A DNA stretch of 63,179 bases, counting the filler, from Reticulomyxa filosa (lineage: Eukaryota > Protista > Foraminifera): NCBI GenBank assembly GCA_000512085.1. It is 13 parts of 13 records of this genome, joined end to end, with 100 filler letters (N's around TTAATTAATTAA, not from the genome) between each part and the next. Parts side by side here need not be neighbours in the genome. Positions count along the whole stretch, not along the records: positions 46,589 to 61,564 come from ASPP01003886.1; 12 more parts are not named here. The stretch is one strand, 5' to 3'. Below the pieces are notes generated by a model. The model was not told the origin of the DNA, did no database searches, and saw nothing but the letters and a program-made list of their open reading frames with translations. Shown in pieces: positions 1-63,179 of this stretch. The translations under genes were made by a program, and so were the position numbers. Position 1 is the stretch's first letter. Each line of letters opens with the position of its first letter.

Positions 1-1449
1 ATAAATACAAAATTTGTGTTTTTATTGAAAGGAATTCCAGTTGGCGACGCATTGACCGAACTAACCAGAAAGATTTTTTTTTAAGTGCTGGTTGTATGAT
101 AATCATAGTTCAATAGCCAATCATCCAAGCAAATTCAATACCTTTTTTTCCTATTTATTTAACTGCTTTTGAAAAATTTAAAATATTGTTTGAAGAAAAG
201 ACGAATGGAGCGACTATTTCTTGTAATCGAAACAAGAATGTTTTGTTATAAGTGTTAATGATTCTTCTACTGGGTAATCTTTATTATATACAAGCACTTT
301 GTTATTGCATGCATTCCTAAGATTATTGGATCTATCGCTGTCGTAACAATAATTCAAACAAATTTACAACTGAAATAATCCAGCAATGCCAGAATATATT
401 TATTTTCGTTTCATTTGAAGTTGCTAAAATTATTGTTACAAAATACTACATTTGCCTTTTCATAACTTAGATTTACTGCTGAATTGCACCGATTGCCATA
501 TCTATATTGTACATGAGGCTGCAAAAAAAACTGAACAGATAAAACTCCACCTTGTAGGGAAAGGCCTAATGTTTAGTGTCAAGGTTCAAGCGAACCTTGA
601 AATCTCTTTTCTCAAAACTTCTCTAATAACTTACTTCTTTTATCTCGTTTTTCTTTTCTTGTTTTGTTGTCATGTATCTTTGAATTAATTTACTTGTTCT
701 TTACTGAAAGGTCGCTCAGAGAGCAATATCTTTTCGTATTACACTTTGTGCCGGTTAGCACTCGAAGATGACAAATATTTAGATCGAATTCTCTTAAACA
801 TTCGCAAATTTTTTTTGCAAATTTTTATTTGTATTAAATTGTATTGCTTTTTTTATTGGATCTTGTTTTAATGCTTTAATTTAAAGTCATTTTTGTTTTC
901 TTTTAAAAAATGATACAAATTTAATATTTTAAAAGCTTGCGTTAAAATTGTTGTCCGCGTTATAATAGATAAAACTGACCCCTTTTTTGTTATTGAATAC
1001 TATAGGGACAACGGGCACGACTAAATATAATACAAAAGCTACATACTTTGGTAGCTATTTATTTGACTTACATTAAACCATATGACTTGTTGCATATGCA
1101 TAAATACAACAAAAAAAGCAAATATTTTGAATGATATATCAATTTTTAAGTTTCTACTATTACAGTATTAAGTAGCTTATATACCATAAATATTATAGCA
1201 ATGGTGCGTTGCTACTTGCCTATATCAATATTTCTTGTTTTTATGCAATCTGAAAACTTATATACTGACATTAAATCTCTTTTGAGTCAAATAAGACAAA
1301 TCTTATTGTGTGAACAAAACAGCATTGTTTAAATTACAGCATCCTAAAAATAAAAGAGTAGCAAAAAGAAATAAAACAACTCGGTTTGTCAAGTTTTTGT
1401 AAACTTGAAAAGTTTTACTAAAAATTCCACCGTCAATTATCTTGTAGCT

Positions 1450-2867
1450 ATGAATAAGTCTGATCAAGAAGATCAGACCGAAGCAAAAAATGATAAGAAT
1501 AGCAATTATTTGGCAGAAATGTTTGGCTCTTCAGCTACTTCATTGCAAGAGCTAAGGCGTGCAGTGAGTCTTGCAACAAATACAGTTTTGATTGAATCGC
1601 TGTATTTTTTTTCCGGCAAGGTGTACATTAAAATATGTATATAGTATAATTTTTTTGTACGTTGTATTGCGTAAAACAACAAAAGACGGAACGGTCGCAT
1701 AATATAAAGCCATCGAGACTGGGCATTGAAGGTCTCAATTCAGTGGTGCATTCACTGAAACAAGACGATATATATAAGAAAAGCTTCCCTCCACCTCGTC
1801 CTCCGCTGATGAGTTCATCAGGGCTAGTTTCTCCACCAAATGACCTAAGTACCAATTCAAATGGAATGCGCTATTGTCAGATCCATCAACCAGCCAAGCA
1901 TCTCAATGGAAACAAGCCAAATTCTCATTCGAAGACAAAAAGTAGCCGTCATGGTTCGTATAAAAGGGGGGGGGGGCAGGGAGAAGAAGAGGTCCATTTT
2001 TTTTTGAATTTTTTTCCCCTTCCCCCCCCCTCTTACTTATTCTATTGTATTTTACCTATGTCAAAAGTACACATAGTTTAAGTATCCCACGTACACAAAC
2101 AATTAACAGCGAAATTGACAACGATCAATGACGTGTTGGACGAAGACGATAGTGATAGCGACGAGGGTCCAGCAACAGTGCCAAGAAAAAAGAAACCAAA
2201 CAAATCAAAGTCATTGCCTTTAAGTATATCAAGTCCAGCATCGTCTGCGTCCAGTCGTAAGCAGCACAAGCAGAAGAATAAAGACAAGGATAAGAACAAT
2301 ATCAACAACAGAACAATCGTCCACATTCGCAAACAAAGACAGACTGGCAGGAGGATGAGCAAGAAGAACAGAACGACAACAATGACAGTAATAACAATAA
2401 TAACAATAACAACAATAACAACAATATGAATACAATGGAAGTGGCACAACAACTAATAAAGCGTCCTCCTTCAAAGCAGAAGCAGCTGAGTACTCCGACG
2501 GATGGCAAAGTGAAGCCATCTTCGCAAGCAGCGCCGGTGCTGGACGCGCTGCACGCAAATGGCAACGTGGCAAACAAGCATATGTTGTTTCTGTCCTCGA
2601 CGTCGGCATTAGCATCCGCTTCTGCATCCGCGTCCACATCCGTGTCTTCCACACATGTGCCTACACCGGTGCCCACACCAACACCGACACCAACGCTGAC
2701 ATCCACGCCAGCACCATCACAGTCGCCGTCTTCTTCACCGCTGACCCACGTCGTGCCCCCTCCGCCAACAGCATCACGAAATGCTGACTCGGCGAATATT
2801 ACTCTAAATCAGGATGATAGTAAGCCACGACATATTAATAATAATAATAATAATAATAATAATGGTG

Positions 2868-2899
<32 letters not shown>

Positions 2900-3605
2900 C
2901 CTCCACCTCCTCTCGGTCGTCCTCGTCGTCCTGTTCCTCCTTCGCCTCCTTCTTCGCCTGTGCGCACGAACAGTGTCGGTGAAATCTCTCGGCCCTTACC
3001 CGCAAAGCCTGCCAGTTTGAAAGCTTCGACACCACAAGCCATTCTGAACAGTCGAAGACAAAGAGCAAAAGCTTGGAAAACATAACTGACACTACCAATG
3101 TCGCTGTTCGCACCAGCGATCCCGGTCAACGCGTGCCGTCCCTTGCGCACGACGATCAACCCGCCGCCGACAAAAGCCACACGCGAGACGGCTCGCAGAC
3201 CAAATTCGTGATCGTCGACGACGTTTCCATGCAACAGAGGAGGCGTGCCAGTGCAAAAGTAGATATGATTTCGGAAACAGAAGCGTTGAGAATCCATTGT
3301 CATATTTTCATTTGTTTTTTTTTGAGGTATACATCTGGCCAATGGCATTCAAACAAACGAAATAATTGACAGGCACTTTGATTTGGAATTCACCGAAGAA
3401 TGGATTGTGTGGAAGTCTGACCCAACTTCACAATTGGAAATGTACGTGTTTCACGCAAGAGATTTGTTGGGCAAATTCCCACAAGAAATAACCAAGTCCT
3501 TCTTTAATGTCAGAAAGCCAGATGACAATGATTTCCTGGATTTCAAATTTGTATGGTTTTTCAAAAAAACAGCTGACAATGGTGATAACAATAGCAATAA
3601 TAACA

Positions 3606-3654
<49 letters not shown>

Positions 3655-6600
3655 TAATAATGAAAATGATCCAGTAAAACCATCACACTTTGCTCCTCAA
3701 CAATATGCTCGATTGACGAAATTAAGAGAAAGCACAGGGAAGCATAAACCTATCCCACCCCCTGCAAATTCTCGAAAAAACAAACCCAACACAAACAACA
3801 CTTCTTCTTCGTCTCGCGAATCGACAGCTGCTCCTGGAGGCTCCAATCTCTTGCAGACATATTCCAGCTTGCTCGGCAATGACTTTGAACGCCATCGCAA
3901 GACAGGAAGCGTGGCGAGTAGTGATATCGGCAGCGATTTGGACGAGGACATTCAACAGCGCTATTTGCACACTCCAAAGCACCACAAAACATCCATTTTG
4001 CAGTTGAGTTGATTTTTGAGAGAGAGAGAGAGAGAACAATAACAACAAAAGAATCATTTTGGTAGTAATCTGTCATGTGTGTTTGTAAGCAAAGCAAGCA
4101 TCAGCTATTGCCTGATTTGAATGATTTTCTAAAGAATTACAACCACGGGATACTTTTGGAAGCGGATAATTGTTTGTTGTATCAATTGGACGCAAAGGAT
4201 GTCATTCAAGAATTTTTAAGTGATAACAGCGATGGAATGATGATCAAAGTGGGAGTGGTATCATTTTTTTTTTTTTTTTTTGTTTGTTTATTTTTGGGCA
4301 AAGGAGAAGAGAGAGAAATTTCTATGTATTTTCATACACGATGTTGTCTGTGTTGTTGTGAGTTCAGTTGCGTGGCTACTGCCAATTTTCGCATGATTGG
4401 TGCTTGGACTGGTTGAATGTTAGCATGCAACAAACGACAGATCAAAAGTATTTTATCTGCGTGGACTGTGGAAAAAGCTACAGGGAAATAGCCAAGCCAA
4501 TACCATGGCTACTGGGACATTCCAAAGAACACGACTTTCAACCAATTCAGCTCTGCGGGCTCTGCTTCACTGAGGCACACAAAGAGGCTATCGATAGTGC
4601 CAGAATCAACATCCACGAATACGTCGAAGCAAATTTAAACACTCCCACCCAAGCCATGGAACTTTGTTTGGTGCATCGATTGTTTACCACAAGCAGGTCC
4701 TTTTTTACCTTGTTTTTATTTTATTTTGTTTTGTTTTTGGATAGAAAAAAAAAATTTTCTTTTTTTTTTTTTTTTAAAAAAAAATGGGATTTTAAAAAAA
4801 AAAAAAAAGATTTGAAAAATGACAAAAACAGTCGGCTAATGCTAACGTTGGCCAATGAATTTCAATATATGTGGAAAAATCGCCGTGAGGATCACAAAAA
4901 AATGCTGCAAATCATTAATTTGTAATTAACGTTATTTTGTGTTGTTTTTGTTCTGTTACACAAAAAAAAAAAAAAAAAAATTAACCACAAAAAAAAATAC
5001 GTATAAACAAACAAAAAAATGGAAGTATGTGCCAGTGGGTGAATTTTTTATGGGAGGAAGATTTTTCTTGTAACAGTCCGGCGCAGCGTCATTTGAAGGC
5101 ATTTATAAGCAATTTGTTAAGCGTATCAAATGGACGTCCAACTTACAAAGACGTGTTCCAAGCAACACAGTTACTTTTATCTAGTTATCGCAAACAGTAT
5201 TTGCACGAAAAACAGACGCAACGGGACAAAGAAGACGCTCGTGATCGTCTTGGCTCGCCGCATCCTCATCTTCCAGTGACACCGCCATCACCACTGTCCC
5301 CTATTTACAGCAACACAGATTTGGTTGATACACGGATGGCCAACTGTCTCCTTAATGAAAGTGAAGAGGTCGACCGTCGAGCGAAGAAATTTGAATTGAT
5401 GTTGCAAATCAAGTGCCAACATATGGAAAAATGTCGCAGTGATTATGCCAACGGACAAAGTTTTATTTTGGAATTGTGCGAAAAAGACAATAACGACCTT
5501 ATCGACTATGAGCTTTTGTCCAATGAAATTATCCTCAATCACATGTTTTCCAACAACTCTAATCCCTGGTTGTTGAATGACGATGGCAACCGCTCTCCAA
5601 ATACAAATATCAACAATGAAAAAAAAACTAAGAAATTCTTTGGTGGACGCTTTGCTAAGAATGAAAGTTTGGAAAAAGAGCTCGATCAAGCTGCTACCCA
5701 ACTCTTGAAAGATGAGTGCAGGGTTATTGCCGAGTTATTTTTTTTTAGCTCCAATCTTAAAATACAACAATTATAACAAATTTCCGATATAAATCACTCT
5801 TTATAAATTGACCTCGCACCTCCCTTTTTTTTTTTTTTTGTTTACAGACAGCTGACCTTGATGATGTTCGAAAAATTCCGGAAAATAACCCCTACTGAAT
5901 TGCTTCAAAAAGTTTGTTTTCTTTGTCTTTATTTTGGTGAATTTTCCAAAAAAACCAATTTTTCTTTTTTAAAAAAAAAAAGGGATGGACAACACACGAC
6001 AAATGGACCCGTGCTCCCAATGTTGTAGATATGATTTTTTTTTGTGAGTCAATTTCGGTATGGGTGCAATTGGAAATAATTACAGAAAAACCTGCTTTTC
6101 GCTACCGAACTTATGAAAAATTTATCTACATTGCCAAAGAACTCGAAAAAATCAATAATCAATATGGACTGCTCCAAATGTTTGCTGGTTTGGATTCGCA
6201 TTGCATCAATCGCTTTAAAAAGCTTGAAAAAGTTACTCTTCATTCTATTCCGTGCAAAAAATAAAAATAATAAAGCACGTATACACGCGAATACACAAAC
6301 TACTCATTCGAAAACAAATATTGAAAGGTTCTGGAAACGTCGAATCCCGAACTTGCCGCATTTATGAAAAATACTGCAAAGTTGATGAATACGTCCAAAA
6401 ACTTTTTTAATTTACGGCAGGGTTTGTGGAGATTGGAAACACCATGCATCCCTTACTTGGGCGTGTTTCTCAAAGATGCGTTCATGATTGATGAATTGCT
6501 TACAAAATCAAAAATTGGAAGAGCTGATCCTGAACAAACCAAACCAGTTTGGAATATTTATCATCAAATTAATGCTTATAGACAGGTATTGCAAGCACGT

Positions 6601-6826
6601 ATTCCATTATACGTATATTATATGTGTTTAGAGTTTTTTCTTAAAACAAACGATATCTAAAAAAAATTAGGAGTTTTATCGCTTTCCTCAGCTGAAACGA
6701 TTGGCTAAATACTTAAAACGCGAATTGCATTTTGCTAGTGAAATCGATCTGAACTTGCTGAGTGAATGCAGTAAGCAATTAGCAAAAACAGAAAATTCGA
6801 CAGAAAAGACAAAGTGGTGGGGATGA
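1450..6826 (+). CDS. RasGEF (REM + CDC25 domain) with long low-complexity N-terminus; multi-exon
   Basis: Spliced C-terminus reads QLTLMMFEKFRKITPTELLQK|GWTTHDKWTRAPNVVDMI...YEKFIYIAKELEKINNQYGLLQMFAGLDSHCINRF...PCIPYLGVFLKDAFMIDE, typical CDC25 motifs. REM-like segment CQWVNFLWEEDF at 5027. Last exon 6671-6826 ends in TGA. Apparent 1-nt frameshifts near 2308 and 3068; start codon tentative. Confidence 0.85.
2836..2897 (+). repeat. (AAT)n then (CAT)n microsatellites encoding poly-Asn and poly-His
   Basis: Direct reading; a second (AAT/AAC)n poly-Asn tract lies at about 3587-3661. Confidence 0.9.
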
Positions 6827-7596
6827 GTGGCATGCCACGTATATCTCGTCATTTTTGTGCTCTGTGCCAAATTGTTACGTCTTTTTTGATTTGTAACCCT
6901 CAAAAAAGCGACATACGTTTTCCATATTGTTTTTTTATCCTCCAATGTCCGTGGTCAACTGGAAAAAGTTTATAACATGGTCTGATCAAGAACTCTACTT
7001 TTTCCAGTTTTCTCCTTCCCTTCGATTTGTTACTTTTGAATTGATGATTTTATTGAAATCAAATGTGGGAGAAGTGTTGATCAACTGCTGTAGCACTTAA
7101 AGTGGTTTTAACAAAAAATAATAATAACTAATTTTCATATTTTTTTAGTTTTGTTTTTTTATATAACAATGCCTACTGTCATTCCATAATATATATATTG
7201 TCGAGGTTGAGAGTTCTCACACTGTGTTAATTTGGTTCTGTTTATTACATTTTTGGTGTCGAAGCTACATTCAACCTAACTGTCGATATCTGACATTTTG
7301 GTAAAAACCATTGCTTTTTATGTACCTTCTTTCGAATTGTAAGAGGGACAATTCATTGGGCTAGATATTTTAGTTTCGAGCAATCTTGTTACAAAAAAAG
7401 TACAGAGATAATCTGAAGGAATTATTGGAAAAAATTATAGGCATAAGTGATCTTGTTATATCATTAATTGCTTTAAATAAGGAACAATATACAATGAATA
7501 CTGCATCAATTTACAAGAGATTACATTATGAACAAATCGTACGATGAAAGTTACGTCAAATATGCAATAAAAAATAAAATAAAAAATAAAACATAA

Positions 7597-8666
7597 ATGA
7601 ATGCATTGGATAATTTTGACAAAAACAAACAAGCAACTCGATACTTGACTCGGATAAAAACTAGAATAAAAAATCGAAGTGAAAAGAATATGAAAACAAA
7701 TGCAAATATAAATACAAATATAAATAATCGAAATTCTCGCTCTTCATGTATGTAATTAATATTTGAGAAAAAAAATTGATTAATTAATTATATGAAAAAA
7801 ATAAATGTAGGTATTGAAGAAGAAAATGAATTACTTGGTAAAATTATAAAAGCAATACAAGAAACAAATACAAAATTACAAAATGAAAATAATCAACTTC
7901 GAAATGAAATAATGATATTAAAAAAAGGATGTGATCAAGAAAATGAATTAAAACAAAAAATAAATATATTAGAAAATCAAATTAATTATTATAAACAAGA
8001 TATTTTTAGATTTGAAATGGATAAATTAGAATTATTAGAAGAGAATCGTTATTTTGTGAATGAATTGAGAAATGTTTGTAATGAAAGAGAGTTGAGTATA
8101 AAATAATAAATGAATATATAATAAATAAATATATACAAATATATAAATAAATATATACATCATTAGATTATTGCAAACTCAATTAAATACATTAGAACAA
8201 AAATTATTACAATTTCGTTTTAACAAAATGCAGCTTAAAATTAATAAACAAATAATATTTGAAGAAAAAGAGTTAAATATTATTATATATAATATATATT
8301 TTAAAATAAATATAAATGTAAACTATTATTATATAATAATAATAGTAATGAAGATAAATGTAACTCACCTTTAATTAATAATTCATTTTCACAAATAATT
8401 ATAAATGTAAAAAATATGGAAAATGAAATGAATAATATTACTTTATATAAAACAATTATTCATCAATTATTAAAAGAAATGGAAAATTTAAAAAATCAAA
8501 TTCAAATTAAGCATTGCATGTATGAACAAAGTCAAAGACAATATCAATTAATTTTATCTCAATATCAATCTTTATCAAAAAAGTTATTTATATATTATAA
8601 TTATTTATTATTTATTATTATTTATAATATAAAATAGATTTCATCAAACAATTTCAGAAAAAGTCC
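7597..8666 (+). CDS. Very AT-rich coiled-coil protein, multi-exon, 3'-truncated by contig end
   Basis: Exon from ATG 7597 splices in frame (T|GT ATT GAA) into the E/K/Q/N-rich heptad ORF 7792-8106; further coiled-coil exons to about 8580. Confidence 0.5.
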
Positions 8667-8766
8667 NNNNNNNNNNNNNNNNNNNNNNNNNNNNNNNNNN
8701 NNNNNNNNNNTTAATTAATTAANNNNNNNNNNNNNNNNNNNNNNNNNNNNNNNNNNNNNNNNNNNN
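8667..8766. other. Artificial contig-joining spacer
   Basis: N44-TTAATTAATTAA-N44; stop codons in all six frames. Confidence 0.97.
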
Positions 8767-8850
8767 AAAAAAAAAAAAAAAAAAAAAGGGGAGGAAAAAA
8801 GAGAAGTGCAAGAGACACGATTTTGCGACAAATGCAAACGCAAATTTTTT

Positions 8851-9513
8851 TTAACCATTTTCGGCAACGAGTTTCAATTGGTTCGCTCGCACAAATACAC
8901 CCGATTGTTGGTCACATTTAAAATATACAATGTTATCAATCGAACCATTCGTGTTGCCTTTCATTGCCCCTTTCTTGTCCCCTCGGTCAATTAACTCAAT
9001 CCCATACCAAATCCCCGTCTCATCGAACATTGTCTGTCCAACAAAGCGCACCCGCCCTTTCCCATAATTATTCACGATTACCATTTCGTTCAAAGGAATT
9101 TGCTTTACTTCACTGTTTCCCTTTTTTTTTTTTTTTTTTTGCATTATGTACACACATTTTTTGAAAATTGGTGAGTCTTTTTTTTTTTTTGTATTGCCCT
9201 TTTTCACATGTATATGCATATGCGGTCCTTTCCCTTCTCCACCAGTTTTGACAACATATGTCACACGCTTCACTAAACTTTTCAAAACGGTTACAATGTC
9301 TTTGGATTGCACAAATATCCCGTGGTTTTCTGCACAGTTAAAGTACGCTCGGTTTCTCACCTTTCCATTGTGCTTGCCATCCTTTTTTTGTAACTCAACA
9401 CCAAACCAGGTTCGACCTGGGAAAAAATCAGTATGGCCTATATATTTTACTGCACCTTGCCCTCCATCTGATAATTCTACAATATCACCGTAACATATTC
9501 GTAACTTCGCCAT
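8851..9513 (-). CDS. Protein with two N-terminal CAP-Gly domains (CLIP/dynactin p150-like region), 3'-partial
   Basis: GAVKYIGHTDFFPGRTWFGVELQKKDGKHNGKVRNRAYFNC and GRVRFVGQTMFDETGIWYGIEL...GNTNGSIDNIVYFKC. In-frame intron 9121-9273. Confidence 0.9.
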   Translation of the reverse strand: MAKLRICYGDIVELSDGGQGAVKYIGHTDFFPGRTWFGVELQKKDGKHNGKVRNRAYFNCAENHGIFVQSKDIVTVLKSLVKRVTYVVKTGGEGKGPHMHIHVKKGNTKKKKDSPIFKKCVYIMQKKKKKKGNSEVKQIPLNEMVIVNNYGKGRVRFVGQTMFDETGIWYGIELIDRGDKKGAMKGNTNGSIDNIVYFKCDQQSGVFVRANQLKLVAENG

Positions 9514-9939
9514 CCACAATATTCCTAGTCTTAACTTGCTTCCCCTCCTTCCTTTTACACACTCTTAACTTGATTTTTCTCTTGTTTTTTTATTTTTTTG
9601 CATTCTTTGTTACGCTTTAGTTGCAGTTAAAATTTACAAAAAAATCAAACACTCTTTTCTCTTAAATTTTCAACGTTTTCAGCTTTTTTTTTCTCTCTAA
9701 GATTGATATTGTACAGTTTAAACAAGTTATTACTGAAAAAGTTACATGTGTCTATCTTAAATTGATTTGGTTTTTTTTTGGCGAATGAATTGATCTGTTC
9801 AGTTTATCATTATTGTTGTCATCTTTTGCATGCGAGTTACAAGAACGATAAAAATGAAATGTTTACAAATTGAGAACATGAAGAATGTGTTGCGATAGCA
9901 GGAAAAAAAAGATAACGAAAACATAAAAAAAAAAAAAAA

Positions 9940-11135
9940 TCAAACGAGTTGAACATCTTGTGGGTCAACATATAAGTCGGTATCAGCAAAACGTACAGTG
10001 ATTTGATCATAGCTGCTTCCAGTTCTTGGCAAGAAATGCAAGGCTATGAAACCTGTTCTTAAATGGTATGGAGAAGTGTCTTTATGAAAAATGACTCGTG
10101 TTCCCACCAATAGCCTTTCCATCTTGTTGGAATTGGGAGGGTTTGTTTGTGAAAAAACAGAAGGTGTTGGTTTTTTGGAATCTGTGGAGGTATCTATCTG
10201 CTCAACAAAACATGGAGGCTCAAACCAAATAAATTGAGTTCCAACCTTAACTTGGATGCCATTGGTTGGATGATGCCGAATGACCTCTCCAACTTTGTCA
10301 CAAAAGTTGTCCATCCATTTCCAATAGTCGTTACGATTGGCCAAATCAAAACCTTTTTGTACTTCCTTTGGGTGTGACTTTATTTTTACTTTAGATCCAA
10401 TTGGAAACAACTCCAAAGACAAATCCGGATTCTTTCTTTTTGGGAAAGAGGAATTCGTCTACCAGTCCAAATGGCTCCATATTCTGATGAGCTTCCACTA
10501 GACCCAAAAAAAGAGTCTCGAATTTCGCAGTGATCAGAACCCACTAAACATTTGATAAAGTCACCATAGTAGACAGTCACAAACTTTTCGTTTTTTTGCA
10601 AGGACAATTTGTGAGGTTTTTCTTTCTCAAAATCAGTGTGAATTGCTATTGTCCCAACTTCTTCAATTGTTTCAGTATCCCATCGAAACTCATTGCCAAA
10701 TTTTCGAAGCACTTCTTTGCTGGTGCACTTCACTTTATCACCACAAAACAGGCGCACAGGCACCACATCCACTGTTCCACTCAGCTGGACCACGGAACAG
10801 GGCTCATACCAAACACACTCATTATCTTCAAACCGTATCAGTATACCGTTTGTCGGATGATGGTCGATAACTTTTCCAAGGTCACCACAATGCTTGTTCA
10901 TTGACGGCCAGTAGTCAATCCGGTTCACTAAATTTACGCTTTCTTGTACTTTGCTCTTGCTTTCGACCCAGACTTGACTACCTGTACCTGGAAAAAAATG
11001 CGATAAATAATATCTTCCTATCAGTCGCTTTACTTCACGAGGAATATTAGGGAATCTTCCCTTTCTTTTCCAATAAGAGAAAATGTATGTCTCTCTTATA
11101 TCTTCACTTTTTGTATAGTTGGACATTGCTGGCAA
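9940..11135 (-). CDS. Mind-bomb-type SH3-like repeat protein; two ORFs joined by an apparent frameshift near 10437
   Basis: Two similar repeats: VNRIDYWPSMNKHCGDLGKVIDHHPTNGILIRF..VWYEPCSV and ANRNDYWKWMDNFCDKVGEVIRHHPTNGIQVKV..IWFEPPCF. These resemble MIB REP/SH3_15 repeats. Confidence 0.6.
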
Positions 11136-11934
11136 AAAGGGAAAAAAAGCACGATATTTGTCGACCAGTTTTTAGGCCGTTTTTTTTTTTAGTAAAGTTT
11201 GACAACTTTATCCAAAAGGATATAGCGTGCACAAAACATATTAATTGGTCCAACGATTTACAACAAAGAGAAAATTTATTTATCATGATACAATATTTGT
11301 TGCTTAACAAGTTGAATGCTGACGTTTTGTCATTTTATATATTTTTGTACTTTGTTCACTTTACTTCATTTTTGCGATCACTTTTGACACTTTTTCCTTT
11401 AGACTACAGATTAAGTTTATTTTTTAAAATATTTTCATCTAGTTTGAAACTTAATTTTTCGTTTCTTTTTTAAAGAAATATAATTATCTGTGTTTATTTC
11501 AATTTTGTCTTTTAAAAGTATTTTGTATAAATTTTTATTAATTTGTTTAATTTAAATTATTTATTATTGAAAAGTACAAGTAATTTTTGATAATGTTCTA
11601 CAATTGCAATTTGTAAATATATGTAAAGTCGTATTTGTATCTTTAGATTTAAATCTATTTTGTATTGAGTTCCAAATGAAAATAATATTGTATGTAGTTG
11701 TTTCATCATCTTATTTATTTCGTTTTCGTTTTGGTGTAGTTGTATTTTTAAAAGATATCTTTGGAAATATTTGCAAGTGTTATCAAATAAATTCAATTTT
11801 TATTTGATTAAGTTGTAATGGTCACATATCAAGAGAAAGAGAACTCAATTTGTAAATTTCACAAATAAATCAAATTATCATAACTTCAAATTTTTAAAAA
11901 ATTTTATCTGTTTCAATTAAATCAAGTTATTGAT

Positions 11935-13683
11935 CTAAATATCAAAAGACGTCAGCATTTTAGTCTTGGGATCAAAATACTTGTTTGAATAAGGCAATAA
12001 GCAAGAATTGTTGATTGGCCATAGTTGAGTAGTGGCAGAAGGTAGTTTGTCTTCTTTGGAAAAGATCTTAGAAACAATTGGGCATACATAAGCTTCAAGT
12101 TGTACACCTTTGTTTTTGACAACTGAGTTCCACCAGGTCAAATTGTCGAAAGAAAAGACGCCAAGATGGCCAAACCGCATGAGTGCAGAGACGAGGATAT
12201 CTGCAGACGGATGATTGCAATCGTAGAAGAATGTGTGTATGCACTCTTGAAAGAAAGTGATGACCCAATTGGGGACAAAGATGGAGTCATTATTTCGATT
12301 ATTGTATTCGATGGTGGTCCTCAATTTGTTGAGAAGATACCACCATTGAATCAGCCTAATTCGACCGTGTTCGAGAATAAGTTCATATAGAACTTGTTCC
12401 AGTCGTGTTAACACATGCAAGGTAGTATTGGGATGAGTGGCAAGACATTGGAGCAGAGTATGAATCCATCCGTGTTTAAACACATAATAGAGCCAGGATA
12501 TAAATGCGACATCATTTGCCCGACGACAAGAGCATTGAAAATTAAAAGTCCGCATGAACACAGTCAGCAAGATGGGTGGATATACTGGCCGAAGGTCCGG
12601 ATTTCTGTGTCCGATATGATAAAACCATCGTCGATGATACGGATGTTCAGGCGGAATAGTCTCCAGCAAAGAAAAAGCGGACTTGGAATGAAGATGAAAA
12701 CGGAGCAATTCATCGATTTTCTCGAATGTGTATTCCGACATCGATTTGTCAAGTTGAATGCAAAGAGCAATGCACTCCAAAACCCCATTGATCTCCGAAT
12801 CGGAAAACCATGTCGTAAAGATATTTGCACGAGTAACGATCTTGTCGCATATTAAAAAAGGTGGAACAGCACGCACTTTCAGTAAATGCTGCAGCAATGT
12901 ACAGAATGATTCCTGCATTAAGGGTGAGGTTATCTTCGAAACGGCATAATCCAATACCATGCGCACTTCCATTGCAACCATGCCCACAGTGATGGGCCAG
13001 TTTGATGAGTTTTTCAGATACGGCTCCAACAGCCGATCCACCAAATCATAGAACCGCACGGTCATACCAAGTCCGATCACTGGGCCGTACAATACAACAT
13101 CGTCGATTATGTCGGATACAAACTTGGTTTCAATCACCTTTCGACACTCTGCGCTGCGAATAATACCAACGTATTTCTGCAGATACGGTTGTATCGTCCC
13201 GTTCACGTGTTGCAAGATCTTGGCAAAGGTTGCCCCCAACGTGTTGGAAAATTGGATATTATCCGCATCGATGTTTGACTGCACGTATACACACAGATCG
13301 AACATGATGGCACACCACTCCTGCGGAATCGTCTTTTCATCACTATCTGTCTGCATCGCCTGTGTCGAAGTCGATGTTAATTGTGGTTGTGGTTGTGGTT
13401 GTAGTTGTGGTTGTACGGACTCCAATACCAATGTTATTGTGCGGACAATCAATTCTGCTCTCACAATGCTCATGTGAAAGGCATACAGGTCAAAGCACAG
13501 TGGATTGACGCTCTGTAGTATGCGCTTAAAGTATCGAATCGCTTGTTCGTTTCCAATGGCTTTGTCTTTCAATTGCTCCATCAGAATATACGTTTGACTC
13601 GCTTGATGATGGTTGGCTTTGTTCTTTTTGTTCGTTGTGCCATCCTCTTTGACATCGGCCATTGCTTTATCGTCATCATCGTT
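11935..13683 (-). CDS. Uncharacterised, probably alpha-helical (HEAT/ARM-like) protein; single long exon, probably 5'-partial
   Basis: 575-aa uninterrupted ORF. The frame stays open upstream of ATG 13662 to the contig edge (NDDDDKAM). Confidence 0.7.
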   Translation of the reverse strand, partial: NDDDDKAMADVKEDGTTNKKNKANHHQASQTYILMEQLKDKAIGNEQAIRYFKRILQSVNPLCFDLYAFHMSIVRAELIVRTITLVLESVQPQLQPQPQPQLTSTSTQAMQTDSDEKTIPQEWCAIMFDLCVYVQSNIDADNIQFSNTLGATFAKILQHVNGTIQPYLQKYVGIIRSAECRKVIETKFVSDIIDDVVLYGPVIGLGMTVRFYDLVDRLLEPYLKNSSNWPITVGMVAMEVRMVLDYAVSKITSPLMQESFCTLLQHLLKVRAVPPFLICDKIVTRANIFTTWFSDSEINGVLECIALCIQLDKSMSEYTFEKIDELLRFHLHSKSAFSLLETIPPEHPYHRRWFYHIGHRNPDLRPVYPPILLTVFMRTFNFQCSCRRANDVAFISWLYYVFKHGWIHTLLQCLATHPNTTLHVLTRLEQVLYELILEHGRIRLIQWWYLLNKLRTTIEYNNRNNDSIFVPNWVITFFQECIHTFFYDCNHPSADILVSALMRFGHLGVFSFDNLTWWNSVVKNKGVQLEAYVCPIVSKIFSKEDKLPSATTQLWPINNSCLLPYSNKYFDPKTKMLTSFDI

Positions 13684-13783
13684 NNNNNNNNNNNNNNNNN
13701 NNNNNNNNNNNNNNNNNNNNNNNNNNNTTAATTAATTAANNNNNNNNNNNNNNNNNNNNNNNNNNNNNNNNNNNNNNNNNNNN
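13684..13783. other. Artificial contig-joining spacer
   Basis: N44-TTAATTAATTAA-N44. Confidence 0.97.
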
Positions 13784-13843
13784 AAAAAAAAAAAAAAAAT
13801 GAAATAATAATAATAATATAGTTTTAGTTTTAGTTTGTCCACA

Positions 13844-16800
13844 TACGTGACTTGAATCTTGTCTCCATTAGTTTTCAACAACACTTGCCTGCCATCACAC
13901 GAATTGGCGACAAAGTAGCATGGAAAATGGTGATGAAAATTTTCAGGTGTGATATCGAATCGTTTAATGTTGGCAAGTTTGTCTAAAACACCAAAACATA
14001 AAGAGTTAACTTCGCATAAATCTTCCCGTGTGACTTGCTTTCCAACCAATAGCTTCCACACGAAAGAGGAGAGATCCAAGTTCAAATGATGTTTGGAACG
14101 GATCATCATGCCCATCAATTTTCCAATGAAAGTGAACATGGACAAATGCAAAGAGGAATTGCAAGATGGGTTGGGAAGCCATTGTTCTTGATTTTCGCCA
14201 TAGCCTCGAGAATTGGGGCATTTGACGAACAGTTGCAAATGACTGGATTGCAAGTCTGCCGAAATGGCACTTAATGAGTCCCGGAATAACCCCCCTACGT
14301 CAGTGCCACCTTCTCCTTTATACGTCATGTTCCAGGGCCTACGATCAGAGCGACAGCGCAAGTACTTGGGTTTTATAAAATTTAGGACGCGATACATCTG
14401 TCCAAATGTGGACATTTTGAGTGCGTCAATGGAATCCTGTAAACGACCAGTGGCAGCTTTCTCGCGTGCCTGCAAAGCCTTGAGCCGATTCACAGTGACC
14501 TTTGGGGAACTCAAAGATGATGAAGAAGTGCTGTATAATACCGTCTTCCAAGGCTGTCGCTTCAAGTCATGGAAAATCAATGATCGCAAAGCGCAAAGTC
14601 TTGACGCCAACGACCAGTTCAAGCCAACTTGAGCAAAGTCAATCAATGGCAAAACCAATCGAATTTTGTGATTCAGCATTTGCAACATGACGTGTCTCCG
14701 CTTTAAAGTTTGCATTGCAATTCCATTCAAATGGACATATCTTTCCATCTGTGCGTCATTTGGATGCAAGGAATGAGCGATTATATCCGCCGGTAAGAGA
14801 CTCCGCAGCGCATTTCGTGCGTCTCGATTATCTTGATGATTGGGTGCACTTCGGAATTCTTGACTGGCAGTCTCTTGATAACAGCCCTCGAACAGCATTA
14901 TCACTTCATGATCCCAGCCCGATGTCTCCACGCTGCTGCCGCCGACGATCCAACGCCAAGGGTCGAATTCGGGCAGTTTCAATTGAGTCGCTTTCTGAAA
15001 GTAGTCTAAGGATATCTTTGTTTTGGACGAGGGGTCAATTTGATGTCGAAACTGCACGTACGAATAATTGGGCTTGCCAACCACATTGGCCTCTGCCGTA
15101 TACGTTTCGATTTCCTTTTGGGACAAACATCGCAAGTAATATCTACAATCCAATAGCGATGCACTCATTCCCATCGACCTCTCATTTGGAGACTGCTGCT
15201 GCTGCTGCTGCTTGAAACCATATTCGACACCAGGAGGACATTTACCAATGTAAATTGGATCGCTATTGTGTTTCAACGGGCCATCCGTTCGATGCTTTTT
15301 AACCAGCTTTCCACCTACGTACAGCTTCACGACGAATGAATTGCCTGTCACCGTGACGTGTCTCCAACGATGACCACTGGATACTTTCATACTGTGCGAT
15401 AATGATATCGTATTGTCTGCCTTTGTGATCACCTGCACTTGCAGAGTTATGTTCGAATTGCTGCCCGCAAAGTATATCCATGGCAACAACGACTTATTTT
15501 CGTGGTCCCCTTTTCGCAGAATGTTCCGTTTTCCATTCGCTCTCAACATTATGCCGTCGTCCAAATGAATCCAAAACATCACCGTGAACTCGACAATCTC
15601 GCTTATCCCGCCCGTCGGACACGGTTTTCCTGCCATTATTTCTTGGTTTTCTGCTAATATTACCCGCTTTCTCGGACCGACGAGATTATAGTACGACTCG
15701 ATGGCGTGCGTGATTTTCGCGACTTCCCCCAAAAACGACGAGGGGAATTGGTGACTGTTGCTCTTTGATGCCTGATCGACGATTTTACTTTCGACAGATG
15801 ACTGACTGCTCGAATGCAACGGCTTTGCCGAACTGGTCTTCGTATAGTTATTATCAAGTATATGTTCATTCGACTTGCAACGACGCTCTGCACTTGTCTT
15901 GCTTTCTTGTTTGATACTCTGATGCGCCGGCAACGTAAGCAAAGTCATGTCCACAAATTGATCGAACTTGGACAATTGAGCGGCAATGTACACCGGATTG
16001 TCGTTTGCAATGACGATCGTCTTGCCTTCGAGCTGATGTACACACAAGTGATGGGATGTGGGGTCATAGATATTCCGACGGATTCGGTATTCGATTTTCA
16101 GACTTTTTTGTGTCATCGGTACACTTGGGTCGGGATCGTCATTGAATAAGTCAGGAAGCACCGTTTTCCATTGTGATCGAGGAGGCACTATCCATTCATT
16201 TCATATTGAAGATTCATAGAAGGGAAGAAGGAAAGGGGGGGAAAAAAATAAATAAATAAAATAAAATTTCAATCTTTTTTATTTGTTTAATACAATCAAA
16301 CAAAAAGACATACATATCAAACGGGTCCCACTATAACGATTGACATGATCTTGTAGTTTATGCCTAATCTCTTTTGTCTTATTTTGCGCAAAAACGCCCC
16401 ACTCCGCGGAAATGATACATATTTTCCATATGTATATTTCAGTTTGATCATAAAGTAGTGCCTTCGATGGCGGTTGTGGCTGTGGTTTTGGCTTTGGCTT
16501 TGGTTTTGGCTTCGGCTTCGATTTCGATTTCGATTTCAATCCTGATGATTGATTGGCAGACGGGACGAGTGGATTGGCTTTGCTATCGCGTTGAATGGGT
16601 AATGTGACCCTTTTTTTGAGCTGCACAGCGGGTGACTGTGATTTGAATAATTCCGCAACTGCAAGCAACTCCATGAGCGCGTTTAAAAATCGCGATTGGA
16701 CTGGAAGCGCTTTGCAAGATATGTTCTCAATCACAGTATGCATTTTTTCCTTCAGTGGCTTCAGACGTCTCAGCTTTAAAATTGGCCGTGCATTGGCCGG

Positions 16801-18090
16801 GATTTTGTGTACATACAGTAGCAACTTGGTCAATTGTTCAATGGGACGGCTTTCGAAATTCGATTTCAAGCGCAGCACAAAGCTATAAAATGATTGACCA
16901 CGGAAGGGAGGGAAATAATTAATATATACATATACGTATATTTTTTAATGATATCTCTTAAAAGAAAAAAAAGGGGGATGACTTAACTATAATAAGCAAT
17001 CTACAATAACAGTGACACACTGATGATGCCTCAACACATGGTCGTGCTCCACCAACAGATCGAGCAGCCAATATCCAAATTCCAGATTGCGCGCGTTCAA
17101 GGCCTGACAATCACTCACACGTACTTCCATTGGCCTTACATAAAAACGATATCCCCAAAACATGTTTTTGGAACTGGATGTGAATTTGAACCAGAAGCAG
17201 TTGGCCGGAATGATCAAGGTCGAAAAGCAACTGGAACGTGAGGCTCGACAACGGGCGTACTCGCGTTGAAAGTGTTGATCCAAATAAAACGTCAATGCGG
17301 TCTCATCATCATTGGCAAACTTGCACTGCGGATCAAAAGTGATCATCAAACGTGACGCCTCCGGCACGTTCACCATGCGACGAATAGTGGTATTTTTGGG
17401 GTAAGGTTTGTGCTTTGATTGAAACATGAGTTCTTTATTGGGCTCATAGACCGCCTGCACAAAATGCAATGCACACTCTTCCACCAGACTTTGTGTCAGA
17501 CAAAATCCAGGCGGCTGCGTTGGAAGGATCAGCTCTTTGCGAGTGGGTTTGACAGCGCCTTTATGCCATTTCTCGTCGAATATGTTGCGCGAAATCCTTA
17601 TCGACATGGTGTTGTGTGGCCCTATGAGGTGGCCTTCCGCCTGTAACAGGTCGAGCACTTTGGCAAAATTAGTGGCCAACATATCCTTTCGTTTGCCCAA
17701 ATGGCCCGACTTTGGCCATTCTTCGAATAAGCTTTCCACAGATATCAATTCCAGCAATCGAACGACATTGTCGATGCCTCCGAGTATATCGAGGTCGATG
17801 GGCGCTGTCTCTGGCCAATGTCGTAGCAGCAACAGTACGCTTTGTCGAGCCTTGTGAATGGACAGCGCATGTTCCACCTCGATGTAATGCGAGCCAGCTC
17901 CCAAAGGGGGAGTTTTGTCCTTGCCGTCCACTGTCATCTCTGTCCACGTTTCCAGGTCGCCGGTTCCAATGTTTAGTCCTTGAAGCGGATCTTGTTGGCC
18001 CTCACTGGGAGAGTATAAACATTGCAATGGAAATGCACCTCGAATGAATACACCCAACTCACGGTTGTGAAATTCCATACATACGTATTC
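13844..18090 (-). CDS. Large HECT E3 ubiquitin ligase with CUB-like and LamG/ConA-like domains; internal fragment, multi-exon
   Basis: HECT N-lobe PWNMTYKGEGGTDVGGLFRDSLSAISADLQS...FTFIGKLMGMMIRSKHHLNLDLSSFVWKLL. LamG-like FTVMFWIHL...WRHVTVT...KLYVGGKL...PIYIG. CUB-like QSKHKPYPKNT...VPEASRLMITFDPQC...WFKFTS...WGYRF. Confidence 0.85.
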
Positions 18091-18187
18091 TTTTTTTTCT
18101 TTTTTTTTTTTTTTTTTTTTGATTGTAAACAAGTTTGTAACATTATTGAAAAAAAAAATACGTATACGTAAAAAAAAAAAAAAAAAA

Positions 18188-18287
18188 NNNNNNNNNNNNN
18201 NNNNNNNNNNNNNNNNNNNNNNNNNNNNNNNTTAATTAATTAANNNNNNNNNNNNNNNNNNNNNNNNNNNNNNNNNNNNNNNNNNNN
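18188..18287. other. Artificial contig-joining spacer
   Basis: N44-TTAATTAATTAA-N44. Confidence 0.97.
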
Positions 18288-19762
18288 TCTTCTTCTTCTT
18301 CTTCTTCTTCCTCGAATCCTGACAACAATGACGATGCAGGCCCACCACTAGCATTCCTAATGCATTCGCCTCAAATGTTGACTCAGCAAATACTCAAGCG
18401 GAAAACGGCTCTGGTGAGGATGAACATGATGACCATCACTTGGCTGCAAATGGAACAAGTTCTATTGTGACCACTGCTAATGGCAATACGAATACGAATA
18501 CGAATGCAAGTGCAAGTGCAAGTGCAAACGAAGCCATAACTAAAAAGAACGCGTTTGCTCTCACCAAATTTCAAGCGGCTTGCATCTTGGGACATTGGGA
18601 TGACGTCCGACGCATGGGCGCATTGGTCGAAGCATTGTCGCTGAAAGCGGGCAAACTGGGCAAAAACAATCACTTCAATAATTATACCATGCGCGCTTTG
18701 GAACAGCGCGGTGGCGGTTTTGACTTTGGCCAATTTTATAAGTTTTGTTTGTGTTTATCAAAGTTTTTGTTGTCTGGTCCATTCTACCCTCCCCCCTTTT
18801 TTTTTTTTTTTTTTTTTGATAGTCTGGATAATATTTGTGTCTGTTTTGTGTATGTGTATGATATGAAAGAATGATCAATGTTTTGCAAGAAAAAATTCCA
18901 CCAACAATGCTGGACTCCCCGAAATTTGAAGAGTGGACGATCCACGCACTTCGATACAAAAATTTGAACCCCACGGCAACTTTGGAAGAAGACAGCCAGT
19001 TTGTGATGACACACGAACAAATGATCGACACTGAACGCTACTCGGTGTTGTTCCCTGTGTCGCAGCAACGGGGCACTTGGATCGCTGTTCCAAGTGTCAT
19101 TCAACATGCTGGGAGAGTATGCCAAATGCCCTCACCTATGGTTGGCAGGTTGCGTAATCAAGTTCTACCCATGGTCGGCTCTGCCACTGATTCCTTGATT
19201 TATGTCCAAGTTGAGTGACACGAAAGAGAGTTTTATCGAATGGTCTTTTCTCCTTGTTCCTCTTGTTAAAAAAAAAAATTCTTTTTTTTTTTTGTTCCCA
19301 GAAAGTTATGGACTTTTCTTTATCACTCTTTTGCAAACACAGTTCGAATGGACGTATCCCCTGAGCCACGAACGACAAATGGTTCGAAAGGTTGGCAAAA
19401 TGGAATTGGAAAGACTGCCATTCACGAGAACGATCGAAGATTCAGGAAACTTATTCGAGACGGGAAGTCAAGGCACTGGGTATGTGTGGGAAGGAACTTT
19501 AGAGGTTACAATGGAAAAATGGGAAGATCCCGAAGAGTTTGGACGTAGACAAGTTGCTTACATCAACGAAATGTATAACTTACCTTCCAATCCTTATGAA
19601 TCAACCCACACCGAAACTCCTGGAGGCAATGCTACTCCAAAATCCACACGCGCAAAAAGAGAAATTTCTACACAAATTTATCACGTTGAACTGGTCATTG
19701 AAAACAAACGAATTGTGGAAGGCGAAAATGATTATGAAAATCAAGGTGACGATGGAAAGTAA
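18288..19762 (+). CDS. Uncharacterised protein, 3' part, multi-exon
   Basis: Coding-like ORFs 18440-18740, 18871-19210 and 19343-19762 separated by T-rich introns; family not recognised. Confidence 0.55.
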
Positions 19763-20198
19763 GAAACATTCGTTGTTTCTAGTATTATTGAACCAAACCA
19801 AAAAAAAAGGATTAAAAATGACTTAATCGAAGTTTGTTGTATGAATTAGATTGTAAAATTGCCTCTCCTCCCAAAACCTTTTCTGCTAACTAAGTTCAAT
19901 TTTTACTTTGGTTTCAACGAATTCATTATAAAACCTTTTCTTTAAACATTACAATTTTCTAATTTAAGCATTTTGCTGAACTCTTTTGGAAATGAATTTG
20001 AAAACACTATACATTTCAATTGTGATGCCAATGGCACAAAACTTTAGGAACTTTGCGATTTTTTACATAATTGTCGTATCTTCGGCATATCTATGTAATT
20101 GATCCTTTTAAAGGATTTACTCTAGCAGAACACAAAACAATAGACAAAAAATATTGCACCAATTACAAAAAAATAATCCAATATATAAACATCCCATT

Positions 20199-23151
20199 TT
20201 AACAGAAAAATGTTTGTTTCGACCAAATTAAATCTTTCACTCTGTTTTTATATTTATCTCTCTCAACAAATGGTGATCCTTGGGAAAGAGTAGCTGCTGT
20301 TGCATATTCAATAACAGTAGTGTGTAGTACATTCTTTTCAAACAAAAAAATTGAGAATAAATTGATAGCATCGTTACAACAACGATTATTCACAAACTCA
20401 CTTTTTATTTCTTCATATCTTTGTTCATTATTGTTTTGTTTTTTCCAAGCATCAAATGCAAGTAGTACCTTGTTCAATCCATTTAATCTTTCCATAGAGA
20501 TTTGTAATTTTGATAACAACAGGTAAATGAGATTCAAATCAATAGAATGATTCCACATTGCACTTAGTTGCATAGTTTGTTGTATATACCTGTCATACAT
20601 TGCTGATGTCAATAGTATCATTTGTGTATGTTCATCTTCATCCTCTACTTTTGCATTCCATATTAATCGTTCTTTATGCAATTTCTCACTAGTGTCAAAC
20701 ATTATTCTTGATCTTGAAAACAAAATTTCACGTTCATGTTTGAATGGTGATATCCATGATACATCACAACTAAATATTCCATTTGCTCGTCTCATGGAAG
20801 GATGAAAATGTAAAATGCATCCGTGACTACCTCTAAACATTTTTGCAACTTCTATATCATCAGAAGTACTTACATAACTTATAAAATATCCTGCATTGAT
20901 TTCTTTTTCAACATTATCCAGTCTCACTCTTTTCAGCCCACAATATAATTCTATTTCACTTTCTTCGACTCTTTCATAGCTGCCCAAAATACCAATAGCA
21001 TCCAACAAACAACTATCTAAATAAGGCCATTTTTGATGTCTAAATTTTATCTGATCATAACTAAATTCAGCATTACATGATTTACCACAATACAATAAAA
21101 TTGCACAAATATGATGTAGTTGAAGTGGATATCCCATATGTTTATGAATATCATCATGATACAATATCTTCAATTCATTTAATATTGTTAATATTTTATC
21201 ATTTAATATCAGTTTACCATTTTTATCCTCTTCTTTATAATTAATTTGTTGTTTGATTCTTTCATAAATTTGTTTTTTCTCTTGTTTATTTTTTGTGTGT
21301 TGATGTGTGATTAAATCACGCAAATAATTATTTTTTATTATTTCATGTAATAGCTTCTGCAAATAATTATTTCTTATCAGCTTTGAATGCAATGTATCTT
21401 CAATAGTTTTAACTTTGTGAAAATCACATTCATACAATAATGGATTGAATGTAGGTTTTTCATTCGATGAAATAAATTCAACACTTAATTCATCATTTTC
21501 TGGTAAATTTGTTCTTTCTGTAGCAATTGTGCGTTCGTAGGGTACGATATATCTACATTCTATTTCCCAGTATACTTGAATACTCGGATAACCAAAAAAA
21601 TATTTGTAAATATCATGTAATAATATGTCTCCATTATTCTTATTTGTTTCAATTCGTGGCTTCCATTGTTCAAAATCACATTTGGAAGTTATTAGTTTAT
21701 CGCCTCCAAATAGAAAATGACTTCTCATTTGAAATTTATCTTTAATATGTTGTATTCCTTGTTTCAAAGTCGTTGAATAAGGATTCATCGGCTCTCTGAG
21801 TGTTTCCGTAGCTTTAATTTTCCAAAAGACATGGAAAGAATTGAACTCCTATGTACGTTTTATGTAAATGTCTTATTGAAAATGAATTCATGAAATTTGA
21901 AATGGCAAGGCATTTGTGAGTACTAGATTGAATTAACTGAACAACAATATGATAAATCATCTCTATCAAAACAATTCGCCATACGAAAGTGCCAAGTACG
22001 ATTGAGAATGAGACAAGCCCATTTGGTATGTGTTTGACTAATATCAGAATGATTATACCATTGAATATGAACATTGAATTCCAATGATGATCTTTTTGGA
22101 TTTCCAACTTGTAATGATTTTATTTTTAATTTATTTTTATCAAATAACATTATCGTTCGATGTTGATAATCGAACACACTTTCATAATCTTTCCATTTTC
22201 CATTCAATAATATACATACCATTCTTGGAATTGTAAATCTTATTTTATACCTGTATTTTATCAACAAAATAAACTAAACATTATTTGTAAGTCGTGTATT
22301 ACAACAAAATGCACAAACCATAAATAATACATGATTTGTTCTTCGCTAAAGAGTTGATAACATGTCCACAGCCATAATAAGTTGATGTTGCCATTTGAAT
22401 AATACCAATTATCATCATTGTATTTTTCAAATCCAAATCGCTGTAATAACTGTTCCATATGCCCAACTATTTTATCCATATTTTCACCTACTTGATGGCA
22501 TTTGGACTGTAAATTGTTATACAAATACTTACTACTGATTTGTCGATATTTCAAGTCCTTGGGATATTTCAACAGATTCCAGAATATATGCAAACATAAC
22601 TCTTTCATTATCTTTACTTTGTTATCTTGCTTGAATCTATCATATTCCAAGTGTCAACGAAAATGTTCTATCTTTTCTTAAAAGTAATGGGTATACTTAA
22701 ACAATTAACTCATTGATGCTGTCAAAGGAACAAATTTGTTTTAGTTTTGTCAACGCTTCGGTATAAAATTGATTGGAGTCCTTCCAGATTTGTAATATTA
22801 TTGCTTTTTCAACTTTGCCACCAAACCATTCAAATAACCTCATCAAAGACTTTTGTTGTTCTATGGTTGTACTGTGCGCGATATGTTATTAATTATTTTT
22901 GAAAGATTGTCAATGATATTTTTGATCATAAAGAGACTTTTTTTTTTAACGTATTTTCCGCGATCCAGGTCAAGACAGTCTTTGTATTCTCAATATTTCC
23001 CTTATACCTGCCCCATGCCTGTAAAATTACTTCTTCGTCTACGTTGGTGAAAGTTTCTTGAAGACTTGTGAGCATAATAATTGAGAAACTAGGATCCAAA
23101 TCAATTTCCTCCTTTCAATTGCAACAAAAAAGTTAACAGCTAAAATACCAT
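20199..23151 (-). CDS. CUE-CUE-PUB-(PH-like)-ubiquitin-like-ADP-ribosyltransferase (R-S-E clade) protein, about 864 aa
   Basis: Frame-consistent GT-AG model with exons 23151-23149, 23111-22951, 22871-22710, 22636-22331, 22250-21938, 21848-20199. PUB: IFWNLLKYPKDLKYRQI...LLQRFGF. ART: LYCGL / YVSTSDDIEVAKMF / DVSWISPFKHEREILF. Start exon tentative. Confidence 0.8.
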
Positions 23152-23513
23152 AATAGAGAATTGTTTTTCTGAAAGATCTGCATTAACCCAGTTTTTTTTT
23201 AAACATATACAAATCCTTTGTGGCGTCCACGGCCAAAACTAACGTCTCATGTTCCGTTATTTCATTTCTGATCGAATTTGTTTCGTGAGAGATTACACTA
23301 TGGCAAGAAAATACAACAAATTTGTTGCTTGCAGCCGCAACTTACAAAAATCATGGAAAAGGTGGCATGTGTTTGCGTTTTTCAGCAATTGATGATTATT
23401 TTATAAAGCCAATAACATACATAGACATGTACTTAGCCTTTGATTGATGGCTTAATTGACACTGCAACCAAAAAAGGTAACAATTGAACTTTGAAAATAA
23501 AAATAAATAAATA

Positions 23514-24290
23514 ATGTCTGCCTCCGATTCTCCATTTTCATTAACTTTGGCAACATTACAATCATTTTCCACGCTGACAAACCCTTGTGATGAGAGAAAA
23601 TTGTCAACAGCACTGCAAGAAAATGCGTCAATGGTTGACAATTTAGTGGACTTTTGTGAGAAAACCTTGCTTGGAGATATAATAGCAGCAACACAAGACA
23701 ATGAATTTACAGACAAAGAAGAAGGATCGTCAAAGGAGCAATTGGGTATAATTTGTGAAGAGTACTACCAAATAATATCATCACTGTCCAACCTTTTGCC
23801 TAACGTGCCATTACTGCAAGACTCTCCGGGAGCGGGGATAATATGTTCATCAGTTTTGGAGCATTTAAGCGAGGCAATGGGAAAGGAAGGGAGGAGAGAA
23901 AACAATACAATAAAAAAAAATAAAAAAAATAAAAAAATAAAGAAATAAAGAAAGAAACAAACAAAAGTGCAAATGAAATGTAAAATGTGTGTCCAGACGA
24001 TTCGCGCGCTGTCGCATCTGTTAGGTCTAGCAAAAGAGAGCAGTTCAAGCGAAACGGAGAAGCAAGAGTCCAAAGGCAATGAGAAGACAAACCAAGTGTG
24101 GTTATACGAAAAAAGATATAAAAAAAGAATACCGGAAAATTGGTCGTACATGGAGGCAGGGTTGATCCATCAAAACCTGGACCCTTCCTTCAAAACCCAA
24201 GACAAATATATATCGCCGTTTCAATTGTTTTGTATTCAAGGTTTTGTCGACAATGGACTTGAGCCGATGATTCAATTACTTCCTTTGGTT
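23514..24290 (+). CDS. Uncharacterised protein, 5' part, divergently oriented to the ART gene; 3'-truncated
   Basis: ORFs 23514-23875 and about 23996-24288 separated by an A-rich intron; family not recognised. Confidence 0.55.
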
Positions 24291-24422
24291 ATTATTATTA
24301 TTTATCATATACATATATATGTGTATATGTATGTGTATATATATATATATATATGTGAGTTAGTAATTAACGCGTATGTATTGCTAATGTACAAATGATA
24401 TATATATATATATATATATATA

Positions 24423-24522
24423 NNNNNNNNNNNNNNNNNNNNNNNNNNNNNNNNNNNNNNNNNNNNTTAATTAATTAANNNNNNNNNNNNNNNNNNNNNN
24501 NNNNNNNNNNNNNNNNNNNNNN
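24423..24522. other. Artificial contig-joining spacer
   Basis: N44-TTAATTAATTAA-N44. Confidence 0.97.
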
Positions 24523-24617
24523 AAAATATGCACACGCCTTTTTTTTTTTCAATTAATTTTTTATCTGTTTATTTTAGTTTTTTAAATCCTCCATCCCAAA
24601 AAAAAAAAAAAAAACAG

Positions 24618-25776
24618 ATGTTAGATGAAACGATAACGTTTACAAATGATACGTGGCGTGTGTACTATCAACAAGCCCCAACACCGATATACGTAGAGTA
24701 TACAAGAAGGACCCCCAAAAGATTTGCTCAAATGGACAAGTTCTTTGAGGACTTGAAAACAGGAGACCTGCCACTTTTTACGTATGTTGCTTTCAACATG
24801 GAAAAAATGAAGGAACAGGAGACAGAGAAAAGACTGTAAAAAACAATTGAATTGTAATTGTGACAATGTTTATTACAAATTAGGTGGTTGGATCCAGCTT
24901 ACTGGAATTTGTATGATTTTGCAGCTACAGATGAGGTATGCCTTGGATAAAATTTTTTTTGAGAAAAAAAAAATGAAACAATACAAAAAAAAAAAAAAAA
25001 ATGTTCATCAAAAGCATCCTGATCATGATGTCACTCACGGAGAAAAGTTTTTGAAAAGATTATACGAATCATTACGACAATCACCAGTATGGGAAGATAC
25101 TCTTTTGCTCATATTTTTTGACGAGCATGGTGGATTTTTTGATCATGGTAAGTTTTCTTTTTTTTTGTTTTTTTTATCCATTTGCAATTTGTTGATGCGT
25201 CGTAAAAAAAATAAAATAAAATGCGTTAATGCGTTTTTGTGCATAGTCCCTCCACCCTTGGCAGTGAGTCCCGATGGACGTGCTGCTACTGATGTTACCC
25301 CGCCATTTAATTTCACTAGATATGGCCTTCGCATCCCGGCTGTGTTGGTGTCGCCTTATATTGAAAAAGGATCAATTTCGGACCGTCCGGACCCTGAGTC
25401 TTTGTCGCAGTATTCACACAGCTCATTTGTCCATACATTGAGAGAACAGTTTACCCCTAGCTATCCACCTTTGACCAAAAGAGATGAAATCTCATTGACC
25501 TTTGAACAAATCTTGAGCTTGGACTATCCACGACAAGATTGTCCAACTCAATTGCCTGATGTACCTTCGAATGAACAAGATTTACTTGCTTTGGGATTGA
25601 AAGAGGCCGCTTATGGAGCTATGCCGGTGAATGGCTTTCAGATTAGTTTGGCTAGTGCCATTGCTCCTTTGTGTGGTGCGTCGTATAATGATGTCATGGC
25701 ACACAGTAAAAATCAAGACACAATGGGCAGATTTGTAATGGATTGCTCCAACTACTTTGCGAACTCAGAAAAGTGA
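24618..25776 (+). CDS. Phosphoesterase family / non-specific phospholipase C (NPC-like), 5'-partial, multi-exon
   Basis: TWRVYYQ; HPDHDVTHGEKFLKRLYESLRQSPVWEDTLLLIFFDEHGGFFDH|VPPP; FNFTRYGLRIPAVLVSPYIEKG; YSHSS; LTKRD. Confidence 0.9.
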
Positions 25777-26421
25777 AGAATAATGAGGTTCTTTCAGACA
25801 TTGATTATCTCAAATCTTTTTTTTCTTTTTTTTTTATTTTGGTAATATTATTCCTTCTTTTCATTGATACAAACATGCTTACTATTTTGATGATTAGTCC
25901 AGTATTTTTTCCCCTTTCAGTTGTAGTTATTCCGTCGATCATCAAAAGACTATATTCTTAGATCTTTCCAAAAAAATGCTACTTGTTGCATGTGCGTTTC
26001 TTTTTACTGATCGCAAAGAATTTATTGCTAGTCTTTCAATTGAGTAGTACAGTTCTCATATAACAATTCTTAAAAAAATCATTCAGCGCAACTACAGTTT
26101 CAATACATTAAGTGTTTGAAGACGAGGTAACTTATTGCACTTTGTGTCAAGTATGCTCGATGTCGGCGAGTGTGCAACTTGGAAGACAAGAAAACTGATT
26201 GTTATAATCTTTTCCAGTACACCATTTTTAAGAACAATTGAATTCTGGCAAAAAAGGCATGAGTCTATCACCAAGGATAATAAAATGGAATAAATACGTT
26301 ATGTTCTCCCAAATAGGAGGAATATAAAAGACTGAGGGAAAACAATGATAAAACAAAAAGAGTGAGCAAAAAAAAGTATTAATGGTTCAATCACTTTTTT
26401 TGCAGCAAAGAGCAAGGCAAT

Positions 26422-27374
26422 TTATTGTTGATGGGCAGACCGTATGAATTCATCCCACAATTGTACTATATCATCGTCAAAAGCGATGCGTGAAAATTGT
26501 CCGTTGGCATCAAAGAACCTGGTTATATCCAAGTTTTTTTCGATTTTAATGGCTTCGCCATTTGGGTACACATATACACCAACTTCCCAATGTTTTTGCA
26601 ATGGTTTCAGTTTGCTTTTCAGTCCAATCTTATTCAACAATACATACATAATACACATATGACGTGTTTCAAAATGGTTTGTACAATGGGGCCCTTTTTG
26701 TTCATATTTTCTTTTAGCCTCCTTTTTTTTTTATAATAAAAAAACACCTTTGTGTGTCTTGGCTTAGTTAGTCTTGATTTACTATCCCATTTGCATAACG
26801 CAACCAGTCCTCTCAAACCAACCCATTCGACCAAATAACTCAACCCTGTTAAAATTCCGTAGCTGATTGAACCAAAGTTTTTACAAAAAAAAAAAAATGA
26901 TGGAAACGACATTGTAAACTTTTCGGCTAATTAAACAAACACATAACAGAAACAAATAAACGAAATCTTACCCAATCACGCAACCCAATATCCCTTTTTT
27001 ATCTTGTGGAAATTTGAAAAAAAATTGGGCCAAGAAACCAAGTCCAATAGCTAATATTGTAAACAACATTTTCAAATCGTTGTAAAGATGGACACGTTTA
27101 TATCCATTTGCCTCAACAAACTTTTTCCCCACCCGTACACACACATCAAATACATGCCATGTTGCATATTATGTTAATACTTTTCAATTGTAATGGGGCC
27201 ACCCTCTCGTTATCGTAACTCGTATGAGGGCGTCATCCAACACTTTTTTGATAGAAAAGAAGTTGTTCAAGTTGACCCTTGGATATTCTGTTGAAGCAAC
27301 GAAAACTACTTTTATTGGAATTCCATCACCGAAAAAAATCACAAACCTTTGTAGCTTGCTACTTGAGAGGTCAT
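26422..27374 (-). CDS. SPCS2: Signal peptidase complex subunit 2 (SPC25 family), multi-exon
   Basis: Spliced MTSQVASYK|EYPRVNLNNFFSIKKVLDDALIR...GYKRVHLYNDLKMLFTILAIGLGFLAQFF...GCVIG|YGILTGLSYLVEW...DITRFFDANGQF. Two transmembrane helices and both terminal SPC25 motifs. Confidence 0.8.
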
Positions 27375-27623
27375 TTTGTTGATACAAATTGATGAGGATT
27401 GATTATTTTGTCCAAAAAAAAATTTCCCCTTTAAGCAAAAAAAAAATTAAACAATTACTTTGGACAATATCCTTAAATTAGGTACATCAGCAATAAAAAC
27501 AAAAAGAATTAGTGCCCAATTACTAGAAATTTATTTCATTGCCCAGAGAGGGGGTTTAATGCTCATAACCATCCCGCACGGCAACCTATACCGAAACTGT
27601 AAACAAAGGCTTATACTTCTATA

Positions 27624-29677
27624 ATGTCATTTTCATCACCTCGTTTATCACAGCCTTCAGATGCTTCAAAAATAACAACAACTCGCTCTAAAGACACTTT
27701 GTATGCGCTTGCCGAACAAATGGATTTGGAGCAAACCACACACAGAAAAGTGACGGAAGAGCAACAGTTTACTTTTTGCCCTTGCATCCTTGTTGTTGCA
27801 GTAACTATTTCGATTTCACAATAAAATCTCCTAGAAAAGAACTTGACAAAATCAAGTATCAGTTAGATCAAACAAAAGCAGATCTAGAAACTGAAAAAAA
27901 TTTGCGCAAAAAGCAAGAAAAAGAATCTGAAGAATTGTTGCGTAAAGAGGCAGAACATAAAATAAAGATAGAGTCATATCAGCAACTAGAACAAAAAACA
28001 AACACACTTACCATCAAATTGAAAGAAGAAATACACAAACTATTAGAAGAAAAATACTTAGAGAAAAATAAATTAATGCAAAAAAATGCCGAAATAGATG
28101 CTTTAAATAGTAAAAAAAAAAATCGTGTATTTGGAGTGATTTGTTTGGAGGCTTGTGTCATACAAATTTTGCTATTGTAATGTATTGAATTTAGAAACTA
28201 TTGTCAAATTGGATTTGCAAGTCCATAAATTTAGCGCAGAGCAACAGCAATGCAATCAATCAATGATAATATGTCAAGTTAAGATGAAAGTTTTCCAGTT
28301 TTTCTCGTTACATTTTGTTGTGGTTGTTTTGTTGCAGCTGAATTGCAGCTACTAAAAAAAAATGAGCGTGAACAATCAGTGAAAATTAGTGACCTTTCGC
28401 TGGAACTCAGTCAAAACAAGGCTTTCAATACAAATATATATCTGCGAATGAAAAAATATCTGAACTTGATAAGTTTTGTCCTAGGTTTTTTTATCGGCTT
28501 TCTTTTAAGTAGACCCCTGCGATATATCACGGGTTTTTAATATAGAAAATTTCTAGCTGCCAATGCAGACATCGGCAATTTCAAGCATGACATCTTGTTG
28601 TTGGAAAACGAGAAAATTCGCCTCAGAGACCAACTTATGGATATGTCGGTGAAAAATACATCGTTAACAAACTCACTTCACAACAAAGAAATTGAGCTTG
28701 AGAATTATAAGACAAGAACACAAGTCGAAATAGAAACCATTGAAAAGCAGCTTCATGAGTCCAAAGTGGAAGCACAAGCAGAAAAAGAAGATCTTCAAAA
28801 GCTATTTCGTGAATCGGAAGAAAGCAGGAACACTCAACTTTTTGAGTTGCAATCAAAGCTATTGAAAACCGAAAATGAGCTCGAGGGATTGAAATGTATG
28901 CTCCATTTTTGTTTCTATTTCCTGTTGAAGCATGAGACTATTCAATTCATTAGAAGAGAAAAAAAAGGTTTGGAGGGTGAAATGGTAAAATACGCGAACA
29001 AGTGCGAAGAGTTGGAAAAAAAATTGGATGAAATTGAAGTTGCCAATGCAACCAAGACAAACAAAATTCAAAAAATTAATGCAGAAATGTCAATGAAAAA
29101 TAAAGAATTACAGTTAATTAAAGTAGACAATCTTGAGCTAAGTGGTAAATGCGAAAAGTTACAACGTGAAAAAAATGAACTGTTGAGGAAAGTTGAGGCC
29201 CAAGATTTGGCAAAAGAACAACTGCACAGCCTTGTCCATCAGCTACAAAATTTGACTTCAGAAAACGCGCTATTGAAAAACAAGTTTTTGAAACTAGTCT
29301 CAAAGCCTGATGAATCCACTACATTCACACATCGAAGCAATGAGGTAGTCTTTGTTTACATACAATATCGAATGCTTATTTTTGCCCATTATATTTAAAA
29401 AAAGGGACAACATTCCTGTGACGGGTTGCAAATGTCACTGGACGAATTGCAAAAGTGGAGGAAAAGTTTAAGTGCAGGTGATGGCAAGAAAAAATACTCG
29501 CAACATGACAATGACAAGGGAACAAGACCATTTTGTCATTATTTAGATAAGTGTAGAGGTAATAGTGAATGCACTTCAAAACATCTCAAGCAGGATATTA
29601 CGAGTTGGATTGATCAGCTAACTCTCAATGCAAATGCCCCTTCACATCGCTGTTGTAGCCGTTTGCAACATTTGTGA
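27624..29677 (+). CDS. Long coiled-coil protein, multi-exon
   Basis: Successive E/K/L/Q-rich heptad ORFs on the same strand with short introns; Cys/His-rich tail. Confidence 0.65.
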
Positions 29678-30350
29678 GATATAATTTGTGAAAAAAAATG
29701 AGTTGTTCCTTTTAGTTAAAATATTAAAAACTTGCATAAAAAAGTTTTTCCTTTACACTTATCATTCTGGATTGTAATTGTAGTTTGTGTAATTTTTTTT
29801 ACTTTGTCTAATTAATCCTGCAATGAAAAGCATTTTACTTTTGCAATTCTACGTATATTAAAAATAAAGAATTCTGCGAACAATATAAACATGCTATAAT
29901 ACCAAAGCTACTTATGATAAACAGAATTACGTGTTTAAAATATTTATTACTTATTCATAATTAGTATATATATATTTGCGCCGTGTTAATGTTACCTCAA
30001 TTCACAATACATTGTATAAAAATATTTATGTAATGAACAAATAAAATATTGTAGTTATTTGACCTAATTTTGAATCAATCATTTACTAAAAAAAAAATTA
30101 AAAACAATGGGAAAAAAAGGTCAAATGAACAAGTACATGAAATGGTAACAAATGATGTGAAGAAACAAGTCACCGCCCAAGGACGATGAGCAAGACTTCA
30201 GCACATTTTAAAGTCCACATCATCATAAAACAAAAAACTTTTTTTTTTTACAATAGTGCAAAGTTACATGATTGAAACAATGCCTTTGCCAGAGAGAGAA
30301 AAAAAAAAAGAGAACTGGCGGAGTCACAAAACCTTAGTGTTTAAGACCTT

Positions 30351-30630
30351 TTAACGATCACTAATTGTGGCCTCAGATGGCTGTTGCGGATCACTTAGAG
30401 TTGTCGAAGTGACTTTATGTAAAACAGGTTTTGGATCTGTAACCTCCAACTCGGACGGACTTCGTTGGCTTGGATTATTTAAATCTAGAGGAGGAGCGGA
30501 AATACCCTTCAAATGAAAAGGAACAGAGCAACATAAATGGCAAATTTTGCATATAGTGTTGTATTCAGAATCATATGATCTCGTCATCAAGAGCAAGCAT
30601 AAACAATTTACGACCTTGCGCATTTGTATT
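30351..30630 (-). CDS. Probable last exon of an unidentified gene
   Basis: ORF with S/P/T-rich tail ending in TAA, with intron-like sequence upstream at the contig edge. Confidence 0.35.
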
Positions 30631-30741
30631 CATTAACCAAACACAACAAAGGACAGAAAAATGAAATGGATATATATGTGTATACATGTACATAAATATG
30701 TACATGTATTTGTCATATATTTTTTTTTTTTTTTTTTTTTT

Positions 30742-30841
30742 NNNNNNNNNNNNNNNNNNNNNNNNNNNNNNNNNNNNNNNNNNNNTTAATTAATTAANNN
30801 NNNNNNNNNNNNNNNNNNNNNNNNNNNNNNNNNNNNNNNNN
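30742..30841. other. Artificial contig-joining spacer
   Basis: N44-TTAATTAATTAA-N44. Confidence 0.97.
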
Positions 30842-30869
30842 CGTTTCTAACCGCTTTTTTTAAACTAAA

Positions 30870-31575
30870 CAAATCCTTGGTTTCTTTGAAATCATTGATA
30901 ACATCACCCGTCAAAACTAACAAGGTGAAATATTGAATTTTGTTTCTGACGTTGGAATGCGAAGCAGAGGCGATGGCGATGACTTTGGACAAAATCAATT
31001 AGAAAAGGGTCGGCACATACAACTACACTTGTTTGATCGCCAAAGTGTACACTTGTTCAATTCCATAAATACCATAAACCTCCGAGTTCAATTTGTTGCC
31101 GTTCAATGCAAAGTCATGTGATACTTTTCCATCTGGCATCTTTGCGCTCTATAATTTAAAAAAAATCAAAAAAAAGGGGATGTTAAGGAGAGGTCAAAAT
31201 GATTTTTTTTTCTTCCACTTAACAAATCCACACAGTAAAGTTTTGATCGGAGTCATAGCAAGACAGAATATTGCCAATGGTGCGAATGACTTGTTGGTAT
31301 TGCGAGCCCTGAGGACAAAGATAGTGCAAAATTTGAGGGCGCAAAGGGTGGTCATTGATCCCGTGAAGTCAATACGACCATCAACGACATGTCCACCCCA
31401 CCTACCAAAAAGACCAAAAACGAATGATCCGCTGTCGACTTGAACTCAGTGACTTTCAAAACGATCATCTTCTTGCCTTTTTTTTGTGGGTTCTCCAACT
31501 CACCTTTGAAGTCATTGCCAAGAAGTTTAATTTCTTTTTTACTTTGCCGATCAACTCTTAATTGTCGTTACTGTC
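30870..31575 (-). pseudogene. Copine pseudogene fragment (end of C2B + vWA domain)
   Basis: Manual translation: HSFLVFLVGGVDMSLMV/IDFTGS/LHYLCPQGSQYQQVIRTIGNILSCYDSDQNF..|AKMPDGKVSHDFALNGN...KQV*LYVPTLF*...QYFTLLVLTGDVIND. In-frame stops, frameshifts and an intron remnant. Confidence 0.85.
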
Positions 31576-31789
31576 ACATACTTTTTTTTTTTGAAACACA
31601 CACGCACAAACGCTTCATCAAATATTGACTGGGCAGTGTGTTACGGAGATCATTAAAAAGAAAGTTTGAATTTATTCTTGGTACATATATATACGTATAC
31701 ATTTTATTAAAAAATAATTATAAATATATTTGCTATCCACAAGGTAAATTTCCAAAAATGAGTCCGATTTTCATATGAAATCCTTTGCG

Positions 31790-32900
31790 CAAGCTTTTCT
31801 CCATCAAAGCCAAGGATATCATCGTTCAACTGGACACGATCGCCATCTGTCAAATGGGTCTGTTCTCTTTGCTTCTAATAGAACATATCGCATTTGCTCA
31901 ATTCGCGAATGAACGAGCAGACAAGTCCATGGAGGCCTTACGGTTGTCCAGCTGTTGTTTGCTGGTGAGCTTGCAGCCACGATTCATTGGCCATCTTCTT
32001 CGTCAACTCTTTGTGCGAATAGACGCGCAGTTCTTCATTCAGCTTGTGATTCTTCACGCATTACAAGGTCATTTGCGTCACCACGCTCAATCTGCTCAAG
32101 CCCACACGGATAAACGGAAACAAGTTCGAGCTGTCGTCGTCTCGTTCGTATGACGCCACTTGCTGCGCATTGCAAGGATAGATCATTTGCAATCAATGGT
32201 ACCACTTGCGTGTCGCGAGGGCCTATGTTCAGTCACGTTCCGTGTGCAATCACTTGCGTCAAAACTCTTATTTTCTGCGTCACTATCGATGGGATGTTCT
32301 CCAACGTATCGCCTTCAGCATTGCTGCACCGTACAACCACTTTGCACTGCCACTTGCATATTCTTTGCATCGATGCATAACACACGATTCATTTTAAGTA
32401 AATTTATCATCCTTTTTTTTATTGTGGAAAAGAGACAAACAAAAAAAAAAATAAAAATAAAAACAGTATACGTCATTTTGAAATTTTTTTCTCCAAAGGT
32501 TCAAAAAATTTGAATATTCTTTTGTTTTCCAAAAATATCTTTCCTTTCTCCTTTTTCTCCATTTTTTTGTAAAAATATATACCTTCGGTAGACAAACCGA
32601 TCCCATTTGGAGACAGCATACTTCCGACAGGCCTTATTTTCAATTTGTTGTCGTGACAGTATTGTATGATTGCTTTCAAATTTTGTGTCTCAAAATGATT
32701 ATTTGTTTGACCACGACACGTGTTGGTATAATTCACTATCGACGTTACTTTTCGCAGACCCAATATATCCACTGCTTGTTTGTCTTGCAAACCGTATAAA
32801 TAGGATTGTTGATATAGGCACACATTGTATCCAATCATCGTTGCACTAAAAGCAAGAAAGTTATATAAAAAGCCCGAACGAGTGCATTCATTCACTATCA
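31790..32900 (-). pseudogene. L-galactono-1,4-lactone dehydrogenase-like (FAD-linked aldonolactone oxidoreductase) pseudogene
   Basis: KIRPVGSMLSPNGIGLS; MNRVLCIDAKNMQVAVQSG; TLENIPSIVTQKI..TQVIAHGT*; LFPFIRVGLSRLSVVTQMTL*CV; DDILGFD. Stops, deletions and frameshifts. Confidence 0.8.
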
Positions 32901-32939
32901 CTGTTGTATGTACTGTTGAAGCTCCTTCTTTCGGTTGTG

Positions 32940-33039
32940 NNNNNNNNNNNNNNNNNNNNNNNNNNNNNNNNNNNNNNNNNNNNTTAATTAATTAANNNNN
33001 NNNNNNNNNNNNNNNNNNNNNNNNNNNNNNNNNNNNNNN
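32940..33039. other. Artificial contig-joining spacer
   Basis: N44-TTAATTAATTAA-N44. Confidence 0.97.
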
Positions 33040-33099
33040 GTGCATGTGTATGTGTGCATGTACGTATCACGATGTATTGTTTGAGTGAAAGTAGAAACA

Positions 33100-34031
33100 C
33101 AAACTGTTTGTCCAATGGGCATTTGATTCAATAGGACAATGGGTGGATCAGCCTTTTTCCATTCTTTCACTAAGAAGAATTCTTCTTTTCCAGTCGCCTC
33201 GGTTAAATCTCTGTTGAATTCACGTTCCTTGCTTTCGTTGTCTGCAGCTTGAGAAATAAACATGTCGCAAGCAATCCAATTGGATGACTTGGTCAGAGAG
33301 TATACAATCATTTCATGCAATGGAATCGCCTTTTTTTTTGGTTTTGGGACATGTTCGTTCTTGACATACAGAAAATTGTACACTTGAACCAATTGTCGAT
33401 ACATATATTGCAAAAAAGATTTGCATTGCACTAACGAATGGGTCGCTATATCACCGATCATATATGTACATATACGTATATATTAAATTGTAAAAATATC
33501 AGTGATTGAACAACATTGATTTCAAAAATAGGTAAATAAATGAAAGCACTTCAAACCTCCTCGTGCATATAAATTCAACAAATCCTCCATCCTTTTGACG
33601 TCCACAGATTCGCACTTGTCGTGACGCCAATCATCTCCAGCACGGCCAGTATTTTTCAACTTTCCTTTTTCCAAAGCGTCCAAATATTTCAATACGAACA
33701 TTTCCTTTTCATTTAATTTCAAGTGATTATATTTGACTTTGGATTCAAACCTCGGAGTTACTTTGCGCATTGGGTCAGCGATTTCTGTAAACGAAATGGC
33801 CAGCTCGGTGATGCGATCTCCAAAGAAATGAAAGGATTTGAGGACATCCGACAACCGTTTCCTTTCGTGGCTGTCACACAACTCAGTAGGTAACTCTACA
33901 AAAACGGCGTGATTTTTTCGGAGATGAAACGACGTGCCATTGGACGCTGTCAAATGTCTTAGCACCAGTAGTTGGAACATCACTGTGTTTACATCTGGTC
34001 CTGCTTGAGGAGAGATATTGATGTGAAATAC
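33100..34031 (-). CDS. RNF213 (mysterin)-like AAA+ protein, internal fragment of two exons
   Basis: VFHINIS...VMFQLLVLRHLTASNGTSFHLRKNHAVFVELP and EEFFLVKEWKKADPPIVLLNQ resemble RNF213 segments (IFHLDV...FLFKLLIL...L...G......YIVE; RWE..PHP.VFFN). Confidence 0.7.
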
Positions 34032-34106
34032 CTGCATTTTTTTTAATAGGAAAAAAAAAAAAGTGATTTGAGTGACATATACGTATGTGCGTATACGTAA
34101 TGTTTC

Positions 34107-34206
34107 NNNNNNNNNNNNNNNNNNNNNNNNNNNNNNNNNNNNNNNNNNNNTTAATTAATTAANNNNNNNNNNNNNNNNNNNNNNNNNNNNNNNNNNNNNN
34201 NNNNNN
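34107..34206. other. Artificial contig-joining spacer
   Basis: N44-TTAATTAATTAA-N44. Confidence 0.97.
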
Positions 34207-34610
34207 ATTTTTATGCTTTTCAGGACGAATGTAGATGTTTAAAAGAAACAACTATTTCCTTTTAACAATTTACTTTAGAAAATCGGATGTGTAGAAAGTT
34301 CTATTTTGGAAATAAATGTCCTATGAGCAATAATTGATAAATTCGAAAGAAAGTATTGTGTCCATGTTTTCGTGGAGTGAATGATGTAATCAAACTAAGC
34401 TCATCTTAGTTGAAATAAACTTTTTATTCTTTTACTTCTTTGACAAATGTATTATACTGAGACTTTATGTCAAAATATATTTATCCAAATTATTTTAAAA
34501 TTTTTCTTTCATTTTCAAATTCCTTCATCTGATTCAATAATATTGTCTTTCGTATCAACCAATTGCAACTTTAACAAAATTTGTTTTGGGATATTCAGCA
34601 ATATCATCGA

Positions 34611-35030
34611 ATGTAAATGACTCAGATGTATTATTATATAATATTTACAAACATCTTCCTCATTATCCAATTATTCAAGTACATTGGGAAATAAAATATT
34701 CATTCATGATATCGTACAAATGCACAATTAGTATTGAAAGAAAATAATTTTCAAACAGTATTCCATTTCAAAGATATTTCATTATATCCAAAATTGTATG
34801 AATATGATATTTACAAACTTAAAACGACTGAAGATACAAGAAACAACAATTTGCAAAAGCTGTATCTGTGTGATCTAATCAGAAAAAATTTACTACCAAA
34901 TGGTGAAGAGATAATTAAACAATAAATTAATTATAATGAAAAGGATGAATACGGTGAATTGATATTAAATAATAAAATATTAACAATATTAAATGAATTC
35001 ATAAATAAATGGGATATCCACTTCAACTGT
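34611..35030 (+). pseudogene. Decayed paralog of the CUE-PUB-Ubl-ART gene at 20199-23151
   Basis: DVLLYNIYKHLPHYPIIQVHWEIK...YKCTISIER; PKLYEYDIYKLKTTEDT; KQ*INYNEKDEYGELILNNKILTILNE; MGYPLQL. Colinear with the intact gene, with stops and deletions. Confidence 0.85.
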
Positions 35031-35470
35031 TGATTCGATCTTTCAAAGTAAAATTAAAACAACATCTTTGAGAAGTATCAAAAATTTGTCTTTGGCAATA
35101 TAAGTTGAATAAGATCATGTTAAATTTGAATCTGACAAAAAAAAAGCTTTCCCAGTCAACTCCAAACATTTAACGTCAGCCTACTTTTATGGAGGCAATT
35201 GATAATACGTCATTAATAAATTCCTAAACTTAATTATAATAATTTTCTCTACTAATGCAATAATATTTTTTAATTTCATAAGTCATTTATAAAATCAAAC
35301 ATAAAAAGTCAAAGAGGATTGATTATGATTATATTTCTTAAGTTATTTTTTTTTATTTAAAAAAATCATTTAAAAAACTTGTTGAATGGCAATTTATAAT
35401 ATATAATATAAATAAATCAAATAACAATTTCTATTAGCTCAATGAAAATCATTTTTTTCTGTTTTCATTT

Positions 35471-35570
35471 NNNNNNNNNNNNNNNNNNNNNNNNNNNNNN
35501 NNNNNNNNNNNNNNTTAATTAATTAANNNNNNNNNNNNNNNNNNNNNNNNNNNNNNNNNNNNNNNNNNNN
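35471..35570. other. Artificial contig-joining spacer
   Basis: N44-TTAATTAATTAA-N44. Confidence 0.97.
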
Positions 35571-36019
35571 TTCCATTCGACAATGCTTGAATTGGCGATC
35601 TAATGATTATTTTCTTCATTATTGGACGTATTCTTTGTTGATTTTCTTTATTCCTTTCTTTCATGCGATAATTTTTGAGTACGCCAACCGTCCCTATGGC
35701 TTTACAATTCAAAACTGATTATTCGAATCCTACTCAAACAAACACAAATTGGCAATACACAATTCATTTTTCACAAGGTGCTAGGATAACGCGGCAAATA
35801 CAAAGTATTGATTATCATCTAACACGTTGCCTGTAGTCCATAGTCGAGCAAGCGCCAATTATCTTTGCCAAATTGTCTCCTGGATCGATACACACAAGGA
35901 ACGCGATTCTTGCAGCGATGGAGTTAGAAAATGCAACCAGCTCTCTCTTTAACTATCATCAATGCTAATGTCTCGCGAGTTCAAGTTTCAAATCCCAAAA
36001 TTGCGAATGTGCGCAAGTA

Positions 36020-36305
36020 TACGATTATCGCTTCTTGGTCCAAGTAGGACACGTACCGAATACTATGGTGGGCAACTCAAGCAATGGTTGGTTGGACGAC
36101 AACTTTGAAGAAAAGTATTGGCACTGGAAAACCTGGCAGTGTTCAACGGATTTGTGTACGCATTTGTGAAAAACACTAAAGTAATTGAGCGCTATTACGA
36201 TACGTTAGTTCCACGTGAGGAGTCGTTGCCTGGAGAATGGGAGAAAAAATTGAACGACTTTCAAAAATTGATTGTTGTGAGGACGTTATGTCCTGACAAA
36301 ATGAA
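36020..36305 (+). pseudogene. Dynein heavy chain fragment (between AAA5 and AAA6), decayed
   Basis: DYRFLV...GWLDD/LALENLAVFNGF...RYYDTLVPREESLPGEWEKKLNDFQKLIVVRTLCPDKM. Isolated fragment with a frameshift. Confidence 0.75.
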
Positions 36306-36939
36306 CATTGCTACACTTGCCCAGCATTTTCAATTGGCGCTATACGGTAAGTTAGTCTACGCCAGTGATTGACGAATTTGCGCGTTTCCAGATATCCACT
36401 AAATTGAACCAATCACACGAAACTATTCTCACAATGTGGTGGTTTGCTCAAGCTCATTGTGAATTATTTTTTTTGACAATTCCCGCGCTATGTTCTTCCT
36501 CGTCTTCCACATCTTCTGTTAATCCAGTCGCTGCTACTGTTGTGATGTCATAATATCTATATCGTTTTCACTTTGCGCGATTGATTTGAGAATCTGTCCA
36601 ACTGTTCCTCCATATCTTGATATTTCCAACTACAAAGTCCATTTGTTATCGTTGCCCTTGGCCTTGTCGAATGTAGAGGATTTCCAATGCACCCCACGTC
36701 TGGATTGGCGATCTAAGTGTGGATAGGCATAAGTCTTTCAAATGCTCCTAATTGTCACTGCCAGATATTGCCACTCGTTCATCATTTTCCACTGGAGGGC
36801 GCTATGTGAAGTTAGTCCAATGTAAGCGCGCAAAGTCTCCACTCGAGTGATAGCATTCCAACCAAACTCATTACAATTTTTTAAAACAAATCCAATGCTG
36901 TTGCCTCGTTGTCCTTTTGCTGCTATTGTTGCTGCGCTG

Positions 36940-37245
36940 TTCTTCTCTCTTCTTTTTTTTTTTTCCTTCTTTTTATTTTCATATATTTTTCTTCTTTTTT
37001 TTCTTTTTCTTTTTTTTTACCTTTTATCTTTTTTTTTCTTTTCTCTTTCAATATTTTTTCAATTTTTTTCCATGTCATTTTTTTTATTTTATTTTTCATT
37101 TTCCAATATTTTTTATTTCTCATTTTTTTATTTTTTCCATTTTCTTATTCATCTTTTTTCTATTCATTTTTCCACTTTTTTTCCCATTCCTTTTTCTCCC
37201 TCCCTTTTTCTTTTTTCTCCACCCTTTTTCTTTTTCCCAAATTTT
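36940..37245 (+). repeat. T-rich low-complexity tract
   Basis: Interrupted poly-T; explains the Phe-rich and Lys-rich spurious ORFs. Confidence 0.8.
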
Positions 37246-37681
37246 CCAACCCTCTCAAATAAAAAAATAAAAATAAAACAAAAATATATAAACTTTCCAA
37301 TCTTTTGCCATTGAATCCTATAAACATATTCACAAAAAATAATTTTTTCATTTTTTAAGAAAAAACAAAATACATACCTTGACCTTGGAGCTTAAAACTC
37401 CATTTTCAATCTACCTATTTTTTTTTCTTTGCACATAGAGGGGGGAACAAACTTTTTTTGATGGGGGCATGCCTATTACCACAAACAAAAACAGCTTATA
37501 AAAAAAAAAAAAAATAAAAAGAAACCTTTTCATTTTGTTTTCAATTTGGGGTGGCTTCAACCCCTGTGTTTTTCTTTGGAGGGTTTGTACGTATAATTTT
37601 TTTTTTGATGGACGGGCTGCAGCTGTTATTGAAATCACACAAAGTTAATTATATCAAAAAAAAAAATTTTAACAAACCTTA

Positions 37682-37781
37682 NNNNNNNNNNNNNNNNNNN
37701 NNNNNNNNNNNNNNNNNNNNNNNNNTTAATTAATTAANNNNNNNNNNNNNNNNNNNNNNNNNNNNNNNNNNNNNNNNNNNN
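37682..37781. other. Artificial contig-joining spacer
   Basis: N44-TTAATTAATTAA-N44. Confidence 0.97.
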
Positions 37782-39391
37782 AGCAGACTTGAAATAAAAC
37801 TTCTCAGCCATTACATCTTTGATTCTTTGTCAGTTCTATGTCCACCTTTCAAATTGGTGTAAATATATTTCAACTTGATTCTAAAATCTTCCTCTGATGC
37901 AAGTGCGAAGTGTAGAACAACGATTTAATCATTCAACACAATCCCTTTTTACTGTGTTGGCTGCATATACCCATAAATAAAACGTAATTGTCATTATCAT
38001 TCAATGGCACCTTTTTTTATCCGATTCTAGCTTGTTTCAAGCAACTGGGTTTATATCAATGTCACCACTAGTAACACATTTAAGCGGCCACGTTTTTTTT
38101 AATCTTATTTGATCCAAACAAATATTCACACTTTCTTGCGCTCTATTTATACTGAGTCACAACTGCGCGCATTGCAAAAAATCTTTAGCAATTCATTTTC
38201 CAATTTTTCGTGTATTGTGTGCTACTTGTTTCTTCATTCTGTACATTCACTCACTTGTCACAAGTTCGTCACTGTTTGACTCTTGTAAAAAAAATTACTT
38301 GAAAAGATTTCTTCGTAATCGAGATTATGAACTACAAACACATTCATATCCTTTGCTCCACGCGAGAAAGTCTTAAAATTTACTAAACAAGTCTTTTCTA
38401 ACATTACTCGAAGGGGCCACCCCTAAGTCAAACAAAATTAAGTGAACGAAAACGTCAATTTTCGCTATAATTACTTTAAAAAATATTCATTTGTTAAATT
38501 ACAAAAAATTTATAAAAGTGATCTATTTTACTTTCAATTGTATTTGTTCAATATTTTTGATTATTTTTTGCAGTTTTTTTTTAAAGTGTTTCCAAAGGGA
38601 TTTTTTAAAAAAAACTAGCTATTTGAAGTACTTAATATCGTTGTAAAAAGAAATCAAATTTTGTAATTTCTTGATTAATTTTACAACAAATCAAAATAGG
38701 AAACAGAACGATTATTATTTTTGAGCAGTCCAAACATGCGTTGAGCCCTATTTCACATAATCTGAACTTTTGCACTGCTAGGCATATTTGCATTTTGTGC
38801 GCAATGAATATCTAATTATACATCTCTTAGGCACAAAACATGTTTCATTCATATAAAAATCAATTTTTTTTTAACATTATTGCAAGTGTAGTCGATATTA
38901 GTAATTTTTTATTTTTTAGTGTCTTTTTGATGCTACTTTGGACATTTCTTTGTCTTTTAAGCTTTGTTTTGTTTATTTTTTGATAACAAAACATTGACCA
39001 AATATGATACCTTATTTTTTGTTGATTTTTCTAGTTGTTTTTTTTTAGTGATTCTCTTTCTCATATATAATAGAACGGATGTTTAGTCCAAAATAACTAT
39101 TACATTCTGTAATAGATATGGAAACATGGTCGTACTTTCTTTTTTAGTCAACTTAAGTTTGGATGTGTTGTGTAATGTATTATTGAAGAAAGTAAATATG
39201 CCCATTTCACGAAAATTTCAGTTTGAAGTCGCTCAAAAAAAAAAAACAAAATGGTGAGCACAGATTTGACAAAATTTGTAGGTTCCAATAACAAGCGAAC
39301 GAAGCACCAACAACAAACAAGTAAAACAAAACAACGAATCAAATCGCTGGCTTGAATTACAAAGACGGCGCAAACAAGGGAAAAATTAGAA

Positions 39392-40351
39392 CTAGCCAGT
39401 TGCCGCCATTGCCAAGGCTTTTTCGCTGTCGGCTTTCTCGATGATTTGTTGTGTTTGCTTTTCAATCTCAATTTGTGCTTCGGCGTATCTTTGTTCTCGC
39501 AAAATCGTCAATTCGTTGGCTTGGTTAATACGCGCATCCAAAGCATTGACAGTTTCTCGAGTTTGTTCCAGCCATGCAACCAATTTCGACTTCATCTCTA
39601 TTTTTTTATTTAAAAAAAAAAATTTGTTACGTAACAAAAAAAAAAAAAGGGACACAACATGAAAAAATTAAGTTATGGAACCGAACCAGAAATTTGAGCA
39701 GCGTTAATATCTCTTCCCGAAACGTAGTCAATTTCTAATTGGTTTTTGGATTGATTCAATCTCCCATGAACGAGGCCTTCGTAAATGCAGTTGATGATAA
39801 CGTCTTCCAATTCACGAACCGTGCCAATGTCTAAACGGGTCATGAGATCGTTGTAATTTAATACTTTGCTTGCGCTCTTTTCCGCCAGACTCACCACACT
39901 CAATTGCTTCAATTTAAACAGTTGCTTTTCGTCAAGCTTTGGATATTTGCTTGAATTCGCTTTGTATTGTTCGTATGTACCCGACGCAAACAATTCCAAT
40001 ACATTGTACCACTCCCCTTGCTGTGTGCCCTTTAATGCTTTGGCATGTTCATGCTCCATTATCTCACCAAATGTGTACAGCCCTGGTAATCGCAGCGCTT
40101 GTTGAATGCAACCCCTGTTGTTTATGTTGTTTGTTTTACTTTGCTTTAATTTAATCTGCTTTAATTGTTTTTTTTTGTTGTTATCATGAGCAATGTGCTC
40201 TATTAATCTTTGTAAGTTCTTCAAAAACTATTGCATTTTTGTTGGCCTGTCGTTAACTTAACGCAGCAGCCAACCCTTTTGCTGATTTCAACATAATCAG
40301 GGTTGTTTCAAGGGGGGATGCTGATACCACTTCTTCTTTTTTTTCTGTCAT
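39392..40351 (-). CDS. CSN7: COP9 signalosome subunit 7 (PCI domain), 3 exons
   Basis: MTEKKEE...LKSAKGLAAA|CIQQALRLPGLYTFGEI...VLELFASGTYEQY...KLKQLSVVSLA...VRELEDVIINCIYEGLVHGRLNQ...VSGRDI. Confidence 0.9.
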
Positions 40352-40730
40352 CACAGATTGTGTACCGGTCTACGACAATAAAAAATATTTCAAATCAAAA
40401 TATTTGTTGTTTGGAAGGGATTTTCGATACAAAAAAAAACTTTAAAACAAGCTACCCGTTACCAGTCAATATATTAGAAGCTACGATATTATGTTGACAA
40501 TATGTTTTTTTTTTGATCTAACTAAAAATTGATTGACCTTAAAAAATTCGACGATTGAATCTCAAGACACAGGATAATACAACTGACGTGAATTAAACGT
40601 TGACTGTTTGGAAAGATGTTATTAGGAGCATGTAAGTCAAAAGTTTAAACAGTTTTGCATTCAACTTGGAAAAAAAAAAGGAAAACTGAGCAACCCAATT
40701 ACATACGTATTTTATTCACATTGAGTAGGT

Positions 40731-40972
40731 TTAATCTTTGTGTATTTTTGCACTCTTTTTACCGTTTTCCTGGATTTGTCGTAAGACATCCTTGTTTGTT
40801 TCTATGCAAGGTTTTGCATCATCTGACAATTGGCCATTCGCAGCCAAAATTTTTTGGACTGGATACATTTGATCAGAGTAGTTCTTGTCAATCAAAGCGT
40901 GCCACGAAGTAGCATAGGGATAGTTGTAACCATAAAATGCGTCCATGATGCCAGAAGACCCAAAGTTTCCCC
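40731..40972 (-). CDS. Last exon of an unidentified gene
   Basis: Coding-like ORF following a poly-A/AG acceptor near the contig edge. Confidence 0.4.
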
Positions 40973-41024
40973 CTCTGTTTTTTTTTTTTTTTTTTGATAA
41001 TGTATGAGTGTATGTGCAACATAA

Positions 41025-41124
41025 NNNNNNNNNNNNNNNNNNNNNNNNNNNNNNNNNNNNNNNNNNNNTTAATTAATTAANNNNNNNNNNNNNNNNNNNN
41101 NNNNNNNNNNNNNNNNNNNNNNNN
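41025..41124. other. Artificial contig-joining spacer
   Basis: N44-TTAATTAATTAA-N44. Confidence 0.97.
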
Positions 41125-41821
41125 TTTTTTTTTTTTGGAGACCAAACTGAAATTGAATGACACTTTTTCGCAAAACAAAATTAAAGTCAAAACAATAGGA
41201 AAAACGATAAGAAAAAAAAAAAGTGTTGTGCATGAAAAGTTAATAGGATAAGTCAAACCAGTGTATAATCGACTAAACATCTGCCTACCTCATATTGATT
41301 GTCTGATGGCGCCAGTGATGAGCAAGGTCCCTCTGGGCAGTAAGATCTTGTGCAGCTTAAATGTTGCTTAAATCTAGGAAGCAGATCCAGGCAGTCAAAT
41401 GTAATTGGCGGAAAATAATAACATCTAATCAGCAATGATTAGTTTTTTTTCATTTTTTTCATTTTTTAATCAAAAATATCATCATTTTACTAATTTTTTT
41501 CAAAAATATCATGAAATTTGATGCAGAAATGTAATTTTGAATGAAAAAAAATGTTATTTTGAGAATTGCGAATATATTTTATCTAGTACTGAACACACAA
41601 CGAAAGAAATCATATTTTTATAAAGAAAAAAAGTAAATTTACATTATCTGAAAACAACACGCACATAAAAAAAAGGAGTCATTATCACTATTGTAGGGTA
41701 AGCACATACTGTAGACGTCTGAACTCTAAAAGGCCCGAGGAGTCCCCAGTAGGTTAAACTTCTTCAAAACTCTTTTCACTTCTTTTGTTTCTTTATTAGA
41801 CACAAAGCATTGATCTTTTAT

Positions 41822-42333
41822 TTAATACTTAACAGGCAGGCTACTGTGATTAACAAATGTGCATGTATTCAAGTTAAATACACTTATATTTTTTGGCCAA
41901 TGAGTGATAAACAGCAAATGGTCCGCACTGCCAATAATTACTGCACGCGCTCCATCATAATAACCTTCATCACTACCAATGATAACTTCTTCTTTTTCAC
42001 TATTATATAAAGGGAGCCATTGATTGTACTGTCTCTTCTTTGTAATATTATCATCACTATTGTCCAAACACTCACATATTTCATTATCAATGTATGTTTC
42101 ATCTGTCCACCAAACGACAACAAAGTAATATTGTCTTCATTGTTATCGTTTATAAGCTTCACTACGCAGTGGTCCAATAGCTTAACATTGTCTGGGTAAG
42201 AACAAATATAATTATATTGCCCTTTGGTTGTATGATAGGAAAAACATCTGTTATCTTTATAACTCCCACAAATAAGAATTTCATCTTTGAAAGCCACACA
42301 TTGGGCTAACTGAAGCGAAATTTGTAACTCCAC
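41822..42333 (-). pseudogene. Truncated, frameshifted inverted paralog of the adjacent Kelch-like gene
   Basis: FKDEILICG...CFSYH...ICSYP...ITLLSFGG...MKYVSVW/ and AVIIGSADHLLFITHWPKNISVFNLNT match the ORF at 42525; frameshift near 42067. Confidence 0.8.
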
Positions 42334-42524
42334 CTTGAGTCCCTCCGTTTTTTAAAAAATAACAACTGGATTTGCTTTCTATGTGTCTCAAAGCGTAAAA
42401 TATGATTGTGAAAGTATTATTTATTTAAATTTATTCGGTGTTATGTCACAAAATTTAGTTAAAAATAGACACATTTTTGTTCAGTTCTGGTTAAAAAAAC
42501 TATAATAATACAAAATACAAAAAA

Positions 42525-44848
42525 ATGGACAGCGATATCGAATCAAAACAAATATTGGATACAAATGACCTCTCTGTCTTTGGATATTTACCTCCTTTGC
42601 CTGTATCCTTAAATAAGAGCCAATATATACTCTTCAAAGACGAAATTCTCATATGCGGAGGACAATACAAACGAGATTGTTATTCATACCACATAGTCAA
42701 AAATCAGTACAAGCTTATTTGTTCTTATCCAAAGAAAGTTGAATTGTGGGCACATAGCGTGGTGAAGCGTGTAGATAATAAAAATCCAAATACGATTACC
42801 TTATTATCCTTTGGTGGACAGCCTGAGCAGCAAGTTAAATATGCAATGGTGATGAAATATGTAAGTGTTTGGGATGAAAATGATAAAAAAGATAAAGATA
42901 AAGATGAGCTATATAATCAATGGACCCCTTTAATTGATAAAGACAAGAATGAAATTTATATTGGTAAAAATGAAAGCAATTATTGGGGAGTATGTGCCGT
43001 AATTGGTGGAAGTAATGATCATTTGTTGTTTATTTCGTATCGTCCAAAAAATATTGATGTGTTTAATTTGAATACATTTCAATATGTGAATGAAAGCACT
43101 TTACCAACTGATAATGGCGATATATGTTATCATTGTTTTTTGCCAACAATGAAAAAAAAAAATGAAATGATATTGTTTTGTAAAAAGACAGGATTTCTGA
43201 TTGAATACGATGAACAGCATAATACATTTCAATTTCAAAATTTGTATGTCTGTGCATCGCTTAGGACATTGGCCAGCTACATACATGTGTATATAGATGA
43301 TTGCATTTTATTCTTTGGTGGACATTCTTTGTTCTCAGAGCCAGTCAATACTGTTTATAAGTATTCAATACAAGAAAAGCAATGGATGAAATTTGAACAG
43401 ACTTTGCCCATGAAATTGAGCAATGGTGGTGCAATTATGAATGGAGATAATACATACATTCATATTTTTAGCAGAGACAATGAAGCGGAAACAGCGACAA
43501 AACATGTTAGGACAAAGGTGGAATATTGGATGAAAGAACCAACAGCGCAAGAAAGGGAGTGGACTTCGAACGAGAGCGAAAGAAATGAAATTGAAGAAAT
43601 GAAATTTGAAGTGGAGAGAATGAAAGAAGAAATTGATCTAAGAGAGTTGAGAGTTATGGAGCAGTTTGTTCATTTGTTTGTTCATTTTTTTGTTTGTTTG
43701 TTTGTATAATAACATCAACAACAACAACAACAAAACAATAGAGACAAAAAGAAATCAAAGTGACACTTCGATATTGGATTCGATCTTTTTTTATTAATAA
43801 AGGATGGATTAATGATTTTGACAATCTTATTTCACGCTATATTCTAGTTTGTTTGAATCCATTTTTTTTTAAAAAACTTTTTCTTTAAAAAAATTATATA
43901 TGTGTATATGTATACATACATATCTCATTATATTATTTACGATAGATGAGATATTTCAAACTACTGAAAGCCTTTCAAACAAGTACTGAAGAGAATAGTA
44001 TAAATCTTTCACCTGACGGAACTAAGATTGTTTTGTCTTCATCTGACAATCTGATTCGTGTATTGGATATAAAAACTGAACATGAAATTAATGTTTTTAA
44101 AGGACATTCAAAGCAAGTAAATGATGCAGAATTTTCACCAGATGGAAATATGATTGTGTCATGTTCGGTGGATAAGACAATTCGAGTATGGGATTTGAAC
44201 TCAAAACAGGGAATGAAAATATTAATAGGACACTCAGACAGTGTAACAAGAGCACAGTTTTCATCTGATGGTAACTTTATTGTGTCGAGCTCATTAGATA
44301 CAACAATTCGATTGTGGGATGTAAATAATGGAAAAGAAATAAAATGTTTGGAAGGACATACGAAATCAGCACAGGGTGTACAATTTTCATTGAATGGACA
44401 AACAGTCATATCGGCGTCAATGAATAATACAATTGAAATATGGGATATTAAATCTGGTGTTAAGACTAATGTATTGAAGGACAATGGAGCTACTATTATT
44501 GGAGTACAGTTATCTTGGGATTCACTTTTTGTTTTATCTTATTCAAAAGACAAAGTAATTCAAGTATGGGATATTGCTTCAGGAAAAAAAATTAAACAAT
44601 TGGCAGAACACAAAAACAGGATAATAAATGCAAAATTTCTTCCTGGCAGTCAAGCTATTGTATCATGTTCGGATGGAGGCAAGCTTCGTTTGTGGGATAT
44701 AAAAACTGAACAAGAGTATCAGGAGCTGATACGTCATTCTAATTTTGCAAAAGGGATAGGTATTTCAGCAGACGGTTGCACAATTGTGTCATATTACGCT
44801 GATAAAACAATTCGATTATGGAAACTAATTACAAAGATTTGCAACTAA
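42525..44848 (+). CDS. Kelch-like beta-propeller + short helical motif + WD40 repeat protein, about 711 aa
   Basis: Exons 42525-43652, 43742-43846 and 43946-44848 splice in frame. Kelch-type GG motifs; about 7 GH..WD repeats (FSPDGNMIVSCSVDKTIRVWD). Confidence 0.88.
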
Positions 44849-45530
44849 CTTAAAAAAAAACAAAACAAACACAACACACAAAACAAAGTTATTCCAATTT
44901 TAACATTGAATCATCTTTGTAAAGATATAATATTTCTTTTTTTAAAATCAAATTAAAGATACTCACACTTAACCAAATTTGTATGAGGTAAATGGACGTG
45001 CATTTGAAAATATTGTATGCTCATAAATCAAAAAAAAAAAGCACGAGTTCGGAAAAAAAAAAAAAAAATCAGCCAAGAAAAAAATTAATGTGTCTTGAGA
45101 GTTTCAGATCCGGGACCTAACAAACGACCTGTATGCTAGAAAAAGCTTCAGATTGCAAAATGTAGTGTTTCCAAAAAAAAAAAAAAAAATCCAACAAGGA
45201 TTTTTCTCTCATATTTTTTTCATTTATTTTTTGAAATGGAATAAAATTGAAAAATCTTCGTAAAGAGTCAGCAAATCCTATTTTTTTAATCTCTTTAGAG
45301 GTTTACAAAGTGCCAACATATCCAAAAAAAAAGTGTCCTTCCCTCCCTTTCCTCTTGGTATTCTATAAAAAAAAGACAATCAAAAAGCTACACTAAAAAA
45401 GAAAAATCAAACAAAACAACACATACAAAAACTTTGAAGGGAACTGACCATGCATTTTTTTTTTGGTTAAGAAAATAAAGTGAACAACATTCACTCCCTC
45501 CCCTTCTCCCGTCTTATTGCAACAGTATAG

Positions 45531-46488
45531 TCACCCACTATTTGTACACAAACAAAACCGCTCGTAATATTTATTTGTAAATTTAAATGTCAATAAAATA
45601 GCAGTACTGCGCACGCAAGTGTCGAAAGAAACAGGGACTAATAGATAATCGTACATCAACGGTATGAAGTCGAATGCATATGCGATGAATGTGAAAATTT
45701 GTGCTAACATAAACAACCAAAAGATTTTTTTAATAAATTTACGCAAGCCAACTCTTGTTTCAGCTGAAACGTCAGGATTTTTAGCCAACTGTTTAAAATA
45801 GCAAAAATGTAAAAAGGAGTACGTTGATCAAGAAGTACTTTTTTTTTTTTTTTTGGTTTGATCAAAACTTGGAATAATTTGTAAGTGAAGATAAAAAATA
45901 AAAATGAGTAACCACGTAATGTCGATCGACATGCAACCAATTTTAAGTCCACGTAGCACATTGTCCGCAAAATTGCAACTGTGAAATCGACCATATGCAA
46001 CACGTGCAGTCATAAGGGTCACGTACGTAGGTACGGGCAAATACACGATAATGAACCGAAGCCATTTGGGCAATCGGAACACACTATCTTTGAATAATGT
46101 GTCGATACGTACTGCAAAAAATGCATATAATGTCGGACGAGCATAGGACAAAATCAACATTGAGTAATAAGAACCAGGACATGGGCTTGCTTGTGCTGTT
46201 GCATATACAATTTGCTCGATTAGAGTCATTATCCCAAATATAATTGCACTAATGATGTACAAGGTCAGAAACCACTTTAACATTTTGCTGATGTCACTTT
46301 TTTCTGTTTTTGGGGATGAAGGTCTTAAATCAGCTGGTTCTCCTGGCGAAGTTGGCCCAGAAAGACTATATGCTCTCATCGATTTGACGAGTTGTGTCTC
46401 AGGCCATAGATTCTTCAGCACGACCACCAACAAAAACACCAAGTACATAACACAGCACCAAATAAATACAAAAGACACAATGAAGCCC
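45531..46488 (-). CDS. Seven-transmembrane (GPCR-like) membrane protein, 5'-partial
   Basis: Seven hydrophobic segments; Cys before TM3 and in the loop after TM4; Arg at the end of TM3 (FFAVRI); C-terminal YYERFCLC. Apparent frameshift in a homopolymer near 45895. Confidence 0.65.
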
Positions 46489-46588
46489 NNNNNNNNNNNN
46501 NNNNNNNNNNNNNNNNNNNNNNNNNNNNNNNNTTAATTAATTAANNNNNNNNNNNNNNNNNNNNNNNNNNNNNNNNNNNNNNNNNNNN
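46489..46588. other. Artificial contig-joining spacer
   Basis: N44-TTAATTAATTAA-N44. Confidence 0.97.
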
Positions 46589-49500
46589 TGTTAATAATCG
46601 AAGATTAACTTCGAACTTCTTTCAGATACTGCTAGACGTTGCAGTATCTAGTTGTTCTGTCCTTGTCTTCCTTCAAAATATAACTTTTTTTCAAAAGTTT
46701 ATCTCGATATTGAAGGATGTTTAAATGAATTTTTTTTGTCGATCATTATTTCATCATTATTAATCGATGATTGACTGTTCTTGCAATTTGACTTGCGACT
46801 GCATAAGGTAATTATAATAATGAATCGCCAGTCGATTTACCATTATGCTTTGTTCTTCCATAAGCCTTTAAACTATTATTTTCTTTCGCAATTATTTGCA
46901 TCCTTCTTATTGATTCTCTCAAATTACTTAATAACAATAACAAAATTCCAATTAATATTCCCATTGAAGTTACGATCAAGTTCAATAAATAATGTCAGGA
47001 AATTTCCAGAAAATATTTGCATTATAATTTTTCTGGAAAACACATTCTTGTTCTTTAATACAATAAACTTGCCGATTTAAGTAGTTATTTTTTTACTAAC
47101 CGATGTCCATAGTTGATAATTTACATCTTTTATATTTAATATAGAAAAATAAACAACTTATTTAAAATACATATATTGAACTTGCTTCAAAGTGGTGTAT
47201 ACTTGCATCGCTGCTAACACATGGAAATCCCAGTATTTTGTATCTTTCAATTGGTAAACTCACGACCAAAAGCATGTATTAATTAAACTTGATCGACTCT
47301 ATGTTAATCTGTACATTCTACGCGCGATTTGTGCTTGCCTTGTAACAAATAGATTTTTTTTAGCTGAAAGTTGAGACCTAATTCTAGTTAAAAGAGCACC
47401 TCGTTCCAAAAGGAACACATGTCAAATAAAACAAAAGTAAAGAAAAAGATCTACAAAATTGTTAAAACTCACTTACAATCATTGTTTTTCTCGGACTTGT
47501 CCGTTTCTGTTTGTGTACTAGTTCCGTTTTCTTGATTATTGTTATTGTCGTTATTGTCACTATTGTTCGTGTTCGCATTTGCGGCATTGTTTATACTCGC
47601 ACCAGATGAATCGTTGGTATTCGTATAACTGTCTTGGTAATAGCCGATCAAAATAACTACATATTGTACAGATATACACTTAAGCATTGATCTATACGTT
47701 ACAATGCTTTTCTATTGTCGACAATATATATTCGTTTGACATATTCAAACGGCAGCCACAAATGTACTGATGTTATTTCGTTATTATCTAATGCTTTTAC
47801 CACATTTTCCCAAATGCTGTTCATGGTACGATTGTAATGTGTAATTGTTAAATCGTTCGTTTCATCATGTTTCACTTCGTCTATTTGCAAAAACTTTGGA
47901 TATATTTCTCAATCTGTTATCCAAAAAGGATTGCTGAGGACGATATTTTTATGTTTTCAATTTTTTGTTATAATTTGCCATAATATGTTTTATGGCACTT
48001 GCATGTGTGTAAAAATTTTTTTTTTTGCTTCCTTTCCTTTGTGTCTTTCCCTTTTTCTCCTTCACTCCACTTTCTCTTCTATTACAGATTAGACCGCAGT
48101 TAGTTTTGTTTTGCTGTTTTAGTTTTTATGAAATTACAAAACGTAAGTACTCCCGCTATCATGATTCCAACAACTTACATTGATCCTCGTGTAGCCATTC
48201 ATGCGTTAAGTGTTTGTCCAGCAGTTTCTTCAGTTATATTTGATCACCTTCGTCCGCTAGTTCACTGTTGTTGATTGGACCGGGTTTTGGTACATCTCGC
48301 AAATGTAGATTTTCTAGTCCTCCTTCGAGTCATCATCCTTATGTATTTATAATGTAGTAAGTTGTTTAAGGTTTTTTTTTCTCTCATTACAACAACTCCG
48401 CTTGTGCATCTTAATTTGCTTGATCATTTACCAGTCTTTTTGCACCACACAAATATACACAACACACAGCTTTCTTATTGTATGCAGTGTACCCACCCAC
48501 GATTTGTACTACTTTGCGTATATGTGATACCAATCCTCTCCACGACCTGGATTTTATAACTAATTTTCTTGCATAATTCACGCTGCGTTTGCGGGACACC
48601 TCATTACCATTTTGGGTTTGTGTTTGTCCATGCTTTCTAAAATAAAATAATGCATCAATGCAATTAAAAGTAATGAATAAAGGGGAAAATTTGAAAGTCT
48701 TAGTCCTCTTTGGCGAAGTTGCGTGCAGACACAACTACTTTAAAAAAAAAAACGTTTTTTACTTGATCAAAAGTTAGTTGTCTTATAGCTGTCCTTTACA
48801 TCGCCAAATTTCATTCTGGTCTGTTGTTCTGAAATACCAATAGAAGTTCGTACTATCTTTAAAACTTTACATTAAAGTGTAACTCATACTTTTGCAGTTT
48901 TTTTAATGTATCAAAGTTTTGTTTCTTTAGTGTTATGTGCACCTCTACAGAATTGATTAAATACGAACATTCAAAAAGTATTGAAACGAAATAGAAAAAG
49001 TGTACCACTTTCATTTCAAAATGAAATAGAAAAAATATTTTTGGATTATAGTACTGTACATTACACTTCTTTACGCATTTTGGTAACTTATTTATTCACA
49101 CTAATTCAATTAACACAACTTTTTTGAATGAAGCATTTTTCATTTTTGCTACGTACATTGATTTCTCGAAATTTCTGTTCAACATAAGATTTTGTCTATG
49201 AATAAAAACTTCTTTAAAGATAATGAAATTTATCTTTGAAACAATTTTTAGGAAATAAAGTGCAAATTTAAGAATTGAATGTCAAAACACTGATATCCTA
49301 CAATAAAAATAAAACATGAGTTCTATCTGTTAAAATAGTTTTTTTTGCCATCCTTCATTTAACATCAATCTTAAAGATATTATTGCTAAAATAAGTATTG
49401 AATTGAAATGAAATTCAATGGACAGCTTAATAAATACTGAAGACAAGTCTTTTAGTCGGCCTGTAAGCGTAACAGCATAGAACCAGAGACGTTAGTATAC

Positions 49501-49699
49501 TTGAATGCATGTCATTTGTGAATTATGTTTTCCCAAAAGTTTATGACAAGCGACAGTACATTGAGGGGTGAATAGAACCGCTCAGCAGCGATAAATGTGG
49601 AATCTATTCAATTTGAGAAAGCGCTATCTTATTTTTGCGTGTATAGATTATAGAATTTAGTGCGTTTCACATTGTTTGGAGTCAAATCTACCTGATCGA

Positions 49700-50430
49700 A
49701 GAACATTAATATCATTTTTTGCAATCCATTCTTGTGTAGACTTCGATTTATGTTTTGTATCATTGTCATTTAAAAAATTATATCTTGTTTTTCCATTTGA
49801 TGCAATTCTAATGTTTTCATTAGTTCATCTCCTATAATTATTTGATACAATGCAGCATCTAGATTGTTATCAATTTACACAAAACCGACTCCATAACAAT
49901 CATACAGCACCATATCATGAAAGATCCCCCACCATGCTTTATTGTTGTAATTACATGACAATCTTGAATTGGTTTTCCACGTTTTCTCCAGAAATACTGC
50001 CTGCCATTTGAGTCAAACACTTACCTTCTTTCGTCTGACCACGCCACTTTCTACATTCTTCAATTGTCCAATTTATATAATTAATAGTAAATTTTCAACG
50101 TTTTTGACGATGTATTTTCTTAAGATATGTGGTTTTTATTTTTGATCTTCCACAATATAGGTGATGGAAAGGACTATCATTCATTCCAGTGGCTGTGGAA
50201 CATTTGCTAGATACAGTAACGTATCAACTTTCTTTCTAATCTAATGTCCATTTTTTGGTACTTCATTTTGTGTTTTTGGAAGGTTCGTATTACATCTAAT
50301 TACTGTTTTTCTTTTAATTTGACTTATTTTCCCAATATTAATGCCAGCTTCTTGCTTTATCTTTCGATAAGACAATCATTTTTTTAATAAAATTTCTACA
50401 AGCTTAGTTTCTGTATTCAATTGATTTCAT
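49700..50430 (-). mobile_element. Decayed Tc1/mariner (DD34E-type) transposase
   Basis: Manual translation: HTH LSYRKIKQEAGINIGKISQI; WTIEEC..AWSDE; SNGRQYFWRKRG...TTIKHGGGSFMIWCCM; IDNNLDAALYQII; IIF/DNDTKHKSKSTQEWIAKNDINVL. Many stops and frameshifts. Confidence 0.88.
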
Positions 50431-50852
50431 ACTAATTTTTTCTTATATTGTGTACCGTTTCAAAAATTCAAATTCATAATTTTTAAGTCAAATATAAATA
50501 TGCTCATATATTTTTAATACAGTACAACTTTATTACAACATCATCATAGAAAAATTACAATCAAATTTATGTTGATACAAGAGAAAAACTAAAAGAGATT
50601 TTTGCAACTTCCAATTTAAATGAGTTAAAGATGAATAAAATTATACATCGATTTATTTATAATAAAATAAAAAAATAATAGATTGAAAGAATTATCTTCT
50701 GATGAAATATAGACCAACAAGAAAAAATCAAGTAGACAATTTTGTGCAATTCGTTTGATAAAGTAAACTTTTCTATTCTCTGGCGCTTTTTTTGTTGTTG
50801 TTTATATTTGTTTGGAACAAAGAACATTATTTGAACATAAAAACATATACAC

Positions 50853-51210
50853 ATATTGTTGGATGGCTATATTCTCTTCAATAACAGCATGGTTATCTAG
50901 TTGCCCGGGAATACTAATTGCACTGCCTTTGAATCTTTGATTACAAAATATAAGCATCTGTTTAAAGTGCATTTAAAAAAATCGCGTAAAAATTTAAGTC
51001 ACCGTTCTAACATGAAAGTCTGCTTTCCAGGTCATTTAAGCAACCATTTTCCCTCACTTAAGATTCTTTGAATTGCGTCGTCAACATATGAATTGAAAAC
51101 GTCATGCCTCGTTTTGAAACACTCGTATATGTACTGATTTGCTTTAGCACTTTAAAAATGCTTCCGTTCTCCTTTTCCTTATCTTTGGTGAGCTTCTTTC
51201 TTCTTCGCTC
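50853..51210 (-). pseudogene. Divergent histone H2B pseudogene with an intron remnant
   Basis: SIFKVLKQISTYTSVSKRGM/DVFNSYVDDAIQRILSEGKWLLK*PGKQT...|IQ/KAVQLVFPG/QLDNHAVIEENIAIQQY aligns with the H2B fold (IYKVLKQV...ISxKAM.IMNSFVND...[21 protein letters not shown]). Confidence 0.8.
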
Positions 51211-51614
51211 TATTTCTATGAGTCTTTAAAATGACGTTTATTCTTTTTTTAAGCTCTTGTTTTTTCTTCGAAAATGTTAATTAATAAAATGCTCTACCAA
51301 AGAAACGTTAGTATAGTTTTAATTTAGTATCATTCCAGGATTTTGCATTCATTTTATTATTTAAAGAAATGGACGAATAATGATTTTTTGCACACACTCT
51401 ATACAATCAAAAAAAACTATTTTGAGTGAAAACAAAAAATTTGAAAATTTCTTGAAAACAACGTTTCATCCGAAGTAAATTTTGCGTGCAAAAAGACTTT
51501 CGTTGAGGTGAAACCAAACTATACTCTACAAACAAGAGCACCTCAACGGGAGTATCAAACAAACAAAAAAAAAGACGATTTTTTTTTTTTTGTGTGTATT
51601 GTGCTTGCTTTGGT

Positions 51615-54121
51615 TTATTCTTCCATCCAATCTTCATCGTTATCATCATCACCGTCAGCTTCGTCCATGACAAACTCTCTGTATTTGTCCAAGCTTTTCT
51701 TCAAAACGTTTTGCATATCTTCAGGTTGCACTGACGGCCTTCTGGCTTCGGTGGGGTCCACAACTTTTAAAGTATTGCTTTTGTTGAACCCACGGATTCC
51801 AGCCAGCAAATTGTTGCGTGGACTTGCAGAGTTTACGCTTAATTTATTATTGTTACTTGGAGGCACTTTTGGTGCAAGACCGGTTGGTGGAGGTTTCGGC
51901 ACGTTCGTCTGCGACATCTGTGGAGAATCATCCGTCAATTTAGGCGGAGGGGGTATGAAAGCACCCGTTTTCGGGAGAACGGATGTCGAATTTGCTGATG
52001 TGTATTTTTTATTTGTTTTAAAGTTGTAATTGTTAAGGATCAGCTGTTTGTGTGTTGAATCTTTGAGATGTGATTAAATGCATTTTTTTACAAGTATTAC
52101 AAAAAAAAAAAACACACACATAATACATTTGGTTAGCTCCGCTCTCGGTGGTGGCCTACTAGGAGGCGGTTCAGGGTAATCATTCATAGAAACACTCTTT
52201 TGAATTAAGCCACTGTCACGCGGAGGTAGACGGCCGGATATTGGCGGCGGAGGAGGTTGAGACGAAGAAGAAGATGATGAAGAGAAAGGAGGAGGATGAG
52301 ATGGGGGCGGAGGTTGTGATTGATATTGTGTCTGATATTGTGAGACAGCTTTCGCAGACACATGCGTTGAAGTGTGTTGACTTTGGCCCGAATTTGATGA
52401 TGATGCAAAAGATGATGAATTCCCATCATGGGCAATCTCTTTTTCAATTGAATACGTCTGCACAAACCCTCGAGGCAAAATTGTACCTTCTTCTCTGGCC
52501 TTGCGCCACTCTTGGATTTGCTTTGATGTTTTATTATTTTAATGAATTTAAAAAAAAAAAATAATATAATAATGTTCAAAAAAAAAAAAAAACTTTAATG
52601 ATGTCGGGATCTTTGATATGCATTTGTTCCTCTTTTCCCTCGGGCGAAGTTTCTTTTTTCTGAAGACGCAGCATCAGATCGATGGGATTGGTGGGATGCA
52701 AGTTGTGCTCTTCTTCGTCGATGGCCGACTCGATGGCTGACGTCCACGAGTCCACTTGCTTTTTGGACTTGCAGAAGAATGTGATAAATCCCCATTCCGC
52801 GGATTCGGGCACAAATTTTTTGTTTTGCGTAATGATGGCAAAGCGATGCTCCCCGTCGACAATGTTCGCCTTTGCCGGCAGCGGCGTGTCATACACCACA
52901 CGTAGCTCAAACGTCGGCAGCACCGACAACACCTTCCCGCCCTTCTTCGGCAACGTGGTCAGAATCACCAAGTCATTGCACAATATCACAAACCCTTCCT
53001 TGTCTTTCGTTCCTTGTCCTTCCAAGTAGCGAATGTTCGAAGTCCGATATACCATTCGATGGGGTTTCGCCAAGTCAACTTTGTTCTTGAACAGTTTTCT
53101 TTGCAGTTCTCCGCAAAGCTTAACAAAAAGGATAAACATATACACATATATACATGTATGTATATATGTATATATGTTTATTATGTAATATTTAAAAAAA
53201 ATGTGTTGTTTACCATTCTAGATTTTTTTTCTTTACTTTTGGTAGCGACTTGATCGATCATTTTTTTCATAAAGTCAACGGCTTCCAATAAACTTTCACC
53301 CGAGCTCCCGCCGCCTTCGTGTATAATGGCGGTATACAAGTCCGCGAGTAGCTGCAGATAGGTGGGCAATCGCTTAATGGGCTCTTCCAAGTACGATTGC
53401 AAAGAGCGTCCACACAGCTCTTCGCTCACTTCTAAAAAGTCAACCAATTTCTTGTTCTTCTTTTTCAGCGCTTCCAACGCACCCACTCCCGCTTTCACAT
53501 TGTCAATGTACTCACTGTACAGCTTCAAAAAATGCCCAAATCGCTTCATTTGTGCTCCAATCCCATCTCTTATCGCTGGCAATCCGCCTTTGATCCCTTT
53601 TTAAGTTGTTTTGTTTTATTGCACTTGCGTTCAGTCTCTTTATATATATATATATATGTATATATGTACATATATATATATGCATATGTATATGCACGTA
53701 TATGTATGTATATATGTGACATGCATGGACACATGCCTAATTTGATCAAATCATCCAAAAAAGTTTGATTGGCATCACCAATCGTTTGGAATCCTCCGAA
53801 AATGGTAAAAATATCGCTCTCTGAGAGGATCGAGTGATTGCGCTTTGCCATGATGGCCAGTCGATGCTGAAAGTGGTGATACCCATTCTTCAGGTTTTCC
53901 ACGTAACGTCGCTCACTGTCATAAAACGCAAATATGGCTTCTTCCATTGTCACTTTTCGCTCTTTTGCAACTGGCTTGTTTGTGCTTTCGCTGTTCTCTG
54001 ATTCCGTACTTGATGGGATTGCCTTTTCTTCATCTTGCTGTTGCGGCTTTGCTCTTGGGGGCGCTTTTGTCGGGTTTGGAGGTAGACTAGGTGGGGGAGG
54101 AGGTGCAGAATATTCACTCAT
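51615..54121 (-). CDS. DH-PH RhoGEF with proline-rich region and C-terminal WH2-central-acidic (VCA-like) module, 5 exons
   Basis: DH: FYDSERRYVENLK...IFTIFGG...FLKLYSEYIDN...SLQSYLEEPIKRLPTYLQLL. PH: FVILCNDLVIL...FFCKSKKQVDSWTSAI. Tail: NNLLAGIRGFNKSNTLKVV..DMQNVLKKSLDKYREFV..DDDNDEDWMEE. Exons join in frame. Confidence 0.88.
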
Positions 54122-54516
54122 GTTTTAGTACTGTTTTTTTTTTTAGGTGGGCTTACTTTTTTTTAAAAACCAAACACACTAGTGATCTCGTCTGTCGAAG
54201 TTTCATTTTTAGTTTAAAACGATAGAATTGTAATAAACAATATCAAAAGTAATGAAGAAGAAGTATTTTTACAATCTTTCATATCTCTAAAAATCAATAT
54301 TTCGTCGTTTTTTTTGTGGCAGTATATTTGTTGGGTTTGAAAAGATTTGGTTAATTTAAATGTAATGCAGGAAATACACAAACATTATTGCGTCCGTAAA
54401 TTATCAAATATTCGATTGAGAAAAACGTTAACAGATAATTCAAGTTAAATGAGGCACAATAAATTTGAGCTTTGACAGTTTTGAATTCCTTTACCTTTTT
54501 TAAAAGGAAAAAAAAA

Positions 54517-56087
54517 ATGCACTCTAATCAGTGGTCTGGCATTCAACAGTGTTCTAAAAAGTCTGCAGATTTTTCGAAAAATGTATCATCAGATTCAACA
54601 AGCAAAATTATCATATCTTTGACATCAGATGGTGCATCATGGTTGACAACAGCCTTAACGTCTGAAAAAAAGCCATCAGCAGCACCATCAGCAGGCCCAA
54701 CAGCCCCAAAGCCCGGGTTGTTGCCCCGACCGAGCATTCGCATCACATCAGGGAGACAATGGGTACTGCCAAAAAAGGCAGACAAAGAAGCATACATGAC
54801 GAAAGACCTCGAGCTTTTGAAAATGCCAAACCAGAAACTACATAATCTGAATCATTTGCAACCGGACGAGATGATATTCCAGCCCATGTATTTCGGCATC
54901 GACCCATATTTGGTCGGACGATTATCAGGATATGTTGGCCGCACAGTGCGTTCACAAGCGATTGTGCGCATTATCGCCTCGCGTTGCCACGACTACCAAC
55001 AAGGAGATGTGTTCTGGTCGCGCGATTTCCCGTGGACGACCGCCCACGTGCTCACCAAGTCCAAAGTCGACCGCTGGGTGCAGCTGCGAACTATGCTAAA
55101 GATTTCCTCATCGAAAAAGAAGGAGGAGAGAGAGGAGACCACACAAGAGCCAGACATGTTGTCTCTCTTGTATTTGGGCGCCCTGGGGACCACCGGGCTC
55201 ACCGCTTACTATGGTCTCCTAACCATCGGCTGTCTCAAAGAGGGAGACAAAGTTTTCATTTCTGGTGCCGCAGGTATGTTTTGGCTTTGTACGTGACGCA
55301 TGCATAGATATACATATACGTGTATATATCATGTATTTATATGCATATATACATATACATATACATATATGTATATATAATTAATGATATCATAGGAGCA
55401 ACTGGTTATATTGCAGGACAAATTGCGAAACTAAAGTACAAGAACATATATTTGGCGGGAAGTGCGGGGAGCGATGAGAAGGTGCAGTGGCTGATCAAAG
55501 AACTAAATTTTGACAATGGATTGAATTACAAGCAATTTGGCGAGGACAGGAAGAAGATGCAACAATGTTTACAACAGTTGTTTCCCAACGGGATTGATTT
55601 GTATTTTGATAACACTGGAGGGTTGATCACCGAATGTGTGTGGGACTTGCTAAACTCAAAAGCTCGAGTCGTGGTTTGTGGACAAATTGCACGGTATGAT
55701 AAAATTACACGGTTGAAAAAGACCAAAATCCAATCTTCTTCTTCTTCTTCTTCTGCTACTGCTGCTGCTGATGGTGATAATGATAGTGATTCATCTTCTT
55801 CGATTGGCAAAATCGATGATTTTTTATTCAAACTCATATATAAAGAAATTCGAATTCAAGGGTTTGATGTGGACGATTGCAAAGACTGGACCCCTTTTTA
55901 TCGAGATATGAAAAATTGGATTTCGAAAAAGCAACTCTACACAAAAGAAACGGTCGCACTTGGCTTTGAAAATCTCCCTTCCGCTCTCGAAGGGCTATTT
56001 ACTGGGAAAAACACTGGCAAAATGATTGTCAAGTGCACCGACGCTGATCTCGCCTCTGATCAGTCGTCTCTCAAAAGCAAACTCTAA
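54517..56087 (+). CDS. NADP-dependent alkenal/prostaglandin reductase-like oxidoreductase (MDR family), 2 exons
   Basis: IDPYL; YLGALGTTGLTAYYGLL; VFISGAA|GATGYIAGQIAK; GSAGSDEKV; GIDLYFDNTGG; GLFTGKNTGKMIV. Intron 55274-55395. Confidence 0.92.
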
Positions 56088-56756
56088 AATTGCATTTGTA
56101 TTGTTTGTTTTGTTTTTCGTATTGTGTTTTGCACTGCCAGATAAAATGTTGAAATGCCTCTTTTTTTTGTGTTGAATAAAGTACTTCAGGAAAAACATTC
56201 CATTTTTTTTTTTTTTGTATTTGGGCAGTGAACAACACGTTCCATAGTCGTCTTTTCTAGTCTTTGGTTTTTCAATATGAAAGCACTTGAAACTTGTTTA
56301 GCTTTTAATTTCTTGATTTTAAATGCTTTTTACCGTTTTTGTTTTTTCTTCCTTTAACATAGCATCTTACGCTTCCAGTAATGATGGTGTATCCGTATTA
56401 TTCCATCTTCATTTCTTTCCAATAACAAACATATTTATTTTATTCTTTCTCAAATAAGCTTCTTCGATGCTAAAAGCTACAAATCAATATTTTACTTTCT
56501 TTTTTCTCCAACGTCAAGAATATTTGAATTGCTGGAATGAAAACAGATCTATTGACATTAATACTTTAAAATTCAAAGGAAATAATATTTATTTTATTCA
56601 GTTTTATTTTAAATTACAATCAATATTTTCTGTTTTTTGCACTCGATTTGGTTTTCGAAGTAAAAAAAACAGGCAAGGTAGTGGATTTTTTGTTTAAATT
56701 GAGTATACGGAGATCATTAGTAAAATTTAAGGAAATACATCCAAATAGAAAGAAAT

Positions 56757-58374
56757 ATGGGAAATTGTTATCCTGATCGTTCCACGTTATTTCACTCAAA
56801 TGACTCCCCGTCGACCCAACAACAGCACCATAGTGATCAACCTGCAATACTTAACAGTGCTACACAACTCGCTGCCAAAAAGCGAAAAGACGAATTGGCT
56901 GAAAGATTGAGAAACCCAGGACTAACAGTTGACAAGCAAAAGCATGACGGTTCTTTCGAGAGTAATTCACGTAATCGTCCCGAATTTGCCCAAGAAGCAG
57001 TGAAAATAACCAATCAATTTTGGTTGGAACATATTCAAAGTCTTACAGACGAAAAGAAAGCAGTAAAAAAAAAAAAATTTTTTCTCAGCAAGAGCGACAT
57101 TTTTTTTTGTGCGTGTTTATGTCCGTTGTAGCAGCAATAAAATTTTTAAAAAAGAGAAGCATGTTTTTTTTTTGTTTTTGCGTTTTGGAGTTATACGTAT
57201 TTTTTGGGTACCTTTTTGCTGTTTGTCTATTTAAAAAAAAAATGTTCCCCAAAATTATCTAGATAATAGCTGTGACATTGTATGGGCATTTGTTCTGTCG
57301 CTTATCTGATTGCCGACAAATATTTTTGGAACGTGGCAAAGTCGAAGATGTCAGCATTGAGCTGTTGCAAAGTGTTATGTTTTAATTTAAAAAAAGGACT
57401 GAACGGAAGAGAAATATAGGTGATAAAAAAAATTATGTGAATAAATTAAATAAACAATAATCAGATTGGACAATTGCTATCGATTGTATCCAAAAAAAAT
57501 ATCAGCAAAATCCAAATGGATCTGCGAAAGTTAGGGGCAGTGTATTGTGAATTTGGAATAACGGACAAACATTATCACTTGTTTTTACAAGCGTTGCATT
57601 GGACATTTGAAGAGTCAAGTGGCGGTCGCAATGTGTACTCATTACGTATCAAGTTTTGCTTGGAACACATTTTCACCACATCGGCCAAGATCATCACGGG
57701 CAAGGATTTCACTTCTTTATTTGGAGATCGGGTGCTTGATTTCTGGTCCTTGGAGTTTTTGGATTCTTTGGATATCTGTCTTGCCCATCCTACTGGTATT
57801 TTTTATTTTTTATTGTTAAAATTTGCGGATATGGGATACAACATGACTAGTTTTTGTAATTATATTTTATTTTTTTGTGGGAAAAAAAAAAAGGAAGAGA
57901 ATATTTTGATCGTTATTTGGAACAATCGTTTTGTGTTGAATACATGTCGTTTTTGCGTAAGTTTAATGCCTTCAAAGGTCTGTCATCCCATCGAGAGAGA
58001 TATGAAAAAGCTTTGGAAATTTATCGTGCTCATTTATCTTTAAGTGCACAAGAATATATTGAGTTATCCAACCAAGACTACGTTGATCAGGTAGGTTTTT
58101 TTGTTTTTCAGGAAAAAAGGGTTAAAACGAAAGGGACCGAACTGGAAAAATTTACACGAAAAAAAAGCTGAAACATGAACTGGACAATTTTGCCCAATAT
58201 CAATCGAACGGATCAGAAAATGAAACAGATGAATCACCGGTTTATCTAATCAAAAGTACTCTGCTAGATAATGTTTATAACGATGTTGCCAAAATTATTG
58301 AAAAAGACATTTGGCCACAATTTGTGGCCGCTATTCATTCTATTAAGGAGGCCACTCGACCTCAAGTGGTTTAA
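56757..58374 (+). CDS. Globin-RGS fusion protein with N-terminal MGxC lipidation motif, about 383 aa, 5 exons
   Basis: Exons 56757-57062, 57263-57373, 57465-57795, 57894-58090, 58168-58374, all GT-AG and in frame. Globin: FW..LYGHLF..RQIF..LRKLGAVYCEFGITDKHYHLFLQAL. RGS: SLDICLAHPTGREYFDRYLEQSFCVEYMSF..ALEIYRAHL..IEL..IIEKDIWPQF. Confidence 0.82.
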
Positions 58375-59488
58375 TTCCTTTTTTTTTTGCCCTCCTGAAT
58401 CCCTTTTTTCATACCTCAAAACAAATAATCAAAAGCTAATGTTGTTTAGAGGGTGCCTTTTTGTTCGGTTGTTTTGGTTGAATTTTTTTTTTTCTAAAAT
58501 TTTATTTACTTAAAATTATTATATTTCTTTAATTTTTATTTTTTTATTTGTCTTGTTTCGTTTCTTTGTTTTGGTGTATTTTTCTCTTTTTTCCTCTTTT
58601 TTCTCTTTTTTCTCTCTTTTTTATTCGAACACGACACACACAACATTGACAAAAAAATTGTTATATATTCACCCAAATTTCCCTTTGGTTTTTCGGCGTT
58701 CTTTCACTATAATCTTTATAGAGGGAATGGTAAAATACCCATTTTCTATTAATGAAATTTGGTTTTTTTGTATGTTTGTGTGCTATTGCTGTCTGACCTT
58801 ATTATTTTTTCCGTGTCAAACGTGTGATTTTGTCTTTTCGTTCTGCAAGCAAAATTTGGAAAATTGCTTTGCAGTTGCTCGTATGCGTGCAACTTTTTTC
58901 TAATTCAATCATCCATGACGTATTTTGGGAGGTATATCTTGCAATAGTTGCGGCTCATGAACAACAATTTTGTACGTTAACAAAAAAGCAGAAGTAAAAA
59001 AGTACAATGTCAGACTTTTTGAAAAGAATAGAAAAGTAAATGAAAACAAATTAATCTATGAAATACACAACAATCACAGAAACACAGCATAGGCCAAACT
59101 TCAATAAGTGCTAACTAGCAAAAAGAGGGGAAATAGTCCCAATGACATAAAGCACCAATGAATTTGTCAAATTTGCATGCAAATTTGACCTCCAATCGGT
59201 CAATATTTTTTGTGGAGAACAACATCATCACAAGGTAACAAATAAAAAATGTTAAACTTTTTATTTGTCACAAAACATTTCACCGATATACGTAGCATGC
59301 TTTCTTATCTTTTTCTCTCCCTTTTTTTTTGGGAGGTTATAAAAAGAAGACAAGACGAAGGGAAGGAAAGAAAACTGTAAAAGAAATTCGTTAGAATAGT
59401 TTGGCATAGATTGCATTTCATTTGTTTTAACTTTTTGTGTCTGAGAGATTACTTCATAGTTCGAAAATCGAATCTCGATCTGAAACAA

Positions 59489-61564
59489 TTAAACATTGAG
59501 CATCCCCGCAGGGATCATTCGTCTTTTGGCTGGAGGCATTTTTATTGTCAGTGCAGCGTTTGAATTGTTGATTCTTGGTCTTGCTCCACGAATAGGTGTA
59601 TCCATGGCATCAGGACGATTATAACCAAAAAAGCCATTTTTTTTTTTAATGGGTTGTTGTCTATAAAATTTGGTGGTGGTTGAAAATAGATTCTCGTAGT
59701 CGATACTGGATGCTCATCGGCATCATCCACATTTGTTTTCAATTCATTTTCCATTTCTCTTCGCAATCGCTTTTTGTTCATACGCATATTCTTGTCTACA
59801 TTATTCGCTTCCACTGCATATTTATCGGCACCCTTACCAACGTCTTGATTTTCTCTTTTTTTTGGTTTGACTGTTACATTTACCTTTCGGTCGTTTTTTT
59901 CCACGGTTCGATTTTTGGACGCGGTTAGCGCGCGTTTCATGCAATTTTTACAAGAAAAGTTACCCTAATGAACGTTTCAATAAAACAACGCATCTTTTTT
60001 TTTTCCCTCCCCTTTGGCATCTTTTTTTTTTTTAGAAAAAAACTTCTGGGACGTAGGCTGGGCTAAAGGGAAGCCAACAGGACAGATGGATACAATGACC
60101 GCACCAGTTGCAGTATACAGCCTCCCATTCTTTGATCGGATCCTCCTCACGGCATGCCATACACGGCGTCTCACTTCCATCTTCAGAATCAGAATCTCTT
60201 TTTTCTGGTTGGCCCAATATTTCTATTGCACTTGTGTACTGTTCTTCCTTTTTTTTTTTTTGTTAATTAGCAAATAGTTATTTGTTTCCTCCTTTTTTTT
60301 TTAAAAAAAAGAACGGAACAAAAGTTTTGAAATCACGGTAATTTTGCAGAGAACAGGTTTTCAATAGGCCTTTGGACAAGCTCTGTGACAACGAGTAGTT
60401 TGGGTTGGCTTGGAACTTTTCAAGCAGTTCGAGCGTGGTTCGATTAAAGAGCGTGTCGGTGGAATAGACTGGGAAAGGCCAATCGTCTTCGGAGCTGTCT
60501 GAGTCAACGGTTGCGTGATGAGCTGGCCTTGTCAACGAGTCTTTGTGTGGTTTGCATTTTCCAGATTTTTCTTTCTGTTCATTTGCATCCAGCCTTTTCG
60601 TCCCCTTCTTTTCTTTCAGCTTGTTTTTCATCACTGTCACTTGTTGTTGATGCTCATTATCCTTATCCTTATTATTATTCTTATTACTATTACTATCATT
60701 ATTATCCTTATTCTTATCATTGTTATTATCTTTATCATTATTATTATTATTATTGTTATTATTATCATTATTATTCTTATTATTATTATCATTGTTATTC
60801 TTATTAATACTCTTATTCTTATGCATGTGCATATGTGAGTGGGTATGAGTGTGAGTGTGAGTGTGCATAGACGTGGATTGGACTTGGATGGCCTGAGCCT
60901 TTTCTTTGGGCAATTGCTGTCGCATCTGTTGTCTCTGCTGCTTTTTTTTCTCGCGCATTTCGGCGAATTCCTTATACTTTTGCTGCGTGGAATTATCGGT
61001 ATGTTCGGCTTCGACGTCGATGACATCAGCATGCGGCTGAAGATCGAACTGAAATTTTCGAAACAATTTCTCCACGACACTGAAGGCATTTTCATCGTTG
61101 CAACAGCCACCTGCAGGCTTCTTTTCGTCTTCCTCCAGTTTCGTGTGCGCACTGGCGACAGTGCGCTTTTCAATATGGAGTGGCTCCACTTTGCGAGGAC
61201 CGATCAGCAGCGGCAGTGGCGGTGCGTCTTCCACAAGGTCGATGATTTCGGCAGGCGGAGGCAGGCAGAATTTGTTGTTGTCATCACCGTCATCGGTGAT
61301 ATCAAACTGAGCTCTCTTTTCTCCATTGTGTTTACCAACTGCAGTATTACCGGCATTGGCAATCGTCACGTGTTTCGAAGAAGAGGAGAGCGAAGAAGAG
61401 GAAGAAGAAGAAGAAATACATAAGGAAAGTACTCCTTTGTGAGAACGATGTGAAATGGTTGGAACAAATTTGATGTCCTTTTCATCTTCCTTATTATTGT
61501 CAATGTTATTGTTATTTCTATTTCTATTGCTAATGTTATTATTATTACTATTACTATTACTATT
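59489..61564 (-). CDS. PHD-finger protein with long Asn/His-rich low-complexity region, 5'-partial, multi-exon
   Basis: C4HC3 pattern CMAC...YCNWCGHCIHLSC...|FSCKNC across an intron. The 3' end needs a frameshift in the homopolymer near 59640. Confidence 0.65.
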
Positions 61565-61664
61565 NNNNNNNNNNNNNNNNNNNNNNNNNNNNNNNNNNNN
61601 NNNNNNNNTTAATTAATTAANNNNNNNNNNNNNNNNNNNNNNNNNNNNNNNNNNNNNNNNNNNN
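61565..61664. other. Artificial contig-joining spacer
   Basis: N44-TTAATTAATTAA-N44. Confidence 0.97.
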
Positions 61665-61700
61665 TGATGGCATATAACCTCTCTTTTGGTTTATACCTCT

Positions 61701-62437
61701 ATGCTTCTACTTTCCTCTCTTTTTCTCAACTATTTTGTATTTATTTCATCCGATCGCCCTGAGGGTTCTATGAGCAATTCAAATAATCTAGCTTATAATA
61801 CAAATAAAGATAATTATAAATTACCTGAAGGATTCACATACCTTTCTGATATTGCACCAGAAATTGAGCAATATGTAATGTATGCAAAAAAAGATAATTT
61901 TCTTGGAAATAAAGTAAATGGTTATGAAAAAGAAGTTATAATTTGTACTGAGCAAGCAGCTAAAGCTTTAAAAAAATTAATGCAGAGCTCAATAAATTTA
62001 ATTTAGGCTTCAAAGTTTTTGATGCCTATAGGCATCAAAGAGCAGTAAATCATTTCAAAGAATGGTCGTTAGATGCATCTGATCAGATAGTGAAAGCGAA
62101 TTACTATCCCAATATTAATAAAAAGGATCTTTTTGATAAGGGCTATATCGCATTGTTGTCTGGACATAGTAGAGGTAGTACAGTTGATCTTACAATTATT
62201 GATATTTCATCTAAAGAAGAATTAGAAATGGGGACGAAAATTGATTTTATGGATGAGCTTTCTCATACTGAAAACCCTGATATTTCCAGCGAAGCTAAAA
62301 AGAATAGATTGATGTTTAGGTTGATAATGGAAAAGTATGGTTTTGAAAATTACTCTAAAGAATGGTGGCATTTTACGTTAAAAGATGAACCTTTCAAAAG
62401 AAAACCAGAGGATCATTTTGACTTTCCAATTAGGTAA
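61701..62437 (+). CDS. ddpX: Bacterial D-alanyl-D-alanine dipeptidase (VanX/DdpX, peptidase M15D), frameshifted in A7 run 61970-61976
   Basis: YAKKDNFLG..GY; FKVFDAYR.QRAV (after adding one A); SGHSRGSTVDLT; EWWHF zinc ligands. No introns. Confidence 0.9.
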
Positions 62438-62472
62438 ATATTCTGCAAGTTTCGATATTATTATGGTTATTC

Positions 62473-63024
62473 ATGTCTCCTACAAATGATGTTACTCCAA
62501 AAGATATTATAAACTTTTGGTATGATAAAGCTCACCAAAAACTTTGGTTTGCAAAAGATATTAATTTTGACAATGAGATCAGGAAAAATTTTATCGATAC
62601 CTATAGCAAGGCTCTTGAAGGTAAATTGAAGAGTTGGGAAGAAAGTGAAGAGGGTATATTAGCCTTAGTTATTATTTTTGATCAATTTTCTCGCAATATG
62701 TTTAGAGATTCGCCCCAAGCTTTTGCAACGGATCAAAAGGCTTTAAATTTAGCAAAGCAAGCAATAGCTAAAGGTTGGGATAAAGAATTAAAACAAGAAT
62801 ATAAGCAATTTTTGTATATGCCTTTTATGCATAGTGAGAATTTAGAAGATAATGAGATGGGAGTGAAATTATTGGGGAAAACTGAGGAGAATCAAAGATA
62901 CGCAGTAATGCATAGGGATATAATAAAGAGGTTTGGAAGATTTCCTCATCGCAATAACATTCTCAATAGAAGCTCTACAGAAGAAGAAGTCGAATTTCTT
63001 AAGCAAAAAAATTCATCTTTTTAA
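62473..63024 (+). CDS. Bacterial DUF924 family protein
   Basis: IINFWY..WFAKD..FD.EIR; LALVIIFDQFSRNMFR; FLYMPFMHSE; HRDIIKRFGRFPHRN.ILNR.ST.EE. Starts 35 nt after the ddpX stop. Confidence 0.93.
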   Translation: MSPTNDVTPKDIINFWYDKAHQKLWFAKDINFDNEIRKNFIDTYSKALEGKLKSWEESEEGILALVIIFDQFSRNMFRDSPQAFATDQKALNLAKQAIAKGWDKELKQEYKQFLYMPFMHSENLEDNEMGVKLLGKTEENQRYAVMHRDIIKRFGRFPHRNNILNRSSTEEEVEFLKQKNSSF

Positions 63025-63179
63025 ATAATAATTTTTTGGGATTGCTACCTTAAAGATACATCAGCAAGCCTTCTTCAAATAAGAAGACTATGGCTAATTC
63101 AACCATAGCTGGAGATTTTGAATAGCATCGGGAGCGTTTAAAGAACCATACGCGTCAAGTTAAGGGTTTATGACAATCA

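Follow-up and report, generated by a model that had tools for sequence, protein, structure and literature searches.

RFI_09804 of Reticulomyxa filosa, a predicted ART-fold protein that lacks both NAD-phosphate arginines and carries ubiquitin-system-like domains

Does an ADP-ribosyltransferase (ART) fold that sits among domains of the ubiquitin system still work as an ADP-ribosyltransferase? The question is raised by a locus in the window, the whole 63,179-nucleotide stretch of Reticulomyxa filosa DNA analysed here. The initial annotation had read it as an intracellular, toxin-type R-S-E enzyme, recruited through CUE, PUB and ubiquitin-like (Ubl) domains to ubiquitinated, p97-bound substrates. 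The gene lies on a 6,135-bp piece (18288-24422); the window strings contigs together with N spacers between them, so the contigs on either side of this piece give no genomic context.

Gene model and domain order

The predicted gene is RFI_09804 (P0001, 817 aa), with five predicted exons on the minus strand; its C-terminal part is identical to a 549-codon ORF at 20199-21848 on that strand. All peptides quoted in the initial annotation were found there, at the places given for them. Exon 1 (22951-23075) encodes a CUE-like repeat and exon 2 (22710-22871) a second one, exon 3 (22331-22636) a PUB-like domain and exon 4 (21938-22250) a PH-fold domain. The last exon holds a beta-grasp (ubiquitin-fold) domain (21537-21842), an ARTC-fold domain with helical insertions (20595-21527), a putative third CUE/UBA-like repeat (20433-20585) and, up to the stop codon, a helical C-terminal domain whose R-C-C-N motif is nearly invariant (20199-20432).

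Four GT-AG introns (22950-22872, 22709-22637, 22330-22251 and 21937-21849; 79, 73, probably 80, and 89 nt) give a stop-free chain, and the junctions match those of paralog gene models. The in-frame joining of CUE, PUB, PH, Ubl and ART segments proposed at the outset is supported to this extent. Openness alone is non-selective, as 24 of the 672 splice combinations tested from ATG 23151 were open, so the splice choice rests on paralog homology. The shorter form at intron 3 is also preferred, because the 17 codons that the public model keeps as coding by using a later donor (22279) have low model confidence (pLDDT <50, residues 148-167). This stretch is also missing from several paralog models.

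The public model has four exons and begins in exon 2, the second CUE-like exon. Thus, of the two CUE exons first described as lacking from the ORF track, only the first is absent from the public model. An N-terminal repeat matching exon 1, which ends at donor GT 22950, is present in 20 paralogs and supports its inclusion. In 13 of these 20 N-termini, a Met stands at the column equivalent to ATG 23075, which is therefore the more likely start codon; a start at ATG 23151, combined with a 37-nt intron, is conceivable though less probable. The predicted product comes to about 851 residues, a length obtained by arithmetic from the 864-residue chain, the exons being gene predictions. No signal peptide or membrane segment was seen on inspection of the RFI_09804 sequence, in agreement with the intracellular location first suggested, and we predict a cytoplasmic multidomain protein of about 850 residues.

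RFI_09804 is one of many. In one search it matched 81 proteins, 80 of them labelled R. filosa (itself included) and one an ENA record. The 79 further R. filosa relatives bear out the suspected lineage-specific expansion. With residues 1-375 as the query among shorter proteins, 33 of 34 matches were again labelled R. filosa.

The ART fold and its NAD-phosphate arginines

AlphaFold2, run on a 50-sequence alignment, returned a whole-chain model with pLDDT 84.7 and pTM 0.87, a high pTM for so many domains, which suggests that the chain forms one compact assembly. ART and PH domains filled the rows of the full-length fold search. The ART region models as the split beta-sheet fold of R-S-E (ARTC) mono-ADP-ribosyltransferases. 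By VIA it matched ART2.2 at Z 14.9 (rmsd 3.2, 195 aligned), HopU1 at 13.8, ExoS at 13.7, the 6drh toxin/immunity entry at 13.3 and XopAI, a tied second-best match, at 13.2-13.3; Foldseek returned ExoS at E=5e-4. Structure prediction thus agrees with the ART fold that had been claimed. Pfam ART was found in 9 of 50 paralogs and gave no match in RFI_09804 itself. Against PDB sequences, RFI_09804 returned a single weak row (ExoT, E=2.1), profiles of the family only an irrelevant sulfotransferase, and a profile of the wider clade described below ExoT and ART2.2 weakly (E 0.05-0.09). Automatic names put ART or CUE labels on single paralogs.

ART2.2, HopU1, ExoS/ExoT and Tre1 (Pfam PF01129) share with RFI_09804 the fold (Z 12-14.9) and the STS and ExE motifs. 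Arginine-specific ARTC enzymes differ from it in possessing arom-R and aliph-R arginines and in being secreted, GPI-anchored or injected, and none has its domain set.

Two elements of the R-S-E signature are in place, as the initial annotation had said. The S-T-S motif (residues 595-597, 20862-20870) is intact, S595 being present in 44 of 57 family members, and the [QE]-x-E of the ARTT loop reads E640-R-E642 (20727-20735). The arginine is missing. Strand beta1 reads Y-C-G, with Cys571 (20940-20942) where the arom-R motif [YFL]-R is expected. The register follows from HMMER alignments with ExoT and ART2.2 and from member P0145, which has Arg in that column. Of 169 ART segments with 95 or more residues, 168 are occupied at this position: Ser in 68, Cys in 66, Thr in 22, Arg in 2 and others in 10.

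The aliph-R position of the helix, a less conserved feature, is Ile535 (21048-21050). Once 21 segments without coverage and the truncated P0067 were left out, 57 family members could be compared with 90 other members of the clade: the helix Arg occurs in 0/57 of the former and in 83/90 of the latter. The position aligned to the ART2.2 helix Asn is also changed in the family, to Ser or Cys. As aligned, the wider clade has lost one NAD-phosphate arginine, and the RFI_09804 family both. The arom-R arginine is described as positioning NAD (PMC8120803, PMC6829252) and the beta1 Arg of CteC as essential (PMC10810742). Human ARTC4 (G-S-E) is tabulated as inactive in PMC11088682, which gives the absence of arom-R as the reason, whereas ART4 is tabulated with mono-ADP-ribosylation activity in PMC7955679.

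Cleft residues and what they may do

XopAI of Xanthomonas (PDB 6k93/6k94/6kly) is likewise an ARTC fold with both arginines replaced, reading F-T-G and V-L-E at the Arg motifs, and with ExE kept; its description in PMC6829252 has it bind an Arg peptide through E265, the catalytic-position Glu, and seem unfit for NAD. Because the family shows this same pattern, we tentatively favour, at slightly less than an even chance, that RFI_09804 is a pseudo-ART whose arginine-capturing cleft is targeted by the flanking CUE, PUB, PH and Ubl domains. On this reading the ART fold, lacking both NAD-phosphate arginines, would not use NAD, and its cleft would read an Arg side chain through E640/E642. The proposed likeness is one of behaviour and not of membership: XopAI is a single-domain injected effector, whereas the RFI_09804 family is endogenous, multi-exon, multidomain and eukaryotic, and identity is 10-12%. 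Several points weigh against the pseudo-ART reading. XopAI has an altered STS (A-A-S/A-T-S) and an acidic aliph-R residue, whereas in RFI_09804 the STS is intact and Ile535 is neutral; the XopAI authors state in PMC6829252 that they could not exclude enzyme activity, and the listing of ART4 as mono-active in PMC7955679 counts in the same direction.

In a modified form of the initial annotation's idea, RFI_09804 would be an active Arg-specific mono-ADP-ribosyltransferase whose NAD site has been rebuilt. The phosphate would then be contacted by other basic residues or by a partner, with the accessory domains tethering the enzyme to ubiquitinated substrates or to ubiquitin itself. We regard this as a serious possibility, well short of even. 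ExE is given as typical of Arg-modifying ARTs (PMC8120803), and S595, E640 and E642 are each retained in 89/90 non-family clade members, where they rank within the most conserved 4% of sites, in a set biased by having been picked by profile similarity. Tethering could compensate for a weak NAD affinity, and conserved basic residues exist (R/K577 99%, R621 98%, R647 94%). Against such an enzyme stand the change of both phosphate-binding arginines together with the helix Asn position, and the rate at which the catalytic positions change within the family, which is the median (42nd-58th percentile of sites). The incomplete PUB pocket (below) also tells against it.

The family contains both intact and damaged clefts. 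With gaps scored as loss, 37 of the 57 members are intact, RFI_09804 among them, 7 have damage to ExE only, none has lost S595 only and 13 have lost both; STS/ExE is hence damaged in 20/57, and all 13 members without S595 also lack ExE. Phi for S595-E640 is 0.80, a value reached by none of 589 matched site pairs, and 0.30 for S595-E642, which is unremarkable. Positions 522, 523, 527, 531, 606 and 637 are lost along with S595/ExE: F/Y606 is kept in 37/37 intact but 3/13 dead copies, and G523 in 31/37 and 2/13. In a quick tree, the family and two metagenome fragments form a clade (97% SH-aLRT), and the dead state needs six changes, two of them forced by well-supported branches; the sequences behind these statistics are non-independent through shared ancestry. 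Since STS and ExE are kept, or lost jointly with other cleft residues, the cleft appears to be under selection. This retention or loss as a block does not discriminate between the two readings, because an active enzyme predicts it equally.

The candidate replacement residues argue against a rebuilt NAD site. None of the basic positions considered (538, 541, 574, 577, 607, 621, 622 and 647) tracks cleft integrity. R647, tried as the replacement arginine, is 94% and 98% conserved, yet does not follow the cleft (36/37 vs 11/13) and is probably structural. K638 shows a weak, marginal covariation with the cleft (p=0.02), which goes against the pseudo-ART reading.

The distribution of changes within the site could also fit a catalytic cleft that is no longer a protein ART and instead works as an NAD glycohydrolase or on some smaller nicotinamide nucleotide. 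On a division of the site that we take from the ART2.2/ExoT alignment and from known structures, the nicotinamide/Glu half is kept (Y521, S595-T-S, F/Y606, E640, E642) and the adenosine-phosphate half is changed (531, 535, 571). We consider this chemistry improbable, since it is E640, the acceptor-recognising residue, that is most coupled to S595, which suggests Arg, and not water, as the acceptor or ligand.

Finally, these genes might be a repeat family in decay, without any specific role in ubiquitin or p97 biology, whose domains are structural relics that a repeat-rich genome has amplified. Partial gene models are numerous, a copy with a broken frame lies elsewhere in the window (34601-35029), and the damaged clefts and the CUE and PUB scores below Pfam cut-offs would fit. 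Still, RFI_09804 has a long ORF and a confident model, cleft residues are lost non-randomly, and motifs of the family, HFHPSMRR for example, reach 92-100% conservation. Among 255 fetched proteins, 133 carry a family-specific domain, 30 have PUB, PH, Ubl and ART in order and 14 the full set from CUE2 to the tail (tallies that are not gene counts, as many models are partial). We hold such decay to be quite unlikely.

Accessory domains, the wider clade and their meaning

If the cleft of a pseudo-ART reads arginine, the flanking domains would bring it to ubiquitin-marked or membrane-bound complexes, the CUE repeats binding ubiquitin. The CUE and PUB assignments are weakly supported, by sub-threshold but concordant signals. 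Pfam CUE (PF02845) reached E=0.063 in exon 1 and was found in 1 of 50 paralogs (P0059, E=0.002), in both cases below cut-off. Repeat 2 models as three helices (DSSP H2-7, H13-22, H27-45). By hhalign, repeats 1 and 2 match at 94%, repeat 1 and the tail repeat at 71%, and repeat 2 and the tail at 0.7%, where unrelated segments stay below 4%; in the Atlas, the tail falls in UBA/CUE/HBS1_N clusters (score 0.79-0.80) and is at present a lead. CUE domains bind ubiquitin through M-F-P and a terminal Leu. In the 20 paralog N-termini, CUE1 has F in 20/20, P in 14/20, the terminal L in 20/20 and no Met; RFI_09804 itself reads F-T.

Support for the PUB domain in exon 3 comes from Pfam, paralogs, the Atlas and motif counts. 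PF09409 scored E=0.0038 (17.6 bits against a cut-off of 34.3), and 7 of 50 paralogs matched at E<=0.05, the best at E=1.9e-4. Atlas structure rows were mostly PUB clusters, under the naming bar, and a PDB sequence search with this exon gave no match. PUB domains have ligands other than p97, such as OTULIN. Taking the Asn and Pro of the PNGase pocket as presumed landmarks, we found the motif N-x4-P-x3-[KR]-Y, with PNGase-like spacing, in 35 of 48 PUB hits. The equivalent of the cornerstone Asn (HOIP N102) is present in 4/35 at Tyr+7 and 0/35 at Tyr+8, and that of PNGase Arg55 in 0/35 at Tyr+4, all mapped by spacing and not by superposition. Both residues are described as serving p97/OTULIN peptide binding, with even a conservative change of HOIP Asn102 abolishing it, and Arg55 as binding the p97 C-terminus (PMC4017264, PMC5389986, PMC5559722). 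As the PUB domain lacks the Asn needed by p97-type peptides, p97 recruitment, part of the original proposal, is possible yet doubtful, and toxin-type mono-ADP-ribosylation of p97-bound substrates is not the best-supported reading of this gene.

The PH-like exon and the ubiquitin-like segment of the initial annotation fared better. The former models as a PH fold (Z 9.8, rmsd 2.1, 84 aligned to the pleckstrin C-terminal PH domain; many other VIA rows at Z 8-9, model residues ~170-272). The latter, folded alone, reached pLDDT 85.8; ubiquitin-fold domains filled its VIA lists at a modest Z of 5.1-6.5, with UBL, UBX and PB1 rows tied within about one Z unit, and Foldseek gave ubiquitin at E=0.049. 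It is an internal domain without a C-terminal GG. The p97 cofactors (PNGase, HOIP and the PUB-UBX protein UBXD1/UBXN6) resemble RFI_09804 in combining PUB-like, beta-grasp and CUE/UBA-like elements. In RFI_09804, by contrast, the Asn and Arg55 equivalents are absent, a PH fold stands between PUB and beta-grasp, and the beta-grasp domain is no nearer to UBX than to other ubiquitin folds. The PUB and beta-grasp domains may serve mainly as structure, given that the model packs the entire chain into a single compact unit.

For the clade as a whole, a connection with the ubiquitin system is plausible, because other members are separately fused to PUB, ubiquitin or RZ domains. Searched against 1.84 billion representatives, a profile gave 584 matches at E<=0.001, with the best 150 listed; among the 20 looked up were 7 from Bolivina/Nonionella, 3 from R. 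filosa and 1 labelled as a bacterial MAG. The wider foraminiferal [S/T/C]-S-E clade (Bolivina, Nonionella, ENA records) shares with RFI_09804 the signature Y-[STC]-G ... STS ... CDVSWISxFxxExE. It differs in keeping the helix Arg and in lacking the family's own CUE, PUB, PH, Ubl and tail profiles. Member P0241 (E=2e-16) carries a strong PUB pair plus a PH domain, P0159 a ubiquitin and P0193 an RZ finger; in these proteins the clade ART has been fused repeatedly and independently to ubiquitin-system and PH domains. Some paralog models of the family are fused to TPR, WD40 or Kelch repeats; these could be gene-model fusions. Searches of viral contigs (19 pattern matches) and, with a single protein as query, of metagenome contigs (55 matches) yielded no confirmed match.

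The clade ART is also the N-terminal domain of bacterial NACHT-WD40 proteins. That slot is usually occupied by enzymes. Together with the helix Arg retained in the wider clade, this placement argues against the pseudo-ART reading. From the bacterial WD40-repeat carriers, the family's expansion, its mixture of intact and dead clefts and the repeat fusions, we infer that it would serve in defence or surveillance, where intact copies would stand alongside cleft-dead ones. Eukaryotes are in general described as having recruited toxin-like mono-ARTs (PMC3417536). A bolder picture, which we hold to be doubtful, is that Foraminifera possess hundreds of intracellular ARTs without the class-defining arginine, which have repeatedly been connected with ubiquitin-system and membrane-targeting domains and which also occur in NACHT-WD40 proteins of one small-genome member of the Bacteroidota. 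One branch in Reticulomyxa would then have become an immune arsenal coupled to ubiquitin, with 80 or more members, both active and decoy, and with a novel NAD-binding mode or substrate chemistry.

All together, RFI_09804 combines known folds in an undescribed way and shows an unexpected, clade-wide change of the active site. The literature searched, as far as its available text extends, held no description of this architecture or of an arginine-less clade, though either may have been mentioned before, for instance in the genome paper. The beta1 Arg is treated as defining or essential in cholera-toxin-like ARTs, yet a large natural clade has dropped it with STS and ExE near-invariant. This leaves either enzymes that bind NAD, or another substrate, in a new manner, or a large-scale reuse of ART folds to read arginine, with XopAI the sole structural precedent found; in both cases the annotation of ART-fold proteins would change. 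SidE/SdeA (SidE at Z 9.0 to the ART domain) and CteC, as described in PMC10810742 and PMC7827354, also tie an ARTC fold to ubiquitin via an accessory module. They are bacterial effectors with an intact R-S-E, whereas the ubiquitin link of RFI_09804 is predicted from its domains. If a free-living eukaryote joins cytoplasmic ARTC folds to domains of the ubiquitin system, it would possess a counterpart, on the host side, of the ubiquitin-ADP-ribosylating effectors of bacteria.

Family copies and motifs in the window

A second, frame-broken copy of the RFI_09804 family lies on a 1,264-bp contig of the window (34601-35029, plus strand). This fragment aligns to residues 334-380, 404-493 and 502-512 of the R. 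filosa protein RFI_09804 (P0001), with the frame alternating along the alignment. Two near-invariant, family-specific motifs were apparent on the minus strand: H-F-H-P-S-M-R-R, between beta3 and beta4 of the ART domain (~20790-20810), and R-C-C-N, in the C-terminal tail (~20360-20385). Both are more conserved within the family than the catalytic glutamates.

As the window consists of contigs strung together, with 12 paired 44-N spacers between them, genes adjoining on different contigs are not genomic neighbours. A Pfam match at E<=0.001 was obtained for 11 of the 30 window ORFs scanned. The hits include, on the plus strand, phosphoesterase (24811-25773), Kelch (42495-43706), WD40 (43946-44845), zinc-binding dehydrogenase-like (54469-56084) and DUF924 (62434-63021) and, on the minus strand, CAP-Gly (8854-9564), PCI (39676-40227) and RhoGEF (53573-54124). 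In the minus-strand ORF at 13786-16200, the domains matched were HECT (E=3e-14) and LamG-like (E=9e-10).

Arginines and domain architectures across the ART clade

Within the wider foraminiferal ART clade, the beta1 Arg, one of two NAD-phosphate arginines, is present in only 2 of 168 ART segments: P0145 (ENA) and P0085 (R. filosa RFI_27877). With the second, the helix Arg, also in place, P0145 is a natural clade member of fully canonical type. The ART-fold domain occurs twice in tandem in P0106, P0108, P0112 and P0232, the second copy being divergent in P0106 and P0108.

Several clade members are fusions: with an RZ finger and a weak RING in P0193 (Bolivina), ubiquitin and a weak RanBP/NZF finger in P0159 (Bolivina), two PUB domains and a PH in P0241 (ENA), and PUB, PH, SAM (Nonionella) or CNH among P0239, P0234, P0125 and P0233.

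ART-clade members under bacterial labels

P0118, labelled as an Aestuariibacter MAG, comes from a 945-bp contig and is possibly a mis-binned eukaryotic fragment, as we infer. Two ART matches were found in G001, a ~0.9 Mb genome titled uncultured Bacteroidota MAG (loci L001, L002 and L003). At L001, an intron-less ORF of more than 2,300 codons (3543-10469, plus strand) encodes an ART domain with Y-S-G, SSS, EEE and helix Q-R, followed by an NTPase-like region and WD40 repeats. P0129 resembles this ORF, and Pfam WD40 is present in it. The putative NACHT label of the L001 ORF is our reading of its sequence, with no profile match behind it. The occurrence of an ART-clade ORF in a Bacteroidota-titled genome suggests that host and symbiont may have exchanged this domain, in either direction.

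What the first reader, a model, noticed from the sequence alone, without database searches (positions are those of the whole stretch)
56757..58374. Membrane-anchored globin-RGS fusion: candidate gas/redox sensor wired to G-protein shut-off
Seen in sequence: five exons splice in frame to about 383 aa with an MGNC N-terminus, a globin-like domain (A-helix Trp, B-helix LYGHLF, CD1 Phe, LRKLGAVYCEFGIT, G and H helices) and then a complete RGS-like domain. Established: MGxC signals myristoylation plus palmitoylation, RGS domains are GAPs for G-alpha, and globin-coupled sensors usually carry MCP, GGDEF, STAS or kinase outputs. Inference: this could let O2, NO or redox state set G-alpha signalling at the membrane, plausible for a sediment-dwelling protist. 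I do not know of a characterised globin-RGS protein. The ORF track hides it as four fragments.
Basis: partly seen in the sequence, partly recalled or inferred. Interest (0 to 1): 0.85.

Follow-up and report, generated by a model that had tools for sequence, protein, structure and literature searches.

The report
Lipid-anchored globin–RGS fusion gene, foraminiferal family
This is a real five-exon gene of the foraminiferan Reticulomyxa filosa that joins a haemoglobin-type fold to a G-protein "off-switch" (RGS) domain; the fusion is conserved across foraminifera and I found no description of it, but this copy has replaced the haem-binding histidine with tyrosine, so it is unlikely to be a simple oxygen sensor.

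Summary
Five GT..AG exons (56757-58374, + strand) sum to 1152 nt, or 383 aa. Spliced contigs from relatives remove introns 1 and 2 exactly and support intron 4. All four junctions align without gaps to transcript-derived homologues.

The gene is R. filosa RFI_04280. The deposited 420-aa model (P0001) keeps pieces of three introns and is annotated only as an RGS protein.

- **RGS domain:** it passes Pfam's threshold.
- **Globin domain:** Pfam does not detect it in this copy. The family profile matches solved globins at E 9e-16, and the AlphaFold model of residues 75-234 superposes on a whole bacterial globin (Z 15).
- **Fusion:** exon 3 alone encodes globin helices E-H and the first RGS helix in one open frame, so the fusion does not depend on any splice call.

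About 30 relatives were found, and every named one is a foraminiferan. Several are single transcripts that pass both Pfam thresholds.

The gas-sensor interpretation is only partly supported for this copy. The proximal His F8 is Tyr, shared by a three-copy R. filosa subclade. The RGS catalytic-site Asn is Glu. The globin exons are nevertheless under strong purifying selection (17 of 17 changed codons synonymous). Function is inferred, not shown. I found no paper describing this domain architecture.

The parts
56757..58374 (+). Whole coding region of the globin-RGS gene (R. filosa RFI_04280): five exons, 383 aa
   Evidence: frames, GT..AG, lengths; exon 3 100% identical to P0001 = ETO32836.1; name and organism
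56757..57062 (+). Exon 1 (102 codons): MGNC start, about 70 residues of low-confidence linker, then globin A helix (..NQFWLEHIQ..)
   Evidence: AlphaFold pLDDT is under 50 for most of P0001 1-72 and high from about 75. The Met-Gly start aligns across the family. The X1 contig shows 4 non-synonymous against 3 synonymous codon changes plus a 3-nt indel here, so constraint is weak
57063..57262 (+). Intron 1 (200 nt, GT..AG, in-frame stops)
   Evidence: Skipped exactly by contigs in both runs X1 and X2; GC 0.28
57263..57373 (+). Exon 2 (37 codons): globin B and C helices, CD corner and start of E (Tyr B10, Phe CD1, Val at E7)
   Evidence: all 5 codon changes in the X2 contig are synonymous
57374..57464 (+). 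Intron 2 (91 nt, GT..AG, in-frame stop)
   Evidence: Skipped exactly by an X2 contig
57465..57795 (+). Exon 3 (110 codons plus 1 nt): globin E-H helices, conserved linker and first RGS helix (LEFLDSLDICLAHPTG). One open frame carries parts of both domains
   Evidence: 12 of 12 codon changes in X2 contigs are synonymous
57543..57545 (+). TAT codon: Tyr at the proximal-histidine position F8 of the globin
   Evidence: His in 25 of 28 family members; Tyr only in three R. filosa paralogues; coordinates
57796..57893 (+). Intron 3 (98 nt, GT..AG, phase 1)
   Evidence: Not covered by any contig. Supported by the gapless alignment to homologues and by low pLDDT of the retained piece in the deposited model (P0001 265-283)
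57894..58090 (+). Exon 4: RGS helices about 2-5
   Evidence: Pfam RGS PF00615 E 4.3e-7, 30.8 bits against cut-off 23.9, profile positions 12-71; alignment to RGS10
58061..58063 (+). GAG codon: Glu at the position of the conserved RGS asparagine (RGS4 Asn128)
   Evidence: (coordinates)
58091..58167 (+). Intron 4 (77 nt, GT..AG)
   Evidence: An X2 contig ends its match at 58090 and runs on with 30 letters that match 58168 onwards at 25 of 30, translating LKHELDNYVQ against LKHELDNFAQ
58168..58374 (+). Exon 5: a family-specific insertion of about 25 residues, the last RGS helices (..EKDIWPQFVAAIHSIKEA..) and stop TAA
   Evidence: (P0001 RGS hit 282-405); 12 of 14 codon changes in the X2 contig are synonymous

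Best explanation
**Shown.** This is one intact, selectively constrained gene of Reticulomyxa filosa. It encodes a probable N-terminal acylation motif (Met-Gly-Asn-Cys), a disordered linker, a complete 3-on-3 globin fold and an RGS domain. It belongs to a family found so far only in foraminifera.

**Inferred for the family.** The protein sits at the inner face of a membrane next to lipid-anchored G-alpha. The globin domain (Tyr B10, Phe CD1, His F8, often Gln E7) binds haem. Its ligand or redox state is passed through the conserved helical linker to the RGS domain, which sets how fast G-alpha is switched off.

**Inferred for this copy.** After gene duplication inside the Reticulomyxa lineage, the proximal His became Tyr and was then kept through two further duplications. 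I think the most likely outcome is that the domain still holds haem, through a tyrosinate ligand, as a ferric centre that does not bind O2. It would then report haem availability, redox state or small ligands such as NO, rather than O2, while the RGS part still engages G-alpha. Whether the RGS part acts as a GAP or only as a binder is open, because Glu replaces the catalytic-site Asn.
For: - **Gene and frames:**
- **Selection:** 29 of 31 codons that differ in a relative's contigs are synonymous, including all 17 in the globin exons.
- **Globin fold:** the family profile matches solved globins at E 8.8e-16. The window protein's model gives Z 15.0, rmsd 2.4 A, 131/131 residues to Hell's Gate globin I and TM 0.79.
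- **RGS:** above the Pfam cut-off. The profile matches RGS18 at E 3.6e-14 and RGS4 at 1.1e-9. Foldseek TM is about 0.8 to RGS8 and RGS16.
- **One polypeptide:** exon 3 spans both domains, and homologues are single transcripts.
- **Tyr is kept, not drifting:** the F8 neighbourhood reads AVYCE, AFYAE and ELYHS in three paralogues that are 59-69% identical. These three form a subclade (97/96 support) that excludes the His-bearing R. filosa copy. Tyr B10 and Phe CD1 are retained. Globin and RGS halves are equally conserved between paralogues, 61% against 59%.
- **Met-Gly start:** conserved across subfamilies.
Against: - No haem binding, lipidation, G-alpha binding or GAP activity has been measured for any family member.
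- Pfam Globin does not detect this copy at all.
- The loss of His F8 could equally mean loss of haem.
- In the RGS domain, the positions of RGS4 Asn128, Asn88 and Arg167 are Glu, Tyr and Gln, so it may not be a GAP.
- The acylation motif is imperfect: Pro stands at position 6, where Ser or Thr is usual.
- I could not check whether R. filosa has G-alpha subunits.
- The inter-domain contact test gave no verdict.
- The runs that show splicing are only guessed to be RNA, and they come from relatives, not from this strain.
Confidence: 0.5

Rival explanations
1. Haem-free 'pseudo-globin'. In this copy and its two Tyr-F8 paralogues, the globin fold has lost haem. It serves as a structural, dimerising or other ligand-binding regulatory module, like the non-haem globin N-domain of Bacillus RsbR, in front of an RGS-homology domain that docks on G-alpha or another partner.
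For: - His F8 is replaced.
- E7 is Val, so there is no polar distal residue apart from Tyr B10.
- Pfam Globin is silent on this copy.
- The RGS catalytic-site Asn is also replaced, which fits a general shift of function.
- Purifying selection fits any functional fold, with or without haem.
Against: - Tyr is retained specifically in three diverged paralogues while the flanking residues change.
- Tyr B10, Phe CD1 and the pocket helices are kept.
- Tyr is a competent haem-iron ligand in other proteins (my knowledge).
Confidence: 0.28
2. One reading: a ferrous-haem O2/CO/NO gas sensor that switches a G-alpha GAP on or off.
For: The globin-RGS architecture and the membrane motif are confirmed. The His-bearing relatives have a TyrB10/GlnE7/HisF8 pocket typical of high-affinity O2/NO-reactive globins.
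Against: - This copy has Tyr at F8 and no consistent substitute ligand. F9 is Cys here, Ala in P0002 and His in P0003.
- Tyrosinate ligation favours ferric iron, which does not bind O2 or CO (my knowledge).
- Glu stands at the Asn128 site of the RGS domain.
Confidence: 0.12
3. Membrane-tethered enzymatic or protective globin (NO dioxygenase, peroxidase or ROS protection, as proposed for globin X), with the RGS domain serving only to place it near G-protein complexes.
For: The closest solved relative is a bacterial F-type globin. Globin X is an acylated membrane globin with a proposed protective role (PMC7475203).
Against: - No reductase partner or domain is present.
- The RGS half is as conserved as the globin half, and the linker is highly conserved. 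Both point to coupled signalling rather than mere targeting.
Confidence: 0.08
4. Artefact: two neighbouring genes, a pseudogene or a chance ORF pattern wrongly joined.
For: The deposited gene model is partly wrong (retained intron pieces). Intron 3 lacks direct read support.
Against: - Exon 3 encodes both domains in one frame.
- Spliced contigs cover three junctions.
- 29 of 31 codon changes are synonymous.
- More than 20 homologues share the same two-domain order.
Confidence: 0.02

Closest known systems
Globin-coupled sensors (HemAT, EcDosC/YddV, AfGcHK; in eukaryotes the Leishmania globin-adenylate cyclase HemAC-Lm) (from my knowledge and PMC7475203)
   Same: An N-terminal globin is followed by a C-terminal signalling output domain in one polypeptide. 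The presumed logic is that the haem state controls the output.
   Different: - The output here is an RGS domain, which is not among the outputs listed for globin-coupled sensors (MCP, kinase, diguanylate or adenylate cyclase).
- The globin scores better with Pfam Globin than with Protoglobin, and its best solved match is an F-type single-domain globin. It is therefore not an S-family sensor globin.
- This copy lacks His F8.
Hell's Gate globin I of Methylacidiphilum infernorum (PDB 3s1i) and other bacterial single-domain F-type globins
   Same: It is the best sequence match (E 8.8e-16 for the family profile) and the best structural match (Z 15.0, TM 0.79-0.88). Tyr B10, Phe CD1 and (in some family members) Gln E7 align exactly.
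   Different: That protein is single-domain, soluble and His-ligated. The window protein has Tyr at F8, Val at E7, a lipidation motif and an RGS domain.
R4-type RGS domains (RGS4, RGS8, RGS16, RGS18) in complex with G-alpha-i/q
   Same: The fold matches (TM about 0.8). Pfam membership is met. The equivalents of RGS4 Glu87 and Asp163 are kept.
   Different: - Asn128 is Glu, Asn88 is Tyr, Arg167 is Gln and Ser85 is Cys.
- An insertion of about 25 residues lies between the later helices.
- It is fused to a globin.
[quoted passage not shown]
   Same: It is a reported functional link between a globin and heterotrimeric G-alpha. Ferric neuroglobin is the active form (my knowledge). Neuroglobin structures are among the fold matches.
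   Different: Neuroglobin has no RGS domain and acts as a separate protein, as a GDI rather than a GAP. In the foraminiferal family the link is a covalent fusion.
Globin X and acylated nematode globins (Gly2 myristoylation plus Cys palmitoylation; PMC7475203)
   Same: The Met-Gly-x-Cys type N-terminus suggests a membrane-tethered globin.
   Different: Those are single-domain, hexacoordinate His/His globins without a signalling output domain.
Seven-transmembrane RGS proteins (Arabidopsis RGS1, Naegleria 7TM-RGS; PMC9283941)
   Same: They are membrane-attached RGS proteins of non-animal eukaryotes in which a sensor part sits before the RGS domain. Some family members (P0021, P0017) also have a multi-pass hydrophobic N-terminus.
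   Different: The window protein has no transmembrane segment. The inserted sensor module is a globin.

Membership tests
Globin superfamily (3-on-3 fold, Pfam PF00042) | 3-on-3 alpha-helical sandwich with helices A, B, C, E, F, G and H | tested here: met
   The model of the window's protein (P0001), residues 75-234, gives Z 15.0, rmsd 2.4 A, 131 of 131 residues of 3s1i, and Z about 13 to myoglobins. TM by target is 0.79.
Globin superfamily (3-on-3 fold, Pfam PF00042) | Significant match to a globin sequence profile | tested here: inconclusive
   This copy gets no Pfam Globin hit, either as exon pieces or as P0001. Exon 3 alone gives only weak PDB hits (E 0.3-1.7), though all seven are plant haemoglobins. 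The profile of the family it belongs to matches solved globins at E 8.8e-16. Relatives P0005, P0006, P0009 and P0014 pass the Pfam cut-off.
Globin superfamily (3-on-3 fold, Pfam PF00042) | Proximal histidine F8 as the haem iron ligand | tested here: not met
   Tyr (TAT, 57543-57545) aligns with His F8 of plant haemoglobins and of 3s1i. His is present in 25 of 28 family members.
Globin superfamily (3-on-3 fold, Pfam PF00042) | Phe CD1 and a B10/E7 distal pocket | tested here: met
   Phe CD1 and Tyr B10 are present. E7 is Val here, and Gln, Thr or Phe in relatives.
Globin superfamily (3-on-3 fold, Pfam PF00042) | Binds haem | not testable with these tools
   Needs expression and spectroscopy.
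RGS domain (Pfam PF00615) | Profile score above the curated cut-off | tested here: met
   Exon 4 alone scores 30.8 bits against 23.9. P0001 scores 29.7 bits over profile positions 10-109. The family profile matches RGS18 at E 3.6e-14.
RGS domain (Pfam PF00615) | All-helical RGS fold | tested here: met
   Foldseek TM by target is 0.77-0.83 to RGS8, RGS16 and RGS1 for P0001, and up to 0.86 for P0005.
RGS domain (Pfam PF00615) | G-alpha contact residues of GAP-active RGS proteins (RGS4 Glu87, Asn88, Asn128, Asp163, Arg167; numbering from my knowledge of Tesmer et al. 1997) | tested here: not met
   Glu87 and Asp163 are kept. Asn88 is Tyr, Asn128 is Glu and Arg167 is Gln. Other subfamilies of the same family keep Asn at the 128 site.
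RGS domain (Pfam PF00615) | Accelerates GTP hydrolysis by G-alpha | not testable with these tools
   Needs a GTPase assay with a foraminiferal G-alpha. I had no G-alpha sequence by reference to search or dock with.
Globin-coupled sensors (S family) | N-terminal globin followed by a C-terminal output domain | tested here: met
Globin-coupled sensors (S family) | Sensor-type (protoglobin-related) globin | tested here: not met
   In relatives, Pfam Globin always outscores Protoglobin, which stays below its cut-off. The best solved matches are F-type and animal/plant globins.
Dually acylated (N-myristoyl plus S-palmitoyl) membrane proteins | Met-Gly start with a nearby Cys | tested here: met
   MGNC here. 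A Met-Gly start is seen in nearly all full-length relatives, and Cys at position 3 or 4 in the window's clade.
Dually acylated (N-myristoyl plus S-palmitoyl) membrane proteins | Small or hydroxyl residue at position 6 of the N-myristoyltransferase motif | tested here: not met
   Position 6 is Pro (MGNCYP). Several relatives fit the motif better (MGNCLSG, MGLCCSG). The motif rule is from my knowledge.
Dually acylated (N-myristoyl plus S-palmitoyl) membrane proteins | Lipid actually attached; membrane location | not testable with these tools
   Needs metabolic labelling or imaging.

The most novel reading that the evidence does not exclude
Foraminifera have a lineage-specific class of haem-based sensors that act directly on heterotrimeric G proteins. 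The His-bearing globin-RGS proteins would make G-alpha shut-off depend on O2 or NO, giving these sediment protists a molecular route for oxygen- or nitrate-gradient behaviour. The Tyr-F8 subclade in Reticulomyxa, which includes this gene, would be a natural 'haemoglobin-M-like' ferric variant retuned to another signal such as haem, redox state, NO or sulfide. The fusion would also be independent 'Rosetta-stone' support for the debated functional link between globins and G-alpha that has been reported for neuroglobin.
Probability: 0.3. Interest if true: 0.85.

Novelty: new variant of a known kind. Interest (0 to 1): 0.72.

Why it matters
Haem-based globin sensors are well studied in bacteria but rare in eukaryotes, and none is known to feed into heterotrimeric G-protein signalling.

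A conserved, multi-paralogue globin-RGS family has been found so far only in foraminifera. The named sources are Reticulomyxa, Ammonia, Nonionella, Bolivina and Globobulimina, and several of these thrive in oxygen-poor sediments. The family gives a concrete, testable candidate for how these organisms couple O2, NO or redox state to motility or metabolism.

The Tyr-for-His subclade is a natural experiment in retuning a globin. The fusion also bears on the disputed claim that globins regulate G-alpha.

Current annotation hides all of this. The deposited R. filosa model retains intron pieces and carries only an RGS label.

Tried and rejected
- **Pfam on single exons** found no globin signal. PDB phmmer with exon 3 gave only sub-threshold globin hits, and exon 5 alone gave nothing relevant. 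The domain calls therefore rest on the family profile and on folds.
- **No joined protein was searched or folded.** Searches were made exon by exon by reference. The whole protein was represented by the database model P0001, which contains all five exons plus retained intron pieces. The clean relative P0005 served as a second whole-protein model.
- **The protein-atlas search** gave no usable hit. The Atlas fold search returned only RGS clusters and no globin-RGS cluster.
- **Complex prediction** (globin half against RGS half of P0005, with haem riding along) gave no verdict, score 0.00. This is not evidence either way.
- **RNA evidence** was limited to two runs, only guessed to be RNA. They held contigs of relatives at 90-95% identity. 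Nothing came from the same strain, intron 3 was not covered, and the Tyr codon lies too close to a contig end to be read.
- **Literature searches** for globin plus RGS, foraminifera plus globin, and Reticulomyxa plus RGS or globin or G-protein found no description of the architecture. The library lacks most subscription papers, so absence is not proof.
- **A precedent for Glu at the RGS Asn128 site** in plant or Naegleria RGS proteins could not be found.
- **Bacterial-style promoter and terminator scan** was uninformative for a eukaryote. No tRNA was found in the piece.
- **Rejected readings:** two separate genes, a pseudogene, or an S-family globin-coupled sensor.
Full report

Yes. Reading 56400-58800 and checking the frames gives five exons on the + strand:

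| Exon | Coordinates | Length |
|---|---|---|
| 1 | 56757-57062 | 306 nt |
| 2 | 57263-57373 | 111 nt |
| 3 | 57465-57795 | 331 nt |
| 4 | 57894-58090 | 197 nt |
| 5 | 58168-58374 (stop TAA) | 207 nt |

All four introns (200, 91, 98 and 77 nt) begin with GT and end with AG. They are more AT-rich than the exons (GC 0.20-0.32 against 0.35-0.42).

Laying the contigs of two public runs gave independent support. Contigs 90-95% alike, hence from relatives and not this strain, skip exactly 57062->57263 in both runs and 57373->57465 in one run. A contig whose match ends at 58090 runs on with 30 letters that match the start of exon 5 at 25 of 30, translating LKHELDNYVQ against LKHELDNFAQ. Intron 3 was not covered by any contig. 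Its junction (..LAHPTG|REYFDRY..) reproduces the uninterrupted sequence of transcript-derived homologues (..LAHKTGREYFERY..) without a gap, as do the other three junctions.

The runs are only guessed to be RNA. Intron-less contigs with GT..AG borders are what spliced RNA would give.

**2. Identity.**

A search with exon 3 against the representative library returned a 100% match, P0001. This is ETO32836.1, locus RFI_04280 of Reticulomyxa filosa, UniProt X6P3R6, named only 'RGS domain-containing protein'.

The deposited 420-aa model differs from mine by three insertions that are pieces of introns 1, 3 and 4. Two of them, the intron 1 and intron 3 pieces, fall in the low-confidence stretches of its AlphaFold model (P0001 105-108 and 265-283).

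Searches were made exon by exon by reference. P0001 stood in for the whole protein, with the clean relative P0005 as a second model.

**3. The two domains.**

*RGS domain.*
- Exon 4 alone scores 30.8 bits against Pfam RGS (cut-off 23.9). P0001 scores 29.7 bits.
- The family profile matches RGS18 at E 3.6e-14 and RGS4 at E 1.1e-9.
- Foldseek gives TM of about 0.8 to RGS8, RGS16 and RGS1.

*Globin domain.*
- Pfam finds no globin in this copy.
- Exon 3 alone gives only weak PDB hits, although all seven are plant haemoglobins aligned over the F-G region.
- The profile of 29 family members matches solved globins at E 8.8e-16 (Hell's Gate globin I, 3s1i). Tyr29 (B10), Phe43 (CD1) and Gln50 (E7) align exactly.
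- Relatives P0005, P0006, P0009 and P0014 pass both the Pfam Globin and RGS cut-offs.
- The model of the window's own protein superposes residues 75-234 on the entire 3s1i chain (Z 15.0, rmsd 2.4 A, 131/131) and on myoglobins at Z about 13.

*The fusion.* It does not depend on any splice call. Exon 3 is one open frame that encodes globin helices E-H, a conserved linker and the first RGS helix.

**4. The family.**

About 30 relatives were found. Every named one is a foraminiferan: four paralogues in R. filosa, plus Nonionella stella, Bolivina argentea, Ammonia sp. and Globobulimina turgida. The rest come from unnamed metagenome or run assemblies.

Many are transcriptome ORFs, so in those species the two domains lie on one transcript.

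The tree shows four subfamilies. The window's gene falls in an R. filosa clade (96/96 support) that is sister to a marine rotaliid clade. The next-best hits outside the family are bacterial multi-globin or MCP-globin proteins.

Nearly all full-length members start with Met-Gly. The window's clade has Cys at position 3 or 4. The first 70-85 residues are predicted to be disordered.

**5. What is special about this copy.**

At the proximal-ligand position F8, 25 of 28 members have His. Only three R. filosa paralogues (the window gene, RFI_19592 and RFI_29246) have Tyr. These three form a subclade (97/96) that excludes the His-bearing R. filosa copy RFI_01537. This points to one His-to-Tyr change after duplication, kept through two more duplications while the flanking residues changed (AVYCE, AFYAE, ELYHS).

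The gene is not decaying. Of 31 codons that differ in the X2 contigs, 29 are synonymous, including all 17 in the globin exons. The N-terminal linker, by contrast, shows 4 non-synonymous against 3 synonymous changes plus a 3-nt indel. The globin and RGS halves are equally conserved between the Tyr paralogues, 61% and 59%.

In the RGS domain, the residue aligned with the conserved Asn of RGS10 and RGS18 (RGS4 Asn128, by my knowledge of the RGS4-Gi-alpha1 structure) is Glu. This holds for the window gene and for its whole clade, while the other three subfamilies keep Asn. The Asn88 equivalent is Tyr and the Arg167 equivalent is Gln. The Glu87 and Asp163 equivalents are kept.

**6. How it most likely works.**

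*Shown:* a constrained gene with an acylation-type start, a linker, a globin fold and an RGS fold.

*Inferred for the family:* the protein is tethered to a membrane beside G-alpha, the globin binds haem, and its state is relayed through the conserved linker to the RGS domain.

*Inferred for this copy:* reversible O2 binding is unlikely without His F8. Three things make me favour a tyrosinate-ligated ferric haem (about 0.5) over a haem-free pseudo-globin (about 0.28):
- Tyr is specifically retained.
- Tyr B10, Phe CD1 and the fold are retained.
- Selection on the globin exons is strong.

Tyr is a known iron ligand in haemoglobin M variants, catalase and haem-transport proteins (my knowledge).

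Whether the RGS part is a GAP or only a G-alpha binder is open. A docking test of the globin half against the RGS half gave no verdict and counts for nothing.

**7. Comparison with what is known.**

The protein works like a globin-coupled sensor in layout. It is not a member of the S-family sensors, because its globin is the ordinary F/M type, and RGS is not among the outputs listed for such sensors.

Its nearest functional echoes are three:
- neuroglobin, reported as a GDI for G-alpha-i/o (PMC4842972);
- acylated globin X (PMC7475203);
- 7TM-RGS proteins (PMC9283941).

No paper in the held library contains both 'globin domain' and 'RGS domain', and none treats foraminiferal globins. That library lacks most subscription journals, so prior description cannot be excluded.

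**8. Verdict.**

- **Observation:** confirmed.
- **Interpretation:** partly supported. The architecture is right, but the gas-sensor and GAP functions are doubtful for this copy and remain plausible for the His-type relatives.
- **Novelty:** a new variant of a known kind, namely a new output domain for a globin-coupled protein and a new sensor module for an RGS protein. It is confined so far to foraminifera and hidden by current annotation.
- **Interest:** 0.72.

Noticed in passing
P0021 (Nonionella stella, 661 aa) and P0017 (Bolivina argentea, 509 aa); not in the window: One subfamily of the globin-RGS family carries a long N-terminal region with several strongly hydrophobic segments (at least 4 in P0021) and no Pfam match, placed before the globin and RGS domains. 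This may be a multi-pass membrane-globin-RGS protein, reminiscent of 7TM-RGS proteins.
   Followed up: partly
window 57063-57116, 57796-57893 and 58091-58102 relative to GenBank ETO32836.1 (P0001): The deposited gene model RFI_04280 retains pieces of introns 1, 3 and 4 (18, about 19 and 4 extra residues). Models of paralogues RFI_19592, RFI_29246 and RFI_01537 show similar hydrophobic Phe/Leu-rich insertions or truncations at the same places. This is probably why none is annotated as a globin.
   Followed up: partly
family alignment A2, P0001 numbering: G178, L195, H199, Y212, C259, Y286: Six positions are at least 90% conserved across all subfamilies. They include a His in the globin G helix (..LQALH..) and a Cys in the first RGS helix (..LDxCL..). 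Neither is a classical globin or RGS functional residue. They could mark the inter-domain relay or an alternative ligand.
   Followed up: no
window 52576-54121, - strand: ORF fragments match the two halves of a RhoGEF (DH) domain (Pfam PF00621, E 1e-11 and 9e-8). They are split by an intron that reads as a TA/CA-rich simple repeat. This is a separate multi-exon gene upstream, on the opposite strand.
   Followed up: partly
window 54472-56087, + strand: Two ORF fragments match the N- and C-terminal domains of a medium-chain (zinc-type) dehydrogenase/reductase (PF16884 below its cut-off, PF00107 just at its cut-off). They are again separated by a simple-repeat intron. This is the gene immediately upstream of the globin-RGS gene.
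   Followed up: partly
window 60278-61369, - strand: A 363-aa ORF with a long Asn/Asp/Lys-rich low-complexity core and a His-Thr repeat. It has no Pfam match.
   Followed up: no
P0031 (Bolivina argentea, 974 aa); not in the window: This member has about 600 extra residues after the globin-RGS unit, rich in Asn and Lys, with no Pfam match.
   Followed up: no
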